Assembly (NCBI GenBank): GCA_050084515.1 | Contig: CM114271.1 | Span: forward strand, 23,560,001-23,624,000 | Direction of reading: 5' to 3' | Length of the DNA stretch: 64,000 bases | DNA from: Blasia pusilla | Taxonomy: Eukaryota | In this document: positions 1 through 64,000 of the stretch, piece by piece | How the letters are laid out: every line of letters begins with the position of its first letter | How positions within the stretch are numbered: position 1 is the first letter of the stretch | The notes under the pieces: model-generated | Seen by the model: the letters and a program-made list of their open reading frames with translations, nothing else | Told to the model about the DNA's origin: nothing | The model's database searches: none | Made by a program: the position numbers and the translations under genes

Positions 1-462
1 GATCGGTGAGATCTAGTAGAGCGCCTTCGTGAGTAGTGGAGGACAGGCTCAGTAGGTTGAGGATGACCTGCTGAGGCCCCGGGAAACCTGAGAGACCAGG
101 TTTCCCCTTCGTTTCGGCTCATTTGGAGCCATATTGAGCAACTTACTATTTTAGATAAGTACCATTTTGAGTATATGATCGACTTTATATTTTTGGTAAG
201 TGGCCCTTGACCTCCTACATCAGGTCAAGAGCCACGGAGGTGACTTGGGAGAATAGGTTACCATGGAGAGAGCTTGGGAGAGGGGAGGGGTATACCTCAA
301 GGAGAGAGAGCTTGAGAGCTCATTCTCTCTTTGTTGAACCTCTTGGCATGAGGCGGCGAAGTTATGATCCCGTGCCTTGTGAGTGTAACCCAAGCCTCTC
401 ATTAGGAGAGTGGGTTTGGTTTAACATGAGAGAGAGTGCACATCTTTGAGATCTATGGTGTG
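1..462 (+). repeat. Left-terminal repeat 'A' (X subtype) of the DNMT-Gypsy family
   Basis: Closely similar to 41928-42375 and 12642-13097, and to the reverse complement of ~13550-14030. Confidence 0.85.
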
Positions 463-2416
463 AGATGGTGTAGAGAGAGATTGGATCTTACTTTACAAAG
501 AGAGAATGAGAGAAAGAGATAATGAGAGAGTGAGAGAGCTTCATGGAGTCGTCAACCAGTGACGGCAGATGACCGCCGATTATGGTGTTTGAGATTTGAT
601 TTCATATTGCTATGTTGTGATCGATAGCCGCTCGACGACGATCGAGTACCGTGTCGTGACGCCCATAGCCGTAACGCGCCGTCGATTGTCGCGACGTGCC
701 GCTTGTGGCCGCTCCGCACGGTCTCGATCGCGGAGTCGAAGCGTCATTGTGGAGCAGAGTGTGGGTTTATTGTTGATTGAGGAGGGTATGTTTTCGAGAG
801 CCACATCCCACCATCGAGGTCCGTGGCGTTTATAGCCGTTCCGTGCCGCCTGGAATGCTGCACCACTCCGCTGGAATCGCACTGTCTATCGAAGAGTTTT
901 GAGTAGCGTCAGTACGGGAGGAGTATGACTTGCTGATTGGAGGAGTTGTCTCCACGACTAAGTTGGGGTTGAGATTTTTAGTTGTTGAGGAGCGACATCG
1001 ACATGTGTTCAGGTTACCCATTCTGGTCCTTTACCCTGCACACGTGAGGGATTATGGGATTTGGGTAGTTTATTTGGGGATATTGGGTTGTGTGGATGTT
1101 GAGAGCATCATTTATGTATGTGGTTTAGGGGACATAGACCTGTGTGGGATGTCCGGAGTTGAGGGTAGGTTGTCGATGAGATGATAGCCTGGTCAATTTG
1201 CCGCACCACGCCGCTTGTTGCCGCACGTTACACGTCTCGGGGAGGGAGAGTGTAGATTGAGTGCCGCATGTTTGGGATGAGTGATTGATTGAGGGATTAC
1301 TCACGAGATTGAGAGTGATCATATGAGAAGGGCATGAGGGCCATCACGGCGTCCTTTCAGGATTTTGAGGGCGAGGTAGTGGACTTGAGAGTAGCTCTAG
1401 AGGGTTTACCCGGAGTGGTGCGAGCATTGGAGGGTCTCCACGTGAGAGACCACCTCGATCTCCTTCTATGTCGTCTTCAGACGAGAGGGAGCGTGTAGAG
1501 GAGTTTGTGAGCATATCGCCACACATTGTGAGTGGTCCTACTAGTTGGGCGTACGAGATGGTCGATCGGGGTAGAGGACCGCGTAGGCGGCGTTGAGTCA
1601 AGTTACAGGCCGCGTGTGGGGATAGGCAGAGAGGTTTGCACGACATGATTTTTGGGCGTGACAGGGATTTGCGAGAGTTGACAATGGAGTGTCAGTGCGC
1701 ATGATGCTAACGGGTTGTCTACATCTGTTGATGGGAGGATCGACTTGATGCACGAGGAGATGGTTGTGCTTCGAAGGTTATCGTGTCACATGGAGGAGTG
1801 AGTGTTGACGGTGCGTAGGTTGGAGGGCGTGATAAAATTACCCATTCGAGTCCCTTTTCCCGCACTTGTCATGTGTGATTGAGAGAGTTGGGTATCGGGT
1901 AGTAAGCTGGTGCTAGGTGGGTGCACTGATGGTGACGAGTGTAGATTCTTTTCATGTGTAGCATGTTAGTGGATATACGGCGGTTGTTGCGTAGGGGTTT
2001 CATGTATAACCCGAGAGGTTAGGTGAGTGTCGCGAGGTTAGGTGAGTCAGTTGGGAGGCTCATGGTGAGCCCGAGTGTTGAGTGTGCGTGAGGCTGGGTG
2101 TGTCATCACGGGATTGACGTTAGCATAGTTGAGCTAGTGAGGAGTGTGGGAGACTCTCGGTGAGTCTGAGTGCTTGAGCGGGTGAGACAGGGTTGTTATC
2201 ACGGCGTTCTTCCAGGGTTCAGAAGAACAGGGTAGTGCGAGCAGTAGTAGTGGAGTGACACGGAGTGGAGTGAGATATCAAGGAGTTACGAGTGAGGAGC
2301 TACCTTGACATCCATCCGTGGTTGGATCGCCATCACTAGACACTGGGTCTATTGACGAGATCGCAGACGGAGGCAGTATCACTTGGCAAGAGATGGACGA
2401 CATGGGCCATTGAGGC

Positions 2417-4363
2417 ATGCGTCGTTTCTTAGGTGCAATGGGCACCATCGACTTAGATGATTTTATCCATGAGTTTGACACGTGGTGCGACTTCCAAGAG
2501 ATACGGACCCCGACACGATTCAACCCTTTCATGGCATGGAAGGGGTTGTTCCAGCACTTGGAGGGTCCTCCAATGGATGATTACATGGAGTTTCAATCAC
2601 TATATTCAGTAGAGATCGATGCCTGGAGGATGTATTGGGCTCCACGGTATGTGTCCACTAGTGGTGGCGAGGCATATGATGGGATTGTGAGAGGAGAGAG
2701 ACCCACACCATCAGCCCCGAGACTAGATGGAGAGGAGGGCAGTGAGACAGGCGATGTGGCAGAGACCTCTGGTGGTAGAGGGCCACCCAACTTCAGCCCC
2801 ACAATGGAGTTCTTCTAACAGTTGGGGAAGAGCTACCAACTGGGCGTACGCACCAACAAGCTAAAGAGTCTACAGGATTTTCAGCCACGATCGGGTGAGA
2901 GTCTGAGATAGGCATTCACACGCATGAGGAGGCTGATCATTGCTACGTATGGAGTGATTGAGGCGCAGTCAGTCCAGAATTGGTACGGGGTTTTGGACAG
3001 AGAACTACAGAGGAGAGTCCGAGATGCGGTGCTGATTCACACAACAAAGCCCACATTGAAGGTGGTCTTGGAGTTGTCTGAGCGTATTGAACTCAACATG
3101 AGTGAGGAGCTGGTAGTGACCGCTAGATTTTCTCGAGAGTCGACGGGTTCACGAGCAACGGTGACCCCACAGGTGCCACAACAACCACCACTACCACGGG
3201 AGCGGGCTGGTGTGCCCAGAGAGCAAGGCGGGTACCGTGAGCCTATGAGGCAACGACCCGTACCTACATGTGTTGCCCAGCAGGGACCGATGTGGTCTTG
3301 TTGGACGTGTGGAGGGGCCCATAGGCAGAGAGACTCCCCACAGTATGGGAGAGGATCACGAGCGGCTCCGATTGCTCAGGAGCCACAGAGGACGGCCCCA
3401 CCACAGCCCCAATGTGACTATTGCCACAGATATGGTCACACTAGGGATAGATGTTTTGACCTTCACCGAGAGGCACGTCCAGAGGTAGACCGAAGGCCTG
3501 GGGGCGGTCGTCCTAGAGGAGGTCGGGGAGTCCTTTCTGAACGTGGAGGTAGAGGACCACCACCAACTAGAGGAGATGGAGCAGGAGCACCAGAGTCGGC
3601 ACTTCTCTCATGTATTGATCAGTTGGAGTAGAGGATTGCTGCCATGACGATGATGCAGCTTAGGGAAGGCACGGAGCTGCGAGCAGCTAGTGTGACTCCG
3701 GCTTCTATCTCTTACCCTGAACCGGTTGAGGATCTCGTCAGTATGGGGTTTATGTGTAGTGCAACCCAGGTTGACTCGGATGACTCGGGATGCTGCGAGA
3801 GGCACCGAGCCATCGAGAGGTGGAGTTGAGATTGACCCACCAGAGGGGACGATGGGCGGCAAGCCAGGGTTCTACAGTCATTCATATTGTTGGAGGCACT
3901 ACACACACCATCGATGGTGCCTCGACGACCAGTGGTGCCTACAGCTCAGACACCTACGTCGATGTCATGAGGAGTTGGAGTGACAACTCCAATGCCGGCT
4001 CGAGTGGAGTCAGTGTCGACCATAGTGTTGGAGGTGGCCACCAGAGTGAGTTAGACTCCACTATTTTCCGCCATAGAGTTGGCAACGTTGGGAGTTGGAC
4101 CAATTGAGGTGTTCGGGCTGGCCACCACGTTGTCTGAGTGTGGAGGGGTGACTGCTTCTTGTTCAGAAGTAGTTGAGGAGGTGGTGGACTTGTCCTCAGA
4201 GCCGGTGCTTGGGACATTTCCCATAGAGTCATGGCATGCGGCGGCGACGAAGTTGGTAGATATGCCAGCTCGACCGGCCATAGAGCGAGCAGTGGTAACA
4301 CATGGAGTAGTGTTACTAGATAACCGAGCGGAGTATTTTGCTTGGTTAGTCCGACGGGGATAG
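2417..4363 (+). pseudogene. gag: gag of copy 1 (capsid-like N-terminus, two zinc knuckles), interrupted by stops
   Basis: ORFs 2417, 2924, 3644 and 4079 are all in one frame. CWTCGGAH..D and CDYCHRYGHTRDRC knuckles. DDFIHEFDTW...FNPFMAWKGLFQHLEG motif shared with the other family copies. Confidence 0.8.
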
Positions 4364-4369
4364 TATACC

Positions 4370-4760
4370 ACCCGCAGTGCGTCCTACTTGATTCGGGAGC
4401 GCAACCCTTGATGTTAGGGAAGGCGGCGTGTTTAGCGTTGGGGATACGAAAGGCCGACATTGAACCTTGTCCCTTCTAGATACAAACCTCGATTGGGGAC
4501 GTGTCACCCACGCAGTATATGACTCAACAGGAGATAGTTGTCAGAGTCCAGCCAGAGCATGCGACGGATAGTGCTTTGGTGCGCACACGTGCGATTACGA
4601 CACCAGCTGAGTCGTACGATGTGTTGGTGGGGACTACAGTGTTATATCCCCTAGGATCCATTCTTGACTTCTGGGAGGAGACCGTTGCTTATCGGCCAGG
4701 GTGGTGGTTAGGAGACGGGCAGATGATTCAATTACCTGTGCAGTTTGCGGGACGAGATGG
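4370..4760 (+). pseudogene. Aspartic protease domain of copy 1
   Basis: VLLDSGAQPLMLG motif at ~4381 and downstream YDVLVG motif. Confidence 0.75.
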
Positions 4761-5099
4761 TCGATCACGAGGCGAGTCTGTGACCACGTTGGCAGCTTTC
4801 ACAGGTAGTGTTAGCTGGCCATGAGAGTTGTTGGAGGGGAACGCACATGCAGAGGATGTCCCAATAGCGGATAGTCCCACGGAGAGACAGCCCATGGCGG
4901 GTGTCTCTCCCCATGTTGGCGAGACCTCTTCACCATTATGGGGTACGACTCGAGAGCTATAGAGGAGTGCCGACGACCTCGTGAGGCAGGCGTGGAGTCA
5001 TGCTTTTATCCCGGAGCAACAAGAGTCATGTGGCGATTGGGCTCTTGGAGTGGAGACGTTGACCCCACTGGATACCACACCCGTTGTGTGGCAGTGCCT

Positions 5100-6070
5100 A
5101 GAGGAGGGTGTTAGGGTGTTAGATCTCTTCGGAGGGATTAGCACCGGATTGGCTGCAGTATTGCAGGTGGGCATACGGGTGCATCAGTACCTTTATGTGG
5201 AGAGAGATGAGACCGTGTGGCAAGTATCATTACGTCATGTGGCGAGATTGGTCCAGAGGTATCCTAAGTTGTTGCCGATATCTGTAGTACGGGGATATCA
5301 GCATACACTACCCGCCGACATCTCTTTGGTGGGGGCGCAGGATCTGGATAGAGTTGGCACCATTCATTTGGTGATTGTTGGATGGCCATGTCAGGGTCAT
5401 TCATCAGCTGGCCGAGGATTTGGATTGCAAGATCCGAGGTCAGGGATGTTTTGGGAGATGCTGCGAGTAGTACGACACTTGCAAGAGAGTCAAACATGTT
5501 CTCCAACGTACATTTTGGAGAACGTGTCGTTGTTGGGAGACACTCGTGCACGTGTGATGACGAGTGTGCATCAGGGGAGGTCTTGGATGGAACCTGCTGT
5601 GTTGTTAGATGCAGTGAGAGTTGGATCACGTGCCCATCATCCATGACTGTGGTGGACGAATCTGATACCATCAGAGGTACTAAGTCGAGCATACGATGGA
5701 GTCCAGAGAGCACTACATCTCAGAGTGGATGCTATTTTGGGCTCAGGGCGTCAATCTCAGGTGGTGATACGGGATGATAGACCACCGCTGGCCATGGCCA
5801 ATAGAGTGGGGGAGTTGAGGGCAGTCTTACCTACGTTGGTGAGCTTCCTAGCATCCCATGCCTTTCGTCAGGGAGGGCTAGGCATGATTTGGGATGAGGT
5901 GACCGGAGCATTGGAGGAGCCTACAGCATATAAGCGCGCCATGGGGTTGGCTATGGGTACTACCGCGGTGCCAGGGATGACTGAGGCATCCCGGAGATAG
6001 GTGTTGGGGGAGGAGACTGACCTCAACTGTCTCACATGGATAGTCAGCCTAGGTATGGCTGAGCAGAGAT
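5100..6070 (+). pseudogene. C5 cytosine DNA methyltransferase domain (DNMT3/DRM-like) embedded in pol, copy 1
   Basis: Motif I VLDLFGGIS, motif II YVE, motif IV GWPCQGHS, GLQDPRS.MFWEMLRV, motif VI YILENV, motif VIII RAH.P(R)LWWTNL, motif IX-like RAMG. Same reading frame as protease, RT and integrase. Confidence 0.9.
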
Positions 6071-6449
6071 GGATGCGAGTGTCATCCATGCCATCACGTC
6101 CACGAGTTGGACCATTGCCTATAGGGTCTGTACAGGCATTGGCTAGGGGAGAGACGAGGAGAGATAGGCATCCATAGACTTCCTGGGACGTCGTTCGAGC
6201 GGAAAGTGCGAAGGCGGCCAGAGTAGCACATGTTCATTTTTTGGATGTGGAGCATGGTGTAGGAGGTCAGAGTGGAGTGGCTCTTGCGGAGGTGGCTAGG
6301 ATTGCTACATAGCAACCAAAGCCGGAGGTTGCATCCTCTCCAAGGGAGGTCACGATGGAGACTTGGGAGCGTGTGATAGGTTCAAGTTGATAGGAGGAGA
6401 GCAACGGCGAGTTCATAGGTTTCTGAGAGGGCATGTTAGTTGTTTTGCC

Positions 6450-7810
6450 TTTAGTATGAGAGACTTGGGTACGTTGAAGGGTCCCGAGATACGGATTGAG
6501 TTGGCTAGTGATACGCCGATCTTTTGTCGACCCTAGAAGTATTCTGATATGGAGCGAGCCTTGATTCAGATCAAGAGTCAGGACTTGTTGGAGGCAGGAC
6601 TTGTTGGAGGCAGGACTTGTGGAGTTATCACATGGGGAGTATGCATCTGCCACAGTCATGCCGGAAAAGAAGGATATGTATGGCAATTGGACGGATAGGG
6701 AGATGTGTGGAGATTGCCGTCCTATCAACCGACAGACGAGGTCAGATCGGTACGCCATGCCTACTTGTGAGGAGATCTTTGATGCGGTAGGGCATGCAAA
6801 GATCTTCAGTACTTTAGATCTCCGTGCTGGCCATCATCAGCTTCCTATCAAGTTAGAGGATAGGGAGAAGACAACATTCTGGGGGATAGATCGGTTTGGT
6901 AGAGATTGCTTGTATCAATGGCGGTTCTTACCATTTGGGTTGAAGAACGCGCCTGCAGAGTTTTAGAGAGTGATGGATAGGATTCTGGCTGGCTTGGAGT
7001 TTGTACGATGTTACATAGATGATATTCTTATCTTCAGTTCCACGGTTGAGGAGCATGAGCGACATCTAGAGGAGGTGTTTCGGCGATTGCAGTTACATGG
7101 ACTGAAGTAACATCCAGGCAAGTGCAGATTCTTTCAGGAGCAGATTGAGTATTTAGGACACACCACATACCCGAGTGGGTTAGGCGTTCAGCGGATAAAG
7201 GTAGAGGCTATTGCGTAGATTCCACGCCCTACATATGTGAGTCGAGTGCGAGCATTTCTTGGACTGGCGAACTTCTATCGACGGTATGTTAAGGATTTTA
7301 GTGTGATCGCAAAGTCTTTGACCTTGTTGACGAGACTTGATCAGGTTTGGTTGTAGGGAGATGATCGTAAGCGAGCATTTTAGGAGCTCAAGGACAGGTT
7401 GATACCCTCACCCATTTTACAGAGACCGGTTAGGGGTCGCCCATTCCAGTTACATACGGATTGGAGCATGTTGGATCTAGGAGCAGTGCTTACTCAGAGG
7501 GATGACGAGGAGACGGAGTTCGTTGTGGCTTACGCGAGCCGATCGAACAACATTGCAGAGGCGAAGTACAGCTCCTACGAGGGAGAGTGCTTGGCTGCAC
7601 TGTGGGCCGTGACACATTTCAGGTGCTATTTATTCGGAAACCCTTTCACACTTATCACTGATCATCAGCCGTTGAGGTGGTTAATGGAGTCCGACAAGCT
7701 TACGGGAAAGCTTGCTAGGTGGGCTCTATTACTACAGGAGTATAAGTTTGAGGTGGTTCAAAGGCCAAGCCGGCTGAACCAAGATGCGGATGGGTTGAGT
7801 CGTAACCCAT
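6450..7810 (+). pseudogene. pol: Reverse transcriptase and RNase H of copy 1
   Basis: MCGDCRPIN, LDLRAGHHQL, PFGLKNAPAEF, YIDDIL, LHTDWS, YSSYEGECLA, ITDHQPL, DADGLSR; several in-frame stops. Confidence 0.93.
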
Positions 7811-8189
7811 GTCCGAGTCAGAGAAACGATATAGGAGCTCGATAGCATGGAGAGAGTGGTGAGGAGATGGTGCCCGATTGGCATGCATCTACCTATCTTT
7901 GTTGGTTGACTATGGCAGGTCAGCCACATGTGATGACTCCAATGGTGGGGTTGGATGATGAATCTTTGGATCTGGAGGTCAATGAGGAGGCAACATGTGG
8001 TCGTGATATCCATGACGACGTGGAGGTTGTGGAGTTCTTGCGCATTGGCGTCATAACAAGCATAGTGAGTGCTAGGGAGCGGGATCGGATCCTATAGATA
8101 GCTAGGAGGTTCAGGTGGGAGGGGACTCACATTTTGCAGGTATGGGGAGATGGTAGGATACAAGTGGTACCTCATCCTTCCCAACGAGC

Positions 8190-9240
8190 ACGTGAAGTGC
8201 GACATGCCCATGAGGAGTTGGGAGTAAAGCGTACTAACAACTTACTCCAGGTTTAGTATTGGTGGCGCGGCATGCATACTAGGGTACAATAGATTGTGGC
8301 CAGATGTATGGTATGTGACAAAGTGCGAGCATCCTTCAATGCTCCCACTCCGTAGTTACATCCTTTTCCGATTATGGGTTTAGGTTATCGGTAGAGTTTA
8401 GACTTTGCGGGACCTTTGCCATTGACGGGGCGTCATCATAGGTACGTGTTGGTGATGGTGGAGCATTTCTCCAAGTGGATAGAGTTGGTGGCACTACCGG
8501 ACAAGGCGAGCAAGGGAACAGCTTATGTGTTTCTAGATTTTGTGCTTAGTCACTTTGGTGCACCGGCGGAGGTGTTGACTAACCAGGGTACCGAGTTCAG
8601 GGGAGAGTTTAAGGCCTTGTGTGATTAGGCGCTGATAGATCACCGCACCACATCCAGAGATCATCCTGAGGTGGATGGGTTGGCGGAGAGAGTGGTACAG
8701 ACGGTGAAGAGAGGATTCCGCAAGTATGGCTTGCAGCGAGGACAGTTGAGGGAGTGGGACCTACAGTTGCCATGGTTGGCTATGGGTTATCGCTTTAGTC
8801 GGTAGGAATCCTTGGCGTCATTTTCACCGTACTTTTTTCTCTTTGGGAGAGAGCCAGATTTACCTACAGCCATTCGACGTGATATGGCGGAGGTGTTAGA
8901 TCTTGATGATCCAGATGTGTGGGTACAAGCATGTTCTCAAAGGGCGGAGGTTTTTCGTAGAGTTATGCCTATGGCCTTTGAGAACTTAGCTATTGCTCAA
9001 CATAGAGATACATTGAGGTACGCGACCGTTCGTGGAGGAGGTTATTGTCCAGGGATTAGGAGGTTTCAACCTGGAGATTACGTGTATTTACAGCATGCGG
9101 CACCCACGATGCTAGATGCCACTGCAGGGCGCACGATCCTACGTATGCGCGAGGTATTACCGACCAGAGTCCTCATGTTGGAGGGACGGGATGGTATGGT
9201 TTGGAAGGATCATGTGCGCAATTGTGCACCATGTCATCTT
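8190..9240 (+). pseudogene. DDE integrase of copy 1
   Basis: H..LG/WWRGM...C..C zinc-binding region, LDFAGPL, VMVEHFSKW, TNQGTEF, HPEVDGLAER, SPYFFLFGREP. Confidence 0.9.
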
Positions 9241-9297
9241 CCGAACGTAGACAGGACATTGGATCCGAGCTTGGCATTGGTACCTACAAGCTTGAGA

Positions 9298-9440
9298 TGT
9301 ATGTTGTGCGGATCAGCGAGGGGTGCAGCCACCATGTTGGTATGTGATGGTTGTTCTCGAGGGTGGCATATGTCATGTCTGACCCCCCCCCTCTTGATGT
9401 GGTTCCCACGGGACGATGGATGTGTCCGAGATGTGTATAG
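9298..9440 (+). pseudogene. PHD finger at the Pol C-terminus (frameshift in poly-C ~9383-9391)
   Basis: CMLC...MLVCDGCSRGWHMSCLTPPL, continuing after a frameshift as DVVPTGRWMCPRCV* = C4HC3 pattern; stop TAG at 9438-9440. Confidence 0.88.
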
Positions 9441-9516
9441 GGTAGTAGGGCATGTGAGAGAGATGTCATATTTTCTATCTGGAGTTGGGGGGATCCAACT
9501 GCCAGCTATGAGGGCG

Positions 9517-9654
9517 GTTGTGTGATCTCCATGTATATGTATGAGTTGATTTTTGTACATGTGTGGATCGACCCGTGTGTGGGAAAGATCGGTGTTGTGT
9601 GGTGTAGATGTGACCAGCGATGTGTGTTGTGTAGCAATATGTATGCGCATGACA
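9517..9654 (+). repeat. Right-terminal repeat B1 (138 bp)
   Basis: Direct repeat of 10137-10274 (8 transitions by eye); ends GCGCATGACA. Confidence 0.92.
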
Positions 9655-9656
9655 AC

Positions 9657-10274
9657 TGTCACATCTGGGTAGCCGATAGGCCGAGATCTATCTTGGATAG
9701 GGCGTAGGAGCCACCGGACTATCTTGAGTGCAACTTTGTCTCACTGTGTCGGATGAGGTTGAGGATAGGTCCATTGTGTCAGGAACGTTGTTTCTGACAA
9801 CTTTCATATTGGGGTCTCTCATAGCTGGGTGACTTGTTGACCAGGTCACCCGCCCCTGGTAACTTGTGTGCGCAGGTTACCAAGGGGAGGGCTATTTTTA
9901 GGGGAAGAGCCTTTTGGCTCTTCCCAACCCTATATAAGAGAGGAAGATGGTTTTCCTAAGCCATCTTTCTCATGTTGAGCCGTTGGAGCACCTCTCTTGT
10001 ATGTGTGTGAGAAAGGACTAGGGTGCTAACGTCCGGATTTCTTGATAGGATAGGATGGACGAGGCTCGATATGCCGATGTAGATTGAGGAGTGGAGTTTT
10101 AGGCTGGGTGTTGCATTTTTACTACTCTTTCTTTTTGTTGTATGATCTCCATGTATATGTATGAGTTGATTTTTGTACATGTGTGGATCAACCCATGTGT
10201 GGGGAAGATCGGTGTTGTGTGGTGTAGATGTGACCAGTGATGTATGTTGTGCAGCGATATGTATGCGCATGACA
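9657..10274 (+). repeat. LTR-like terminal unit A(Y)-B2, 618 bp
   Basis: Begins TGTCACA, ends CATGACA, has CTATATAAG at 9930-9938; last 138 bp repeat 9517-9654. Confidence 0.85.
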
Positions 10275-10329
10275 GAACACTCTCCCATCCTACCCGCTCA
10301 ATTCCTTAAACCATGAACTTATTGTGATG

Positions 10330-11450
10330 CGTGTTTGCCGCTTTTCAGGTTTAAGCTAGGAGAATCACCTTGAGGAATTAATCGACACTCTACGGTATAC
10401 GCGAGCGACTTGGGGAGATTGGTCAAGGTTTGGGGAAGAGGCTTCCTAGGGAGACATTCCGCACTTTGGGAGACTCAACCTGATTAGTGTTTGGTGGCTT
10501 CTCTACTACCTACAGAACACTCAATTGGTTGAGTCTTTGAAACTCAACCTAAGGCTTATGCTTGGAAAACTCAAGGTCAAGAGTAATTTAGGGCGAAGCT
10601 GGGAGAAGTAATTGGTTGGACTTTGCAACGAGAGTTAGACATTGGCATTTCCAACTTTCAATAGAAAGAGGGGTATACAATTAACAAAAATCATCACCTG
10701 TATTGAATAGGAGCATCACTACAAATTGTCATACATTAGAAATAAATAGGCCAACACAAAGTTCACGAAGAAACAGAGTATATGTGAGACAGAGGTGTAC
10801 TCCAAAAAGGGTGGCCCATGGAAGCTTGTAACCATATTCTACATGAGGAGGTGAGTTACCTTAAATTGCAGGCTAATCTACTTGAACAAACTACGCCCCC
10901 CCCCCCCTTCCCTTTCACTGTTGTGTCGTCTTGAATACAACTATAATTGCATTATCTGTATTCAACCGCGACCATGCCCACACCAAGCTGTAACATTTGT
11001 GCTCATCTACATATGTCTATGACCTCCTAGTTATCAATTGATATGTTGTATCATAGTTTTCGCTCATGGGTGCATTGAGGTGTTGCCATGGATAGCCACT
11101 CCAAGTCAATGGTGATGGCTTCGAGATGCTTCTTATCATAGAGCTCAACCTCTTCTCCTTCTTGCCAGTCTATGAAGGGAACCCAACCTTGAAACCTATG
11201 AGTGGAAGACTTGGGTTGAGTCTTGAAGACCCAACTAATCGCACATCTTGTAGGTGATTCAATGAAGCCAACACGCACTGATCGGTTACGAGTCCCCCAA
11301 GTGCATATCATCTCCCTGGGAAGTCTTTTCCCCAAGTTAGCCTCGCCTAATCTTCCCCAATATCTTGCCCAAATCAAAACGCGCGGTTAATTCCTTAAGG
11401 TACACCTTTAATGATTCCTAAGCTTAAACTAAAACATGACCAAAACACAA
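10330..11450. mobile_element. Two old LTR/gag remnants of one family in inverted orientation
   Basis: ~10330-10560 resembles the reverse complement of ~11200-11450; a related piece lies at ~13260-13400; decayed gag-like coding in between. Confidence 0.5.
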
Positions 11451-12622
11451 ACCATGGTTAACCCCTTTTTTCCAAGATTCACGGGGAGTAGGGAGAAAGA
11501 GAATCCCTCCCTATAGGTAATTATAGGATTTTCTACTGGAACCCCACTTTTCCCCATATCTACCATGGCCCTTAGTTGTGGCCCACAACCCAATCATCGT
11601 TTGCATGTTGCAAATCTGCCTTTGACTAGCTAGCCCCCAAGATAACTTGGGGCAGTCTCTATGTAGATTTTTCCCATCTTGACGTCCCAAACTCTTCTTG
11701 GAACCTCAACCCACATTTTTTGTTTCTCATGGTTAACACTTGTCTTGTCTCCCTCCATTTGGTGTCTTATGGTTGTCTCGCCGACCCTCATATTTTGTGA
11801 TTAATTATATGGCGGCTCGCCCCTCTTGACTACTCCCAACTTTCTTGCCTTTGACTCAAAAATTGGCTCTAATATGTTTCATCTATCTAAGTCAAGTAGT
11901 CCTCCATCCTCGTGAGTAACTACGTCTCTTTTCTCCTAAGGTAAGACTCAAGATTAACCCTCATCATGACATCCATGCGCAGATTGGGTTTTTCTTGCCC
12001 TTTGCAAACAGTTAAGCCTATTGCACTCATGTTATTTGGTATCCAAGAAGCGATTCATGCTTGCAATTCAAAGGAAGAGAAAGTTTTGCATAACCTACCA
12101 ATTAAAGTTGAAAACCAAACTAGCTAGTTGCAAGACTATATAAAATGGACAACGGAACGTAATATAAGGCCAACACTACTAAAGAATGGGGCGCCCCTTA
12201 AGACGGACCTTACAAAAAAGGGGGCATACCCACTCGTAGGGACGTGGGAGTCCAAGAGGATGCGCAAAGATACGTGCAATACCCTGAAGCCAGATTCCAA
12301 GTCAAAGGCAAGTAGCATATAACTTGGGAGAAATTGAGATGGATGATCACATGGTTTGGCAAGACAATCATGAGATGCCAAATGGTGGGATTCAATATGA
12401 GAATTAGCATGAAATGCACAAAATCTGGAATGAGCATTAAAGGTGAGTTTGGGGAAGTCATAAGAGGCAGATCTACCCTTAGACTCCCCTAGCTCTTCTT
12501 GGGGTTAGGTAGTCAAATGTGGGTTTGCGAGACGCAAACCACATTTAATTTGGGTTGAGGGACACCGGCCACAACCAAGGGCGAGAATCGTCAATGATCA
12601 ATGATGTAACCTTACTAGCATG

Positions 12623-13251
12623 TGTCACGACTTTTTAGGATAGATCGAAGAGATTTGATACAGCGCCTTCATGAGTAGAGGGGGACAGGCTCAGGAGGTC
12701 GGGAATGACCTATTGAAGTCTTGGGAAACATGAGAGAGCAGGTTTCCCCTTCGTTACGGCTCATTTGGAGCCATATAGATAAACTTACTATTTCGGGTAA
12801 ATTTTTTTATGTTTGGTAGAGTTGACTTTCCACTTTGGGAAGTGGTCCTTGACCCGCTACAATTGGTCAAGAGCCAAGGAGGTCACCCGCGAGCATAGGT
12901 TACCGAGGAGAGAGCTTGGGAGAGGGAAGAGGGTATACCTCAAAGAGAGAGAGCTTGAGAGCTCATTCTCTCTTTGTTTAACCTCTTGGCACAAGGCGGC
13001 GGAGCTATGGTCCCTTGCCTTGTGAGTGTAACCCAAGCCTCTCATTAGGAGAGTGGGGTTGGTTTGACATTGAGAGAGACATGTGAGAGCTATGGTGTTG
13101 TGAGAGAGATTTAACCTTGATTTATTGGAGATATTTTGGTACTTCTTGTCTCGATATTTGGATGTCATGAGTTAGCATGGGATCGTGCGTGCTTGTGTGT
13201 ATATTTGTCGACAGCGATGTATGTTGTGTAGTGATGTGTATGTGCACGACA
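12623..13251 (+). repeat. Solo terminal unit A(X)-B', 629 bp
   Basis: TGTCACGAC...GTGCACGACA; flanks CATG/CACG (4-bp TSD, one mismatch). First ~475 bp match the left end of copies 1 and 2; last ~93 bp match the right end of copy 2. Confidence 0.88.
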
Positions 13252-13411
13252 CACGTTAATTTGCACCTTGGGAGACTCACAACTTATTAGCGTCGTGTGG
13301 CGCCATTGACTCACCAATGGGACGCACGATCAATTGAATTTTCAAGACTCAATCCAAGTGTCTTTCTTGTAGGTCTCAAGATTGAGGTCTCTTCTCAATC
13401 TAACGAGGAGT

Positions 13412-14030
13412 TTTTGTGCCCATACACATCGCTACACAACATATATCACTGTCATCGAATAAACACACAAGATACCATACTACTCATGGCATCTAAAAAT
13501 CAGAAGGATCGAGCACCAAAATATCTACAATAAATCACAAGCACTCAAATGTCTCACAATGTGCACAAAAAATACATCTCTCTCTCTCATGTCAAACCAA
13601 ATCCACTCTCCTAATAAGAGGCTTGGGTTACTTACAAGACAAGGAGGATAATAGCTCCGTCGCCTCATGCCAACATGTTCAACAAAGAGAGAATGAGCTC
13701 TAACGCTCTCTCTCTCCTTGGGTATACCCCCTTCCCTCTCCCAAGCTCTCTCCATGGTAGTCTATGCTTGGAAGTCATCTCCTTTGCTCTTGACATGATG
13801 TAGTAGGTCAAGGACCACTTCCCAAAATCAAAAGGCAACTCTTCTTCTAACGATAACTTACTTGAAATGGTAAGTTTCTATAGCTCCAAATGAGTCGAAA
13901 CAAAGGAAAACCCTGCTCTCTCAGGTTACCCAAGGTCTCAACAAGTCATCCTCAACCTCCTAAAGCTATCCTCCAATATCATCAAAGGCGCTCTACCAAA
14001 ACTCATCAATCCATCCTAAAAGACGTGATA
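13412..14030 (-). repeat. Second solo terminal unit A(X)-B', inverted
   Basis: Reverse-complement homology to 12623-13251 over its length; flanks GAGT/GAGA (4-bp TSD, one mismatch). Confidence 0.82.
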
Positions 14031-14369
14031 GAGAACTATATGTTGAACTCTATAGCGTTGCCATATCATATCATTCCAAGATGCATCGCATCACTAAGGA
14101 GGATTGAGCCATATTATGATTGAGGTGTTGATGATTTATTTATTTTTTCAGAGGAGTAGCAACCACCTTGTAAGTGTATTTAAGCTATCCATTCTTGTCC
14201 CAATTTTGCAATTTTTGAGGATTTTCCCAAGTTGTTGGGTATATGGGATGTTATGACGTAGACAAGTGTATATTGTTATCATACCATTTCACTTATCCAT
14301 GCTACACATGTACCACATTGTATGAGGGTATATACTAGCATAGACTTAGTTTCCAATTGTGTCGGGATT

Positions 14370-15820
14370 TTCCAATTGTCACGATGTTCCCACATCGTGA
14401 TTGTGGGGTATGAATGACCATATGTATGATGGTGGGGAGATAAACCGGCCAATTTTTATATGCAATGGGTGCCATCGAGCTAGAAAAAGTTATTGTAGAA
14501 TTTAAGATCTTGTGTGGAACCCCCTTAAGTTAAACCCTTTTCTAGTATGGAGAGGGGTGTTGCAATACCTCAAAAGCACACTAATTGATGACAAGTTTTC
14601 TAGTAGGCATGCTAGAGAGATCGAGGCATGAGGACTCAATTATGATCCCCATAATGTGTCGCTAAATGAGTTTATGGTAGATGATGTGGAGCCTAGGAGT
14701 CAAGAGAGACCATTTTTGTAGACACTAATGGGACTCATAATGGCACAACCCATCCATTGGCAATTGGAACCACCACATGGAGGCGCTCAAAGTTCAACTC
14801 CATTAAATTTTGGAGTTCTTCGATGAGTTAGAGAGGGACTATTACAAGGTATGGATAATAAGTTCATGAGTATCCACCAATTTCATGAACTCACGAGAGA
14901 GAGTATTTGTGAGGCATATTGGTCAATATTACTCAGGGAGTGAAAAAGGACCAAGCAGTTTAAGCATGGTACATGATATTGGATTGCAACATTCAAAGCT
15001 AAGAAAGGTGGGAGATATGACCCTCCATCTTCCAACCTTACCTAAATTGAGGGAGAGTTTTCCCATAGTTGATTACAAAGAGTACAAGTTGATAGTGGAG
15101 AGTTCGGCAACCTTGAGTCAAGTAAGCAAGGCACCAAGAGGAGTGACTACACCACAGGTGCACCAACATGCATCTAGAAAGAGGGTGTGGCATATGGAGT
15201 AGAGAGGCTATAAACAAACCATATACATAAATCAACAACAACCAAGGTTCATGAAGGATCACACCATCAAAGAGATAGTACAAGACAAGGGAATGGAAGT
15301 GGAGTGCTACTGTGCTACCGCCCAAATATCATGGTCCTTAGCCAAGAGGCCCACATTTTGATCATTGCTAGCAATACGATCATTCTTGGGAGAGATGCTT
15401 TATCTAGCATCTTGAGTCACGTCCCGAATAAGCACTTGAGAGAGTTGGACCACTAAGTAGAGCTAAAGGTTGAGATGTAGATGGTCCTAAAAGAAGGACT
15501 TACGTGGTAGCATGTATGCCCAAGGAGGAGGCAAGGGCCCTATACCTAGATGGGTTGTGGGAGAACTTGGTCATGACGTCAAGATGGCGGCCCAAATAGA
15601 GTATCTATAACAACATATTGCAACACTAGAACTTTGATTGCATGATGTCGGGTGAATAACATGTAGGCCCTTAATTTGTAACATGAGAGATTAGGAGGGT
15701 CCCAAATGGATTTGCACACTTGCGTAGATAGAGGTAGTGGATGTCATTACTAGAGAAGCCATTGTGAAGTTGGACTTGCAATTTAATGAGGGGAACCCAA
15801 TAGGCATACAAGACTTTACC
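14370..15820 (+). pseudogene. Highly decayed gag remnant of the same Gypsy family
   Basis: Remnants of NPF..W.G.LQ.L (~14530), MAAQI..L...IA (~15584) and LD.Q...E..R.TRL (~15770) matching gag of copy 2. Confidence 0.6.
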
Positions 15821-18800
15821 AATCATTTACCTAATCCAAGGCAATGAGTACCCCAATAATGGTCTCAAATAAATAACACACAATTCTTTTTATGTTAAGC
15901 ATTAAATATTTTAGAATTATATTTAAGGCCTCTACATACAACTCCTTCTTTTTACCCTTTTCATATAACCTATCCGTGTGTATTCCACTAACACTTCACC
16001 ACTCACAATCTTTTTCCAAACTATTTTCTTTCTTTTTCCAAACTATTTTCTTCCCCTCTCAAAGGGGAAACAAATTCATGTCAATTGAATTTTTTTAATT
16101 TATCATGAATCATTACGACCCTAATGTAGGTGCCTACACTTGGTTCTAGTACTTCGTGACGACACGTCGTTCCGAGATGTAGAGGCAAATGAGAGTAGCC
16201 ACGTGGATGATATCGTATGTGCCCCTATTCAGTTCTCGCCATTGCATTGAGGGAGGTTAAATGGGTCAGCCTAGGGATTTGAGACACATGCGTGAGAAAT
16301 CCATAGACGAGCAATTGTAGTAGGCCCAACACACATCAAATTGAAATTGGACGGTGAGTGTGATATTTTTCCTCCATGTCGTGTTGTTGTTTCTCCCTCG
16401 TGTTAGTGTTTTGTTCATGCCATGTTGTTGTCTCCCCGTGTTAGTGTTTCCTCCATGCCGTGTGGCTCTCCAATGCCTCCATTCTTGGCTCTCCATGCTT
16501 AGCTTCCCTCTATTACTTCTCTTAGATGTCCATTGTTAGGTCTCCATGCCATAATACTACCTTGTATTAATGTCTTTTATTTTAAATTAAAAAAAAACCA
16601 CAATGGGCCTCAAACTGGTTTTTCCATTTGTAGAACAAAGCACACCAATTAGCATCCCTTCACCTAAGTTATCCACACTAGTTACGGCCATTAGAGCATT
16701 CTTCATTTTTCTCTCTCTCTCTAACCTCTCCACGTGTTTCTAATTAATTTCTTCCTCCTCTCAAAGGATAACACAAAGGGAAATTATAAGAAACATTTAT
16801 ATTATTATGGGAGGATACCTTATTGATTTGCAAACACTTCTCTATATAACAACTAGAAAATGTTTCACACTTGCTACGATGTGTAATACTTTTCCTCATC
16901 CGCGTGTGCATAGGCTTTCCAGGTCGTGAGTATGACAAACCAAAGTCCGGGACTGTCGAGTGTGGGGGGAATGCCACAACCCGAATATTGGAGGTTCAAA
17001 ACAGGGGTTCTGGCCATTCCTTGCGTTCCTGTATCGTGCTCCCTATTTCAATCGTAGTGCAGGCCTTTTGGACCATCTCCCGTCGATGTGCTAATATGGA
17101 TATACTCCTGTGGAAGGGTCGGTCTATGAACAAGTGAAGTCCGGAATGGAGCCTGGAAGGAGTCACAGAAGGTGCAGTGGGGTAAATGCATGGATCCCCG
17201 CTTTTCCAGATTACAGGTTCGATTGCGAGGTCACTGCTGCAGTGGCCTCTGGAGTCCATGAGTGAAAGCAATGTTCACTCGTTGGAACAATTTTTGTGCA
17301 TGTCATGGTCGTAACCCGTGTGGCGTCTGGACACTGCAACAAGCCCACGAATCCTGGCTAGGATCAAACTGTTGTCAACCTCCGTGACGATCCTGTTCAA
17401 GCCATGATGCGTATCATGCGTGTTTAGAAACGGAGCATTCCGCTAAATCTTGGAGCTATAGAGTACGTGGCTATGGCACCATCTGTTTCCCAGACCGTGG
17501 TTCACAAGGGAGTTCTGGATACGGGAGGGGACGTACGAACAGAGGATAAGCACGAAGGAAGTTGTGCGGTGGATTTTTCGTTCAGCGTTTACACATGTAT
17601 CCTTGTTTAATTCTCCAGGCTGTGACTACGGCGAGCCACACCTTCCTGTCATCTGTGCAGTTGTGGATTATGAGCGTAATCTATTGCCACTCCGTCACGC
17701 GAACTGCGCAGATCAACTTATGAACGTTTCGAGAAGGGTGGACGTTGCCACGTTCTCGACGTTTTGTGGGAAGTGGTCTTGTAGGTGGAAGGAAGGAGGC
17801 GTGCAATTCGTGTACTTGGTCAGGATTCATTCATGTACTTCTAGGGCCGGTATCTTGCTATGGATCGAACCCCGTTGCACATTTTAAGAGCACTCGTGCG
17901 TTAACTACTGGTCAAAAGCTGAGGCTCCGAGGCGTAAAAATTATACAGTTGTAGAATCAATCAACTAAGCTTTTCCCTCTGTAATTAGTCGTGCACTCAT
18001 AGCTAGAGAGGCCATGGTGGTAGAGACGTAAACTTACCAACACAAGCTGCGCAGTTGGAGGGGTGTCGGCATCAGAAGATCAGTTGTGCGGCAGCTCAAG
18101 GAGAAGGAACCCATACGTACGGCCAACTTCGAGCCTCATGTCGTTGAATCTCGAGCCTGAGAGACGAGGGAAGGAGAAGAGCGAAGTCCTTTCCTCGGGG
18201 TCTGCTGAAGAGAATCTAAACGTGGAAGTACGCTTTGGGAATTCGAGGCAGGAAGCGCGCTGTGTCGTCGTGAGTCAAGTTCAATGCTCCTACTGGGTGT
18301 GTGACCTGGGCGCACAAGTGAGCTTTTCCTACGGAGTTTTCCTCTCGTCGTGTGAAAGCCCCCGACCCCGCTTCAATGATGTCGCCGGTTCATTGACTCG
18401 GGGCCGGGCTTTAGGGTGGAAGAAGCCTGGTAAGGGCCCCTCCCATGGTCACCCGGAACTGGCGACAAGAGGCCCCGAGGACTTCGGAAAGATCTTTCGG
18501 AAAGTGCCACATAAACTTCAGGTCACAAGTTGATCCCCTTTGCCGTGGATCTCAGTTGGCTGGCGTATGGGGATTCGCACTTTGCTCTGCAGTCCAAATC
18601 TGCAATTCCTTGAACATCCCGATGTATTTTTACAGGATTCGGTGTGTGGCAGTGTCAACTACAAGATCTGTGCATATATTTGGCTTGCTCCACCGAGCAA
18701 TCAATCAATCTTTCCTTCAGTATCAACGGTCGTGTTCAAATCCTTCGTTTAGACACTCCCATGAAAGGCAATCCATCACAGGGAACGGGCTTGCGGATAC

Positions 18801-21444
18801 TCCCAGGCAATATTGTTTCAAGAATTTGAACCTCTGATTGCAGAGCTCGTCTCAAAACTGATTTTGAATCCAACCGGTTGATACTTCCAGCTGCTCTATT
18901 CTAAATTCTCTTCTTATTTTACGATCTGATCTCTCCTTTCGCTTAAAAGGACGAAGGGGAAGGGAGTTTTTCATGTGAACAAGCAAAGATCACACCACTA
19001 GTTTTCGGCGGGGAAAAAAATCTCCAGGATCCCGTCCTTATCTGCAAAGAAAATCACCCGTTACCCTTATTCCATTTAGAGAAAAACAAACAATTCTCTT
19101 TGCCCACCTTCTAATTTGGTAAAACCGGGAATTATCCGAGTTCCTCCCGCTTTTCCTACCCAAAAGGCACGAACTTGGAACCTGGCCAAAAATTGCGACC
19201 CTCTGCCATATGCACCTTGCCCCTGATAGCCACGGTGGCTCCAAGCCCTCTAAACAATCCGTCTGCTTGAACTGTCCTATTCGCATTCCAACCCACCTGA
19301 TCGGCATGACAGGTACATGATCTCGCCGCTATGACAGGCAATACTTAGAGGTATTGCATGACCAGGAATTTGAACATCCCAAGTATACAAAGTTCCTCAC
19401 GGATTCAAATCAAAAAGACATCCTCTTATAATACTATAGAGGGGTGCATGACCCATTCACAATCCATTTTCCACGGTTCCAATAGTCTATCCTACCAAAC
19501 GAAGCACCATAAGAGTATAGAGTCTACCATCTCCACAGAAATATCACCTTCACAGCATCACAAAGTGATTCCAATCAAAAAACTAAAACTGAAGGGGTAT
19601 CCCCTACATCACCTTTCAATAAATCTCTAGAGACTGCAGTCTGTAACCCACACAATTGAAGGTCGTGGAGATTTGCCACAAAGTTCCATGTCGTATAAGC
19701 AGAAATTCAGTCACAATGGTTGTGCTGCATGGTCAGAAGACACTGGAACACACCATAGGCTTAGGATCAGAGGCAGCTATGCATGATATTTATAATAGAA
19801 AGTGATATTACCAAAAAAAGTCCATAACTGGAGTACCTGTGATAGGAAGAAAGACCCCTCTGCATCAAGCTTGGGCAATAATACAGCATTACTATTGTTC
19901 GCTTTATCCTCCTTGACTAGCACCATTTGTCCCCATAAGTGAAAGCCCCAGGGTGAGAACCAACCACAAATTTCGTCCACAAAATGCCTCCAAAATTGGT
20001 TGTTTGATGTTGTGCACTGGAATCCATCAATCAGAGTCAGAATTGCTGCTTGCAAAGGTCCACCATAAAGTTTACTCAATTTTTGGGTCATGGGAGTACC
20101 TGCTGATGAAGAGATATCTTAATCCTCAGCTCTGTCCAACAAATTTTGTGGCAGGGTCCCTGTAAGTTCACAAGAAACTTTGAACTTCCCTGTCTCAAGA
20201 ACCTAAACCCTATACCCTACACATCATAAGCACTGCCATCACTGTTTGGATAGGCACACAATGAAGTCTACTCTATTCTTCTGCTCCCCTCAATCCTGTT
20301 GCAACGTCTCAGTAAGTTAACACGAAAGCTTGCACTTGCCTAAGTCCAAACTCTCAGAACTAGTTCTCAAAAGAAGACTGTGACATCGTTGATCTAAGGA
20401 GCTGATGGTTGAACTGTTCAAAATAGCCCGAGTTCCCTCTTCATGGGCCTTGAGCTGGCCAAAAATAAAAACTGAATCTCAACTAGTTCTTTACAGGGAT
20501 CAGTTAATAACCCAACCAGTCAAACACCTACAGAAGGCCCAGTGATGAAAGAAAGAGAAAGACTTACTATTGAGTCCTGGAACACAATAAAGATACATTC
20601 CGCGCTAATGTAGACCAGTGAACTTCCCCAGACTAGAGATCAAGCCTCCACCAAATAGTTTTCTCAAAACATCTTCTGCCTGTCCATGTCTTCCAACTCC
20701 AAAGAACGCAAATAGTAGGTAACTAAACTTCTGAAGTCATGTGTTCAACTCAAAGATAACAGGGAAGAAGTGAAAGAGGGTGTAGGCAGGAGGATCTGTT
20801 GACATTCAAAAGAGCACTATTGGTGGGAGGTAACCGGAATGTTCTCTAAAGCTTGTCAATTTCTTGTCGGCTCTTCACACACTCAGAGCCCTGGAAAATG
20901 CACAATGGATGAAGCTCATTACCAACGCACGAGAGTACACAATAGGCATGAAGATGGGCAAATGTCCATCAGTTAGGTCAAAACTCATCAAAACACTAAG
21001 CTGCTTTCCTTTCAATCTAACTTGGATTCACATGTGGACATTGATTCATCCACCCACATCCTGTATCAGTTGCAGTGGCTCATCAATCAGGCTCTTCATT
21101 GTTCTTACTTGAGTTAAAAATTTGCTACATGCTCATACAAAAATACTACAAGATGAATGGCCCTTGAGAGTAGGGATCAGCAGCATAATTATGCGCCTCT
21201 AATCCCGCTGAACACTCACTAGTGATTCGTGCGCTTGATTGTCAAAAGAAACCATGATCTAGACAATTTCCACCTGGTCAAGTCCCTACAAATTGGACAG
21301 ATTCTTCAAAAATCATTGGGGAAAGACTACAGCTATCTCCACTGATCCTCCCTGCTGACGTCTATTGGCATAAAAGGTCACAACATGACCCATAAACCAA
21401 AATCACCACACCCAAAAATGATGGTTTGTGTTTGTGAAGCACAG

Positions 21445-23476
21445 TCAGCGAGTATACTCTTCAGGGAGACGAAATCCTGAGACTACTCTCTTCTCTGTAA
21501 AGATTCCTCCTGTTAGTGGCATTACATTCCAATACATTGTCAAATTGAAGCTGCGGCCACGTAAATTGCTCCCCTGCAAGAGGAAGAAAGCAACAGAATG
21601 TATCAACAATAAAGCTAGAAACTGCAACTATTGTGGTGGGCACTGTACTTGGAATGTTGTAAATAGCCAAAATTCTCTTCTCAAGTGTTCAAATTATCTT
21701 TATTGAGTGTCATGAAAAATTAAAATTTTGGGAGGATGAGAACAATCACATAAATACGATATACTCACTTGATCAGCAAAGCTGTATTTATTTCTCACTC
21801 GCAGAGCAATTCTTGCATCTTCTTTCCTATCCACAATCGAATCCCATAGAGATACCTGTTGAAAAAACATTTATTTTGAGCACTCCACAGATGCTAAAAG
21901 ACACACCCTACACTCAAAAAAACTCATCTTCAGCCAGAGCCAGAGTATGTCCACATAACGATGTTCCTTCACTTGCTACAGTATGCAATACTAGTATTGA
22001 CGATAGTTTTGAACTTTCCTTCCCTACATTTAGACTTTTCTGCTAGCTGCCCCGATAAGATAGGTGTCAATGAATCAAGATGCAATCCCCCCATAATAGT
22101 TTAAATTTGCAATCGACTCACTGTGGCTTACATAAGGGGGAGTCGAACAACACCCAAGACTGAATTAAATCCACTTCAGAAATCCCATGGAAAGTAGCAC
22201 AATGAGAAGGACAATTGTGTGAGATGAAAAATACAGCCGGAAGAATGTGTATATGCATGAACCTGATTAACTTGGTTCTTTGCAGTCTCATATTCTGCAG
22301 CTACAAAGACGAACAGCTGTGCCAAACACGCCAGGTGGACATGTCAGTGAGACCTTTGTTTGCACTTGACCCACCAGACGGAATTCCAATTTGGAAATCA
22401 AATTGCAAGACCGAGAAGCATCAGTAATCATGCAAAACCGTACCTGTTTCGTGTTCCATGTGAAAACTGATCGCAAATCGGCCGTTATATTCAACGCCAC
22501 CTTTGCCTGCATTCGAACACATTACAGTGAGTTAACAACGTGCGAATTGGGAACTGTGCGTGATTTAAAAAACGGGTAATACAATGGTCAATCTTTTGGA
22601 CAGGAGGAAAATGAAATTGGGTAGGGTTTGGGAAAGATTAAACACGCGTTGCATCAGCCGCTATAACTCAACCTTTATGGAAAACCTTTCCTGCGGTGAT
22701 TGTCGGACTACTAGTCTCATACAAAACCGACCTTCAGGACTCACCATAAGCATGTCCATCAGAAAGTCCCAAGAAGTTCGCGTACCTCATCATTACCATT
22801 GGGCAGTCTTTGTAAGACATCAACACTCAGCACCTGCAAGGCATCAAACGTAAATCAATCGTGTGAACCTTGCCACAAAAGGCACAAACGATGATTTTAG
22901 CACAGATACACTCAAGACCCTACGCATGGAATTTGAAACAATCCGCACGCCTACGGCTCGCGACACTCCTGGTCCGAAATAACTATACTGATCACCCTTA
23001 CTTACACCGATATACCTAAGCGGAAATTTCTTTCCACTTTGGCAGTTTCTCTTCATGTAGTCGATCACAACAGATATACCGAGAGCGGAGTTGTCTATCA
23101 AATAATCCCCCCTTTCGACAGAAACATTCACAGCTTAAATGGAGCTCCACTAGAATTGCTTTCAGAAATGAACAAGACGCGAAAAAACAATTCTTCTAGC
23201 GGGCCCGCAAGCTTACAGATGAAATTTCACCAGAAGAAAGTAAGAAAAGACGGCCTACATCAGTTCTAGGATCGCCTTCATACGGTGGCCAGGAAGGAAT
23301 GTATCATCAACACAGACTTTCACAAGCGCACCAAGCAAGTCCAGACGTACCTGAAGATCAACATCCGGTTTAGATGTATGGAAGTTATCGGAGAAAGACG
23401 CCAGGAGACACAGACCGGCCAGGACAGTGATCCCAAAAGTGAGCACCGCATTGGCTCTGAACACAAACGAATGCAT
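21445..23476 (-). CDS. SPC3: Signal peptidase complex subunit 3 (SPC22/23), 6 exons, 168 aa
   Basis: GT-AG exons 23476-23351, 22833-22786, 22506-22444, 22316-22263, 21855-21769, 21573-21445 total 507 nt. Protein MHSFVFRANAV...[34 protein letters not shown]...NKYSFADQGSNLRG...YWNVMPLTG. Confidence 0.95.
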
Positions 23477-24831
23477 CGCGCAAAGGATGCCTTGCCTGCT
23501 CGCTAGCTCTTCCTGCCTCTCTTCGCGCGAGTGATCGTTTCTTGCTCGGCCGGTGTCACATAACTCAAGCCTCCCACACCTTATGCCATAATCACACGCG
23601 CCGAGCTTCCTATTTCTCTCTCCCAGCCGGCCTTGAAACTCTACCTCATTTCCAATCCCTCCCTCCACACTCGTGACGGCAACGGGACCGAGCACTCCTT
23701 CGACTCGTCAGACGCACGCAGGTACAAGCATCCCGTAGAGCGTTGAAAACCTTCCAGCCATTTAAACACCCGCCAATGCGCATTTAATACTTGGCAGCCC
23801 CGCTACAAAATCCCCTCCCTTCTCTAGTAGGTCTTCCTAGAACGAGGCCCGACCCCCCGCCTCTGGAATCTGCCGAAAGCTTCACGATGCGAGACCAACG
23901 ACGATGAGGAGCCGGTACCCGCGTTCTTCGTAAACTTTCATGATGGGGTAAATCGGGAGCTGCCGGACACCGTACCCTAGGCAACTTCAGCACCTACTGC
24001 GTCCGTCCGCCCGTACAGGACACGAGCGCCGGGTTGCGGATGTAACTACGACCACAACGGAAGCGTCAGGCGAAATCTTCCCTCTGCTGGCTGGCGGCCT
24101 GGAGCCACCGTGGAAGGCGTGCGTAACGCTTTGGTTTGACCGGACTACCATCGTCGAAGAACACGGCTATCTCGTAAGTAAGCTCGTCACGGTCACGCGA
24201 TCGGATGAGTCGGTAAATGTCTGCGTTGCGGACGACCGGTTTCATATGCGGAAGAATATTCCTCCTCCCGACAGGGATCTAATGACTTTATAAAGCTGAG
24301 TACATGTGGGGGGCGTTAAACGGAGAATGGGGATTCGGGGAATGGAAGCGTGACATCTTGAGGTCGTTGGGATCGAGATCATCAAGAGCATGTAGATGTA
24401 CATCGAAGAAACGCCGAATACTCAATCCGGAGCAATTCCAGCGCCGACGGGACTCTCCCTTGTCTCCAACTGTGGCGAGCTTGAACACGGAAAGTAGAAG
24501 CTAGTGTGGGAAATCCAGCACCAAACTTGGAAGAATTGTTGAGAACACCTAGACGCGCACCGATCGACAAGCCCGGGGAAACGGTGAAGCAGGGAAAGAA
24601 TTGGAATAGAACACATCTCGATTCCGAAGACCTCTTGAACAGCTTGAACGATCACATAGAGAGATCTTGGCGTGAAATCCGAGCTACGTACACCGAGGGA
24701 TGACTATCGGCCGCAGAGAGGATTGTGGGAGCAAAAATTGCAAATTGGGACGTGAAGAGCCGACTGAAACGTAAAGACGAGAAACAAGCTTTGCTTTTAC
24801 CTCATTGTGGATGTTGAGTTTCCGTTCTATA

Positions 24832-27800
24832 CTAGTAAGTGCCCGTGCACCACGGAAAATGCAAAAGTGTTTATGTTAGTATGAAGAGTTTTTCTAAGGT
24901 GTAGTCTAAGAGTTTTTCTAAGGGACCAACGATGCTCTACAGCAAATTTTTTTGTTGTCCGTAGTATATGAAACATTTTCTTGTTGTCACATGTCATGTC
25001 GGAAAGTGTTTGCATTTCAAAAACGCACTCTCCCATAATAATATAGACTAGTAAAAATGCATATGCGATGCACATGCATCTAAGTTAGCATATCATAACT
25101 ATATTTTTTTCAATGAAACATAACAATTTTTTTCGAAAAAGTCCCCATTCACCATTGGAATTTGAACCTCGTCCCACAAACATCGAGCGGTGAACTCCTC
25201 AATCGCTCCACTCTGATGTGCATGTGTATGTTTGTGGGAAGGAGAGAATAGTAGTTTCCGAACATGCGACTTCACCGAGAAAGGTGGTGTTTTGGATTGC
25301 ATTCGTTAGTTGTTGCTTTGTCCGTTCTCTTCAACGGCATCTTACGGAGCAACTCACCAGCTTGAACAAACACGGGAGATAGACACCGGTCCTCTACGGT
25401 CCCTTGGGGTAGTGTAGTCCAAATCTTTCAGGAAAGGAGCTTAGACATCACCCACCACCTTATCAACCTCTGTCAGTGAGACTTGGGCAGTCAAGACCAA
25501 CTTCGAGCCTTCCTGAGACAATGGCCCTACCAACATTGGGGTAGAATTCTACTTCTATGCCTCAAGATCCTCAACCGAATCCAAGAACAAGTCCCATCTT
25601 GTTCTTGGATTCGGTTCGCAGCGTTGCTAGCACCGAGCGGTCCGCCATGTGCACCATTCCACGTCCCCTCACTGGGAATAGAATCCACACTAAGGTAAAT
25701 ATGCTTCTATACATAACATGCAGTGCATTGGTGAGAAAATGTAATAGTAGTATCCAAACTTCCCAAGGTAGGAAGATCCTTTTCATGGTTCAAAGGTTGT
25801 AAGGTCATTTGCACCATGAACAACAAGCTTTTACTTATTGGAAGTGGGAGAGAATTGTGTACCTTTGCACCCTAATTTGGGATAAGACTTTATATATACG
25901 ATTACCGTCTGAAATTATTACTAATAGTAATTACATATGTAATCTTATTGATTTGATCTATGAAAAATTTCTTAGTTGATTCCGTGACATTGATTTCTTA
26001 AGAGATACAACTATTTTGATTCAAAGAAATAAAGATATTGACGACATAAATACAAAGGTTATGTCTTCGTTTCTTGGATAGATAGATAATCTTTTTACCT
26101 AGATTTATTCATCACACAAATGATCTTCCAACCATTGAACTTGCACGTTTGTTTTCAACTTAAACCAAAGATCAAAAGATGACCTCTGTACGGAGGCTTA
26201 GATGATTTATGGTGAATCCCCATGAAAAAAAAAGTAACACTTGACAAAAATCACCACCAAATACCAAAAGTTTTCTAGAAAATGGTATTCTCCGTAGATC
26301 ACGAGAAACAACTTCTATCATATCTTGTAAAGTTTGATTCACGACCTCAAATGCATGACGACGAGCCATAGGTGCTTTGTCGCGCATAATCAGCATTGCA
26401 TCACATATTAAGCGCTCTCCATTACTATCGATCGATAAATCACAAAAGAAAAAGGAAAGAAAATTAGAAGTTGTAATAATTTGAGTAATTAATTTTATCT
26501 ATGAACACAATTGGAGTTAATTAAAATAATTTGTAGCACTTGCTTGCAAGTAGAGCTCTCATCATGGGGATCTTGGAGCGTGAATGTCTAGTACGTCTTC
26601 CATCTAATAATAGGGTAGCCATACCATATGATGCTACATCCAAAGCTATATCTCTTTCACTCCTTACACTTGCAAAGGGAAGATAATATAAAAATGTTTT
26701 CCCCATTCTACCTAGATCATTAATGATTTTTTTTTGGGAAATGGTAAAGCATTCAAGCATATTTGATCAAGCTCATCATGTATAGTGTCCCCAGAATGCA
26801 TTGTCTTTCGTTCAAACACTCTTCTCCTAATTGCACTCGCTCAAATAATTCTTCCTTATCATATAATAGCTCTTGTTTCTCCAAATATGAGTGTGAATGA
26901 AAGTTGTCGAAATTATCTTTGGGCATGTTTGCAAATTCATATAGTTTCTTTTCTTGATATTGTAAATAATAATGGACTTCCAAAAATACGGTATTAATGA
27001 TAGCATCGTCAACGTGAAGATTATGAATTCCTATTTTTTGCAATTGAAGACTTCCAGAAAAAAAGTCCAAATCATGGTTAGTATGTTGAATGCTTAATAG
27101 AAACAAAAGAAGAAAAAAATTATGTAAGAAGTGATAGTAATGAATTCTTACTTAAAGTTGTTCATATAAGAGATCTTCTACCAATGGAACCAAGAATTGA
27201 CTCCATAATGTAGCAAGTTGAGCAAGTGTGTTGTAAGCTAGAATAGTTGCAAATAAACAGCAAAGTGAAGAACTTGTATAGATAATAGAAGCTTTCTTCA
27301 AAGCAAGAAAACACCTCCCTATCATCCTCAAGAAATCCCAATCGGACGGAAGCCTCTTGGAATGTTGGACATAATACCCCATAAATAGTTCTAAAGCATT
27401 CATATGTAATTGCTCTTTGAACATGATGGAGAAGTAATCTCAACCAATGACGTTCTCCTTCACCTATGAAGAAGTGAAATAAATTAGCTCATCTATATTA
27501 TTATTGGAGAGTTCCCCTTCATTTTGCAAACTCCTTTCCTCATAGACCATGTGTCATGAGGAGAGGGTGGTATATAAAAGCAAATATATACAAACAACTT
27601 TTAAGTGTTTATTTACATGAGTAAGGTATAAGCGGCCAATGGGATGGCCACAACCATTTCTTTTTTCTACCCTACGAATCCATGTCTTATTATTCCAACA
27701 ATAATATGACGGAAAATCTATATATAGATTTTTTTGGGCAGTGGAATTAGATAGATTCGTTGCAAAGCATTGGGTCAGAGCTGTCTCTCTATTTAGTTGC

Positions 27801-29400
27801 AAAACATCTTGAAGAGCATCAACATCATTGAACTAGACTATTTTTTGCTATGGAAGATGAACTGCTAATCGCACAATACTTGGAAGTTCAGCATGTATAC
27901 TAAACTTGAAGAGACGCCAACATGCCAATGAAGAAGATATATATCCGGAATAATAAGAATTCCAAGTATTCAAGTAAGGAGAATGAACATAATGGATGAT
28001 AAATAGAATATAATGGATAAGAGCAATCACGTAGCAAAATCATACCTCGCATCAAGATATGACGTTGTCTCATTAACAACTTCAATTGCATTGGATGTAT
28101 CCATATCCTTTGACGACTAAAATAACATCATATCTGACCCCTTATAAACATATAAGTACTTGACGATAGAAACACTACTTATGATTTCCAAATTAATGTG
28201 ATAATCTAGGAGGGTGCATAACATAGGATTGTAAGGCACGACCCAACGATTATCCAATGAATGTTGGCACTTAATTATTGCCCTTTTATTCTCCAATCTA
28301 CAAAAACACAAGAACAAATTATGAATACATCGGCGTCATATGCCTAATAGTAATAAAGATAAAATGATCCTTACATGTCATTGAATGGTTAACCATCTTC
28401 CATCTCTTCAGTGTTGGCCGCAAAAGTTTTAGGATAGCCTATTGTACAATTTTTTGTTTTGTTATCCATATGTGATGCATTTGGATTTAATGGTCCAAAT
28501 GGCCCATGAATCATGCAATTAGCAACAGTAGAATACAACCTTTGATGGTTAGATTGATGAGTGATTTCTACGGAAATGATACGATCATAATCATAACTTG
28601 TACGTAGTTTATACTCACAACCTAATATAATAAGAAGGTGCACATGCGGCAAACCTCTTTTCTGGAATTCTACCACATTGATGCATCCTAAAAATCGACC
28701 CGATATCTGCTTCTTGATGATAGGTCATAAAGATTCCTTCTTTTTCTTCTTAAAAACCCTCACGACCAAATCAGGTCGGTCTGTAGTTGATCAACCAAGT
28801 AATAAGGGTGATGTAATCTCCTCCCCATTTGAATTGCATGTCATGGTCAAAAAGTAGTCTGGCTTTCCCAAATGTCTTACAATTGCCATTGCATCTTGAT
28901 ACAATTGATGCATGTGACGTGGCCTACCAATAAAAGAAGACGGTAAAATAATGCGTCTCCCAAACCTTTAACTATTCACATCCTGTTGATGCATGGCATC
29001 CTTTACGCCTTGATTTATTTCGGCCCTGAACTCCTTCTCATTTAAGCAAACCCATGATAATCATTGCATCTCTAAAGTGGCATAGAAGTCAACCATATAT
29101 TCTTCACTAAGTAGACCCAACCGGAATAAGAAATTGTCATTTTCGTCTCAAATCTACATTTGAAGTAAAAAAACATGCAAATTTCAAAGTTGTAACACCC
29201 CTTGTTTTTCTTTACTCAATAATATTGTCATCAATTCTTTCCTCATCCATTCGATCTTCTAATCGTTCAATATGTCCCTCCTTATGAATAATGCGGCCGA
29301 ATCGTTAGGATTCTCTATAACCTTTCATTCTCCCAAAGGGTATTCTAGGATGCCAACCTGCTTCACCATAGATAAATAATAGAAAAAAGTGCAATGGAAT
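24832..29400 (-). mobile_element. Degenerate autonomous-type Helitron (Rep-PIF1 helicase), 5'-truncated
   Basis: Rep motifs FLTMTCN, RPDLVVRVF, VEFQKRGLPHVHLL, DNRWVVPYNP, HINLE, KYLYVYKG. Helicase motifs GKTFLY, VASYG.ATLL, DKAPM, FGGDFCQVL. 3' hairpin+CTAG|T termini at 25048 and 24832. Confidence 0.9.
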
Positions 29401-29959
29401 GAATATATTTATATATTTATATATTTATATATATCTATTCCCAGACTTTAACACTTTGCATCAAGAACTCTCTTACTTGCCTAGAGGATGATCTGCATAT
29501 TGTTGGAAGAAATTGGAAAATCACTCATCTGAATCACACGAAATACACGTGGTTCACTTCTCGTGCAGAACCTACATCCATGACCAAACACTCTCGGGTC
29601 AATTTATTGAAATCTGCACACATGGTACATCGTGAGCTCTCCAAGCCTCCCTCTCAAGCCTAAATCGGGGCGCGCAGAATGACCTAGAAACCCTAACATG
29701 GCTTCAGTTAAATACGCATAAAACTTGTGTGTGTATCGTACTACACACATTGGTATTGAGAGGGGTGGCTAAGAAGTGCGCCCCGCCTCCTAGATCCCAC
29801 CACCATGGTAGTCATAGACAACAAGCAAGCATGCCTTTCAGAGATTTTCATGATGTCACTCTTGTAGCATTCCATGCACATAGGCAAAAATCTCCATCTT
29901 GTCTTATATTCTATTCGCTTCACTAAGTCTAACCCTAAGAGTATTTGTGAAATCATGCC

Positions 29960-30769
29960 TAGAAATGTAGAACATGCAACAAGTCCAAACAATGTCTGAA
30001 CTTCGCTACCAAAATCGGCTTTGTCAACATATCTATTGCATTCTCCTCAATGCCTATCTTCAGAAGGTTGATCACACCCTTTGTTAGTGTCTCTTGAATG
30101 AAATGATATCCAACATCAATGTGATTTGTCCTAGCATGATATACTTGGTTTCTAGCTAACTATATAGCATTCAGGCTATCACAATACATGATGACCCATC
30201 TTGCAACAAAACATCTGATGCAACCATATACTCAGCCTTTATGGTAGATTGTGCTATAGAGGCTTGTAATCTGGACTTCCAACTAACAGGCCCACCCACC
30301 AATATGTATAAAAAATCTATGGTGGACCTCCTTTTGTCCAAATCTCTTGCAAACTCAGAATCCACATAGCCAACTAGCTAGAGCTTTGGCTTTCACAACT
30401 CTACCATCAAAGAAAATTCCCATGTCCACTTCTCCTTTCAAGTAACGAAGAATACACTTCACTGATTCCCAATGTTGCTTCCCCGGGTTTGACATAAATG
30501 TGCTAACCATACTCACTATATATGAGATATTTGGTCGAATGCATGTCATTGCATATGTCAAACTTCCAACCGCACTTTCATAATGAACCTCCGACATTGC
30601 TCTCCTTTCACCTTTAGTATCATGTCAATCAACTAAAGAGAGTCTCAAATAAGTCCCTAAAGGAGTGCTTGCAGATTTAGCATTCTCCATGCCAAACCGT
30701 TCAAGTACCTTCTCAAGGTACTTCCTCTTGGACATGCATATCCATCTATTCTTCCAATCTCTGTGCATA
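29960..30769 (-). pseudogene. Copia RT-RNase H fragment (3' part)
   Basis: YESAVGSL.YAM.C.RP.I, HWESVKCILRYLKG, DSEFARDLDKRRST, VSWKS.LQ...AQST..AEY, HIDVGYHFI. Confidence 0.9.
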
Positions 30770-31772
30770 TGTCGCGCCCCTACTCTAGTTGAACGTCAAT
30801 ATTTAGTGTTGCGGAAGCGTACGTTCAGTAGGACACGATCTCATTGCCGATCTGCACCCAAATACGCACTCTCGTTAGTCGAGTGTGGGCCAACCAGCGT
30901 TCCCAACCCACCGAGTTCTCAACTCGGCGTCTCATCAAGCTCAAACCTTCCTTAATTCCTAGTTTCCAAAACATGGCAAGTCCTTCAAGACTTGGAACAG
31001 ACTTCCTGATTAGTCCAGGAACCTAAAAAGGCACTTACACACTTAGCGATCCCAACTGTTCAACAGACCTTGTGCGAGTTCCAAACCGAGACCCAAGTAA
31101 TTGAGTTGCGGGGTGAAATCCAAGAGGGATGTCTAACATCGCCTCCGTAGACTTGGTTCAGGTTTTCCAACCCAACCCCAAACTCTCGATCCGTTCCATG
31201 CCCTTGAGTCGCCGCATGGCGCCCCAAAGTGGGGTTCAAGTTCCAAGCACTCTGGGAGACCTTCCCCCTTACTAGTACTTATGGGGTTCTCCAATAACCC
31301 CCCCTTGGAAAAGGAGGGTCGGGCCCTTCATTGTGGCCCTCAACCGACTCTACATAGAGTCATTTCCGGGTTGTTTCTCAGCCGCTGCTTATGCGTTTGC
31401 AAAGATCTTTAGTGTGTTTGAACCGGCTTTCCATAAGCCTTCCAACTCACCCTTGTTTAATCCAAACGCATCTTTTCGCTAAAAGTGATGGTTATAAATA
31501 CAGTCGGAAACTCTCAAACGCTAGTGGCGTTCCAAATCCGGATTCCTTCCTTTGGCAATCCACTTTCTAGACTCGATTCCTTTCAAGTCTTATTCCTCGT
31601 TTGGTCCAGGTTTCTCGGTCGAGACCACAACATCTGAAACGCGAAGCCTCGCTTGCGTCTCGTCTCTTGTCTCTTCTTCAAGACTACTCCAACGTGCAAA
31701 CCATCTTAGCGTGAGCCCGCTAATGTTCCGATGTTCCGCTTTGGCACTCGTTTGATCATGAGGGTCGTGAAA
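30770..31772 (-). repeat. 3' LTR of the chromovirus (~1003 bp)
   Basis: Matches 36224-37145. Confidence 0.92.
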
Positions 31773-32461
31773 CTCACGCCTCTTTAGAGATTGATGACCT
31801 CATCAACGCAAACCTTTGTTATGTCAAGTCTCCTGGGTAGCCTACCCCTTGACATTGAATTGCTTTCTGGTGGCTAACCTGCAATTCTTCTTAGTCTAGA
31901 GTTGTCGCTTTGCATCACTTAGAATTATTAGCCTCTCCTCTTTGATAAGCCTGGACTTGTTCCAAAGAACTAACCTATCAAATAAGCTAACTAAGTGTGC
32001 AACCTTAGACTCTTCTGGCTCATTCCTGTAAACATCACACATGTTTACCTGGTCTACAAATCGTACTACTATTGGGTCGCTCTCGTATTTGTCTTAGGCG
32101 CGTCACTAAGTTTACTTATGTAGCCACAAGTAAGATCACCCCAAGACCCAAGACAGATTCATCTGCCCCGCCGACGCTAGGGCGAGCCCGAGTGTAATCC
32201 AACACAAGGTCCTATTCTAGGTGCTTATCCACATACGAGCTCTCATCTCAAATACTCCTTGTGTGTCCTCTTGAATTACATCCTAAGCCCATGATGAACG
32301 ACTCATAGCCATGCACTACCACATACAAATTGCAATCAACTTTGGCATCGAATCTCCAAATCCATACACTCCTTTATTGCAACACTAGCATATTCTAGTT
32401 ACAACGGCCTTCGGCCCAAGATTCCAATGGGTACAAGTCATGTCTCTAGCTTCTCCTCGTA

Positions 32462-35400
32462 CTAACGTATCTGCTTTGCTTGCGTTTGCTCGAAGTCTCG
32501 CAACAACTCTTGCACGTGTTCCAAATCCGACTCCGCAATCCAAGTCGCCTCCTTCACATGGTAGCCCTTCCATTTAACCAAGTATTCATACTTGTTGGCC
32601 CGACGCCTCGAACGTAAGATGGTCTCCACCTCAAACTCCGGCTCTTCATTTATGATCACCAGGTACGGTCTCACCACCTGTCTCCGCTCAAAACGTCCAT
32701 TATCTTGAAGATATTTCTTCAACAATGACACATGAAAGGTCGGGTTAATCTTGAACTCGATCGGCAGCCCCAAAGTATACACATCCTCAAACGGGTTTGC
32801 CACAATTACATACGGTCCAGCATACTTGGCAGACAGCTTCGTAGACAACTCTTTCGGAAGAGTGAGATTCTTCACACTCAACCACACTTGCTCTCCAACT
32901 TGGAATCGTCCTTGGCGCCGACTCTTGTTAGCATGCTTAACGTACCTCATTTCAGCCTTTGCAAGACTTCGCCTTGCTCGCTCTTCCCGTTCTCGCATTT
33001 CTACCAACAAACCTTATGCCGTCGCTTGTCGTGTTCATGCCAATATAGTACCCTTCGAAAGGGCTAGGTTAAGAGGCCCTTTTGGCTCTCGTCCAATTGC
33101 CAGGAGAAACGGAGATTCTCCAGTTGCAAAATGCTTGGTCGAGTTGTAGTTGTACTCCGCCATGCTCAGCCACTTGACCCAATCTCCTTGATAAGCACTG
33201 ACATAATTCCTTAAGTACTGATTCACGATAGAGTTAACCTTTTCAGTCTGTCCATCCGTCGGTGGGTGGAAAGCCGTACTGAAACTCAGCTTGGTCTTAA
33301 ACCTCCTGAACAAGTGCTTGCAGAAAGCACCGGTAAACTTTGGATCCCGATCTGAAACAATGCTCCTCGGCAATCCATGAGCACGCCACCAGCTATCGAG
33401 AAAGAATAACAACGTCGTATAAGCCATTACGGAATCCACCGTCGGCATGAATCTCGCCAACTTGCTAAATCGATCAACAATCACAAGTATAGCGTTGTAT
33501 CCCTCTGATTCCGGAAGACTCGAGATGAAATTCATACTCACACTTTGCAAGGGTCCTTCTGGGATCGGCAAGGGATGCAGAAAGCCTTGTTTCTTATCAT
33601 AAGAAACTCTATTTGCTTGGCAGGTCACACAGGTCTTCATATATTGAGCAACATCCTCTTTCATGTTGGGCCAAAAGAATCGCTTTGATGTGAATGACCA
33701 GCGTCAGAGATTTCTCTCCTTTATGTCCTGCCAAGGGTCCGTCGTGACACTCCGCTAACACTTTGGTTCGCATCCTGCCTTGCCCTACATAGATCCTACT
33801 CTGTTTGAACCTTATTAAACCGTGCCTCAAACTTATGTTGGCCACCTTCTCACCCTGCTTCAACTTCCTCAGGTACTCCCCTGCGTGAGCATCCTTCACG
33901 AATCCTTCTTTCCAGGTCTGTTTCTTTAGGGAACATTGCTCTCAAGACCTGTGTCGTCGATGGCATGTGTTCCTCCTTGCAACTCAATGCATCTGGAATC
34001 ACATTATCTTTACCTGGCTTGTGAATCAACTCAACATCCATCAACGCCAAGGTATCATGCCATTGCAGTTGTTTCGGTGTCACTCGATCTTGGGTCTCAA
34101 AATACTTGAGTGATATATTATCGGTGAATACTCGAGTCATGTGGAGCCCTAGATAATGCCGCCACTTCCTCAAGCAATGTACCACCGGGAACAACTCTTT
34201 CTCGTGAGTGGGCCATCTCCTTTCAGTATCGCTAAGCTTCTTGCTCTCGTATGCTACAGGTCTCCCTTCTTGCACCAACATTCGTGCAACCGCGAAATCA
34301 CTAGCATCGGTATGCACTTCGAACGGTTTGTCAAACTCCCGCAGCTTCAATACTGGTTCCTGCGATAGAATCTGCTTCACTCGGCTGAATGCCTCATTAA
34401 CTTCCTGGGTCCAAGTCGTGTTGGCAAACTTTGATGTCCAATCCGTGAGAGGTCTCATAATTCCCAAAAAGTTTTTCACATAAGTGCGATAGAACTGCAC
34501 CGCACCTATGAACCTCCTCATCCCATTTACATTGGATGGGGGTTCCCACTCGACAATCGCTTTCACCTTCTCCATGTCTAGACTGACGCCATCCGCACTG
34601 ACCACGTGACCCAAGAATTTGATCTTGCTCAAACCAAATTCGCTCTTCTCTACATTCGCATACAGCTGATTTGCCCTTAGCTTAGACAAGACCGCTTTCA
34701 CATGTCGAACGTGCTCCTCTAGTGACTTCGAATAGATAAGTATGTCATCAATATACATGATAACATACTCATCCACTTCCTTGTGAAAGATAGAGTTCAT
34801 CAATGTGGTGAACGTCGGAGGCGCGTTACATAGACCGAAAGGCATCACTACAAACTCAAAGGACCCATATCTTGTCCTACACGCAGTCTTCTCCACATCT
34901 GCCTCGGCAATCCGGATCTGGTAATATCCTGACTTCAATTCAATCCTACTGAAATATCTTGCGCCTGCTAGCCTATCGAAGAGATCATCTATCCTTGGAA
35001 GAGGATAATTGTTCCGAACCGTCACTTTATTCAGCGCACGGTAATCAACACATAGCCTCATCTTTCCATCCTTTTTCTTCACAAAAGGAACTGGTGCTCC
35101 ATTAGGTGACTTGCTAGTCCTAATGTAACCCTTTCCCAAGAGCTCACTTAACTGCCTTTTCAACTCAAGAAGTTCCTCATGATTCAACCTATATGGTGCT
35201 TTTGCATGCGATTGGGAACCAGGTATGGTCTCTATCTTATGATTGACGGCTCTATGTGGCGGCAATTCAATAGGAAGCTCATTTGTCAAGACATCCTCAA
35301 ACTCCTTGACCACTTCCTGGAGTGGTTCTGGGATTCCCCTTGAATCCGTGTCCTGATCTCTCCTTATTCTGCTTGTAGCCTCCTCCACTTGTCTCATTAA

Positions 35401-36010
35401 GCAAAGAAATCCATCCTCCAACTCGGTCATGCTCCTCTTTGTAATCGAGTTCACTAACTCTTTTTTCGCCGGAACCTCACGGTGCAACCGCACCTGTAAC
35501 CATTTTGCCTTTTAGCAAGACGCTCAACCTCAAGGGTCTACATCTTAACTCCACCTCATACGCGTCTAGGAATATATTCCCCAAGACTCCGTCAATGCCA
35601 TCCATTTTGCACAGAGTGAAATTCTCCTTCAACTCGAATACCCCGCATCCTACAGTCAAACCCAAGACCAATTCAGAAGTCCGATGAGACTTGCCTCCTG
35701 CAAATCCTACTCGAATGGGCTCATCTGCCTTAGATGTAGACAACCCCAGTTCCTTCACGATTCTTGGGATTAGGAAGGAGTGCGAAGCACCTGTATCCAC
35801 GAGCAACAACACATCGCGATCAACAATCTTGGATCTTAGGTACACCAAATTGTGCGTCCTCTTGGAGACCTGAAGGGACGTCTCGAGATCACCCGCCAAC
35901 AGATGCTTAGCAGCAAACGCAATCATACTCCCATTACTAACCTTCGGTTACGAACACACTTTCGCCAGGTGCCCCGGTTCGCCACAGTTGTAGCATATGA
36001 CCTTGCCGTT
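32462..36010 (-). pseudogene. pol: Chromovirus gag knuckle-PR-RT-RH-IN-chromodomain with frameshifts
   Basis: CYNCGEPGHLAKVC, LLVDTGASHSF, YIDDILIYS, TDASDFAV, IVSDRDPKF, DGQTE, GPY, FEVETIL...YLVKWKGY...TW chromodomain. Confidence 0.95.
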
Positions 36011-36223
36011 CCCTGACTTCGAGTGTTGTCCTCCTCTCGACTTTGCATGAAGTTCCACTCATTTTGCTACCGGGGCAGACGACTCTCCTGGATTGTGCAG
36101 GCCCCCACTCCACACTCTTTTGAACGTCTCCTTATTTTTTTACTTCTTCGAAAAACCTTTTGGCTCACAAGGTTTCTAGGTTTGGGCCTCATCGCCCCCA
36201 ATCCGCTCCGCTAGCTTCAGAAG

Positions 36224-37145
36224 CCGATCTGCACCCAAATACGCACTCTCGTTAGTCGAGTGTGGGCCAACCAGCGTTCCCAACCCACCGAGTTCTCAAC
36301 TCGGCGTCTCATCAAGCTCAAACCTTCCTTAATTCCTAGTTTCCAAAACATGGCAAGTCCTTCAAGACTTGGAACAGACTTCCTGATTAGTCCAGGAACC
36401 TAAAAAGGCACTTACACACTTAGCGATCCCAACTGTTCAACAGACCTTGTGCGAGTTCCAAACCGAGACCCAAGTAATTGAGTTGCGGGGTGAAATCCAA
36501 GAGGGATGTCTAACATCGCCTCCGTAGACTTGGTTCAGGTTTTCCAACCCAACCCCAAACTCTCGATCCGTTCCATGCCCTTGAGTCGCCGCATGGCGCC
36601 CCAAAGTGGGGTTCAAGTTCCAAGCACTGGGAGACCTTCCCCTTACTAGTACTTATGGGGTTCTCCAACACCCCCCCTTGGAAAAGGAGGGTCGGGCCCT
36701 TCATTGTGGCCCTCAACCGACTCTACATAGAGTCATTTCCGGGTTGTTTCTCAGCCGCTGCTTATGCGTTTGCAAAGATCTTTAGTGTGTTTGAACCGGC
36801 TTTCCATAAGCCTTCCAACTCACCCTTGTTTAATCCAAACGCATCTTTTCGCTAAAAGTGATGGTTATAAATACAGTCGGAAACTCTCAAACGCTAGTGG
36901 CGTTCCAAATCCGGATTCCTTCCTTTGGCAATCCACTTTCTAGACTCGATTCCTTTCAAGTCTTGTTCCGCGTTTGGTCCAGGTTTCTCGATCGCGACCA
37001 CAATATCTGGAACGCGAAGCCTCAATTGCGTCTCGTCTCTTGTCTCTTCTTCGAGACTACTCCAACGCGCAAACCATCTTAGCTTGAGCTTGATAATGTT
37101 CTGATGTTCCGCTTTGGCACTTGTTTGGTCATGAGGGTCACGACA
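36224..37145 (-). repeat. 5' LTR of the chromovirus, inner end deleted together with PBS and most of gag
   Basis: Matches 30846-31772 and abuts the gag C-terminus directly. Confidence 0.9.
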
Positions 37146-37150
37146 GCATA

Positions 37151-37408
37151 TCACTCCCACGAAACCTCTTTGAAGGACCCAAGTCCTTCATGCTAAACTA
37201 CTTGCTCAATTGTCTCTTCAGTTGATCAATATCTTTCATGTGCTCAGCAGTAGTGGGCATTTCATCATTATATAGCACCAAGACAATGTGACCAAAATGA
37301 ACACCTCTCTCTGTCTTCTTTAGATACACATAACATCATACTTACTACAAGTATACCCATGTATTCTCATAAATGTATTGAATATTTTATACCATTTCCT
37401 CCGACTCT
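37151..37408 (-). pseudogene. Copia RT fragment (5' part), continuous with 30769 across the chromovirus
   Basis: Minus-strand SRRKWYKIFNTFM...GY...YD..CVYLK...VLVLYNDEM, DLG...R. Confidence 0.8.
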
Positions 37409-38709
37409 ATATCGTGGTAGATGAGGCGTAGGGCGAGATAGTATCAAGGCCTTAGAGGGGTCTTGTACTTCCCTATTTTTTAAAGGTCATATGTGACCTG
37501 CTCTTAGGAGGTGACATACGAGTGTAGGTCACCCTTCCCTTTATGAGGAGTGGCAACCTTGGAGAGGTTGACCTTCCCAGCCATGTATGGCTCCACTTGG
37601 ACCTATAGGGTCGTGAGTTAGTTGGTAGTTGGTCTCATGAGGGGACCACATGTGTAGTTGTTAGGGAGCTAGTATGTGTGTACTATAGGTTGGTAATGAC
37701 CTGCTAGGAGGGAGGTGACCTGTGTGTACAGGTCACCCATGGAGGTGACCACGGGGGTATACTTGGGATGAGGCTCATTTGGAGCTCATCTCCTAAGGAT
37801 TGTAAATCCTTTTTGGGATCCATGATACAACGCGTCTTGCATGAATTGAGCCTTGATTCTCTCTTGAAGAGCGGGCTAGGAGTGATCAATAAGGAGATCA
37901 CACATTTTGGGAATCCAAGTGAATACTTTCTCTTGTTGTTACACCAGTGTGTATCAAAATCATGAGTATGGCTATTTGGATGAAGCATAATTGATTGCAG
38001 ATTTCATCAAAGCTTACAGTGGGTATTCAACTTTATATCCTAAGGAGATGCACGCTGGTTTTCAATAGAATAGAAAGTGGGACTCAATTTATGGTATAGA
38101 GCACAATTGTGGTGCTGTGGGGTTTGCAAGAATTGCAAGCCAGTGTATCTTGACCATGCAGGAGGACATGGGGCAGAAGAATTGTTGAAATCAAAGTGAG
38201 ATGCTCCGAATTGAGAAATCTCTCCAGTGCAACAGATTTGACAAGATTTGAAGAGGGGGAGGCTTCTCAATGCTGGTGGAGTTGCTCAAGAGTGGAGCAA
38301 TTAAGGATCAGATTATAGGGACAGAATTCTTGAGATAATTATGGTGAGGAAATCAATATCAATCGTGACTTGATTGAGTGTGGGCAAGTTAGCAAGTGCG
38401 TGGGCACTTTGTTTCTGATTTTGAGTGAGGTGTGCTTGATTCTGGACCAAATTGGATGAAAGTTGGGTAGGAGGAAAATCAAGCAAGAAGCGAATGTAAG
38501 GATGGCACAACGGTGTTTGATTGTGCAGGATTTTGTGAGATCTCAATTTGCCATTGGAAAGCTTGCAAAAAACAGAGTCCAATTGTGAAAATGGGACCAA
38601 AAACGGAGTTGATTTGAAAAAGATTCCCCAAAACCGCGTACATTCTCTGAGATGAGCGGATCACCAATGTGGAAAGGGTAGGAGAGCAACGTTGGAGCTG
38701 TTGTGCGAG

Positions 38710-40395
38710 GCATGAGAACTTAAGTTCTGATAGCCCTTGTTTGGAAAGGGAGAAGGAGTGAGGAGGAGGAGAGCTCTTCATTCAATCGGAATTGAAGTTC
38801 TGCTTTCCCTTGTGAATGTGGTTGAGGAAAGGCAAGGAAGAAGCTACCATGTAGTTTTCCCTCGGTGAGAGGTTGAGAAAGGTTTGGGGTGCCGCTAGTA
38901 TGGAGGATCTAGCGCCACTAGTTTGGAGCCGTTACTGGAGTATAGCTAAGACTGCTAGCCACAAAGTTGGTGGAGTTGAGGGAGGCATGAGAACTTAAGT
39001 TCCAATTCAGAAGGACCCTCCCAAGAAGTAGTTTGGAGCAGAGCGGCAAAGTGAGAATAAAAAATGAGGTTTAGATTCAACAGCAAGCCGAGTCATCTGA
39101 AGGGCGCGGCATTGCACGGCACGGCGCGACAAGGGTGGCAAGGAGCAAGAAAAGGGATTTGGAACTCAAGTTCCATATCGAATAGAGTTGAGCCAAGGCG
39201 TGGTTCACGTGCATGCTAGCCATCTCGACAGCGTAGTGGACATTGGCGTGGCGGGAGTGACAAGGAAGCAAGGAGGATTTGGGACTCAAGTTCCAATTCT
39301 GTCTCAATTGGAGAACTATGGAGCGTCTCAACTGCAATTGACTACTACGGCGTGGCACATTGCGGCGGCGTAGGGAAGTGAAGTGAGGAGGCAATTGGAA
39401 CTTCAATTCCCATTCCACTCATCACTTGTGGGTCTTCTCTAGAAGAAGTTGCAGTGGATAGGAAGGAGGAAATTGGAACTCGAGTTCCCATTCCGCTCCT
39501 CAGTTGTGTTGGGTTCTCTCTATAGGTGGAGAGAATAGTGAGGGAAATCGGAACTGAAGATCTGATCCCTTTTGGCGCGGACCCAAGAAGTGAGGTTGGT
39601 GACACTCTCCATTTCAGCATGGCGTTCAGAGTAAGGAGAGAAGAATTGGAACTCAAGTTTCCATGTCGCGGATTCTCAAGAGGGGCGCAACTCTTCGTCA
39701 AGCGCGGCGAGAGGAAGGAGGAAGAATCAGAACTGTGGTTCTTTCTATCAAGTGCGGCGCATCGCGGCATGTGAAGAAGGGAGGGAGGAGTGAGCAATTG
39801 GAACTGAAGTTCCAATTCCTTCATTCTTTTGTGAAGTCAGGAAGGAAGGAGTGAGCCCAGAGCATTCGGACGTGAAGTTCCAATTCGACACTCTTTTAGA
39901 TGAAGGGAATTTCGTGACGTCCAACTTCCGGGCAAGTTGGCAAAGCAGCACACCAATCGGAACTTGGGTTCCGATTGGGATTAGTCCATTGCCCTTTTCT
40001 ATCCCGAGGTAGTCTCTTTTGGTGTGGGCGAGAATCGGAACCCAAGTTCCAATTCCCACCTTCGTCTCCAACGGATCTGGTTTTTGTGGCGCGAATCGGA
40101 ACTGAAGTTCCCATTCACATGTGAGTTTGGCGCAGCGAAGCGTGGCGGAGAAGTCAGTGGGAATCCAGCACTCTTTCAGGTGAAGGGAATTTTGTGACAT
40201 CCAACCTCCGGGCGAGTTGGCAAAGCGGCGCAGCAATCGGAACCCAAGTTCCAATTGAGATTATTCCGTTGTCCTTTTCTATCCCGAGGTAGTCTCTTTT
40301 GGTGCGGGCAAGAATCAGAACCCAAGTTCCAATTCCCACCTTAGTCTCCAACGGATCTAGTTTTTGTGGCGCGAATTGGAAGTGAAGTTCCCATT
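38710..40395. repeat. Array of ~18 dispersed palindromic motifs, consensus AATTGGAACTCAAGTTCCAATT
   Basis: Copies near 38716, 38787, 38991, 39159, 39279, 39395, 39472, 39548, 39645, 39726, 39797, 39866, 39956, 40033, 40094, 40236, 40313, 40374. Confidence 0.8.
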
Positions 40396-40441
40396 CACAT
40401 GTGAGTTTTGGGCAGCGAAGCGTGGTGGAGAAGTGAGCGGG
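39889..40441 (+). repeat. 280-bp tandem duplication
   Basis: 39889-40168 aligns with 40169-40441. Confidence 0.9.
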
Positions 40442-43400
40442 AGGTAAGGCACACAAGGGAATTTATTCACTTACCTTGCTGCTTATGGAGATGTTTGAGG
40501 GATGATTTCTGGGTGACACACATTGGGGATAAGTGCGTTGGTGAGTGCACGGCACTACCACGACTATTGTAGAGAACTTGGTGGGATGGATGTATACCAC
40601 ACTAGTCAGGAGTGACTTATTGTGCGGGCTATTTGCTGAGTGTTGATCTCAAGTGAGATAAGTAGGGGCGTGTCCACAATTTAGGCATTGTCTAGTGCAG
40701 AGATAGTGGCTCCGGAGCGAGTCATAGTAGTTTGCAGGTTTCACCACGGCGCATCCACAGAGTATTGGGGAGCGTGATAGTGGTAGAAATGGTGGAGGAT
40801 TTACACAGAGTGGGCTAGGTATCGAGGATTTCCACACGCGGAACCAACTCAGCCGCGAGTTGTAGTTTCTCCAGAGGTGACATCAACAGATTTTGAGTTA
40901 CGTGAGACGCCACAGAGTGTCGCGAGTGTCGCCACACCGTTGTTGTGGGACATGGATGATCGTGATACATATGGGTCCATGAGGAAACCCTGACGATTCT
41001 CAGGCACGGTGTGAACCATCAAGTCGGATGATTTTATGGAAGAGTTTGATAGTTGGAGCGATGGAGAGAGGATGCGAAACGGACAAGGATTCGACCCTTT
41101 TATTGCGTGGAAGGAACTTTTTCAACATCTAGAGGGTTGCGGGTACCTCGGCCCGCACAGACATGGACTTTGTCTGTGTGCAACCTTGATTACTGTGGAG
41201 TCGAAGTAAGTCCATGTCCATGATTGCTAGTTCCAATGGGGGGATTTTTGGAAATTTTTGTGGGGTTTGTCTCTTGATATGGATGGAGGGGACGATGGTA
41301 TCCTATTGGTGAGTTGTATCTATGCCTAGACCCAAACCAACCGCATGTGTGGGGACTTACGGATCGTCCTGTCGAGGATATAAAATGCCCTTGTTGTCCT
41401 GAATTCTTTGCTCGTTCAAGAATTTGGAACCACTACGTGGCAAAACATCCTAACTTTGACAGATTTCGATGGATGGTTCCTCCATTCAACCATGGATGCT
41501 CTCCAGTGCTTCCCGCATTATCACACCCTCCTAAGTCATGCGAATGGTTGAGGGAGGATCCACCTTGGCAACATCATAGATCTCTCCGAGACCCATTTTC
41601 CCTGCCCAAGGTTATTCCATATGATCCCCTATGCTTTTCGGGATGACCTGCGTTATGTTTTTCTCCTCCCCTTATCTATCTCTCTTTGTGTCTACAACTT
41701 CTCCTTTCAAGATGATGTCTCCGCTATACACAAGAAGGTTGTGGTCCAACTGAGGCATTTTCAAGGAGATGATTGGAAGTTTGTATAGGGCGAGTTTGTG
41801 GCATATGCTAGAGGTAGCACCTCACTTGTTTTCCAGGTGGATGATTTCGTAGCAGCCAGATTGCGATGATGTAGGACACTTGGACGAGGTTTTGAGTACT
41901 CAGAGGCTTGTCACGTCTTTTAGGATAGATCAGTGAGATCTAATAGAGCGCCTTCGTGAGTAGTGGAGGACACGCTCAGTAGGTCGCGGATGACCAGCTG
42001 AGGCCCCACGAAACTTGAGAGAGCAGGTTTCTCCTTCGTTTCGGCTCATTTGGATCCATATTGAGGAACTTACTATTTTAGGTAAGTACCATTTTGAGTA
42101 TATGATCGACTTTCTATTTTTGGTAAGTGGCCCTTGATCTCCTACATGAGGTCAAGAGCCAAGGAGGTGACTTGGGAGAATAGGTTACCATGGAGAGAGC
42201 TTGGGAGAGGGGAGGGGTATACCTCAAGGAGAGAAAGCTTGAGAGCTCATTCTCTCTTTGCATGAGGCGGCGGAGCTATGGTACCTTGCCTTGTGAGTGT
42301 AACCCAAGCCTCTCAATAGGAGAACTGGTTTGGTTTGACATGAGAGAGAGTGCACACCTTTGAGAGCTATGGTGTGAGATGGTGTAGAAAGAGATTGGAT
42401 CTTACTTTACAAAGAGAGAATGAGAGAAAGAGAGAAAGAGAGAATGAGAGAATGAGAGAGTGAGAGAGTGAGAGAGTTTCATGGGGGAGCTCGCTGGTCA
42501 CTCGCTGTTTTTGCAGGTTGAGGACCGTGTTCCCCGTTTAGCGGCTCATGGGAGTGCTCACCGGAGCAAGGGTTGCTTTGATTGTTCTTTGCATTTGCCG
42601 ATCTTTCGTGTGGAAGAGTGGCGCGCGGAGGCGCTGCCCAATTTTTTATAGGGATTGAGTATGGGGGCGGGTTGCTCCATGCTGGTCCTCTCGGGAGCAC
42701 CATGTAGCTTGCTGATTTGTATTTTTACAGGTTTTACATTTTTGTTGGGAGAAATCAGCTCAGAAGCGCTGCCGAATTTTGTGTAGGAGAAAGAGACATT
42801 GAGCTTTACGACAGTCCCCGTCAGTTTTTACTCGAATGTCCGATTCTAAATATTTCTTGACGCTATCGTAGATCGTGAAGTTCTGCAGGTTGTGCAAAAA
42901 ATAGTGCGCAATTTGGAGTTGCGAGCAGAAAGGTATGGTCAATCTTGCAAAACTACCATTGCTAGGCGATTTTTAGGGTTAAATTGTTCAAACCCTAAAC
43001 CAGCCGCCACGCCGGCGGCGGCCGTCGCCGTCATAGTCACCGTCAACGGTCCGCCATCGATGGTAAACCGTCACCATCAACGGTCAACCATCACGATCAG
43101 CGGTCAACCGTCACTGTCAACGGTCCACCGTCCATTGTCCACCCTTTGGGTACCATTGCAGCCATTACGGAGTGGAGGGTCTTCCACGACGTTCGTTGAT
43201 TCCCTGACTTGCTAATTGGAGGAGTTGTCTCCACGATCAAGTTGGGGTCGAGATTTACAGTTGCTAAGGAGCGACATCGACATGTGTTCAGGTTACCCAT
43301 TCTGGTCCTTTATCCTACACGTGTGAGGGATTCTGGGATTTGGGTAGTTTATTTGGGGATATTGGGTGTGTGGATGTTGAGAGCATCATTTATGTATGTG

Positions 43401-43884
43401 GTTTAGGGGACATAGACCTGTGTGGGATGTCCGGAGTTGAGGGTAGGTTGTCGATGAGATGATAGCCTGGTCGATTTGCCGCATCACGCCGCGTGTTGCC
43501 GCACGTTACACGTCTCGGAGAGAGAGACTGTAGATCGAGTGCCGCATGTTTGGGATGAGTGATTGAGGGATTACTCATGAGGTTCAGAGCGATCGGGTGA
43601 GAGGGGCACGAGGGTCATCACGGAGTCCGTTCGGGACTTTGAGAGGCGAGGTGGTGAACCCGAGAGTAGCTCTAGAGGTTTTACGCGGAGTGGCGCAAGG
43701 TTCTGAGGGTCTCCACGTGAGGGACCACCTCGATGTCCTTCTGTGTCATCGTCAGACGAGGGGGAGGGTGTAGAGGAGTTTGTGAGCACATCGCCACACA
43801 TTGTGAGTGGTCCTACCAGTTGGGCGTACGAGATGGACGGACGGGGGGTAGAGGACGCGTAGGTTTTAGTGTGTGAGGCACGAT

Positions 43885-45985
43885 TGAGTTGCACGATTTT
43901 ATAGCAGAGTTTAGGAGTTGATGCAACTCCCAGCGGGTCAGGAACTCTAGAGAGTTCAACCCGTTTACAACATGGAACGGTATGTTCCAACATTTAGAGG
44001 GGGCGCCCATGGACCATTACCATGAGTTCTCTCAGAGATATGCATGTGAGATCGAGGCGTGGAGGCTCTACTATGGCCCACATTATGTGTCATGGACGGA
44101 GCCATTCCCAGATGAAGAGGAGGAGTTAGGAGAGGCTACTGCCTCTTCCACTAGTGACGTTTTAGGAGGGATCACTCGCACGGGAGCAGTTGCACGGTCT
44201 AGTCGGGTTCGTCCCAAGTTCAACCCTGTGGTTGAGTTCTTTGTTGAGTTGAGGGCGAGCTACCAGGGGGTACGGACGAAGAAGTTGCGGAGCATCCAAG
44301 ACTTCCAGAGGCGCCCAGGTGAGAGTTTGCGTGAGGCTTACACTTGCTTGCGCCGGTTGATCAACGTCACTCAGGGGGTGACAGAGGCTCAGACTATCCA
44401 GTCATGGTACGCGATGCTGGATCGGACCCTGCGGACATGGGTGCGGGAGGGGTGCTTGTTATGAACACCTCCCCTACATTGAGAGATGTTCTTAGGACCA
44501 CCGAGAACATTGAGCGCAACATGGAGGAGGAGAGCGTAGCCACCATGGGTCCTCGGCGAGAGTAGTCACGATTGTCTGCACCACCTGTGCAGCAACGTGG
44601 ACTCCGAGATAGGTCGACTATGGCACCACGAGCTTAGGGAGGATACCGGGAGGCCGTGCCACAGAGACATGCGCCTTCATATGCGGCTCAGCAACATCCG
44701 CCTCCTATTACTTGTTGGTCATGTGGTGGAGCCCATCATCAGCGCGATTGCACTCGTCAAGGTCATGGACGTGTGCCTCAGCATGGAGGAGGAGATGGTG
44801 AGGTAGAGTACCACCACCTAGACGCGCCGAGGGACACGCCGGACGTGAGGTTGCGATGGCTGCTCAGATACACCAGCTACAGGAGCAGATTGCCGCTATG
44901 GCATTGAGGTTACCCGATGCCAGATCCGTGGCATCGACATCATATGGAGCAGCCAAAGATCTAGAGGATCCTGGATGGATGTGTGGGGTTGCCCAGATGG
45001 AGGCCGCCGTAGTTCTGACGCGTGGAGCAGCCGCACAGTTGGATCCACAGCGAGGGGAAGCCAGAAGACAGACTAGGCTTCCTCAGTCTTTCACGTCCTC
45101 CGAAGCGATGAGGACCCCATCGATGGATCCTCATCAAAGTTCCTGGAGAGTTGGTGATGTTGTTGGTGTGCAAGCACGGAGGGCGATGGGAGAAGCGAGT
45201 GCGACGACTCCTATTGTTGATGCTCAGGAGGGGCATATGTCGAGCACGTTGTTGGGGGCGGCCACCGTTGTGTACCGCACTCCTTTATTTTCTGCTTCCG
45301 ATGTTATGACGTTGGGGGCTACGCCCGCCGAGGCTTTTCGGCTGGTCGCTTCACTATGTGAGCACGGAGTTGGAGTTTCTGCATCACATTCAGAGGTGAT
45401 TGGAGAGGAGGTGATGGACTAGCCCTTAGAGCGGATGCTCGGGCCGTCCACGTCAGATTCATGGCAGGCTACGGCTGCTAGGATGGCGGAGATGCCCGCT
45501 AGACCCGCGATAGAGCGTGCCATGGCTTCTCCTGGTGTTGTGTTGCGGGATAACCGAGGAGAGGTCTTCCAGTTGGTGAGTCCTGGAGGTAGGGCTTTAA
45601 GTCCGCAGCGCGTCTTGTTGGATTCAGGAGCGCAACCCTTGATGTTGGGGAAAGCGTCATTTAGAGGATTGGGCTTGACGAGAGCCGATGTAGAGCGTTG
45701 TCCATTACGGATATAGACATCCTTGGGTGGAGCGAGTACCATACAGTATCTCACCCGACAGGAGGTCCTGGTGAGGATTCGCCCGAGACATCCTACAGAT
45801 GAGTCCGTGGCGCGCGCCAAGGCGATAGTGACTGATGCAGAGTCCTACGACATCTTGGTTGGTGAAGTAGTGTTATACCCGATGGGGTTTTCCCTGGATT
45901 ACTGGGAGGAGTCGGCCCTACTGGACCAGGATGGCGTCGGTGATGGGCGCCTTAGCTCATTACCCGTTCGATTCACAGTGCGATG
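43885..45985 (+). pseudogene. gag: gag and protease of copy 2
   Basis: FNPFTTWNGMFQHLEGAPMD, FQRRPGESLREAY, CWSCGGAHHQRDC, VLLDSGAQPLMLG, YDILVG. Confidence 0.85.
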
Positions 45986-46329
45986 ATCGAGCAACGGCCG
46001 GGAGAGATGGCGACCTTAGCAAAGATTTAGCAAAGCGGTGCCATCACTTGGCCTAGTGATTTGATTGAGGGACATGTCCATGCAGAGGATACTCCCGTTC
46101 CTGACATTTCTATGGAGAGGAGTGTTATGGTAGCTGCATCATTCCGTGGAGGAGAGGTGCCGTTGTGGGGCTCGGACCGAGGAGCTTCAACGATTGGCGA
46201 GATGAGCACGTCATCACGCGTGGAGCGAGGCGTTTGCACCGAGCGTGGCAGTCGAGGAACTGAGGTAGCAAGGAGTGCTACGATGACACCCTTGGATACC
46301 ACACCCATTGTGTGGTGTACCCCGGAGGA

Positions 46330-47290
46330 GGGTATTTGAGTGTTAGATCTCTTTGGAGGCATAAGCACTGGGTTAGCTACTTTTTTGTAGGCAGGAGTGC
46401 AAGTACAACAGTACCTGTATGTGGAGAGTGATGATGTTGCAAGGCGCGTCTCACTACGACATGTGGCGCAATTACGCCTACGTTTTCCCGACTTATTATC
46501 TGCGTCCGCAGTACAGGGGTTCCAGAGTTCCCTACCAAGGGATATTTTGTTGTTGGGGGCGTAGGACTTAGAGCCGGTAGGGACCATTGATTTGGTCATT
46601 TCCGGTTCGCTATGTCAGGGCCAATCGAGTACTGGACCAGGCAGCGGGTTGGCTGACACTCGGTCCAGGTTGTTTTGGGAGATGTTCAGGGTCTTACGGT
46701 AGTTGCAGGAGCACCTGTCTCGTTCTCTAGCGTACATTCTAGAGAATGTGACGATCTTAGGAGACTCTTGGTCACAGGTGGTGACGAGTGCTCATCAGGT
46801 GCGTGCCTGGATCGGCCTACCAGTGTTCTTGGATGTGGCGAGTGTAGGTTCTAGAGCCCATCGCCCGCGTCTATGGTGGACCAACTTGGTGCCCCATGCG
46901 ATGTTATGGAGGGCGTATGCGAGAGTGGAGCGCCCCTCCCATTTATTAGTGGATTGCATTCTGGATCAGGTCGTCAATCATAGGCAGTGAGGCACGATGA
47001 TCGACCACCGTTGACTGTGGTCAACAGAGTAGGCACGCCGCGGGCAGCCTTGCCCACGTTTGTGAGTTTTCCCGCTTCCTATGCATACAAGGAGGCCTGT
47101 CCTGGCTTGGTTTGGGATGACCAGGTTTAGCGGTTGGTGGAGCCCAACGCCAACGAGAGAGAGCGAGCGATGGGATTTCCCACAGGAGTGACGGCAGTAC
47201 CATCAGTGTCAGAGGCATCACGACGTCATGTCTTGGGTCAGGCGATGGACCAGAACTGCTTGACATGGATCCTCGGCTTGGGAGGAGGTG
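46330..47290 (+). pseudogene. C5 DNA methyltransferase domain of copy 2 (stops; motif IV reads GSLCQ)
   Basis: VLDLFGGISTG, YLYVE, IDLVISGSLCQG, DTRSRLFWEMFRV, YILENV, SRAHRPRLWWTNL, ERERAMGF. Confidence 0.88.
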
Positions 47291-47619
47291 GCGGCGTCGT
47301 ATGAGATCGCGACAGATCACAGCGGTTGCGTTGGTGAGCCCCATGCCTACCGAGACGGTGGAGGCAGTGGCTGGGGGTGAGACCCGAGGAAATCTACGCA
47401 CCAGGGGAGATCAGGAGAGACACCCTTGGACTTCTTGGGATGTTTTGCAAGTACGCAAGGAGATGATAGCCACAAAATCGAGCGTGGTTTCGGGCACTAC
47501 ACGTGGAGGAGATCAGAGTTTAAAGTTGGCTGCAGGAGAGCGGCCGAGTGTTGTTGTTCGAGACGGGGTTGCACCATAGCAACCACTGATACCCGCGCCG
47601 GAGAGTCCTACCGTAGTCA

Positions 47620-49058
47620 CGATGGAGACTTGGGAGCCAGATATGGGCCCTAAGTTGACAGGAGGAGAGCGGCGCCGAATACATCAATTCCTCAGGAGTT
47701 ATAGGAGCTGCTTTGTGTTAAGCATGGAGGATTTGGGTACGCTGAAGGGACCGGGGATCCGCATTGAGTTGTCGAGTGATATGCCGATCTTCCGACGACC
47801 CCTAGGTACTGATGATATGGAGAGGGCTCGATTGAGTAGGAGCCAGGACTTGGTCGGAGCAGGACTAGTGGAGATGTCGCATGGGGAATATGTATCTGCC
47901 ACTGTCATGCCCGCCAAGAAGGATGTGCATGGCAACTGGACGGATAGGCGGATGTGTGGGGATTACCGACCTATCAATCGGCAGACGAAGTCCGATAGGT
48001 ATGCCATGCCCACCCCTGAGGAGATCTTTGATGCGATTGGTCACACAAAGGTCTTTAGGTCATTGGATTTGCGAGCCGGATACCATCAGCTAGCTATCAG
48101 ATTGGAGGACAGGCAGAAGACAGCATTTTGGGGCATCGATCCTCACGGGAAGGATTGTTTGTACCAGTGGTGGTTATTACCATTTGGGTTAAAGAACGCC
48201 CCGACTGAGTTTTAGAGGGTCATGGATAGGATCTTGGCTGGTCTGGATTTTGCTAGGTGTTATATTCATGACATCGTAGTCTTTAGCGCCACGGTTGAGG
48301 AGCATGAGCAACATCTAGAGGAGGTGTTTCGACGATTGCAATTACATGGGCTGAAGCTACATCCAGGCAAGTGGAAGTTCTTCTACGACCAGATTGAGTA
48401 CTTGGGTCATACGATATACCCAGGGGGCCTTGGTGTTCAGCTGACGAAGGTAGAGGCTATCTCACACATTCCACGCCCTACACATGTGAGTCGTGTTCGT
48501 GCATTCATGGGATTGGCGAACTTCTATCGGCGATACGTCAAGGGATTCAGCAAGCCGCTGACCTTGCTGACCAAGGTGGATCACGAGTGGCACTGGGGGG
48601 ATGAGCAGGGGCGGGCATTTCAGTTGCTCAAGGACAGGTTGACGTTCGCATCCATCTTGAGGAGACCGATCAGGGGGGCGTCCTTTCCAGTTGCACACAG
48701 ATTGGAGCATGTTGGGGCGGTGCTCACCCGGCATGATGATGAGGGTAGAGAGTTCGTGGTGGCTTACGCTAGCCGCTCGAACAACGCTGCAGAGGCAAAG
48801 TACAGCTCGTATGAGGGTGAGTGCTTGGCTGGGGTGTGGGTTGTCGCGCATTTCAGGTGTAACTTATTCGGAAACCCCTTTAACATCATCACTGATCATC
48901 AACCACTGAAGTGGTTGATGAAGTCCGACAAGCTTACAGGGAAGCTTGCGAGATGGGCTCTGCTGTTGCAGGAGTATGATTTTCAGGTGGTACATAGACC
49001 TAGGATGCTCAACCACGATGAAGATGGGTTGAGTCGTAACCCATGCCCGAGTCAGTGA
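47620..49058 (+). pseudogene. pol: RT and RNase H of copy 2
   Basis: RMCGDYRPIN, LDLRAGYHQL, PFGLKNAPTEF, YIHDIVV, YSSYEGECLA, TDHQPL, DGLSR. Confidence 0.92.
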
Positions 49059-52000
49059 GATGCGACTGGAGTTCGATGGCATGGAGAGAGTGATGAGGAG
49101 TCGGTGCCAGGATGGCACGCGTCAACCTATTTAGGCATGTTGGCTATGGAAAGCCAGAGTGTGGAGACTTCGATGGCGAGGTCTAGTGGAGAGTCCTTGG
49201 ATTCCGAGGCCATTGAGGACACGACAAGTGGCCGAGATATTCATGATGATGGAGTAGTCTTAGAGTACCTTGGATGCCATGAGTTAGCATGGGATCATGC
49301 GTGTTTGTGTGTGTGTTCGGTGACAGCGATGTATGTTGTGTAGCGATGTGTATGCGCATGACAGGCTGCTCGTACCCTTCGCTTGATGGATATAGCACCT
49401 CGGTCTACTATTACCATTGATACCTTTCGTAGGCTACATTCTCGCTTAACCGTTAATATTCCTGCTTTTTCACGTGACTTCCATCTTAACATAGTTGTAT
49501 GTCTTGACCTATCCCTCTTTGCATGGGCACTCAAATGTTCTTCTAAGATTGGGGCAGGAGGGTTGTCATGTATGAACACGTTCGTGATTTCTTTCCTCCC
49601 AAGGACTTTGCCTGTGGCTTTTTGGAGTTGCTTTAGATGACTTCTCACCTAGCTTAGGGGAGAGTGCCAACCGTAGTGGCTCAAGTATTGGGAGTGCGGC
49701 GACTTTTGGTGTTGTTGAAGGAGGGTGGAGGTATTCGTCCAATCCCCATAAGTGTGGTGCTCTTGCACTTGGTGAGTCGCACTATCGCTTTGCAACTTTG
49801 TGAGGCTTTCCAGTCACACTTGAATCAGCATTAGTTTGGAGTTGCTATGCCCACATGCTGTAAGATAATAGCCTTAAGTTTGAAGGCTTGTCTCGGTGTA
49901 CATCCTGAGTGGGTGGTCCTCTAAGTGGATGTGGAGAACGCCTTCAACTTGATGTCACAAGCAGCAGTCTTCATAGAGTTGAGGGACGCATGTGGCCCCA
50001 TTTGGAGCCTCATTCCGTTCATGCACCCTTTCTATGGGGCTTCTTCATCCCTCTATTTCCACCATGGTCGGTTTGAGGAGGAGGTCACGGTTTTGGAGTC
50101 CGCCACTGGGACTCGTCAGGGTGACCCTTTCGATGAAGCATTGTTTGCTTTGGCTCATTACCGGACGTTTCTTTCTATGGTGGAGGCTTTTCCATGTTGC
50201 ATTTTTTTGTGGTTGGTAGATGATACTCATCTTATGGGCCTTGGAGATCTAGTCGTCCCTGCACTTCAAGACCTTTCTGCACAGTTTGCACGGGTCGATC
50301 TTGGAGTGAAGGTAGGGAACTGCAGGTCTTCATTTACATGACGTGACACATGTTAGAGGGCTTCGCGTCCTAAGAGTCCCACTCCAGAGCGAAGACTTTA
50401 TTTCGAGTTTATTGGTGAAGGCTCTTATCGAGGACTTCCTTCACGTTGATGATCTCACGAGGATTGATGACCCTCCAAGTCACCTACACCATTATCTCTT
50501 CTTGTTTTGCTCGTTGACCTTGCTATCCCCTTGAATTGTTTGGATCTGGATGTGAGTGTTATCGGAGTCTGGATCCACTTGGTGTACATTTAGCACGTTG
50601 TCAAGTCAGGGATGAGAGGATTTCCACTCGCGATGTTGTTCGAGATATCATGTTGAATATTGCTCGCGAGAGTGGCTTCGACGTGCAGAGAGAGAGGCGC
50701 TACTCCATGCGTGATTCCTTTATTCGTGCTCATATTTATATGACACAAGAGACTGGGGTGGTGGCGGCGGACGTTATAATGACAGATCCTATGCCGTCTT
50801 CTATCAAGAAGTGGGTTTCCATTTGCTATTCTGATTTTCTATTATAAACAATGGATTTCATATCTTTGCTGTATAGCCAAGCCTATGGGCTCATGTGATT
50901 CTACGTTATAACCAATAGGCTTATGTACGACTCAGCTATAGGCACACAGATTTTTAGATGTCCTCATGCCGTAACTTATAGGTTAATACTTTATTTTTCT
51001 GCAAACTCCATGTGGAAAAAAGAAACCGATTGTGAACCATAGTTCTGCACACTCGTAAGGAAAAATTGTTTTCTCAAATCCCGGACGGATTTTTCATCAT
51101 GCAGTTTTAGTCCCAAGAGACGGAGTGGATGCCAGACATACTGAGAAATGCGACCCGCGGAATGAAACTAGCCGAAGGGGGATTACCTAAAACTTAGCAT
51201 GTGGGAAGTGTACGATTGTCCATCCTCAATTATTAATCACATTTTCCACGTGATTTATTTTATCGGACAAGGGAAGGTTGTAATTCTTGGTCGTAGATGG
51301 GCGAATAATCTAACTTTTGAGTGCACATGGTCATTTACGTTGTCTGCTGGGGAGACTTGTGGATACTACAGTCCGAAACGGAATTCAAGGAAATTGATCC
51401 CTCCTTCGGTGAGGGACAAGTGATCTAATTCGAGATTGTACACTAGTTCGGGATTGTACCATCCGCTGATACAGTTTTACAGCGAAAGATTTCACTACTT
51501 CAGGTGAAATCTTACGCTGAAGTCCTTCAACAATTTGCCGGGTCCACGGAAAATACACTGCCGTCAACTCTAAAATACGCTTAAACCCACGATCGTATTC
51601 GCAAGAGACCCATTCATATCAAGTCCTTTGATGGTCCACGACAAAAATTTCCTCGTATCAAATCTGGAAGATCTGGACAACTTTCATTTCTACCAAAATT
51701 TCGAGGTCCCAAGAACAGAGTTGAAAGACAGGAGACGATTCTGTTACAAACTCACGGGATGTCATTCAATTGTAAGCCCCATAGAGGGAACATCCATAGA
51801 GATGGGTGATTTGAAGGAGACTCATATTTGTGTGTCGAACTAGTTACAAAATGGATTGCCTTGATTACAAACATTGCCGGGGAGTCTGTCCGAATTCCTT
51901 GAACCGTGAACAAACGAAAGGCTACAAAAATTGATAGCAGCCAAAAGAAGCTCGGATGAAGAATGAGCTATTGAGAATCTTAGAGGGAAACCACCTAAGA

Positions 52001-52202
52001 GGTTCTGCCTAAGAACTGACTACCTAGCTAACTGCCGGGTGCCACAATCTACTCTCTACAACGCTACTGCAAAGAGAATTCTAAATGACCAATGCCTTCC
52101 TTTATTTGTCACAAAATACATTCAGGGAACAGAACAAAATCCGTCTCAAATGGTTTCCTGCATAGGGTTTTTGATGGATGTCTGGGGAGAAATCATGACA
52201 TC

Positions 52203-55200
52203 TCAACAGTAAAACATGACCTTCTTTACATTCTCCTTCAGAGGAGGAAGAGGACGCACTGCACTCCCACCAGGTGCCCTTGTACTACGAGCACCAGAGC
52301 TCCCAGTCGTAGTGGTTCTACCCGGCGGACCAATTCCACTAGTGAGAGAGCCACTATCAGATGCTTCCGGTTCCATATAGAACCTAGCTCTAAATGCAGC
52401 CAAATGTGCATAGTAGGCAGGAGGTACTGATTTAAAAACCAACCAAAAAAAGGTTAGAAAAGTTCCACAAATGACAGTGATACTCTCCATTAATCACTAC
52501 ATAAGAAATACTTTGTTTAGTTACAAGAAATACACTCACCTATACAAACTGAAATAAAAAACACCATATTTCAAATTGGGCATTAAGGCATACTTAGTTC
52601 AGACCCAGGACGTGAACTCACCAATAGACACGGATCGCGTACATCTTGCATATCTGCATTTCAACTGCAGTTCAGTATTTCGAAATAAGCTTGAAATGTG
52701 CAAAAACTCTAGAAAAGATTCCTAGTAGACTGTCATAATTAGTTGGGTGTATGCAACAAAGATGAAATCTGACTTACCATCAAGTCTATATTATAGTTCT
52801 ATGAAATGTAAGTATGCTCAGTCTAGAAGCTTAGGTACTCTACTCACGTATAGCACAAATTGTTGGTTAAAGACTGCAGTTCATCAGCTTTGAAATTATT
52901 TTCATCCCAAAGAACATGGTAGTGGGCAGGCCTGCTGGTTCCCTGCACCAGAGACAGAAGTTAGGACAGCTCAAGATATTCACATCCAAGGTATCATGAG
53001 TGTTAACCATGCAGGAACCTGCAACATCACAGAGTAGTTTCATAAAGTCCCACTTATGAGATAAAACTTACCTGGATTCCCGCATGACTGCACAGGTAGA
53101 AGTCAAACTCAGTTGGGTGACAAATTTTGGAGTCCACCACAGTTCCTGCATCACAGATGATAATGAGAAAACAGTGAAAGGCCACAACCACCTATTAGGT
53201 CCCAATGGATCGATGCAAAGATCTGGGAGCTTGAAACTACCTGGTAAGATATTTCCACTCTTGTCAGTCATATTCCGATCATTGTGGCTATTTGCAAAGA
53301 GCCGAGTGTGATGTCGCTTTTGGACAACTACAAATGTCACAGGGGGCTGATAGTTGGCCTCCAAAGATGCACAAGCCTGCATAATAATCGGGGCAACAAG
53401 TTTAAGACCATTGTTTAAACATTTTTGGGAGGAAACATACTCTCAGAATTTTGACAAAAGAAATTCCGAACCTTCCTGATGGCATCGAGCTCATGAAGGA
53501 GCACTTGATAAAATTGTCCCTCGCTGACTCCATCTCTGTGATAGGACAACTATGGAATCAAAAATTTGACTAGGAGTAAGCCTTCCAAGGAGCAGAAACT
53601 ATTCCAATTGAACTGAATGATGCAAGTCCGGCATGCATTCCAAATGCATTAAATATTCAGGGCAAAGAATAAAGTGAGCCAGCACTAGTGGTATGGTCTC
53701 AAACCTAAAAACCATACCTATAAAATATAATGCGTTGTGGTTTTTGGCCAGTTGCTCTTCGGAAAGACATAAGATGTTCCCTGGAATGCAACAACACTAT
53801 CACGACCCAGACTACAAGTAGATGGTTACAAACCTATAGAATATAATGCGGAGCGGCTTTTTGCCAGTTGCTCTCCGAAAGGACATAAGGAGTTCCCTGG
53901 ATTCGTACACAAGAAGCTTGGTCAAAGCTTAACAGATCTAAGTTACAATAAAGCTAGAGTTGGAATCCTAGGTGACGATGACCACAGACTAAACATGGAG
54001 AGGAGCAAGACTGCCAAAAATGTCAACATCCCCCAACCAGAATTAAGAAGAAAAGCCTCTATCATTCTATTGTACCTTTCAAACCCAAGAACGTAGGTAG
54101 GGGAGAAACACAAATAGACACTCACATAATTCCTGCAATCTGGAAAAGATCAGATAGATAGATGGGTAATCAAAAGGCTTAGCTCATTTCACAGAGGAAC
54201 GGTTCAAATCTTTCTTCACCATGGAATACAGAGAATGGGGCACAAGAAGATCGAATTTAGAAGAGTGCAAGCAGTTCTTCAATTTTCGACAAATGGGGAA
54301 AGTATTCTCAGCAGAAATAAAACATGAAGAATGTTTAGATTTAAACTTGATCATGCCACCAGACATGGGGCCGCGCTGTGGATCCACCCAGGATTTGTAC
54401 AAATCTTGTATTAGTTCCTGCCGATGTGCCTGAGCACAAACCAGCCCTGCATACTTTGTCACTTCTGGCCAATCTTGAGAAGCGACCACCTGGAGAGGAA
54501 AAGAATGTTAATTAAATCACTTCAGAACCAGCTGACAATAAAAGTTAGCATCAAAATGCAAGCAATGTTAACTGACCAATAGTTCGAGATAAGGAGCAAA
54601 TTACCGCAGCAATGGATGGGCTAGTATCTTCCCCGGGATGAGGATGTGTGACATCTGCACCAAATATGATGGTGGGGACGTCACTAACCAAGGGTATCTT
54701 TCTGGTAAGAGCATCAACCAGCACAGTATTTCTTCCTCCAACCTTCACAAGCGGGAGCACAAATACAGGTTAGGTGGGAACTACACTCGAGGTACCAAGT
54801 CAGCTAACAGAAAGTTTTGCTACAACACTTCTTAAGGAAAAGAAGTAAACCCTGTACTTTTGTATTCATGAGGAAAACTAGTACACTAAATTTTCTAGTC
54901 AGAATAGACACTCACTTTGACATTGATCTTTAGGGCAACATTGGCCAGGTATTGCTTGCTCATTTTGTACACATGCTTCGTCAAGCAACATTGTGATACA
55001 ACTCCCAAGTCGGTTTCGCATATTCGCTTTAAATCACCTAGTGCATTACAACCACAAACATATCATAAGCCGTGCTGTGCTGATGGTAATATCATTTCGA
55101 AGGAGAAAAGTAAAAGAACTGAAGGACAAGCACATTTAGTTGAAACTCTAACCATAAAGTGCTCCATTGTTATCTGGTAGTATGACAACGAGCAGCTCCA

Positions 55201-58200
55201 AATCCTTTCCTTTGGTGCGATTTTGCGCCTCACGGAATACTTGCTTCAAAGCACGATCCACTTGGTCTGAACGGGCACAATAAATTGGCATGACCGGTTC
55301 CTGGTTGAAGTGCTGTATATTCACAAGACCGTATCGCAAGTACAAGTCATGTAAGACGAAGATAGCTTAGATATTGCGACCATGGAAATTCACACACGAT
55401 AGCCCAGCACGGCTCAGATTTCTGGGCAAAAGGACGGCCAATCATTGAGTCCTGCAGTCAAACATACCATGCCAGAGGTTGAGCACATCTGGGCTAGCTC
55501 CATGCAGAATGCTTTGGCCACAGGCTCAAGCACGTTCCGTGAAAAGTTGATGCAAGCCCAATAGTTTACAATCCCGCCGTTCACCATTTTCTGCAAAAAT
55601 TGTCCATCCACTTAAGTTACAACAGTGCCTTCTTTCACTGATTCGTGCAGCAAGGTGAGCAAGCAAGATGTAAAAACCTAACAAAACTCTGGCATTTTCT
55701 AGATTTCTATTGGAGAGTTCATGTGGAAGGGCATGACCATATTCCTTGCATACCTTATTCATCATATTCCACTGGCCAACTTGAGGGAGGCAGTCTTTCT
55801 CACGACCAGTATCGTGGTATTTCAACTGAAAGGTACAGCGAAATTTTCACGAGTTACTATTTTACAACAGCCAGTGTCAAGGCACATGGTCCAATGAGAC
55901 ACAAAACTGACGTTTCACACGTAGGCGTCGGCATGTATGTACAGGAGTTGGTAGGGGACTTGACAAACCCTTGGGGCAGGCAGTATCCGCGCTTCGACTT
56001 GGGCAAGCTTGTTACTGATACGAATTCCGAACTCTTGAGCATAGGGATCTTGGGCGTATGCATTGTGGTACACAGTCTGCCAGAAGGAAATCAATTAAAA
56101 GAAAACCAAGTGAGTAGAACAAAATTACCTACATTCAAAGCTGGTGCCTCCAGTGGATCAGGTTTCAAATTGCGTGGGAACATGATAAATCAAAATCAGG
56201 TAAATTACTTTGGTAATCCATAGGTGGAAGCTTCTGTGCTACATGGAGCTACCAAGGCACAAAAGAATTCCAGACCTGCAAGATGTCAGCTTCGCGATCT
56301 CTGGGACGCTGGCAAGTGACCTTCAAAAGAGCTGTGATTTGGCGCTCATTCAATCGCTTTGAGAAACGTTGGCCCTCCACAATTTTGCAAACCTATAAAC
56401 CGACTCTCATTAAATTAGACAAAGGCTCCGATACCATCACCAAGTACAGGTTCGCAGAGATGTAGTGAGGAATAGGTAGGGGTATCTACCTCCATCGGCA
56501 AGTAGTTAGGACGATCCCGGTTCCCTACTTGCAAGCAAGGTAAGGCGGGGTTACGGATAGTATATTGATACGTTTCCCGGAAGTAATCAGTCACTGATTT
56601 CAGCGTTCCTCTTTCATCAACAGGGAATCTGCGAAGGGATTAAATCAGTAAGCTCATGAACTGAACGATCTCGTAGATTTGAGAAAGCATAGATCGATAA
56701 CGGAATTACTTTAGGCTACTAACGTCCTTCGACTTTGCTGAGTAGAGGAACATACGAGAGATCACTCGTGGGCTGAGGTGTAAGTCCTGTTATCCGATAC
56801 TTCCTGCGCATCGTGCCACGGTGTGTAACTTCTACTTTGACACCACGTAAGGCCTTCTTGATCTGCAGCAACAAGGCTCTTAGAACAGTCAAAATAAACC
56901 AACGGAAACAAACAAGAGGTCCGGATGCTGAAGATTCTCACCTTCACACGATCTTGGTCAGATAGCTGCCTGATAACGTCCTTGCCCAGAAGTTGAGCAA
57001 CAAACTCCGTAACTGGCAGTGGCTCTATAAATGCCGTTGAAGACATGTCTGAAAAATTGCACACAATTCAATAAGGAGAATCAAGGTAGACTCAGGGAAG
57101 GTAGCAATATTAAAACGATTCCCTGTAAGGGTCTTTGCACCCACCGATGTTGAGGGATAGACCCATTTGAGTTGGCCTAATACTCTGGTAAAACCCTCTC
57201 CAACTTTCCAAACCGTCCCCGAGAGACTGCTTATTTCCCAAGTCAGGGGAGTAAAAAGAGCGTCCCACGGGACAATATCTGCAATCAGTGCACATTGAAA
57301 GCTTAGTGGTGATAGACAATGCAGGAAAATTATAATACTCCATGGCCATACTTCTGCAAATATTTCAGAGCACACAAGAGCCTTAGGTGGCAGGCTCCGT
57401 TCCAGGGTAAAACGACGTTTCCCTAGGCTCCATTAAATGCTCCCTAAGCCCACAATTCACACCATAGAACCAAACGTCCCCATCGGATTCAACGGGATCG
57501 TTTACGATGACACCAACCTGGGCGACAAATCCAATGCTCATCAGGAGGGTCGAGATAACGAGTGAACTGCAGTGAAGTTGGACAAAAAGAACGTACCTGT
57601 GGGTCGGCAGCTCGCGTAAAACAATATCTAGAACCTGCAGAGCTTCCTGGGGTGCATCCGCTTGGTGTCCTTTCAAGAACTCCCCAAGATGATGTAAATC
57701 CGCACGGGCGGCAAACTTGATCACTACCTTGAACGATCTCTCCCTCCTGCTTGCAAAATTGAGGGAATAATGTGGACGTTATGAGCCATCTAGACAACAT
57801 TTCCTCCAAAATTCGAGATACTATCATCTGGTTTGGACAATAGTTCTATTGAACAGAATCACCGAAGCGAAAAAGTGAACCACGGATTTGTCAAGCGTTG
57901 TATGTCCGAGCCGAACCTGAGGCTATGTCAAAGTAGAAATCTAACCTGGGTGTGTTGCTGCCGTCATCCTCATCCAGCAGATTGATCTGGAACTCTTTGC
58001 TTTGAAAAGGAAGTGGGCCTGCAGTATATAGACTCTTACGGCCATCGTAGGCCGGAAGTCTGCGACCTAAATCCTTTTCTCGGTAAAGCTTGACTAGCTG
58101 CTCCATCACCGCTCTGTTAACACCCCGGGATGTAACTTCAGGTGTGATTGCCACCTGTAAGACGATGAAGTGAGAATCGTGACAAACTCAAAGATTTCCG

Positions 58201-59086
58201 CAAGGATAACCTGTGCAGATGGGAAGATTTGACTGTCAAAGTCACGCCTTAGTGATAAATACGTAAAACGTAACACAGGGGAGATCCATCAATCCAGCAA
58301 AACCGTTTAGAGACGCGTTATTCTTACATCATATTGATGCAGGTCCTTGTCTGGCAGCTCAGCGAAGAAGTGATTAGCCTTTACTATGCACTTCTGTCCA
58401 GTCTGTCCCTTGCCCGGACGCAGAGGAAATCTTAAGGCCCTGCTCGAAACTGGAGGCCCTTGCCTGATTGGGGAAGACGGCCCTGGTTCCTCAACATATG
58501 CGGGATCAGCAACACTTAATTTACCGAAGGATTTGGAAACTTCTCCCGCAACGGCAGGAACAGGGTGTGTGGAGGGAGCTGTCGCTGTAAATTGGGGTCC
58601 TGAAAGTGCTGGCCCCGCTACTTCCCCACGCCCAAGCTGTGGGTATTGCTCCGCGGGTGTTAGGGGTGGGTACGCGGGAGGAGCCTGTACAGGCCCGGGG
58701 AATTGCACACCGGGAGGCCCCGAATACGAGCTTTGTGAGCCCCGTCCTGACGGGGCTCCGGGGGCAGAACCTGAATGTGGAGCTGAAGGCGCACCCTGAA
58801 ATGAAGGCCCTCTCCCTTCACGGCCTCGTCCCCGACCTCCGCTCTCTCTACCTCGTCCACGGCCCCTACCTTGGCCAACTCCTTGACCGCTTGCCGTCAC
58901 TTGAGGCGCCGATGTAGAACCTCTACTCTGGCCTCCACCTTCATCCCGCACCTGTGGAGCAGGCTCCTTGAGAGGTGCGGAGGTAACTGGTGGTGGTGCG
59001 ACGGTAGGTTGCTGAGAAGATGACGCCTGTGAAGCCGCCTGTGAAGCCTCTTCGAGTTCCTTGGGCGTTTTACGCCTTCTCGGCAT
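52203..59086 (-). CDS. AGO1: Argonaute 1-clade slicer, 22 coding exons
   Basis: GT-AG exons 59086-58328, 58154-57946, 57746-57597, 57278-57145, 57048-56942, 56862-56756, 56628-56490, 56392-56276, 56076-55969, 55825-55754, 55590-55468, 55312-55153, 55037-54916, 54742-54605, 54489-54347, [53896-53834 or 53780-53718], 53535-53472, 53376-53241, 53145-53072, 52942-52848, 52653-52622, 52426-52203. Gly/RG-rich N-terminus, PAZ, MID, PIWI with GADV/QELI/YRDG/YYAH tetrad; ends VMFYC. Confidence 0.97.
53718..53896 (-). other. Tandemly duplicated 63-nt AGO1 exon pair (16a 53896-53834, 16b 53780-53718)
   Basis: Both have CCAG acceptor and GT donor in the same phase; they encode [21 protein letters not shown] and [21 protein letters not shown]. 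Confidence 0.93.
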
Positions 59087-62000
59087 CGTGAACCTTCTCC
59101 CTTAGGCCTGCACGTGTAACAGACAAGCACAGAGCGACGATAATGAGACTAAAATCACCTAGTTCGCGATGAGCGTAACAAGGGGACTAATGAGTATAGA
59201 TGATCAGACGGCAAGTAGGTTCGGAGGACGGCACTTCCTGTCGACAGATGACACTCGTAGCCAAACGCACGGTGGAGATAACTTAACAGTGGGCGCATCT
59301 GTCAATCCACAAATTATTCGAGTGGAATCCAAGTAAGAGACCTTAACGCCAGCAGGATGAGGAAGCCTACGGTGGCGATTCCTCAGCGTGAGAACCACCC
59401 ACAACCCGTTTGATGAGAAGCTTACGACCACGAATCCAATAAAAACCGGTGCGTGGTGGTTAGATCACTCGAAAGCATACAAGACCATCCTAACGCACGA
59501 TAGGGTAAGGAAAACCAAAAATTGCTGAAGTGTAGTCGCAGCATGACAGAAAGAAGAGGGACAGTTAAGAGTCGGAATGGGGTAACGAATGACCAAGAAT
59601 CATCTCTGCGGCGGAGGGGGCGGAGATAATATCGCGCTGACGACCTCACATGCCCCAGACCACTGTTCTTAAGGGATGGTATCGACAGGGAGTACTTCGA
59701 GGAGCCAATCGTCGGAGCGATTGCCTTTCCCGTTCAAGCCTATGTTCGTTTGAGCAAACTAAACTGTTGGTAAAATGAGCCCCAATCAAAACACTTCATG
59801 TGCTCCGAGACCTCAAGAAGCCGTCTTAAAATTTGTCTAGTCTAATTCTACATAAACCACTGTCAACACAGCAGTCTAATAAGGACAGGACATCGTGAGG
59901 TGAGGAACCTGAACTCCCACTATCCACCACTTCAGTCGCTCCAGAGCCATTACGTCGAGAAGGATACCGAGCGGCTAACTGAGTGAGACCTAAGAGTTAC
60001 CTGAAAGCGAGACCCAAAGAAACCCTACCAGATACCTACAGGAGCCCAGGCCACGAATTCCAATTCCGACGCTGCAACTTCAACAGACAAGATCTACGCC
60101 ACAGATCGACAATAAGTATCGAAGGTTCACTCAAAGATACGACACTCAGTGCATTACTCAACAGGTTGCGAGAATACAAAACGAAAAACCATTCGTGCAG
60201 AGGGACAGCACCCCAGACCTGCAGTGGCGACGAAAAACAGCGAAGTGGGCGGGATTGACTTGACTACAGGAGTTAACAGAAGCAGGAGGTAGCGGAGGCA
60301 GACGTGAGACATTCCCACTGAATTATGGCTTGGCAGGGGATTTTTCCGCATAATCTGAAAGGCGCGAAAAAAGAAGACTACTGGGCCGGTGATGAACTTT
60401 AGACATCCTTGATCAGTAGCGTCTCTGATGAGAGGTGGATGACAGCCGTCTGTAGAGAAGGACGCAGTGGGAAATCGGCGGCCTAGCTTCCAATGAGGAA
60501 GACGAAGAAGTCAAGGACATCGGGTGAGGACTAGATTTGACGAAAACCATCATCGCAATGATTGAGGGGGGGCGAAGAGGAGGCCGCACGCGACTATGCA
60601 ATGTCAATGAGTTAAGTGAATCCGGTAGAATCTCCTCTCCGTAAATGGATGATTCCTGGGACAATTACTAGAAAAGATAAGAGTCAAATCTGAACCCTCG
60701 CTCATGACATCCCAATTCATTTCCAGAGTCGGCGATAAGATGATGTGCGGTAGCACTCGAAAAGAAAAGACTGGTTTGACTGAGAAATGGGCACTGCACT
60801 TCTTACGAGAAGAAGCCGATCAACCGTCCCAAAACTAGCGGAGAGGACACGCAAGGAAAATGAAGATTGGAAGGCGGCGTATACGACAAGAACATACGAA
60901 ATGCGATGATTACACGAAGAACTCGAGCTGAAGAGACTGGCATGGAGACCTGCCAATGCCTAAAAATGTCGCGCAACCCTGTTCGCGTTCACCACTACAC
61001 AAGAGGGAGTATCGCCTAGCCTTACCGCTACTTCACCCCTTCCTGCCTTGCCTGGCTAATCCCTCTCACGCTGAGGCCGTTTCCTCGGCTTTCCGCACCC
61101 CTCGAGTCGCCCCAACCCTGTTGAACGAACCAAGACTACAACCAGAAATGTTCGCCCTTCTTCTCGCTGCGCTTGATCTCTTTCCACCTTCGCTTCGTCC
61201 TTGAACCTCTCCGCTCTACTACACAAGCTGAGTTTCATCCAGCATCACCCGGATCATCAGCGCCGCGTGTCTCGACGAAGAAAATGGACGAATCTCGGAC
61301 CTCTCCCCTCCTCTACTCTGTGACAGTCCAGCTCCAGAGAGCGAGGCAGCCCGTCCAAACTCGACTCTACGGTAGACCAAGCAGGAAGGTCAAGCAAGCA
61401 AACACCTCCCCATCCCTACGACGAGCGCCTTGGGTCGCCTGTCATAACACTCTGCATTCCTCTACTCTCTGCCGTCGCGCTCCCTACAGTACAGAGCCCG
61501 GACCGCTCTCGTCGTTTCCCTGCTTGGAACACACTCTCCTCACCACGAAGCGCGCGAAGATTAGTTTAAGATAGTTATTTATCCGACGGCAACCGGTTCA
61601 TATCCTTAACTCTACTTACGGCACATTTGACGCGATCATTTAGAACTCATTTCGGCTGTGCCTTTAACGCCGCCTCCTCAGCCCCCACCCCTTGAATGCG
61701 AGTCCTGCGCTACATTCACGACTCATCCTCTCGCACAATCTCATTCCAGCAGACCACTCGGCGCTGTGGAGCCTTCCCGACGCTAGATTTGACCCCTCCC
61801 CTGTCAGTTTTACCGGCCTCCTTTTTCGGCACCGGCGGAATCGCGCCACTTTAGAGCGGTCTGACTCAGCCAGGCTCCTCCTCCCACCAAGTATTGTGTG
61901 AATGTGAGCACAGTTAGGGTTAGGGCATCAGCGCAGTCGGTATGCGGTGAAGCCCCTGGAAGCGTGAATAGTGACGCTCTCCCCCACGTGCACGTATGAC

Positions 62001-64000
62001 TGCTTCGTATGGTCATGGATGGATCCATGGATAGCAGGATGGTCCTACGCCAGCTCACCCGGGATTCCACTCCTGAACTGGGTCGAAAGCATCAGGACCG
62101 GCCTGCAACAGAACGACCGGGAAACCGGCCGAGATTCTACCGGCACGGTCGCGCAATCCACCGACCGGCGTAACGTCAACCTCCGTAGCTAGTCACGGCA
62201 CCCGCGAGCCGACTGATGGTGGACTCGGATGCCCTAAAGAACGCACCCGGCAGGCGGCCGTCCAGCCAGGTGGCGCTGCGGCCGCCGAGCCGCCGGGCGC
62301 CGCAAAAGTATCGCGTCCGACTTGTTTTGAACAGTTCGGGTCCCGGCTGCTCTCTTTCTTTCTGTTCGGGTGGCCATGCAAACGGCAAGAATCGCTAGCT
62401 TCTCCGTCACCCTCCTATCCATACTAGTATTCGTAAATCCTACCACGATACCTTACTTTCCTCTCGGCGGAGAAGCGTAGCCTAACGCCGTAGAGCATAT
62501 CCTCTCGGCACCCGTGTCGGGATTATGTCGCCGAGAAGTGGCTCTCTTCCCGGCATAGTGGCCTTCTCCTGTGCGAGTAGGTATCTGAAAGAACCTTCCG
62601 ATTGTCCATATCCCGAACCGGGTTATAGAGGGTCGGAATGAGTTTCGGGAGGGGCCACATTGCTTTTAATGCGAGGCACGCCCCTTTGTTTCGCGATAAG
62701 TGTGCACGATGGGACGCTCCACCGGAGAGGCTCCGCAACAGCGCCAGCAATTTTATAAATCATAAACTGAACAACGCCCTGGCCCACCGGATTAGCGGGT
62801 CATTTCTAATCCGTGATGAGATAAAAAATAAATATAAGTAATTCAGTTACTCGTGATGGACCCCGGGGCATAATGGGAGACGGGTACTTCGGATGGCACA
62901 TTGGGATTGTCACCTCTCAATTCAGCCATTGAGATTACCGTAGACACTGAGCCCGGTCAGGGCAGCGCAGCGCAGCGCAGGGCAGGGCAGCGACATGGAA
63001 ATATAATTGCCCGAGTAAATAAAATACGGTAAGTGATGGTCATATTTTCTAACATCCACTCCGCCGCATAATAGTCTAGGATCGTCGCTTCCACGCCACT
63101 CCATCACACTCGTGTACCAACTTGTGTGGCTACGCTCGTCCCCTGCGCTGCTATTAACGTTCCCTCGTCTTCTTTCTCTCTCTCTCTCTCTGAAAAAAGA
63201 AACGAACTGCCCTCCCACGTTTCTTACTACCTTCGCCGTCGCCACTCGCCAGCCCTCCAGCCAGTACCTGCGAGAACGAGAGAAACAGTCGTCTCATCCC
63301 ACTTTTGGCACACCCTCTAGCTAGTCTATTAACTGCATTATGAGATGGGGGTGCCTCGTCTCGCGTTGTGTCTTGCGTCGAACCCGTCGCAGACCCGACC
63401 GAGGCGCCCCAGGCGGGCACGCAGGCGAGGGAAGCCTCGGCCCTGCCTTCTTTATTAGCAATTGTACCCTACCTACCACAAGCCGGTCAGAAGCATCTCT
63501 CTGGTCTCGTTATGCAATCCGCATATGTCTCTGTTATCTTTACGCTCGCTCTTGAATGTGGACACACATGCAAGGAGGCTCGTTGGCTTATCGTCCTTGT
63601 ACTTGCCTGCGGTGCGACGCAGCATGACCCTTTCGCTCCCTCCCTCGCTTCCGCGTCTGTCAACAAAGCCATTCCCGCCAAACTTAGTCCCTCTCAGTAT
63701 ACCACTGACCACCGACTTCTGTTACAAAGCCGCCCTTGGGTCGGTTCGGCGTTTGACGCTTCTCCACGGCTGCATGGATCCACACTACCCTGGGGGAGCG
63801 GCTTCGCCTGCTTTTGGTGACACAACCGGTACGACCCGCGCTCGAGCTTGTCGAGACAGCCGTTCCGTCAGGGCATCCGCAACTTTAACGGAGAAAGGGA
63901 GAAGTACACCACCATCTCCTGAAATTCCCATCCATCTTTCATCCGACCACCATAATCTCCTTCGACGTACGCTCAGCCGACACGGTCCTCCACAGTAGCC

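Follow-up and report, generated by a model that had tools for sequence, protein, structure and literature searches.

The closest described system is KnitGypsy-Dnmt3 of the charophyte alga Klebsormidium nitens, the published Gypsy-DNMT3 element (de Mendoza et al. 2018, PMC5890265). According to the Fig. 4c legend of that paper its repeats have the arrangement of a DIRS element, which the Fig. 1e legend gives as A-coding region-B-A-B, and the abstract credits retrotransposon DNMTs with de novo methylation of CG. The same paper describes SymbioDIRS-Dnmt3 and SymbioLINE-Dnmt of Symbiodinium, which also have a cytosine methyltransferase in the retrotransposon coding frame, and the idea that such elements methylate themselves or their landing site was put forward for the Klebsormidium and Symbiodinium elements. 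Two other groups combine some of these features: green-lineage Gypsy elements of Chlamydomonas, such as Gypsy-7a_cRei (PMC9940879), have a PHD accessory domain in the polyprotein that is thought to guide insertion, and EpiLTRs of Cymbomonas and Euglena (bioRxiv 10.64898/2026.05.21.726589) are LTR elements with a cytosine methyltransferase and a chromatin reader, set apart in that preprint from 'streptophytes (Gypsy-DNMT3)'. No description of Gypsy-DNMT3 elements in land plants was found in the literature searched, in keeping with a first-pass annotation of this locus, which did not know them as a described land-plant family.

In a 64,000-nucleotide stretch of DNA from the liverwort Blasia pusilla (the window), we found what is most probably the methyltransferase domain of a long-dead Ty3/gypsy-type retrotransposon that encoded its own DNMT3-type enzyme (Table 1); we put this reading at about 0.8, a figure that covers identity and architecture only. 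With KnitGypsy-Dnmt3 the element shares an LTR-Gypsy-type coding set, a DNMT3-type domain in the polyprotein frame with motifs not rearranged, the lack of introns, multiple copies, a streptophyte host, a DIRS-like repeat layout and a low Ka/Ks of the domain (< 0.2 in that paper, 0.12–0.19 here), whereas the hosts are a charophyte alga and a land plant, respectively. This kinship rests on shared features rather than on alignment. The Symbiodinium elements are tyrosine recombinase DIRS elements and LINEs from other hosts, in contrast to the DDE integrase (rve) here, although two domain orders coexist among the SymbioDIRS elements (PMC5890265) as they do in the present family, in which the methyltransferase lies between protease and RT (type A) or between RNase H and integrase (type B). 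The passages on Gypsy-7a_cRei-type elements mention no methyltransferase, and the Chlamydomonas legend places PHD before the integrase (PMC9940879), whereas here it is C-terminal to it. The EpiLTR DNMT, as described in the preprint, groups with DNMT4 and is found 3'-terminally in pol, and EpiLTRs also carry an adenine methyltransferase and a chromodomain (bioRxiv 10.64898/2026.05.21.726589). The kind of element is already published, from Klebsormidium in PMC5890265; liverworts and mosses are the extension made here.

Table 1. Element copies and associated repeats in the window (nucleotide positions within the window)
Feature	Position	Strand	Basis or remark
Repeat A1, copy 1, 5'	1-537	+	81% to 12643-13124, 91% to 41928-42451
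gag, copy 1	2393-4327	+	Frame 2; translation matches Marchantia protein P0001
Aspartic protease, copy 1	4327-4820	+	Frame 1; LLDSGAQ at 4384-4404
DNMT3-like C5 methyltransferase domain, copy 1	5100-6070	+	Frame +1; PF00145; DNMT3A top PDB match
In-frame stop, leaky context TAG CAA CCA, end of ORF1 (Gag-PR-DNMT)	6310-6318	+	Same in copy 2 and L006
ORF2, copy 1	6313-9434	+	Pfam matches, motif positions, stops
Repeat B1, directly after pol, ending ...GCATGACA	9561-9654	+	Similar to 13197-13251 and 49320-49363
Stretch between B1 and A2, about 2.3 kb	10275-12622		No likeness to family
3' repeats A2 (12623-13157) and B2 (13158-13251)	12623-13251	+	Repeat comparison
Lone A-B unit, inverted, 165 nt beyond copy 1	13416-14028	-	77% to 12625-13247, other strand
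Copy 2, whole	41909-49363	+	A repeat to B-like piece
A repeat, copy 2	41909-42451	+	Repeat comparison
gag, copy 2	about 43922-45422	+	Translation
Protease, copy 2	LLDSGA at 45615	+	Motif
DNMT domain, copy 2	46034-47271	+	52-57% protein identity to copy 1
Stop context TAG CAA CCA, copy 2	47577	+	Matches copy 1
RT-RNase H, copy 2	47580-49271	+	After the stop
B-like piece, copy 2	49270-49363	+	Repeat comparison

The methyltransferase domain of copy 1 lies in frame +1 between protease and RT, and the eight ORF starts listed by the first-pass annotation (4501 to 8812) do all fall in frame 1 by arithmetic on their positions. When the frame +1 translation of copy 1, with X put at stops, was scanned with Pfam, PF00145 matched nt 5317–5550 above its cut-off (E 3.9e-8; 33.5 bits against 22), a check which that annotation had proposed. 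Motifs I (LDLFGG, 5119–5136), IV (GWPCQG, 5380–5397) and VI (ILENV, 5512–5526) are followed by a broken motif VIII (RAHHP*LWWTNL, 5629–5664) and by IX-like and X-like motifs at 5932 and 6001, an ordinary I-IV-VI-VIII-IX-X order that is not rearranged, unlike that of DRM. The domain contains stops at 5644 and 5998; neither arginine of motif VIII is kept, one having become a stop, so the motif set is not intact, and the key catalytic residues are kept in neither window copy. The complete C5-MTase set claimed earlier thus holds for LDLFGG, GWPCQG and ILENV but not for motif VIII of copy 1, nor for copy 2, which has GSLCQG, and the string quoted as 'RAH.PRLWWTNL' proved to be a mixture of both copies.

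Searches against known structures placed the domain with DNMT3. A single-sequence PDB search with the copy 1 domain returned DNMT3A (1.9e-6), HaeIII (7e-3) and DRM (0.02), and a family profile gave DNMT3A (1.8e-23), DNMT3C (2.2e-21) and DNMT3B (2.8e-20), with weaker matches to tobacco DRM (4e-14), DRM2 (3e-10), HhaI (7e-9) and DNMT2 (4.7e-5); none of the 56 PDB matches of this profile at E up to 0.01 was a chain named DNMT1 or chromomethylase. Foldseek with an AF2 model of the domain (pLDDT 86.5) returned DNMT3A/B/C for all of its best matches (E about 1e-13, TM by target 0.70–0.75), and look-alikes in the Protein Atlas were generic PF00145 clusters only. Pfam, the PDB profile and Foldseek together bear out the earlier description of a DNMT3-like domain built into a Ty3/gypsy coding frame. 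A DRM methyltransferase was rejected because the motif order is ordinary rather than circularly permuted and DRM chains scored 9–13 orders of magnitude worse than DNMT3A, and a stand-alone host DNMT3 gene because a protease lies upstream and RT downstream. Host DNMT3A/3B/3C have the same motif order as the element domain, including the DNMT3-style AHRxRxW[T/G]NL stretch, at about 20% identity, but they carry PWWP/ADD readers, neither of which Pfam found in copy 1 or in the intact relative L023; in the element, by contrast, the methyltransferase is the tail of the Gag-protease product, and the reader (PHD) is on the integrase instead.

The remainder of copy 1 has the Ty3/gypsy order of RT, RNase H and DDE integrase in one frame, with same-frame Pfam matches to RVT_1 (8.9e-28; RT, 6712–7164), RT_RNaseH (4.7e-33; RNase H, 7360–7743), Integrase_H2C2 (4.1e-8; integrase zinc, 8176–8331), rve (1.1e-7; integrase core, 8398–8667) and PHD (3.1e-6; PHD finger, 9298–9434). 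At 32.5 bits the rve match falls short of its cut-off of 32.6; in intact L023 it reaches 51.9. The gag region encodes two CCHC knuckles (3299–3322, 3413–3439), has 8 stops and shifts to frame 1 near 4327; for the protease, the homologous region of L023 matched Asp_protease_2 at E 2e-4, below the Pfam cut-off. ORF2 has 19 stops up to 9396, and a frameshift near 9397–9401 puts the PHD end in frame 3, for a total of 33 premature stops and 2 frameshifts in copy 1. Both window copies are, by their lesions, dead and would make no working enzyme, so neither acts at present. We rejected a chromovirus, as a PHD finger stands in place of the chromodomain at the integrase C-terminus, and a DIRS/Ngaro/PAT element, as Pfam found Integrase_H2C2 and rve and no tyrosine recombinase in copy 1 and L023, the repeat layout alone being alike.

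Copy 2 lies 41 kb from copy 1, and the two differ by 25–33% in DNA. It is truncated, lacking integrase and PHD, and has the same domain at the same place, as had been claimed of a diverged second copy; there the domain has a frameshift at 46963 and 6 stops, and apart from the altered motif IV its motifs read LDLFGG, ILENV, RAHRPRLWWTNL, ERERAMGF and LGQAMD. Repeat A begins with TGTCACG, and A1 is cut by the window start, the repeat beginning about 20 nt upstream of base 1. The repeats of copy 1 follow an A...B-A-B layout, with a local duplicate (9517–9654 repeated at 10137–10274) and with the 2.3-kb stretch between B1 and A2, which was probably inserted later: no RNA reads were found over 10341 to 12690, where contig depth was near nil, and B1 directly adjoins A2 in the related locus L012, in which the whole layout is contiguous. 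B-A-B is found in L034 and L044 and B-A in L001, which is cut short, and B occurs without a following A in four loci with enough 3' sequence (L009, L010, L027 and L029). No LTRs were found in the intact contigs L023, L035 and L006, probably because the contigs end at repeats. No pol match was found beside the inverted A-B unit, and a search for a primer-binding site with a plant initiator-tRNA motif, allowing up to 2 mismatches, gave 3 matches where chance would give 5.7; none of the 3 lay near the repeats. The window also holds an unrelated Gypsy element (32462–35947, minus strand) with a chromodomain-like C-terminal stretch in its translation, read by eye.

Relatives of the domain are widespread. 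We found 31 long proteins that match it, of which 14 carry the name Marchantia polymorpha, at up to 62% identity, and one that of Sphagnum fallax, as well as 148 matching clusters at E<=1e-30 among 1.84 billion representatives; no Klebsormidium protein was among the named matches, for which 30 of the 150 listed cluster proteins were checked by name. A metagenome scan with a narrow family alignment found the domain in 53 loci. The order Gag-protease-DNMT, UAG, RT-RNase H-integrase-PHD, all in one frame, is common to proteins named Marchantia polymorpha, Sphagnum fallax, Closterium and Mesostigma and to near-intact metagenome elements, and Closterium, Mesostigma and Marchantia supply the named type-A members. 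In L023, an ORF1 of 1369 aa with protease and PF00145 (1.8e-13) is followed, after a TAG and in the same frame, by an ORF2 of 1047 aa with RT, RNase H, integrase and PHD. Across an alignment of 10 type-A proteins, ENV and, bar one residue, the catalytic GWPCQGH are invariant, as are F and one G of motif I and one arginine of motif VIII (AHRxRxWTNL), the other arginine being nearly so; motif X reads GQAMD, not the usual GN.

The dN/dS of the domain, singled out by the first-pass annotation as informative, was 0.12 between L023 and L035 (protease 0.15, RT 0.03) and 0.19 between copies 1 and 2 (RT 0.08, RNase H 0.17), ratios that are rough because dS is saturated (1.3–1.6 and above); they indicate that the domain is under purifying selection in the near-intact relatives. 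One branch parts the two architectures both in the DNMT tree (49 versus 91 rows, support 97) and in the RT-RNase H tree (13 versus 52 rows, support 94), so that the DNMT tree mirrors the RT tree, indicating co-descent. The type B sister clade has one named member, from the green alga Scenedesmus. Family members also appear to be transcribed: three RNA runs bearing the same species label, all from one study, each placed 864–974 reads on the element. The first mate was mostly on the minus strand, which corresponds to sense RNA in most stranded libraries. Only 3–9 reads per run were at least 99% alike to the window element, and the RNA reads therefore come from other family copies. Positive GC skew was rejected as a mark of self-methylation, being common to all family members and to the unrelated Gypsy element of the window on its own coding strand.

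The methyltransferase had been described as part of Pol. It shares the frame of RT, but the two are separated by a conserved UAG (6310, 47577), and the enzyme is thus the tail of a Gag-protease-DNMT product and not of the RT-integrase product. At the same place the stop and next six bases are TAG CAA CCA in L006, TAG CAG TTA in L023 and TAG CAA TCA in L035, and a stop followed by CAACC[C/T] was found in 23 of 33 further loci (17 TAG, 6 TAA), the other 10 not being readable in that frame; of 38 metagenome loci, only 3 have the full TAGCARYYA in frame. Leaky stops of the tobamovirus type have the motif UAG_CAR_YYA (Skuzeski 1991 as cited in PMC3542737). The element border resembles this type in having UAG followed by CAA CCA, CAG TTA or CAA TCA and a conserved, open downstream frame (compared with the motif as given in PMC3542737); it differs in that the hexamer has C or T as its last base in most related loci, and in that it would part Gag-PR-DNMT from RT-integrase, whereas the tobamovirus stop parts a viral replicase. 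From these borders we consider it probable that ORF2 is reached by stop readthrough.

Other routes to ORF2, for example splicing, an internal transcript, initiation at a non-AUG codon or use of a suppressor tRNA, are quite unlikely. They would fit the lack of any conserved RNA fold downstream of the stop (-2.3 kcal/mol, with no covarying pairs across 8 sequences) and the CAACCC, rather than full CARYYA, of most related loci. ORF2, however, always lies in the same frame and starts directly after the stop, the first 127 residues in L023 are under selection (dN/dS 0.09) with the first Met at residue 117 or later, and the six post-stop bases differ between lineages but retain CAR-YY. Scarcely credible is a one-off event in which a host DNMT3 fragment, or an unrelated element carrying one, landed in an ordinary Gypsy, or a join made by chimeric assembly. 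Both window copies are decayed and the region does hold nested repeats (the inverted lone A-B unit and the 2.3-kb insert), but the domain sits in the same place in two strongly diverged copies, recurs in the 14 Marchantia proteins, the 53 metagenome loci and intact L023, is in frame and under purifying selection, and has a tree that agrees with that of RT. The earlier claim of a family trait rather than a one-off capture is upheld on these grounds.

What the domain does in live relatives is a separate question. The domain is very unlikely to be a module for structure or binding, or an RNA methyltransferase with the element's RNA as its substrate: motif X does depart from the usual GN, but the catalytic motifs are invariant or nearly so in the 10 type-A proteins, the top sequence and fold matches are DNMT3A/B/C (1.8e-23) and not DNMT2 (4.7e-5), and the abstract of PMC5890265 has retrotransposon DNMTs methylating CG de novo. 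That the enzyme acts mainly in trans on host chromatin or rival elements, for example to counter defences or to mimic the CG methylation of gene bodies, is rather unlikely. From its place upstream of a leaky stop, DNMT is expected in excess of RT or integrase, and CpG observed/expected ratios are 0.69 and 0.77 in the window copies against 0.63–0.66 in surrounding DNA; being no lower than the surroundings, they give no clear extra mark of self-methylation, and CpG depletion was rejected as such a mark. These ratios come from dead copies, however, which the host would methylate anyway, and do not tell action in cis from action in trans.

For live elements, our preferred reading is that most ribosomes would stop at the UAG and make Gag-PR-DNMT, and that a minority would continue past the leaky UAG-CAR-YYA to add RT-RNase H-integrase-PHD. 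The methyltransferase would accordingly reach amounts like those of Gag, and the element's own protease would release it. More speculatively, the enzyme may carry out de novo methylation of newly made element DNA or of the landing site, a self-methylation step to which we give somewhat less than even odds, and the integrase PHD finger may steer insertion to chromatin with unmodified histone H3 tails. We take this finger to be a reader of unmodified H3 from the names of its best PDB matches and the binding known for those domains.

Taken further, and rather unlikely to hold in all its parts, the picture would be of an ancient Gypsy lineage with its own chromatin toolkit, a DNMT3 writer in Gag-like amounts ahead of a leaky stop and a PHD reader of unmodified H3 on the integrase, present throughout streptophytes, in Mesostigma at one end and in liverworts and mosses at the other. 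In a sister lineage, which has one named chlorophyte member, the writer would lie between RNase H and integrase; the family would still be transcribed in liverworts and may add its own de novo cytosine methylation. As fossils, the two window copies matter only in pointing to the family. Hosts hold transposons in check mainly by cytosine methylation, which makes it paradoxical for a transposon to bring a methyltransferase of its own. The published cases come from a dinoflagellate and a charophyte alga, neither of which is easy to manipulate. Experimental handles are offered by the leaky-stop layout, in which the enzyme goes with Gag instead of RT, by the PHD finger of the integrase and by the sister architecture, which includes the Scenedesmus element. 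If the picture is true, the purpose of transposon-borne methyltransferases would become testable in a genetically tractable model plant: the annotated but unnamed copies in Marchantia polymorpha, together with the family transcripts, would allow the question to be taken up in plants that have good genetics and methylomes.

Copy 1 and copy 2 are two fossils of a Gypsy-DNMT3 retrotransposon from a liverwort-like plant, with a real DNMT3-type domain. In copy 1, the more complete, translation of 4501–9600 in frame +1 gives the protease tail, then the run of methyltransferase motifs, RT, RNase H, integrase, and a PHD finger; the eight ORF starts that the first-pass annotation placed in one frame all lie in frame 1. 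With stops read as X, this frame matched PF00145 at E 3.9e-8 (33.5 bits, above the Pfam cut-off of 22), as well as RVT_1, RT_RNaseH, Integrase_H2C2, rve, and PHD. The domain is also confirmed where it had been reported in the diverged, truncated copy 2, at 46034–47271, with 52–57% protein identity to copy 1 and a frameshift at 46963. Copy 1 carries 8 stops in gag, 6 in protease-DNMT, and 19 from RT to PHD, with frameshifts at ~4327 and ~9397–9401. The motif set described as complete is present and in order, but it is intact in neither copy: motif VIII of copy 1 has lost both arginines, one to a stop, and motif IV of copy 2 reads GSLCQG.

Features of the window, with positions on the whole stretch
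Feature	Position	Strand	Remarks
Repeat A1 (upstream)	1–537		copy 1 5' end, cut by window start
Motif I, LDLFGGISTG	5119	+	copy 1, frame +1 translation
Motif IV, GWPCQGHS	5380	+	copy 1, frame +1 translation
Motif VI, ILENV	5512	+	copy 1, frame +1 translation
Motif VIII, RAHHP*LWWTNL	5629	+	copy 1, frame +1 translation
Motif IX-like, KRAMGL	5932	+	copy 1, frame +1 translation
Motif X-like, VLGEETD	6001	+	copy 1, frame +1 translation
Repeat B1 (upstream)	9561–9654		copy 1, just after pol; local duplicate 10137–10274
Unrelated DNA, ~2.3 kb	between B1 and A2		copy 1
Repeat A2 (downstream)	12623–13157		copy 1, B2 directly after
Repeat B2 (downstream)	13158–13251		copy 1
Lone A-B unit	13416–14028	minus	165 nt from copy 1, tail to tail; no adjoining coding part
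Young unrelated Gypsy	30846–37139	minus	LTRs 30846–31766 and 36223–37139
Tandem repeat	39882–40441		280-nt unit, two copies, 88–89% identical
Open frame, 138 aa	49925–50341	plus	directly past truncated copy 2 end; looks like a non-LTR (LINE-type) reverse transcriptase fragment
Argonaute-1-like gene	~57000–59100	minus	best matches are liverwort AGO1 proteins
Its further exon-like frame	57383–57778	minus
Its first exon	58310–59086	minus	N-terminus glycine- and proline-rich

When the single domain was searched against the PDB, DNMT3A was the best match (1.9e-6), with HaeIII at 7e-3 and DRM at 0.02. A family profile of 27 members (alignment A1, the broad family alignment of the domain) matched DNMT3A at 1.8e-23, DNMT3C at 2.2e-21, and DNMT3B at 2.8e-20, and tobacco DRM at 4e-14, DRM2 at 3e-10, and HhaI at 7e-9; none of its 56 PDB matches at E up to 0.01 was a chain named DNMT1 or chromomethylase. 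For the domain as it stands in the window, AlphaFold2 gave a model (mean pLDDT 86.5) whose top Foldseek matches were exclusively DNMT3A/B/C chains (E ~1e-13, TM by target 0.70–0.75). The domain's motif order is ordinary, whereas that of DRM is permuted. Judged by profile and predicted fold, the domain is of the DNMT3 type.

The proposal that the domain is a family trait and not a one-off capture is borne out by its presence across Marchantia, Sphagnum fallax, Closterium, Mesostigma viride, and metagenome loci. A word-indexed search with the DNMT domain gave 31 matches (proteins of 935–2975 residues), comprising 14 Marchantia polymorpha hypothetical proteins (identity up to 62%), 1 from Sphagnum fallax, and 16 from metagenome-type sources. 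An open Gag-CCHC-protease-DNMT protein of 1278 aa, Marchantia Mp_4g09160 (P0001), terminates soon after the DNMT domain. A HMMER pass over 1.84 billion representatives yielded 2251 matches at E ≤ 1e-3, 148 of them at E ≤ 1e-30. Placing the window's domains on 181 proteins, we read two architectures: type A, with the window's order of protease-DNMT-RT-RNase H-integrase-PHD, and type B, RT-RNase H-DNMT-integrase-PHD. Among the 30 proteins looked up by name, type A included Marchantia, four Closterium strains, and Mesostigma viride, and type B included Scenedesmus sp. PABB004. In a FastTree tree of 182 DNMT domains (42 rows without a type label), one branch of support 97 separates types A and B (49 and 91 rows); a tree of 66 RT-RNase H segments, with the window's unrelated Gypsy as root, again has one branch between them (13 versus 52 rows, support 94). 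Because both trees split the types in this way, we conclude from these FastTree phylogenies that the domain was inherited together with its element and changed position once. One type-B metagenome locus, L046, has an open frame of 1576 aa at 2–4729 with the methyltransferase between RNase H and integrase, missed by Pfam at E 1e-3 but recovered by tblastn (40% identity to the query); downstream, 5883–12341 holds another open frame, of 2153 aa, without a Pfam family.

We estimated dN/dS by the Nei-Gojobori method for two near-intact metagenome loci, L023 and L035, obtaining 0.12 for the DNMT domain (331 codons), 0.15 for protease, 0.03 for RT, RNase H, and integrase, and 0.05 for PHD. Between the window copies, the ratio was 0.19 for DNMT (298 codons, dS 1.58), 0.08 for RT, and 0.17 for RNase H; dS is saturated, so all values are rough. 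The ratios for the domain, which the first-pass annotation had singled out as a check, are well under 1 and agree with the Ka/Ks below 0.2 given for Klebsormidium elements in PMC5890265. Rough as they are, these ratios indicate that most divergence accumulated with the domain under constraint.

The metagenome-contig scan gave 53 loci, most decayed like the window copies. In L023, ORF1 is open (1369 aa, protease plus PF00145 at 1.8e-13) and terminates in TAG, directly followed in the same frame by ORF2 (1047 aa; RT, RNase H, integrase, PHD). L035 and L006 share this border, and the homologous stop is at 6310 in copy 1 and 47577 in copy 2. The next six bases are CAA CCA in both window copies and L006, CAG TTA in L023, and CAA TCA in L035, so that all five borders fit UAG_CAR_YYA, described in PMC3542737 as the tobamovirus-type leaky-stop signal. 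Among another 33 loci, a stop plus CAACC(C/T) occupies this position in 23 (17 TAG, 6 TAA), and the remaining 10 are out of frame there; by strict count, only 3 loci out of 38 carry the full nine-base string in frame. We looked for a conserved RNA structure 3' of the stop and found none. The first methionine of L023 ORF2 comes no earlier than residue 117, and residues 1–127 have dN/dS of 0.09 against L035; constraint on this Met-less start fits translation directly through the stop. From the conserved leaky-type border and the selected Met-less start, we infer that ORF2 would be reached by stop-codon readthrough, and the methyltransferase would be the C-terminal part of an abundant Gag-protease-DNMT product. 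The earlier description of the methyltransferase as part of Pol thus holds insofar as it is in frame with RT, but on the readthrough reading it is the tail of the Gag-protease-DNMT product, with UAG between.

In copy 1 the order is A, coding region, B, the unrelated DNA, A, B; repeat A starts with TGTCACG and repeat B finishes in GACA. In L012 these parts are contiguous, with A at 1676–2017, the coding region, B at 10238–10350, A at 10350–10691, and B at 10693–10805. L034 and L044 likewise carry B-A-B, and L001 has B-A, truncated by the end of the locus; in twelve loci A alone is seen, upstream of gag, and four (L009, L010, L027, L029) have B without a following A. This layout matches that of KnitGypsy-Dnmt3, whose repeats, according to the figure legends of PMC5890265, are arranged like those of a DIRS element (A-coding region-B-A-B; Fig. 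1e) with Gypsy domains (Fig. 4c). Copies 1 and 2 share 90–91% identity in the 5' repeat and leader (1–1587 versus 41928–43863), more than they do in the coding parts (67–75%) and more than copy 1's two A repeats share with each other (81%), which suggests that the copies are mosaic through recombination or conversion between subfamilies. The lone A-B unit may be a remnant of a second insertion at an almost identical spot.

Elsewhere in the window, the two LTRs of the young Gypsy share 97.6% identity and include 300-nt stretches that are 100% identical; the element has long open frames (553, 222, and 183 aa) and a chromodomain-like C-terminus. The first exon of the Argonaute-1-like gene best matches AGO1 of Marchantia paleacea (47% across the full exon), Riccia fluitans (45%), Riccia sorocarpa, and Calypogeia fissa. 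These matches place the host among land plants of liverwort type.

The family is transcribed. In three RNA-seq runs, all from one study and sharing their species label with the best-matching DNA runs, 864–974 reads per run (out of 10–12 million records) fell on 1–14100 at a likeness of at least 92%, covering gag, DNMT, and pol, with the first mate mostly on the minus strand, which is sense RNA in most stranded libraries. Most were 90–95% alike; because only 3–9 per run reached at least 99%, the reads derive from other family copies and not from this locus. In each run, 14–18 reads are alike only across the ~35 nt that surround the catalytic PCQ (5366–5400) and then diverge with motif IV still readable, and thus more distant DNMT-bearing copies are transcribed too.

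KnitGypsy-Dnmt3 is already published (PMC5890265); a 2026 preprint (bioRxiv 10.64898/2026.05.21.726589) refers to it as 'streptophytes (Gypsy-DNMT3)', and a 2025 paper mentions retrotransposon-embedded DNMT3s 'in streptophytes and dinoflagellates'. Membership of the window family in this kind rests on shared defining features and not on alignment with a Klebsormidium sequence: four of the features are found here, and catalytic residues are conserved in relatives only. The first-pass annotation knew of no described land-plant family, and we likewise found no description of Gypsy-DNMT3 in Marchantia or any land plant in the literature searched, with supplements (e.g. PMC5890265, PMC12344493) and most subscription journals outside its scope; literature on six Marchantia gene identifiers and MpDNMT3 described no such elements. 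What appears to be new is the land-plant and streptophyte-wide range, the putative leaky-stop layout by which the enzyme is joined with Gag and protease, the integrase PHD finger, and the sister architecture, present in a green-algal element. The function of the DNMT domain is one that we infer.

An accessory PHD finger is common to this family and to Chlamydomonas Gypsy elements, where PMC9940879 treats it as a known accessory domain. The best PDB matches of the C-terminal PHD finger of L023 are CHD4, PHF12, PHF21A, KDM5A/B, ATXR5, KAT6A, DPF3, UHRF1, and AIRE. Most of these domains read histone H3 tails unmodified at K4 or R2. Such reading by the element's PHD finger would steer insertion away from active promoters.

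What the first reader, a model, noticed from the sequence alone, without database searches (positions are those of the whole stretch)
9517..10274. B-AC-A-B junction: split-direct-repeat layout in a Gypsy with a DDE integrase
Seen: 76 bp after the Pol stop comes B1 (138 bp, ending CATGACA), then the dinucleotide AC, then TGTCAC starting a 618-bp LTR-like unit that ends in a second B. There is no polypurine tract directly before the unit. Known: A-ORFs-B-A-B split direct repeats characterise tyrosine-recombinase retroelements (PAT, Ngaro, TOC1), and CA-nn-TG resembles a circle junction. Inference: this family uses an internal end-to-end junction as the template for its termini. A1xA2 recombination would give exactly the solo A-B units at 12623 and 13412. 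Caveats: this A (Y subtype) does not match the X-type A at base 1, and the flanks CAAC/GAAC could be a decayed TSD of an independent insertion.
Basis: partly seen in the sequence, partly recalled or inferred. Interest (0 to 1): 0.82.

Follow-up and report, generated by a model that had tools for sequence, protein, structure and literature searches.

The report
Gypsy retrotransposon with a permuted LTR
This is the tail of a plant and algal jumping gene whose copying signals and integration signals sit in different places, so it probably inserts by cutting a palindrome inside its own terminal repeat instead of using its DNA ends as retroviruses do.

Summary
The B-AC-A-B layout is real and is the family norm, not a chance insertion. 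The element is a Ty3/Gypsy-type retrotransposon (gag, protease, C5 methyltransferase, RT, RNase H, DDE integrase, PHD) in what is probably a liverwort. Hundreds of reads of the sister family cross the same B-RC-A joint. It also recurs in 27 of 49 distinct metagenome sites and in four distant contigs, where it is the palindrome GACAGCTGTC; AC is decayed GC.

The layout is already noted in print for KnitGypsy-Dnmt3. The anatomy is new: a G-tract lies before B1, and a Tf1-like self-priming site lies after A1 (13 of 14 ends). So the LTR that reverse transcription would make is B-GC-A, with the TG/CA attachment site inside it. The A2/B2 joint varies between sister copies like an end-joining scar.

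Best reading (0.62): integrase cuts the internal palindrome, and the two cDNA ends are joined before or after insertion. About 44% of sites are a short A-internal-B form. The expected permuted form is missing (0 of 15) and unexplained. This copy is a decayed X/Y chimera.

The parts
1..495 (+). A1 of the X family (5' end about 19 nt outside the window); ends at a PBS-like site, not at CA, and is not followed by B
   Evidence: 91% to 41928-42451; reads join 491/495 to B at 13121/13124
319..334 (+). predicted RNA 5' end / self-primer, about 30 nt after a TATA-like box at 289
   Evidence: 16-nt Watson-Crick match to 495-510, 0 of 200 control windows reach it; paired in both MFE and centroid folds, z -3.1. 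Start site not measured.
495..510 (+). self-priming primer-binding site directly after A1
496..1587 (+). X-family leader; chimera point at about 1587 where Y-family interior takes over
   Evidence: 885 reads of X17 leave here with letters like element 2 at about 43865; alignment to element 2 stops at 1587
2384..9440 (+). broken gag-pol: gag with zinc knuckles, protease-like motif, C5 DNA methyltransferase, RT, RNase H, integrase, PHD finger; many stops and frameshifts
   Evidence: Pfam DNA_methylase, RT_RNaseH, PHD, RVT_1; integrase and protease motifs read from the translation; 77% to Marchantia, 75% to Calypogeia proteins
9508..9516 (+). decayed polypurine tract (ATGAGGGCG) directly before B1
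   Evidence: family form ends AGGGGGGCG in X reads and in F3 loci; G directly before B1 in 28 of 29 F1 rows
9517..9654 (+). B1, first part of the RT-defined LTR; ends in the CA of the attachment site
9648..9662 (+). internal attachment site CATGACA-AC-TGTCAC; family core is the palindrome GACAGCTGTC
9657..10136 (+). A2 (Y family), TATATAA at 9931
   Evidence: depth 2071 at 10074 against 1073-1209 at three interior places, one interior place 2937
10137..10274 (+). B2, right terminus; the A2/B2 boundary at 10136/10137 is the proposed end-joining scar
12623..13251 (+). solo A-B unit of the X family (B = 13124-13251), flanks CATG/CACG
13412..14030 (-). older solo A-B unit of the X family
41909..49363 (+). 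element 2, X family: A1, PBS, gag-pol cut off after RNase H, last 94 bp of B; TSD GGCT/GGCT

Best explanation
A Ty3/Gypsy-type retrotransposon with a circularly permuted LTR. (1) RNA starts in A1 about 30 nt after the TATA box and ends inside A2 [inferred]. (2) Its 5' end pairs with the site just after A1 and primes the minus strand, as in Tf1 [sequence shown, priming inferred]. (3) The plus strand starts at the G-tract before B1 [tract shown, priming inferred]. (4) Standard strand transfers then give a linear cDNA (B-GC-A)-internal-(B-GC-A) [follows from LTR biology]. (5) The DDE integrase does not use these ends. It nicks after CA on both strands of the internal palindrome GACA^GC^TGTC, which yields ends like 3'-processed retroviral ends, and inserts with a 4-bp TSD [TSD and TG/CA ends shown, cut inferred]. 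(6) The two RT ends are joined by end-joining, either first as a 2-LTR circle or afterwards as a break in the chromosome; this makes the variable A2/B2 joint and the long form A1-internal-B1-GC-A2-B2 [variability shown, cause inferred]. (7) One-LTR circles, double cuts, or repair by annealing give the short form A-internal-B, which lacks a 3' R and should be a dead end [form shown, origin inferred]. The copy at 1-10274 is a decayed long form whose 5' part was later replaced by an X-family 5' end.
For: Junction recurrent: in run X17, five of the 15 joints shown join a B end to an A start (266, 76, 47, 42, 38 reads), with AC or GC then TGTCAC between. 1625 reads show B preceded by a UTR ending in a G-tract. 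Metagenome loci: 27 long, 21 short, 1 deleted of 49 distinct sites (two calls corrected by eye); whole A1..B1-RC-A2-B2 in L054, L057, L062, L065. Spacers GC 11, AC 9, AT 3, GT 2, AA 1 of 26, the set expected from CHG decay of CAGCTG. Perfect palindromes of 10, 10, 20 and 16 bp, 57-109 nt after a G-run, in 4 of 4 further contigs at 42-62% protein identity. Self-primer match of 9-17 nt in 13 of 14 5' ends from four families, controls at most 3 of 200, also in L009, L084, L087. A2/B2 joints in 17 distinct F1 sites: 7 flush, 6 collapsed on a 2-nt overlap, 4 other; the two main types need the maximum 6 changes on the tree. X reads show the same two types, 197 flush and 218 collapsed on 1 nt. L057 and L007 keep bases from the PPT side at the joint. 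DDE residues intact in P0011; no tyrosine recombinase hit. Precedent: HIV-1 and foamy virus integrases cut palindromic LTR-LTR junctions (abstracts of PMC1905944, PMC1180852, PMC4372172).
Against: A symmetrical 2-LTR circle predicts a permuted form A-B-GC-A-internal-B. It was seen in 0 of 15 5' ends (P about 2e-4 if B-only 3' ends were permuted), so an unexplained polarity or a repair bias must be added. No RNA end, cDNA end, circle or cleavage was observed. The trees are star-like with no or few well-supported branches, so 'not inherited' is weakly tested. Direct read proof of the junction is for the X family; for the Y family of this locus it is indirect (depth ratio, one contig ending at 10136), and 2770 joints and 18916 loose ends were not shown. 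TSDs match perfectly in only 2 of 4 long and 2 of 4 short metagenome elements, one more in each class has one mismatch, one in each fails. L036 lacks the self-primer match and none was found in L086. AC outnumbers GT 9 to 2 (p 0.065), so some AC may be inherited. L051 may have a normal PPT-TG start, but its contig ends too soon.
Confidence: 0.62

Rival explanations
1. PAT/Ngaro-like replication: the RNA runs from A1 into B2 and the internal B1-A2 junction is the template that rebuilds the missing ends of a circle, which the DDE integrase then opens.
For: Same A1-ORF-B1-A2-B2 order as PAT, Ngaro, VIPER (passages of PMC6681497); junction fixed and conserved; a directional template could explain why no permuted form is seen.
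Against: It does not need a PPT before B1 or a self-primer after A1, yet both are conserved across unrelated LTR sequences. It predicts an inherited A2/B2 joint, whereas that joint varies between sister copies. No recombinase.
Confidence: 0.15
2. Same priming and same internal attachment site, but reverse transcriptase itself jumps from one cDNA end to the other and so makes A2-B2; no host end-joining is needed, and the branched intermediate favours one junction.
For: Flush or 1-2 nt overlap joints also fit template jumping; would supply the missing polarity.
Against: No direct evidence; joints with deletions (L060, L063) and a 22-nt insert (L007) look like repair.
Confidence: 0.15
3. The short form A-internal-B is the true unit and the long form arises when a solo A-B unit inserts or recombines at its end.
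For: 21 of 49 sites are short; short and long copies have equal terminal branch lengths (0.058 and 0.057, p 0.46).
Against: The short form has no repeated R region for strand transfer. One TSD spans the whole long form in L054 and L062. The spacer is a fixed GC, not a variable TSD.
Confidence: 0.05
4. Locus accident: an independent Y solo LTR landed 2 bp from the end of a truncated element, CAAC/GAAC being a decayed TSD.
For: 3 of 4 flank bases match (about 5% by chance, my arithmetic); A at 9657 does not match A at base 1.
Against: The same junction stands in hundreds of reads and dozens of loci; the left 'TSD' uses the CA of B1; the A mismatch is explained by the chimera at 1587.
Confidence: 0.03

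Closest known systems
KnitGypsy-Dnmt3 of Klebsormidium nitens (de Mendoza et al. 2018, PMC5890265; section 9, passages and supplement search seen)
   Same: Gypsy domains, a C5 methyltransferase in Pol, and repeats 'the same as that of a DIRS retrotransposon' (A-coding-B-A-B). K. nitens proteins are among the hits (53% and 47%).
   Different: In what I saw the paper gives the layout in one legend only: no junction, PPT, PBS, TSD, short form or mechanism. The figure and supplement file 1 could not be seen. I did not confirm that the K. nitens hits are that family.
PAT / Ngaro / VIPER / TATE tyrosine-recombinase retroelements with split direct repeats (PMC6681497, passages; TOC1 recalled)
   Same: Order A1-ORFs-B1-A2-B2; solo A2-B2 remnants (SIRE).
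   Different: DDE integrase, no recombinase, TG/CA ends, 4-bp TSD, PPT and self-primer.
Tf1/sushi and plant Tcn1 self-priming Ty3/Gypsy elements (passages of PMC7175516, PMC6317226)
   Same: RNA 5' end complementary to the site next to the 5' repeat.
   Different: Those have two whole LTRs and a chromodomain; here PHD, and the attachment site is inside the LTR.
Retroviral 2-LTR circle junction cleavage (HIV-1, foamy virus; abstracts of PMC1905944, PMC1180852, PMC4372172)
   Same: A DDE integrase cutting an internal palindromic CA..TG junction.
   Different: There the junction is made by joining the cDNA ends and is a side route. Here it is encoded in the element, and the joined ends lie elsewhere.
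IS3/IS30/IS21 insertion sequences (recalled, no call)
   Same: DDE enzyme acting on abutted ends with a 2-3 bp spacer.
   Different: DNA-only bacterial elements; the junction is made by the transposase each cycle.
Gypsy-7a_cRei of Chlamydomonas (10.1101/2022.06.16.496473 section 17; PMC9940879 legend)
   Same: Gypsy with PHD; left LTR lacks the last 8 bp of the right LTR; active in laboratory strains.

Membership tests
Ty3/Gypsy by coding region | order gag-PR-RT-RH-INT | tested here: met
   (window, L054, L011, P0011, P0022)
Ty3/Gypsy by coding region | DDE integrase triad | tested here: met
   rve hits; D, D, E read in P0011; the window copy has N at the second D
Ty3/Gypsy by coding region | RT tree position against reference clades (REXdb) | not tested
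   no reference set held
canonical LTR retrotransposon structure | TG...CA termini and 4-6 bp TSD | tested here: met
   GGCT, ATGT, ACCT, CCAA, ACTA perfect; two elements fail
canonical LTR retrotransposon structure | two complete LTRs at the termini | tested here: not met
   5' end has A only; 3' end B-RC-A-B or B only
canonical LTR retrotransposon structure | PPT next to the TG of the 3' LTR; PBS next to the CA of the 5' LTR | tested here: not met
   G-tract lies before B1, 57-180 nt from the TG; PBS follows A1, which has no CA att end
DIRS order, PAT/Ngaro | split direct repeats A1-B1-A2-B2 | tested here: met
DIRS order, PAT/Ngaro | tyrosine recombinase ORF | tested here: not met
   no such Pfam hit among stop-to-stop frames of 95 aa or more in element 1, L054, L011, nor in 6 full polyproteins; shorter fragments not scanned
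DIRS order, PAT/Ngaro | no target-site duplication (recalled feature) | tested here: not met
   4-bp TSDs present
Tf1/sushi-type self-priming | RNA 5' end complementary to the PBS | tested here: met
   13 of 14 ends, assuming a start about 30 nt after TATA
Tf1/sushi-type self-priming | RNase H cut that frees the primer; measured start site | not testable with these tools
   no RNA run was laid
Tf1/sushi, Tcn1 chromoviruses | C-terminal chromodomain | tested here: not met
   PHD instead
KnitGypsy-Dnmt3 | C5 methyltransferase in Pol plus DIRS-like repeats | tested here: met
   PF00145 in window, L054, L011; layout
KnitGypsy-Dnmt3 | Dnmt3 clade of the methyltransferase; direct sequence kinship | not tested
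   reference sequences not held

The most novel reading that the evidence does not exclude
A clade of Ty3/Gypsy elements spread from green algae to bryophytes has uncoupled reverse-transcription ends from integration ends: its integrase is a site-specific internal endonuclease for a conserved GACAGCTGTC palindrome, and end-joining of the cDNA ends (a 2-LTR circle or a repaired break) is an obligate step of every productive insertion, while about half of the insertions are repeat-less dead ends.
Probability: 0.5. Interest if true: 0.9.

Novelty: new variant of a known kind. Interest (0 to 1): 0.78.

Why it matters
In the textbook cycle of LTR elements and retroviruses, the primer sites define the DNA ends that integrase uses, and circles are mostly by-products. 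Whether joined-end circles can be real integration precursors has been argued for decades from HIV and foamy virus work. Here the genome copies themselves record such a route, in a family of several hundred to about a thousand copies, and give sharp tests. It offers a structural bridge between Gypsy and the split-repeat DIRS layout without a recombinase. It also matters for annotation: neither form has two whole LTRs with TG..CA, and the short form has no direct repeat, so LTR-finding programs should miss or misbound these elements in bryophyte and algal genomes (inference, not run).

Tried and rejected
No whole genome is held, so no assembly-wide count and no view of the 4 bp before base 1. 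Viral contigs gave no relative with the first alignment and only 3 PHD-only matches with the second, which I did not use. Three look-ups of earlier findings were empty. The REM1 paper is not held; a passage in PMC2774666 describes a reversed, truncated integrase, so I dropped it as a relative. Ten paper searches found the layout only in PMC5890265 and no account of an internal attachment site; subscription journals, Repbase and theses are not searched. The idea that the X LTR is about 1.7 kb long was dropped after reads showed the chimera at 1587. L009, L084 and L087 read internal-PPT-B-GC-A-PBS-leader; collapsed short-read assembly gives the same picture, so they are not counted as circles. 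Hi-C run X20 has ligation chimeras and is used only as a cross-check. Long against short age showed no difference, which neither proves nor excludes later deletion. Rows left out of the trees: same-site duplicates, L068 (no end), and L056 and L060 in the joint tree.

Full report
Observation. The layout is as described: stop codon at 9438-9440, 76 bp, B1 9517-9654, AC, A 9657-10136, B2 10137-10274, with 130 of 138 bases shared between B1 and B2. The junction pattern has one match in the window and none in 100 shuffles. The upstream ORFs are broken but read as gag, protease, C5 DNA methyltransferase, RT, RNase H, integrase and PHD. The nearest named proteins are from Marchantia (77%), Calypogeia (75%), Sphagnum (65%), Klebsormidium (53%) and Chlamydomonadales (41-48%). 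The host is probably a liverwort: the best hits over the whole Argonaute piece are Marchantia and Riccia, with Calypogeia over 63% of it (inference).

Is the junction an accident? No whole genome is held, so I laid four runs on 1-14200. In the whole-genome run X17 single-copy DNA has depth 0.7-1.9 and the element interior about 900-1360, so several hundred to about a thousand copies. Of 15 joints shown (2770 not shown), five join a B end to an A start, with 266, 76, 47, 42 and 38 reads; the letters between begin AC or GC and then TGTCAC. 1625 reads leave the start of the X-type B with a consensus like the UTR before B1, ending in a G-tract. So UTR-B-RC-A is the norm in the X family. For the Y family the proof is indirect: depth 2071 in A against 1073-1209 at three interior places (2937 at a fourth), and one X2 contig that stops fitting at 10136. 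X17 may be the sample of the assembly; that does not harm a copy count but it is not independent. 885 reads leave 1587 with letters like element 2, and the alignment to element 2 ends there. Element 1 is therefore an X 5' end on a Y body. Reverse transcription would have made both A copies alike, so this is a later genomic rearrangement (inference).

Relatives. Of 547 matches in metagenome contigs the best 80 were kept. 67 have a recognisable B from three families unrelated in LTR sequence, here F1, F2, F3; 13 do not, several because the contig ends. After merging same-site duplicates, 49 sites have a flank: 27 long (B-RC-A-B), 21 short (B only), 1 deleted; two script calls (L070, L014) were corrected by eye. 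L054, L057, L062 and L065 hold the entire A1-internal-B1-RC-A2-B2. L003, L004, L020 and L037 hold A-internal-B. TSDs are 4 bp: perfect in L054, L062, L037, L004 and window element 2, one mismatch in L065 and L003, no match in L057 and L020. Spacers at 26 sites are GC 11, AC 9, AT 3, GT 2, AA 1, which is what methylation decay of CAGCTG gives. Four contigs filed under prokaryote bins, evidently eukaryotic (inference), at 62, 62, 42 and 42% identity all carry GACAGCTGTC once, in perfect palindromes of 10, 10, 20 and 16 bp, 57-109 nt after a run of 6-7 G. The two at 42% are probably algal; I did not test this.

The primer sites. It lies before B1: G directly precedes B1 in 28 of 29 F1 rows, and G-tracts precede it in nearly all F2 and F3 rows listed. 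At the other end, the bases just after A1 are complementary over 9-17 nt to a site about 25-35 nt after a TATA-like box in A, in 13 of 14 5' ends from four families; control windows reach the length in at most 3 of 200, and L036 fails. The same holds in L009, L084 and L087, not in L086. In the window the pair is 319-334 with 495-510 and dominates the fold. This is the Tf1 self-priming arrangement (passages of PMC7175516; PMC6317226 predicts it for plant Tcn1 and TAR). By standard LTR biology the cDNA then runs from the base after the PPT to the base before the PBS. Its LTR is B-GC-A, and the TG/CA site lies inside it.

The joint made anew. If so, B2 cannot come from the RNA; A2/B2 must be the two cDNA ends joined. 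In 17 distinct F1 sites this joint is flush in 7, collapsed on a shared AT in 6, and otherwise altered in 4, whereas the B1/A2 spacer is 2 nt by BLAST position in all F1 long sites. On a tree without the joint columns the two main types need 6 changes, the maximum, against a shuffled mean of 4.6; closest pairs differ. The tree has no strongly supported branch, so this is suggestive only. X reads show the same split, 197 flush and 218 collapsed on one base. L057 keeps a G and L007 keeps CG from the PPT side plus an insert.

Mechanism. Integrase keeps D, D, E in an intact relative, and no recombinase domain was found. Nicks after CA on both strands of GACA^GC^TGTC would leave 2-nt 5' overhangs, like processed retroviral ends. 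Retroviral integrases can cut palindromic LTR-LTR junctions (abstracts only: PMC1905944, PMC1180852, PMC4372172). Cutting the upstream site of a joined or later-repaired cDNA gives exactly A1-internal-B1-GC-A2-B2. A one-LTR circle or a double cut gives A-internal-B. Long and short F1 copies are mixed on the tree (9 changes, shuffled mean 9.0) and equally old (0.057 and 0.058, p 0.46).

What does not fit. Cutting the downstream site should give A-B-GC-A-internal-B. None of 15 5' ends has B-RC before it (P about 2e-4 if the B-only ends were this form). One untested way out: insertion of a linear cDNA leaves a break; after an upstream cut it is closed by end-joining (long form), after a downstream cut the two long A copies flank the break and anneal (short form). 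That would give about equal long and short forms and no permuted one, as seen. An RT jump between the ends is another. Nothing here shows an RNA end, a cDNA end, a circle or a cut.

Known or new. PMC5890265 (section 9, passages, supplement search) says in the legend of Fig. 4c that KnitGypsy-Dnmt3 has the repeat structure of a DIRS element with Gypsy domains. The layout is therefore in print. Its figure and supplement file 1 (too large) were not seen and may say more. Gypsy-7a_cRei has a left LTR 8 bp shorter than the right (bioRxiv supplements closed), a lead only. Ten searches found no description of the primer positions, the palindrome, the variable joint or the short form; subscription papers, Repbase and theses are outside the library. 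It works like a self-priming Gypsy in reverse transcription and, probably, like a junction-cutting DDE system in integration. It is not a DIRS-order element (no recombinase, has TSDs) and fails the canonical two-LTR structure.

Verdict. Observation confirmed; first interpretation partly supported; new variant of a known kind; best mechanism 0.62; interest 0.78.

Noticed in passing
window 30846-37145 (-): An ordinary chromovirus-type LTR element (protease, RT, RH, integrase, SH3, chromodomain; 921-bp repeats at 97.6%); its ends as I cut them did not show clean TG..CA or a tRNA PBS.
   Followed up: partly
window about 52200-59101 (-): Multi-exon Argonaute 1-like gene; best full-coverage hits are liverworts.
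   Followed up: partly
window 23255-23707 (-): Exon of a signal peptidase subunit SPC22-like gene.
   Followed up: no
window 4963-6030; L054 6214-6774; L011 6159-7505; P0056: C5 methyltransferase inside Pol before RT in liverwort-like and metagenome copies; in P0056 it lies between RNase H and integrase instead.
   Followed up: partly
L062 9173-9335; L061 2940-3100; L064 7060-7221: F1 B ends in tandem 15-nt units with CACGACA; L062 B2 stops one unit early and still has a perfect TSD, which could be a cut at the look-alike site or later slippage.
   Followed up: no
window reads before 13124; L004, L006, L011: The UTR-PPT of the window's X family is almost identical over 30 nt to that of metagenome family F3 from a lower-GC host, and their B ends are about 75% alike; strong constraint or transfer.
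   Followed up: no
L084 1-127 = 9159-9285; L009; L087: Contigs that read as one-LTR circles (internal-PPT-B-GC-A-PBS-gag); collapsed assembly is the simpler cause.
   Followed up: partly
L084-L087: Eukaryotic retrotransposon contigs inside genomes filed as a cyanobacterium, Halorubrum and a mollicute: likely bin contamination.
   Followed up: no
L051 3521-3741: A 60% GC relative with a G-tract followed by AG-TG, possibly a normal LTR start; contig ends 220 nt later.
   Followed up: no
window 38687-40441: GC-rich array of about 46-nt and 280-nt repeats with open frames on the minus strand.
   Followed up: no
window 49364-50850: Degraded frames after element 2 that read like a LINE-type RT (by eye, no call confirms).
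   Followed up: no
window 11174-11308 and 13259-13394: Inverted match at 72% in the flanks between the units, perhaps another old repeat.
   Followed up: no

Follow-up and report, generated by a model that had tools for sequence, protein, structure and literature searches.

Split terminal repeats and a predicted self-priming signal in methyltransferase-encoding Gypsy elements of Blasia pusilla

Minus-strand DNA of the Tf1 retrotransposon is primed by the 5′ end of the element's own transcript, and the junctions of retroviral 2-LTR circles and of IS3-family circles consist of abutted inverted ends, separated by a gap of a few base pairs, that are cleavable by DDE enzymes. Self-priming without a tRNA primer-binding site (PBS) has been described for Gypsy elements of the Tf1/sushi group and for plant Tcn1 elements (Neumann et al. 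2019, PMC6317226). In laboratory strains of Chlamydomonas, Gypsy-7a_cRei, a Gypsy element with a PHD finger, is active (Craig et al. 2022, PMC9940879); according to the legend to Fig. 6 of that paper, its left LTR lacks the last 8 bp present in the right one. KnitGypsy-Dnmt3 of Klebsormidium nitens is a Gypsy element with a methyltransferase in Pol (de Mendoza et al. 2018, PMC5890265), whose repeats, according to the legend to Fig. 4c, are arranged 'the same as that of a DIRS retrotransposon' (A-coding-B-A-B); the passages on this element considered here give no PBS, PPT, duplication or junction detail. For a Gypsy element, a split-repeat layout of the form A1-coding-B1-A2-B2 is thus not new, and it is rare: in the portions of the literature considered here it is in print once, for KnitGypsy-Dnmt3, in that one figure legend.

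The window analysed here, a 64,000-nucleotide stretch of Blasia pusilla contig CM114271.1, holds two copies of a Gypsy family, copy 1 at its left edge and copy 2 at 41909-49363 (coordinates are on the forward strand unless stated otherwise). Pfam detects DNA_methylase, RVT_1, RT_RNaseH and PHD domains in copy 1 and RVT_1 and RNaseH in copy 2, with no detection of a protease domain. The C-5 cytosine DNA methyltransferase domain of copy 1 (4963-5646; PF00145, E 1.3e-09) is followed by RT and RNase H with frame breaks (6565-7845) and by an integrase with a C-terminal PHD finger (7846-9525). The zinc-binding and DDE core regions of this integrase, whose motifs are visible in translation, lie in frame 7801, with stops, and the PHD finger in the ORF at 8806-9525, so that the Pol order is RVT_1, RT_RNaseH, integrase, PHD. 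Homologues carry PF00665 and PF17921; 119 of them combine rve with PHD, often together with PF00145. The best named homologue is a Marchantia polymorpha protein (76% identity), and two Klebsormidium proteins (P0019, P0085) are 47-53% identical to the integrase-PHD ORF of the window. Judged by these domains and homologues, the copies are Ty3/gypsy elements of the green lineage whose Pol includes a Dnmt-type methyltransferase and whose integrase carries a C-terminal PHD finger.

An earlier note had drawn attention to copy 2 as a unit with a perfect target-site duplication and two dissimilar ends. Indeed, the element is bounded by GGCT-TGTCACG and CATGACA-GGCT, with perfectly matching 4-bp duplications at 41905-41908 and 49364-49367. 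Its left end, A1 (41909-42410), starts with TGTCACG and matches the first ~500 bp of the 629-bp repeat units found elsewhere in the window: 41909-42375 is 80% identical to the unit at 12623-13251, and in a multiple alignment the homology extends to ~42410, so the partial unit stands and its length becomes ~500 bp instead of the ~470 bp first given. The right end, B′ (49270-49363), is the last 94 bp of B, ends in CATGACA and is 88% identical over 94 bp to 13158-13251, in keeping with the ~93 bp claimed. Self-BLAST found no direct repeat inside 41909-49363. The interior comprises a gag-like ORF remnant (43922-44464; ~66% to copy 1 2441-2987), a decayed methyltransferase region (46280-47120; 67% to copy 1 5056-5897), RT and RNase H (RVT_1 and RT_RNaseH in Pfam; 47580-49058) and a remnant of the integrase N-terminal region (49059-49271). 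Homology to copy 1 pol runs to ~49271, which marks the left edge of a deletion, and B homology begins at 49270; copy 2 has lost the integrase, the PHD finger, the G-run (the predicted primer tract for the plus strand) and the beginning of B. Copy 2 is thus a defective single-B copy in which one deletion took everything from the integrase through the start of B, and its 94-bp right end is a private defect. The proposed LINE around copy 2 was not recovered, given that 12 different flank ORFs have no Pfam domain even at E <= 10; for the flank ORF at 49925-50341 an Atlas look-up gave nearest clusters with 31-33% RVT_1 members (score 0.94-0.95), which is a lead only.

Copy 1 has the same left end, as previously claimed: A1 (1-499, alpha type as in copy 2, with its first 19 nt outside the window) and the adjoining leader are 91% identical to copy 2 (1-537 versus 41928-42451), and the multiple alignment places the A-to-leader junction identically in both; past it, 538-925 of copy 1 and 42452-43204 of copy 2 have no homology. 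At the 3′ end of copy 1, a decayed G-run (9507-9517), which aligns with the CTAGGGGGGCG tract 5′ of B1 in a related family (X, below), leads into B1 (9517-9654), which overlaps the pol stop codon and has CATGACA as its last bases. A two-nucleotide spacer, AC (9655-9656), separates B1 from A2 (9657-10136), which starts with TGTCAC and carries the TATATAAG box, and A2 is followed by B2 (10137-10274), 94% identical to B1. Straight after the pol stop codon, then, copy 1 reads B1-AC-A2-B2; the recurrence of the B tail at 9610-9654 and 10230-10274 is absent from the earlier note, as is the loss of the integrase from copy 2. Past its first ~40 nt A2 is unlike A1, so the window itself offers no clean case of A1 = A2. 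Two A-B units stand apart from the coding copies, an alpha unit of 629 bp (12623-13251, flanks CATG/CACG) and an alpha-like unit on the reverse strand (13412-14030, flanks TCTC/ACTC on its own strand).

We surveyed the layout in 80 related metagenome loci, which fall into two families, X and Y, and many of which are related by descent, so that the counts are not independent events. B-A-B was seen in 23 loci, a single B followed by unrelated flank in 29, B-A cut short in 5, a cut B in 5 and A-B in 2; the other 16 had no detected B, and 11 of these have less than 800 nt downstream. By distinct flanks, the B-A-B arrangement occupies 18 sites and the single-B arrangement 25. The full A1...B1-A2-B2 is present in L054, L060 and L065, and L029 reads A1...B1-A2 as far as its contig end. 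In L029 and L054, as in copy 1, a methyltransferase domain (PF00145) lies upstream of RT, and L008 encodes RNaseH, Integrase_H2C2 and rve. The spacer between B and A is AC (9/20), GC (10/20) or GT (1/20), and the junction, ...ACA followed by AC or GC and then TGTCAYG, is conserved in 20/20 loci and in the window. At the A2/B2 joint, copies differ by 1-2 nt, which correspond to the initial bases of the PBS or to the final G of the G-run; an extra AT at this joint could be explained by simple dinucleotide slippage. These data show A1-PBS-coding-G-run-B1-(2 nt)-A2-B2 as the native genomic layout, whose insertion, marked by 4-bp duplications, is attributed to the encoded DDE integrase; for the explanation as a whole we place the probability at about 0.7. 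The reading in the earlier note is partly supported: the family does lack two identical full LTRs (none in the 8 related loci with a visible 5′ end), repeats do exist in split form, and the layout was already printed in the Fig. 4c legend of PMC5890265.

The primer signals agree with this layout. No TGG-type tRNA PBS directly follows A, as had been noted, and ARAGORN finds no tRNA gene in the 64-kb window; what lies there is a predicted self-complementary PBS. In copy 2 a 15-nt segment at the end of A1 (42410-42424), directly followed by a purine-rich simple repeat, is the exact reverse complement of a primer-like segment inside A (CTCATTCTCTCTTTG, 42246-42260) that is the predicted RNA 5′ end and has a TATA (42218-42221) 28 nt upstream; 0/500 shuffles reach 15 nt. 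Copy 1 pairs 319-334 with a 16-nt complement at 495-510. In family X the exact complements between A and the bases after A1 are 12, 10, 9 and 9 nt long, and family Y has 15, 11 and 15 nt, so that 9/10 elements have 9-16 nt, the exception being L008 (no complement beyond 6 nt, chance level). The pairing covaries, each of the three families having its own sequence, and in 5/10 elements the observed length is reached by 0/500 shuffles. A TATA or TATAAA box precedes the segment by 28-33 nt in 8/9 A copies examined, across all three families, the TATA of the L029 A1 being mutated, and minimum-energy folds pair the first 12-15 nt with the predicted PBS in 3/3 folded RNAs. The predicted PBS is accordingly one that would pair with the 5′ end predicted for the element's own RNA and not with a tRNA. 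At the other end, at least 5 G within 14 nt upstream were found for 57/63 first-B copies, the background frequency being 0.7%. This tract sits in or beside the pol ORF end, and its conservation could reflect coding.

From these signals a replication route can be proposed. It is likely that transcription would start ~30 nt after the TATA inside A, and that the RNA 5′ end would fold onto the 10-16 nt after A1 and prime minus-strand DNA in the manner of Tf1; self-priming just after A1 would make the end of A the end of U5. Somewhat less securely, the G-run would probably prime plus-strand DNA, making the first base of B the start of U3. Together these boundaries would define a reverse transcriptase-built repeat B-2nt-A and a cDNA of the form [B.A]-coding-[B.A]. 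More tentatively, the integrase may spare the cDNA tips and cut the inverted-repeat junction, B-2nt-A, inside the repeat. Cutting both junctions of a linear cDNA would yield a single-B copy (A-coding-B), while cDNA tips joined head to tail (end of A to start of B), in a 2-LTR circle or through a template jump, and then cut at the 5′ junction would yield A1-coding-B1.A2-B2, the only form that would keep a 3′ R and be able to replicate again. Recombination between B1 and B2 or between A1 and A2 could just as well produce single-B copies and A-B units at a later stage. If circles were cut at either junction, permuted A-B.A-coding-B copies would be expected; these are found in 0/8 loci with a visible 5′ end. 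It is possible, at rather less than even odds, that the repeat which reverse transcriptase builds between G-run and self-priming PBS does not share its boundaries with the ends on which the integrase acts; since those ends would fall within the repeat, at a junction of abutted inverted repeats, the genomic element would be a circular permutation of an LTR provirus. If so, propagation would need a head-to-tail joint of cDNA tips before the integrase cut, and a 2-LTR-circle-type junction or template-jump product would be an obligatory intermediate instead of a dead end.

The same signals bear on a DIRS-like route, which we consider unlikely. Here a sub-genomic RNA that starts within A1 and stops within B2 would be copied with the internal B1-A2 junction as bridging template, circular or terminally redundant cDNA would restore the ends, and the DDE integrase would open the B2-A1 joint. 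Such a route would suit both the conserved B-2nt-A junction (20/20 loci and the window) and a repeat layout equal to that described for PAT/Ngaro-type DIRS (PMC8969392, PMC7192593, PMC5890265 legend), but it would make superfluous a PBS-like complement exactly at the end of A1 and a G-run exactly at the start of B1, which fit ordinary two-jump LTR reverse transcription, and the elements encode an integrase, not a tyrosine recombinase, and have 4-bp duplications.

Insertion sites speak to a less probable alternative still, that 9657-10274 is a solo repeat of a sister family that landed by chance 2 bp past the end of copy 1, the family being truly A-coding-B. Perfect 4-bp duplications flank single-B copies (L004, ACTA/ACTA; L008, TACA/TACA) as well as a B-A-B copy (L060, ACCT/ACCT); L065 and L003 have 3/4 matches and L054 has no target-site duplication. 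The existence of perfectly duplicated single-B copies favours chance insertion, as do the dissimilarity of A2 and A1 in copy 1 and the 3/4 match of the flanks CAAC/GAAC, but the L060 duplication brackets the entire A1...B2 unit, B-2nt-A-B recurs with the same spacer at 18 distinct sites, and in copy 1 the two B segments, 94% identical to each other, have only ~45 bp in common with the remaining B copies of the window. Finally, an ordinary LTR element damaged twice, by a 5′ loss of B and PBS that copy 1 would share by descent and then by a loss from integrase through most of the 3′ LTR in copy 2, is very improbable and already contradicted: the 3′ deletion of copy 2 is real and the A-B units resemble solo LTRs with flanks matching 3/4, but a 15-16 nt self-complement directly follows A1 in both window copies, families X and Y have the same arrangement in other sequences, B comes straight after the pol stop, B-2nt-A-B stands at 18 distinct sites, and B directly after the 5′ A, as the earlier note wished to see tested, occurs in 0/8 loci with visible 5′ ends (L003, L004, L005, L008, L029, L054, L060, L065), none of which combines a tRNA PBS with ordinary A-B LTRs at its two ends.

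The split-repeat reading allows comparison with the described systems. KnitGypsy-Dnmt3 has the Gypsy domains, the Pol methyltransferase and the A-coding-B-A-B order, the layout being likened by its published description and only the proteins compared; the closest named relative of the window copies, in contrast, is a liverwort protein, so that another host lineage is likely. The A-coding-B-A-B order is present at the 3′ end of copy 1 and in its relatives; in copy 2 no more than A and a portion of a single B is left. PAT/Ngaro-type DIRS elements, as described in PMC8969392 and PMC7192593, share A1-internal-B1-A2-B2 and an internal junction that mimics joined termini; the split direct repeats of that order are thus present, but where DIRS elements have a tyrosine recombinase and no target-site duplication, the window family has a DDE integrase, 4-bp duplications and TG...CA ends. 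With Tf1/sushi and Tcn1 elements, as reported in PMC6317226, it shares a sequence after U5 complementary to the transcript's 5′ end, here in silico and with a predicted start, whereas those elements have paired LTRs and chromodomains in place of split repeats and a PHD finger. Gypsy-7a_cRei, on the evidence of its figure legend, presents 'A at left, A-B at right' on a small scale, its LTRs being otherwise paired and long. Among Ty3/gypsy (Metaviridae) traits, the DDE integrase, the Pol order, the short duplication and the TG...CA ends are present, and two identical full-length LTRs and a tRNA-type PBS are absent. The retroviral 2-LTR circle junction is a by-product, whereas in the window family a junction of this kind is built permanently into the interior of the genomic copy.

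LTR retrotransposons are defined, and found, through their paired LTRs, and a Gypsy lineage with split terminal repeats escapes LTR-pair finders or is mis-annotated by them. Two elements in the window belong here: copy 2, a plus-strand Gypsy element at 41909-49363, and copy 1, a related element that begins 19 bp ahead of the window and runs through 10274. Copy 2 has GGCT on either side and near-perfect 7-bp inverted tips (TGTCACG...CATGACA), and self-BLAST of the window detected no direct repeat within it. Its first ~500 bp (hereafter A) are homologous to the 629-bp unit at 12623-13251 and to the inverted unit at 13412-14030, and its closing 94 bp (B′) to the ends of the same two units, which are composed of A followed by a second part, B. 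The earlier note had described these GGCT bounds, the A and B′ ends, the lack of B′ after A at the 5′ end and a junction shared with copy 1, all of them correctly. It had also placed copy 2 inside a LINE, which was left unconfirmed, as 12 ORFs of the flanks gave no Pfam match and Atlas offered no more than a pointer to RVT_1. A tandem duplication of 274 bp with 89% identity (39889-40162 and 40169-40442) lies shortly before the flank of copy 2.

The coding part of copy 2 consists of a decayed methyltransferase region followed by reverse transcriptase (RT) and RNase H, and the element ends ~300 bp past RNase H. Because its protein-level homology to copy 1 reaches ~49271, in the N-terminal region of integrase, and B homology begins at 49270, one deletion brought pol up against the terminal 94 bp of B. 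It took out integrase, the PHD finger and everything else between them. As a dead copy that has suffered a deletion, copy 2 is in itself an ordinary result, and it falls in the common single-B class described below. The A-to-leader junction is shared with copy 1, and the short right end is in part a private defect of copy 2. Aberrant first-strand transfer is rejected as the source of its shape, since the 5′ end would then lack a U3-type A.

In copy 1 a C-5 cytosine methyltransferase domain (4963-5646) lies upstream of RT and RNase H; downstream of these come an integrase interrupted by frame breaks and, at the C-terminus, a PHD finger (ORF 8806-9525). The tail of B occurs twice more in this element, at 9610-9654 and 10230-10274. 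The first occurrence ends B1 (9517-9654, 138 bp), which sits over the pol stop codon and is followed by a spacer of AC (9655-9656), by A2 (9657-10136, 480 bp, starting TGTCAC) and by B2 (10137-10274), which is 94% identical to B1. The B1-AC-A2-B2 array makes up the 3′ half of an element with split direct repeats in the order A1-coding-B1-A2-B2. As this array follows the pol stop at 9517-10274, the unit at 12623-13251 is ruled out as the 3′ LTR of copy 1, and the unit's own 3-of-4 flank match also speaks against that role. The two A-B units are inverted relative to each other and 160 bp apart, and the flanks of each match at 3 of 4 positions (CATG/CACG and TCTC/ACTC), the CATG/CACG mismatch being a C-to-T change at a CG. 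Elsewhere in the window a direct repeat pair of 921 bp with 97.6% identity, 4.5 kb apart (30846-31766 and 36223-37139), looks like an ordinary paired-LTR element, indicating that the assembly resolves normal LTR pairs.

The A1 of copy 1 is 91% identical to the A of copy 2, and the junction of A with a purine-rich leader is common to both. Past this junction, 390 bp of copy 1 and 750 bp of copy 2 share no homology, and similarity then resumes at 90% over 926-1587; a stretch of copy 1 at 1588-2440 (854 bp) has no counterpart in copy 2, and the coding parts are only 66-75% alike. The 5′ 1.6 kb of copy 1, comprising A1, the primer-binding site (PBS) and the leader, is thus 90-91% like copy 2 and far closer to it than the coding region, while its A2 and B represent another subfamily than its A1. 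No PBS fitting the predicted primer of A2 was found in the window, where a complement search returned only the segment itself, again assigning the 5′ end of copy 1 to a different subfamily. Copy 1 is therefore a composite, its breakpoint lying between 1588 and 2440. Since its A1 differs from its A2, it cannot be a fresh product of reverse transcription.

The integrase-PHD ORF of copy 1 has 119 longer homologues, the best named one (76%) in Marchantia polymorpha and others in Calypogeia, Klebsormidium, Pleodorina, Tetrabaena, Haematococcus and Cymbomonas; several of them are polyproteins from metagenomes and bear PF00145. With an alignment of 14 integrase-PHD homologues we drew 80 loci from metagenome contigs. 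They form two families, X being 61-74% identical to the window ORF and Y 46-51%, and their layouts were tallied with a single A and a single B per family as BLAST queries. Integrase-PHD is followed by B-A-B in 23 of the 80 loci, by a single B and then unrelated flank in 29, by a B-A cut short in five, by a cut B in five and by A-B in two; no B was detected in the other 16, 11 of which have less than 800 nt downstream. Counted by distinct flank, B-A-B occupies 18 insertion sites and single-B 25, giving 43 sites in two families. Where the contig includes the 5′ end, A1 and A2 are 85-90% identical (L054, L060, L065 and, to the contig end, L029), and B follows A1 in none of the eight loci with a visible 5′ end, bearing out what had been noted for the 5′ end of copy 2. 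A methyltransferase domain also lies upstream of RT in L029 and L054.

The B1|A2 junction reads ...ACA, two nucleotides and TGTCAYG in 20 of 20 loci, the spacer being AC in nine, GC in ten and GT in one; the window junction has AC. A 4-bp duplication, ACCT/ACCT, brackets L060, which is of the B-A-B form, and duplications likewise bracket the single-B loci L004 (ACTA/ACTA) and L008 (TACA/TACA); they are imperfect (3 of 4) in L065 and L003, and none was seen at L054. Because the layout recurs in other loci, with duplications on both forms, it is a property of the lineage rather than an artefact of assembly or an accident of one copy. Nested self-targeted insertion is ruled out as a source of B-A-B, since the L060 duplication encloses the entire unit. 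Several loci depart from the common forms. In L023 (1541-1817) and L033 (3321-3602), both of family X, integrase-PHD leads into the final 160 bp of A, with B behind it, suggesting that B1 was deleted together with the initial half of A2. In L059 (2299-2724) and L066 (4517-4942) the A2 of B-A-B is down to 77 bp, and their identical flank marks them as one site sampled twice. L011 carries an inverted partial A in place of B2 after A2 (3361-3878). On the L055 contig a family-Y element has a family-X copy of A (9701-10025) 8 kb downstream, placing both families in one host genome.

As the earlier note had observed, A is not followed by a tRNA-type PBS. Found there in both window copies, from the last bases of A1 onward, is an exact reverse complement of a segment internal to A, 15 nt in copy 2 (segment at 42246-42260) and 16 nt in copy 1 (319-334). 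The exact complement spans 12 nt in L003, 10 in L029 and 9 in L004 and L005 of family X, with L008 not above chance (6 nt), and 15, 11 and 15 nt in L054, L060 and L065 of family Y. The complementary sequences differ entirely from family to family, with the pairing relation kept, and in 5 of 10 elements none of 500 shuffles reached the observed length. Furthermore, TATA or TATAAA lies 28-33 nt upstream of the internal segment in 8 of 9 A copies, from all three families (X, Y and the window copies), the exception being the A1 of L029, whose box is mutated. In all three RNAs folded from the segment onward, the first 12-15 nt paired with the site after A1. Complement, TATA box and fold together form the signature of Tf1-type self-priming. 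Self-priming has likewise been predicted for the Tcn1 Gypsy clade of mosses (Neumann et al. 2019, PMC6317226). At the other end, 57 of 63 loci carry a run of at least five G in the 14 nt preceding their first B, compared with a background of 0.7%; the exceptions are A|B joints (L023, L033) or have an interrupted run (L003, L053, L076, L078). The homologous tract of copy 1 (9507-9517) is decayed.

We propose that the G-run would act as plus-strand primer and the site after A1 as minus-strand primer site. The repeat built by reverse transcription would then be B-2nt-A, and the linear cDNA [B.A]-coding-[B.A]. The genomic ends are the start of A and the end of B, with TG...CA tips and 4-bp duplications, and so would not be the cDNA tips; integrase would instead cut at the abutted inverted-repeat junction inside the B-2nt-A repeat. 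Cutting both junctions of the linear cDNA would yield A-coding-B. The form A1-coding-B1.A2-B2 would first require a joint between the end of A and the start of B, a head-to-tail join of cDNA tips of the kind present in a 2-LTR circle or produced by a template jump. The observed A2|B2 joint lies exactly where the cDNA tips would meet, and it differs among copies by 1-2 nt that match either the opening bases of the PBS or the final G of the run, although the commonest variant could reflect dinucleotide slippage. B-A-B is the sole form that retains a 3′ copy of R, which should make it the form that replicates. Later recombination between B1 and B2 or A1 and A2 is a further possible origin of single-B copies and A-B units. 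A symmetric circle model predicts permuted copies, A-B.A-coding-B, and their absence from all eight informative loci weighs against it.

The predicted self-priming PBS, the G-run, the B|2 nt|A junction and the 4-bp duplications turn odd element ends into a concrete replication scheme, under-described and directly testable, in a lineage that is widespread, with homologues in liverworts, Klebsormidium, volvocine algae, Haematococcus and Cymbomonas. The internal-junction signals also touch an old question, whether an internal or circle-type junction can be the substrate of a retroelement integrase. In the literature searched, a split-repeat Gypsy element appeared only as a figure-legend remark in PMC5890265, and neither priming sites nor junction nor duplications were found described for such elements; the name KnitGypsy had a single source, and the papers retrieved for split direct repeats in retrotransposons or Gypsy bore titles on tyrosine-recombinase or other elements. 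That source, de Mendoza et al. 2018 (PMC5890265), reports that Gypsy elements of Klebsormidium nitens carry Dnmt3 in Pol. Its Fig. 4c legend gives them Gypsy domains and a repeat structure that "is the same as that of a DIRS retrotransposon", which the Fig. 1 legend sets out as A-coding region-B-A-B. In a Chlamydomonas PHD-Gypsy, by comparison, an element mobile in laboratory strains, the left LTR is drawn without the final 8 bp present in the right LTR, according to the Fig. 6 legend of PMC9940879. Split-repeat Gypsy elements have thus already been noted once in print, and the window elements are further members of that kind.

What the first reader, a model, noticed from the sequence alone, without database searches (positions are those of the whole stretch)
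53718..53896. AGO1 has a duplicated PIWI exon that looks mutually exclusively spliced
Seen: two 63-nt exons with intact splice sites in the same phase are separated by only 53 nt. They differ at 6 synonymous and 3 non-synonymous codons (L/H, K/Q, L/Q) with no indels or stops, which suggests both are maintained. The exon ends in IIFYR, immediately before the catalytic Asp of RDG. Known: very short spacing between donor and next branch point enforces mutual exclusion, and mutually exclusive exons are rare in plants. Inference: two AGO1 isoforms differ next to the slicer site.
Basis: partly seen in the sequence, partly recalled or inferred. Interest (0 to 1): 0.75.

Follow-up and report, generated by a model that had tools for sequence, protein, structure and literature searches.

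The report
Liverwort AGO1 mutually exclusive exon pair
A liverwort's main microRNA effector gene (AGO1) carries two copies of one small exon and puts one or the other, never both, into its messenger RNA, making two protein versions that differ on the surface where partner proteins dock.

Summary
On the minus strand, a 22-coding-exon AGO1 gene has two 63-nt copies of exon 16 (16a 53896-53834, 16b 53780-53718) separated by a 53-nt GT..AG spacer. They differ at 11 nt (6 synonymous and 3 replacement codons; dS 0.99, dN 0.08).

Raw RNA-seq from three runs of the same species shows 15-16a, 16a-17, 15-16b and 16b-17 junctions. Exon 16b takes 28-46% of them. No 16a-16b or 15-17 junction reached the 3-read listing threshold, and a+b sums roughly match neighbouring constitutive junctions (74-125% of them).

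Both exon types recur in database proteins of Marchantia polymorpha (both types), M. paleacea and Riccia fluitans (a) and R. sorocarpa (b). The b peptide is identical in all three species that show it. Of 80 metagenome loci carrying an exon-15 relative, 76 had one copy and none had two.

The Asp after the exon aligns with human AGO2 D669. The exon itself encodes the equivalents of AtAGO1 F832, R834 and K839, which are tryptophan (GW) pocket and charged-patch residues. The variable residues flank these, so a cofactor-binding difference is more likely than a slicing difference (inferred).

Steric exclusion by the 53-nt intron is likely but untested. I found no prior description.

The parts
52203..59086 (-). 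AGO1 coding region, 22 coding exons, 1091 codons in the 16b form
   Evidence: spliced model guided by M. polymorpha P0131. The frame is open and all introns are GT..AG. Identity is 82-88% to Marchantia, Riccia and Calypogeia AGO1. Only exons 14-19 are checked by RNA joints. The exon 13/14 junction of the model is 7 nt off the RNA evidence, which puts the start of exon 14 at 54749.
54347..54489 (-). Exon 15 (143 nt). It ends ..GGMI-AA and encodes the 13-residue insertion that the AtAGO1 preprint calls the beta-finger.
   Evidence: joints 54487>54603 and 53895/53779>54346. One search shows the 13-residue gap in the human AGO2 alignment. describes the beta-finger (passages read).
53897..54346 (-). 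Intron 15 (450 nt), partly retained
   Evidence: depth is about 15-47 here against about 125-185 on exon 15. A 509-nt X1 contig (53867-54375) spans the whole intron.
53834..53896 (-). Exon 16a (63 nt), peptide (K)[21 protein letters not shown]
   Evidence: junction reads for X8/X9/X10: 15-16a 70/75/58 and 16a-17 58/70/44.
53781..53833 (-). 53-nt spacer intron (GT..AG), never seen spliced out on its own. A candidate branch site UGAU lies at 53802-53799, 19 nt before the 16b acceptor and 33 nt after the 16a donor.
   Evidence: One search lists no joint that skips these 53 nt. The branch site is read from the sequence by eye against the plant CURAY consensus, which is recalled.
53718..53780 (-). 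Exon 16b (63 nt), peptide (K)[21 protein letters not shown]
   Evidence: junction reads for X8/X9/X10: 15-16b 27/30/42 and 16b-17 28/45/37. One 113-nt X1 contig reads exon 17, 16b and exon 15 in a single piece.
53536..53717 (-). Intron between 16b and exon 17 (182 nt). In the a form the removed intron is 53536-53833 (298 nt).
   Evidence: joints 53535>53718 and 53535>53834.
53472..53535 (-). Exon 17 (64 nt). It starts A|GAT GGA, so it begins with the Asp that aligns with human AGO2 D669 (AtAGO1 D848).
   Evidence: joints. alignment. The AtAGO1 numbering follows the K660=K839 equivalence stated in the preprint.

Best explanation
The window holds the AGO1 gene of a liverwort. An ancient tandem duplication of PIWI-domain exon 16 has been kept as a pair of mutually exclusive exons. 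Every mature mRNA carries 16a or 16b, so two AGO1 proteins are made that differ at three residues (L/H, K/Q, L/Q). Both copies are under purifying selection and are conserved across liverwort genera. Mutual exclusion is most likely steric. The acceptor of 16b must use a branch site inside the 53-nt spacer, only about 33 nt from the 16a donor. The spacer is too short to be removed as an intron, so using one exon's splice sites removes the other exon within the intron. NMD cannot be the enforcer, because both double inclusion (+63 nt) and double skipping (-63 nt) stay in frame. The exon encodes a helix, a loop and the beta-strand that leads to the catalytic Asp. It holds the equivalents of AtAGO1 F832 (pocket 2), R834 (positive patch) and K839 (pocket 1). 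The variable residues sit at the equivalents of AtAGO1 828, 838 and 841. The isoforms therefore probably differ in the surface that binds tryptophan-containing (GW/WG) cofactors. Shown here: the anatomy, the use of both exons, exclusivity within the detection limit, and protein-level conservation. Inferred: the steric mechanism (about 0.6) and the cofactor-binding difference (about 0.3).
For: Anatomy.

RNA (three raw RNA-seq runs; 805, 1060 and 839 reads laid, 79% of them at least 99% identical). Junction reads for X8/X9/X10 were 15-16a 70/75/58, 15-16b 27/30/42, 16a-17 58/70/44 and 16b-17 28/45/37. Only 7 joints were listed in the 1.8-kb stretch at a threshold of 3 reads and 1% share. None joins 16a to 16b and none joins 15 to 17. 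The a+b sums on the 15-16 side (97/105/100) and on the 16-17 side (86/115/81) lie beside the constitutive counts for 14-15 (105/131/129) and 17-18 (105/119/80). An X1 contig reads exon 17, 16b and exon 15 in one piece. Flanking exons show no minor allele above about 4%, which argues for one source locus.

Selection: dS 0.99, dN 0.08, ratio 0.08 over 20 codons. Intron flanks are 21/50 and 12/50 identical, i.e. at or near random.

Conservation. The b peptide is 21/21 identical in the window, M. polymorpha genome models (P0131, P0133) and R. sorocarpa (P0006). The a peptide (one M/V change) is in an M. polymorpha entry that looks cDNA-derived (P0134; my guess), M. paleacea (P0018) and R. fluitans (P0016). 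P0134 and P0131 are 961/966 identical, and 4 of the 5 differences lie in exon 16.

Lineage limits. 76 of 80 metagenome loci with an exon-15 relative have exactly one exon-16 motif, 0 have two and 4 have none; 56 of the 76 are genomic-like.

Derived residues (35 aligned AGO1/10 proteins). H at the L/H site occurs only in the 2 liverwort b forms. K at the K/Q site occurs only in the 3 liverwort a forms. Each copy therefore carries its own derived residue.

Intron size: the other 19 modelled introns are 79-318 nt long.

Structure mapping: alignment to human AGO2 and AGO10 chains, plus preprint 10.1101/2025.10.18.683247 (passages read).
Against: I could not see genomic DNA of Marchantia or Riccia. 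The exon pair and its spacing in those species are inferred from deposited proteins only.

Exclusivity is bounded, not absolute. Up to 2 reads per run of a 16a-16b or 15-17 joint would go unlisted, which is roughly under 3% per run. I also assume the tool would report a 53-nt skip the way it reports 95-nt skips.

The minimal spliceable intron length in liverworts is not known to me and was not tested.

The spacer is covered at an estimated depth of about 20 (my arithmetic from the 61-nt bins). That fits transcripts which also retain intron 15, but a 16a-spacer-16b retained form cannot be excluded.

The isoform ratio differs only weakly between the three runs (chi-square p = 0.056 on the 5' junctions and 0.22 on the 3' junctions), so regulation is not shown.

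The K/Q and L/Q sites vary naturally across plant AGO1/10, and K also occurs in one unnamed non-liverwort-like protein (P0183). The changes could therefore be functionally mild.

The AlphaFold model was poor (mean pLDDT 48), so residue exposure is not established.
Confidence: 0.8

Rival explanations
1. Only one exon is functional. The other is a decaying duplicate that the spliceosome picks up as noise.
For: From the window sequence alone the case for selection on 16b is only moderate. If 16b evolved neutrally while 16a stayed constrained, seeing 4 or fewer replacement changes among 11 has p of about 0.08. The b form carries an unusual H at a site that is L in 31 of 33 aligned sequences.
Against: The minor exon takes 28-46% of junction reads in three runs, and 16b has the higher contig depth in X1. 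Both exons are in frame with intact splice sites. The b peptide is 21/21 identical in three species of different genera and the a peptide 20/21. dN/dS is 0.08 at dS of about 1. 'EHL' also occurs in other plant AGO PIWI domains (P0144).
Confidence: 0.04
2. The a and b messages come from two different gene copies, alleles or strains rather than from alternative splicing of one gene.
For: The RNA-seq runs come from a strain that differs from the assembly at fixed SNPs. No whole genome is held for the window, so I could not search for a second AGO1.
Against: Both exons lie in tandem in this one locus and each is matched exactly by RNA (X1 pieces have 0 other letters). Exons 15 and 17 show no second allele above about 4%. 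The a+b junction counts add up to the constitutive counts. One AGO1 gene is listed for M. polymorpha (PMC4788410 and PMC9291395, passages read), yet both forms are deposited for it and differ almost only in exon 16.
Confidence: 0.03
3. The pair is mutually exclusive, but exclusion is enforced by something other than spacer length, such as competing RNA structures or trans-acting splicing regulators.
For: Two short complementarities link homologous places of 16a and 16b to neighbouring sites in intron 15 (I6 10 nt at 90%, I1 15 nt at 80%). An 11-bp hairpin covers the 16b donor. Intron 15 is unusually retained, as is often seen around regulated exons.
Against: The region folds no better than shuffles (z = -0.47, 60 of 200 shuffles fold as well). 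Exon-intron duplex energies are not exceptional (21/300 and 84/300 shuffles are as good for intron 15). No related genomic sequence was available to test covariation. The splice sites are ordinary GT-AG with no U12-type donor (read). The 53-nt spacer alone is sufficient in known cases (recalled).
Confidence: 0.13

Closest known systems
Mutually exclusive exons enforced by a too-short intervening intron (the classic case is alpha-tropomyosin exons 2/3, recalled; OGDH exons 4a/4b with branch points near the 5' splice site, PMC7969005, abstract seen in the listing)
   Same: Two adjacent alternative exons share flanking exons. The intron between them is too short, or its branch point too close to the donor, to be spliced. 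One and only one exon appears in the mRNA.
   Different: This case is in a plant (a liverwort), where MXEs are rare: 169 of 19,045 alternative-splicing events in Riccia fluitans (PMC13642808, abstract). The steric mechanism is inferred here from a 53-nt spacer and the lack of a joint, not shown by mutagenesis.
Tandem exon duplication as the source of MXE pairs (PMC6071210, abstract seen in the listing; earlier surveys recalled)
   Same: The exons are homologous, of equal length and phase, and in tandem. They have diverged mainly at synonymous sites.
   Different: No competing RNA structure of the kind that paper describes was detectable here. Because 63 nt is a multiple of 3, frame and NMD cannot police exclusivity.
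Tryptophan (GW/WG)-binding pockets of Argonaute PIWI domains: human AGO2 K660/L694, F653 and R688; Arabidopsis AGO1 K839/L873, F832, R867 and the R834/R1045 positive patch (preprint 10.1101/2025.10.18.683247, passages read)
   Same: Exon 16 encodes the equivalents of F832, R834 and K839, and all three are kept in both isoforms. The beta-finger encoded at the end of exon 15 is also present.
   Different: The natural isoforms vary at the neighbours of these residues (equivalents of positions 828, 838 and 841), not at the pocket residues. No binding data exist for either isoform. Residue exposure could not be checked because the model was poor.
Paralogue specialisation in the angiosperm AGO1/AGO5/AGO10 clade
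   Same: Closely related AGO proteins differ at the same K/Q and L/Q positions. In one search the K/Q site reads Q 24, H 5, K 3 and the L/Q site reads Q 19, L 13.
   Different: The variation here comes from one gene by splicing. M. polymorpha is reported to lack AGO10 (PMC9291395, passages read).
Argonaute isoforms in animals, for example C. elegans CSR-1a/b (PMC8421154, abstract seen in the listing)
   Same: One Argonaute locus produces two functional proteins.
   Different: The CSR-1 isoforms differ by an N-terminal extension, not by a swapped internal PIWI exon.

Membership tests
Argonaute, plant AGO1/5/10 clade | Domain order ArgoN - L1 - PAZ - L2 - MID - PIWI | tested here: met
   the orthologue P0131 has all six Pfam domains, with Piwi at 734-1053; the window gene is colinear with it over 22 exons at 86% identity; window exon 18 alone scores 37.4 bits on Piwi (cut-off 28.9). 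Exon 16b aligns weakly to Piwi profile positions 135-154.
Argonaute, plant AGO1/5/10 clade | Catalytic residues present (GADVTHP Asp, RDG Asp, and His in the [10 protein letters not shown] motif) | tested here: met
   ORF translations show [10 protein letters not shown], (R)DGVSEGQ and [13 protein letters not shown]. One search aligns the two Asp with human AGO2 D597 and D669. The AGO10 chain 7sva has Ala at the RDG position. That these residues are the catalytic set is recalled. The glutamate finger was not checked.
Argonaute, plant AGO1/5/10 clade | Groups with AGO1 orthologues in a tree | tested here: met
   the window protein sits inside the liverwort AGO1 clade (support 100/99). Its position relative to Marchantia, Riccia and Calypogeia is unresolved. 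14 rows were chosen by me from about 140 stored proteins.
Mutually exclusive exon pair from tandem duplication | Two adjacent homologous exons of the same length and phase with intact splice sites | tested here: met
Mutually exclusive exon pair from tandem duplication | Each exon is spliced to the same upstream and downstream exons | tested here: met
   four joint classes are seen in all three raw runs and in X1 contigs.
Mutually exclusive exon pair from tandem duplication | mRNAs with both exons or with neither are absent or rare | tested here: met
   no 16a-16b or 15-17 joint was listed at 3 or more reads and 1% share in any of 3 runs. This bounds each at under about 3% per run. Three samples of one study are not all tissues.
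Steric-hindrance type of mutual exclusion | The intervening intron is too short to be spliced (donor to branch point below the spliceosome's minimum) | tested here: inconclusive
   The spacer is 53 nt against 79-318 nt for the gene's other modelled introns. The candidate branch site lies 33 nt from the donor (read from the sequence). No functional test was done, and the liverwort minimum intron length is not known to me.
GW/Trp-binding pocket surface of AGO | Equivalents of human AGO2 F653 and K660 (AtAGO1 F832, K839) and of AtAGO1 R834 are present | tested here: met
   The alignment gives F, the second R of FRR, and the K of xKP in both exon copies. Residue roles are taken from the preprint passages. 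Binding of any Trp ligand is not testable with these tools.

The most novel reading that the evidence does not exclude
Liverworts of the Marchantia-Riccia group reportedly have one AGO1 and no AGO10. They may use an ancient mutually exclusive exon to make two AGO1 effectors with different rims around the GW/tryptophan-binding pocket 1: K versus Q next to the pocket lysine, L versus Q two residues on, and L versus H on the helix bearing the pocket-2 Phe. The two isoforms would recruit different cofactors, for example SGS3-type siRNA-amplification factors versus others. That would divide at the splicing level the labour that seed plants divide among AGO paralogues, with the a:b ratio serving as a regulated switch.
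Probability: 0.25. Interest if true: 0.85.

Novelty: new member of a known kind. Interest (0 to 1): 0.7.

Why it matters
AGO1 is the central effector of plant microRNA and siRNA silencing. It is usually treated as one protein per gene, with functional diversity explained by paralogues.

This case is a conserved, RNA-supported mutually exclusive exon inside the PIWI domain. It swaps the segment that carries GW-pocket and charged-patch residues, which were recently tied to SGS3-dependent siRNA amplification in Arabidopsis.

That makes it a natural experiment on what this surface does. The same exon types are present in Marchantia polymorpha proteins, and Marchantia is a genetically tractable model (recalled). 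Isoform-specific knock-outs, pull-downs and small-RNA profiling are therefore directly feasible.

It also adds a clear, well-supported example of a steric-type MXE in a land plant, where such events are rare. Finally, it warns annotators that current liverwort gene models each carry only one of the two exons, and which one varies between species.

Tried and rejected
1. Whole-genome access: none is held for this window, so I could not search for paralogues.

2. The look-up of sequencing runs: no RNA holder listed. The four contig runs that hold 41-52% of the words are only guessed to be RNA. The evidence comes from laying three raw RNA-seq runs of the same species label, plus X1.

I repeated it with the 42-aa ORF.

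4. Competing RNA structures. The fold of 53690-53930 is unremarkable (z = -0.47). Seven short inverted repeats were found. Duplex energies of each exon against introns 15 and 16 are within the shuffle range: 21, 66, 84 and 43 of 300 shuffles are as good. RNAduplex output here consisted of long bulged pairings and is a weak test. I rejected this as evidence and kept it as a lead.

5. Rfam scan of the gene at E up to 0.1: 0 matches.

6. AlphaFold2 of the M. polymorpha a-type protein with a 35-row alignment gave mean pLDDT 48 and pTM 0.28. I used it only for the helix(736-748)-loop-strand(754-760) pattern, which is itself low confidence. No fold search was run.

7. The third protein search was topped by proteins scoring above the self-match. 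These proved to be fused tandem AGO gene models or second partial PIWI copies far apart, not exon duplications.

8. A relaxed search for a decayed second exon 16 in the metagenome loci found extra 12-15-aa matches at 46-54% identity in 11 loci, all at least about 900 nt away in the 8 loci printed. I judged these spurious.

9. The search of earlier findings by place, sequence and words returned nothing.

10. Literature searches and passages of PMC4788410, PMC9291395 and PMC13642808 contain no mention of an AGO1 isoform or MXE in liverworts. Supplementary tables are closed. The R. fluitans list of 169 MXE events could include AGO1. Subscription journals and MarpolBase isoform models were not searchable.

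11. The isoform ratio is not significantly different among the three runs.
Full report
**What is in the sequence.** The finding lies on the minus strand. Read in that direction, there are two 63-nt segments, 53896-53834 (16a) and 53780-53718 (16b). Each is preceded by ..CCAG and followed by GT. They are separated by a 53-nt GT..AG spacer (53833-53781). They differ at 11 nucleotides with no indel or stop. Nine codons differ, 6 synonymously and 3 by replacement (L/H, K/Q, L/Q). The peptides are [21 protein letters not shown] and [21 protein letters not shown]. Both exons start with the third base of a codon and end with two bases of the next. The repeat finder reports this as the only direct-repeat family in the surrounding kilobase (73 nt, 84% identity, period 116).

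**The gene.** I built a spliced model guided by the Marchantia polymorpha AGO1 protein. It gives 22 coding exons, GT..AG introns and an open 1091-codon frame from 59086 to 52203. The duplicated exon is number 16. Apart from the introns around the pair, the modelled introns are 79-318 nt long. The orthologue has the full ArgoN-L1-PAZ-L2-MID-Piwi architecture, and window exon 18 alone passes the Pfam Piwi cut-off. The conceptual protein is 87.5% identical to M. paleacea AGO1, 86.3% to M. polymorpha, 84.2% to Calypogeia fissa, 83.0% to Riccia sorocarpa and 82.3% to R. fluitans. In a tree it falls inside the liverwort AGO1 clade (100/99), but its place among those genera is unresolved (14 rows chosen by me). 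The window therefore comes from a liverwort that is none of these species. No whole genome is held for it.

**Expression.** The run search listed no holder on record as RNA. It did list three raw RNA-seq runs of the same species label (X8-X10, one study, three samples) and contig sets. I laid X8-X10 and X1 on 53000-54800 with a 1% listing threshold. In total 805, 1060 and 839 reads were laid, mostly at 99% identity or better. First mates lie on the + strand, as expected for a stranded library of a minus-strand gene.

| Junction | X8 | X9 | X10 |
|---|---|---|---|
| 15-16a | 70 | 75 | 58 |
| 15-16b | 27 | 30 | 42 |
| 16a-17 | 58 | 70 | 44 |
| 16b-17 | 28 | 45 | 37 |
| 14-15 (constitutive) | 105 | 131 | 129 |
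| 17-18 (constitutive) | 105 | 119 | 80 |
| 18-19 (constitutive) | 117 | 170 | 127 |

- Seven joints were listed in all: the four alternative ones and the three constitutive ones above.
- No joint removes the 53-nt spacer and none joins exon 15 to exon 17. Each such form is therefore below 3 reads per run.
- The a+b sums are 97/105/100 on the 15-16 side and 86/115/81 on the 16-17 side, i.e. 74-125% of the neighbouring constitutive counts.
- Exon 16b takes 28-42% of the 5' junctions and 33-46% of the 3' junctions.
- In X1 a single 113-nt contig reads exon 17, 16b and exon 15. The 16b contig is deeper (106) than the 16a contigs (66-83), although contig depth is a poor measure.
- Exons 15 and 17 show no second allele above about 4%, so the reads come from one locus.
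- The ratio differs only weakly between runs (p = 0.056 and 0.22).
- Intron 15 is covered at about 15-47 reads and by a 509-nt contig, which indicates marked retention or slow splicing just upstream of the pair.

**Conservation.**
- A search with the 16b ORF (15 hits among 16 candidates) found one representative with the b peptide, R. sorocarpa AGO1 (P0006).
- A search with exon 15 (993 hits, best 120 listed) brought R. fluitans (P0016) and M. paleacea (P0018). Both carry [16 protein letters not shown], the a type with V for M.
- The 7-member cluster behind P0018 holds two M. polymorpha genome models with the b peptide (P0131, P0133) and an M. polymorpha 'argonaute protein 1' entry with the a peptide (P0134). 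The remaining three members lack the region.
- P0134 and P0131 are 961/966 identical, and 4 of the 5 differences lie in exon 16. In M. polymorpha the same gene is thus on record in both forms.
- The b peptide is 21/21 identical in three species and the a peptide 20/21. Orthologous exons group by type, so the duplication predates the split of these lineages and both copies have been kept.
- Within the window, dS between the copies is 0.99 and dN 0.08. The flanking intron sequence is no longer alignable.
- In 35 aligned AGO1/10 proteins, H at the first site occurs only in liverwort b forms and K at the second only in liverwort a forms. The third site is Q (19) or L (13) across the family. Each copy therefore has its own derived residue.
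- Outside this group I saw no pair. Of 80 metagenome loci with an exon-15 relative, 76 have one exon-16 motif, none has two and 4 end too early. Of the 76, 56 are genomic-like. Extra weak matches found at relaxed settings are far away and spurious.
- No stored protein has two copies side by side. Proteins scoring above the self-match are fused tandem genes.
- Calypogeia models carry one mixed-type peptide (ELLMSFKKATSQKPQR). Whether leafy liverworts have the pair is open.
- I could not see genomic DNA of any other liverwort. The arrangement outside this window is therefore inferred.

**How exclusion probably works.** Both double inclusion and double skipping would keep the reading frame, because 63 is 3 x 21. 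NMD therefore cannot remove such products, and exclusion must be made at splicing. The splice sites are ordinary GT-AG, not U12-type. The spacer is 53 nt, well below the smallest other intron modelled in this gene (79 nt). The only CURAY-like branch candidate for the 16b acceptor (UGAU, 53802-53799) lies 33 nt from the 16a donor. This is the geometry of steric mutual exclusion known from animal genes (recalled). I found no significant competing RNA structure, but without related genomic sequences that test is weak. An 11-bp hairpin over the 16b donor (53690-53718) is a lead for how the ratio might be set. I put the steric mechanism at about 0.6.

**What the isoforms differ in.**
- The alignment to solved structures puts the exon on human AGO2 E648-R668.
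- The Asp that opens exon 17 is D669, the second catalytic Asp. The AGO10 chain 7sva has Ala there.
- The same stretch holds human AGO2 F653 and K660. A 2025 preprint (10.1101/2025.10.18.683247, passages read) equates these with AtAGO1 F832 (pocket 2) and K839 (pocket 1) of the tryptophan-binding pockets.
- The stretch also holds AtAGO1 R834. Together with R1045, R834 forms a positive patch that the preprint reports as required for SGS3-dependent siRNA amplification but not for miRNA-guided slicing.
- The 13-residue beta-finger that the preprint describes is the end of exon 15 here.
- Both liverwort exons keep F, R and K. The differences fall at the equivalents of AtAGO1 828 (L/H), 838 (K/Q, next to the pocket lysine, a charge change) and 841 (L/Q).
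- My AlphaFold model was poor (mean pLDDT 48). It gives only a low-confidence helix-loop-strand pattern, with L/H in the helix and the other two sites in the loop.
- That the isoforms differ in cofactor binding is therefore an inference, at about 0.3. Because the K/Q and L/Q sites vary across plant AGO1/10, the effect could be small.

**Known or new.** Searches for AGO1 or Argonaute together with mutually exclusive exons, Marchantia, MpAGO1, Mp1g18110 or duplicated exon found no description of AGO1 isoforms in liverworts. Passages of the two MpAGO1 papers and of a 2026 R. fluitans splicing paper did not mention them either. That last paper counts 169 MXE among 19,045 events, which shows how rare the class is. 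Its event tables are in supplements I could not open. Both protein forms are already in public databases, but gene models pick one exon or the other without comment. The kind of system (a tandem-duplicated MXE, probably steric) is well known. This instance, in the core plant silencing effector and on its GW-pocket segment, appears to be new.

**Verdict.** My confidence that this is a real, conserved, mutually exclusive exon pair giving two AGO1 proteins is about 0.8-0.85. The steric mechanism stands at about 0.6 and functional specialisation through the GW-pocket rim at about 0.25-0.3. Interest is 0.7.

Noticed in passing
window 53897-54346 (minus strand intron 15): This intron is covered at about 15-47 reads, against about 125-185 on exon 15 and about 0-12 on other introns. 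One 509-nt X1 contig (53867-54375, depth 19) spans it. Retained transcripts would run into a stop about 53 codons after exon 15 (ORF 54184-54507).
   Followed up: partly
window 53690-53718 (minus strand): An 11-bp hairpin with a 7-nt loop starts at the last base of exon 16b and buries its GUAUGG donor. It might tune the a:b ratio. No comparative sequence was available to test it.
   Followed up: no
window 53734-53748 / 54013-54027 and 53852-53861 / 54051-54060: Homologous places in exons 16b and 16a are each complementary to neighbouring sites in intron 15 (15 nt at 80% and 10 nt at 90%). This is not significant by duplex-energy shuffles.
   Followed up: partly
window 53540, 54026-54027, 54107, 54132, 54341, 54743: All RNA-seq reads of X8-X10 differ from the window at these places. 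Most are intronic. This indicates a different strain from the assembled one rather than RNA editing.
   Followed up: no
proteins P0142-P0146: Wheat, Leersia, Phlomoides and Citrus gene models contain two PIWI regions hundreds of residues apart. These look like fused tandem AGO genes or partial second copies. The Phlomoides model carries 'EHL' at the L/H site in both modules.
   Followed up: partly
protein P0132 (M. polymorpha OAE29918.1, 1083 aa): This older gene model in the Marchantia AGO1 cluster lacks the GGMI..IIFYR stretch altogether. It suggests annotation trouble at the exon 15-16 region.
   Followed up: no
window 54742-54749 and 54916-54923: My protein-guided model places the exon 13/14 junction 7 nt away from where the RNA reads put the start of exon 14 (54749, loose ends). 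The RNA position should be preferred.
   Followed up: partly
window 49925-50341 (+): A 138-aa ORF upstream of the gene looked reverse-transcriptase-like by eye, but Pfam finds nothing at E up to 0.001.
   Followed up: partly
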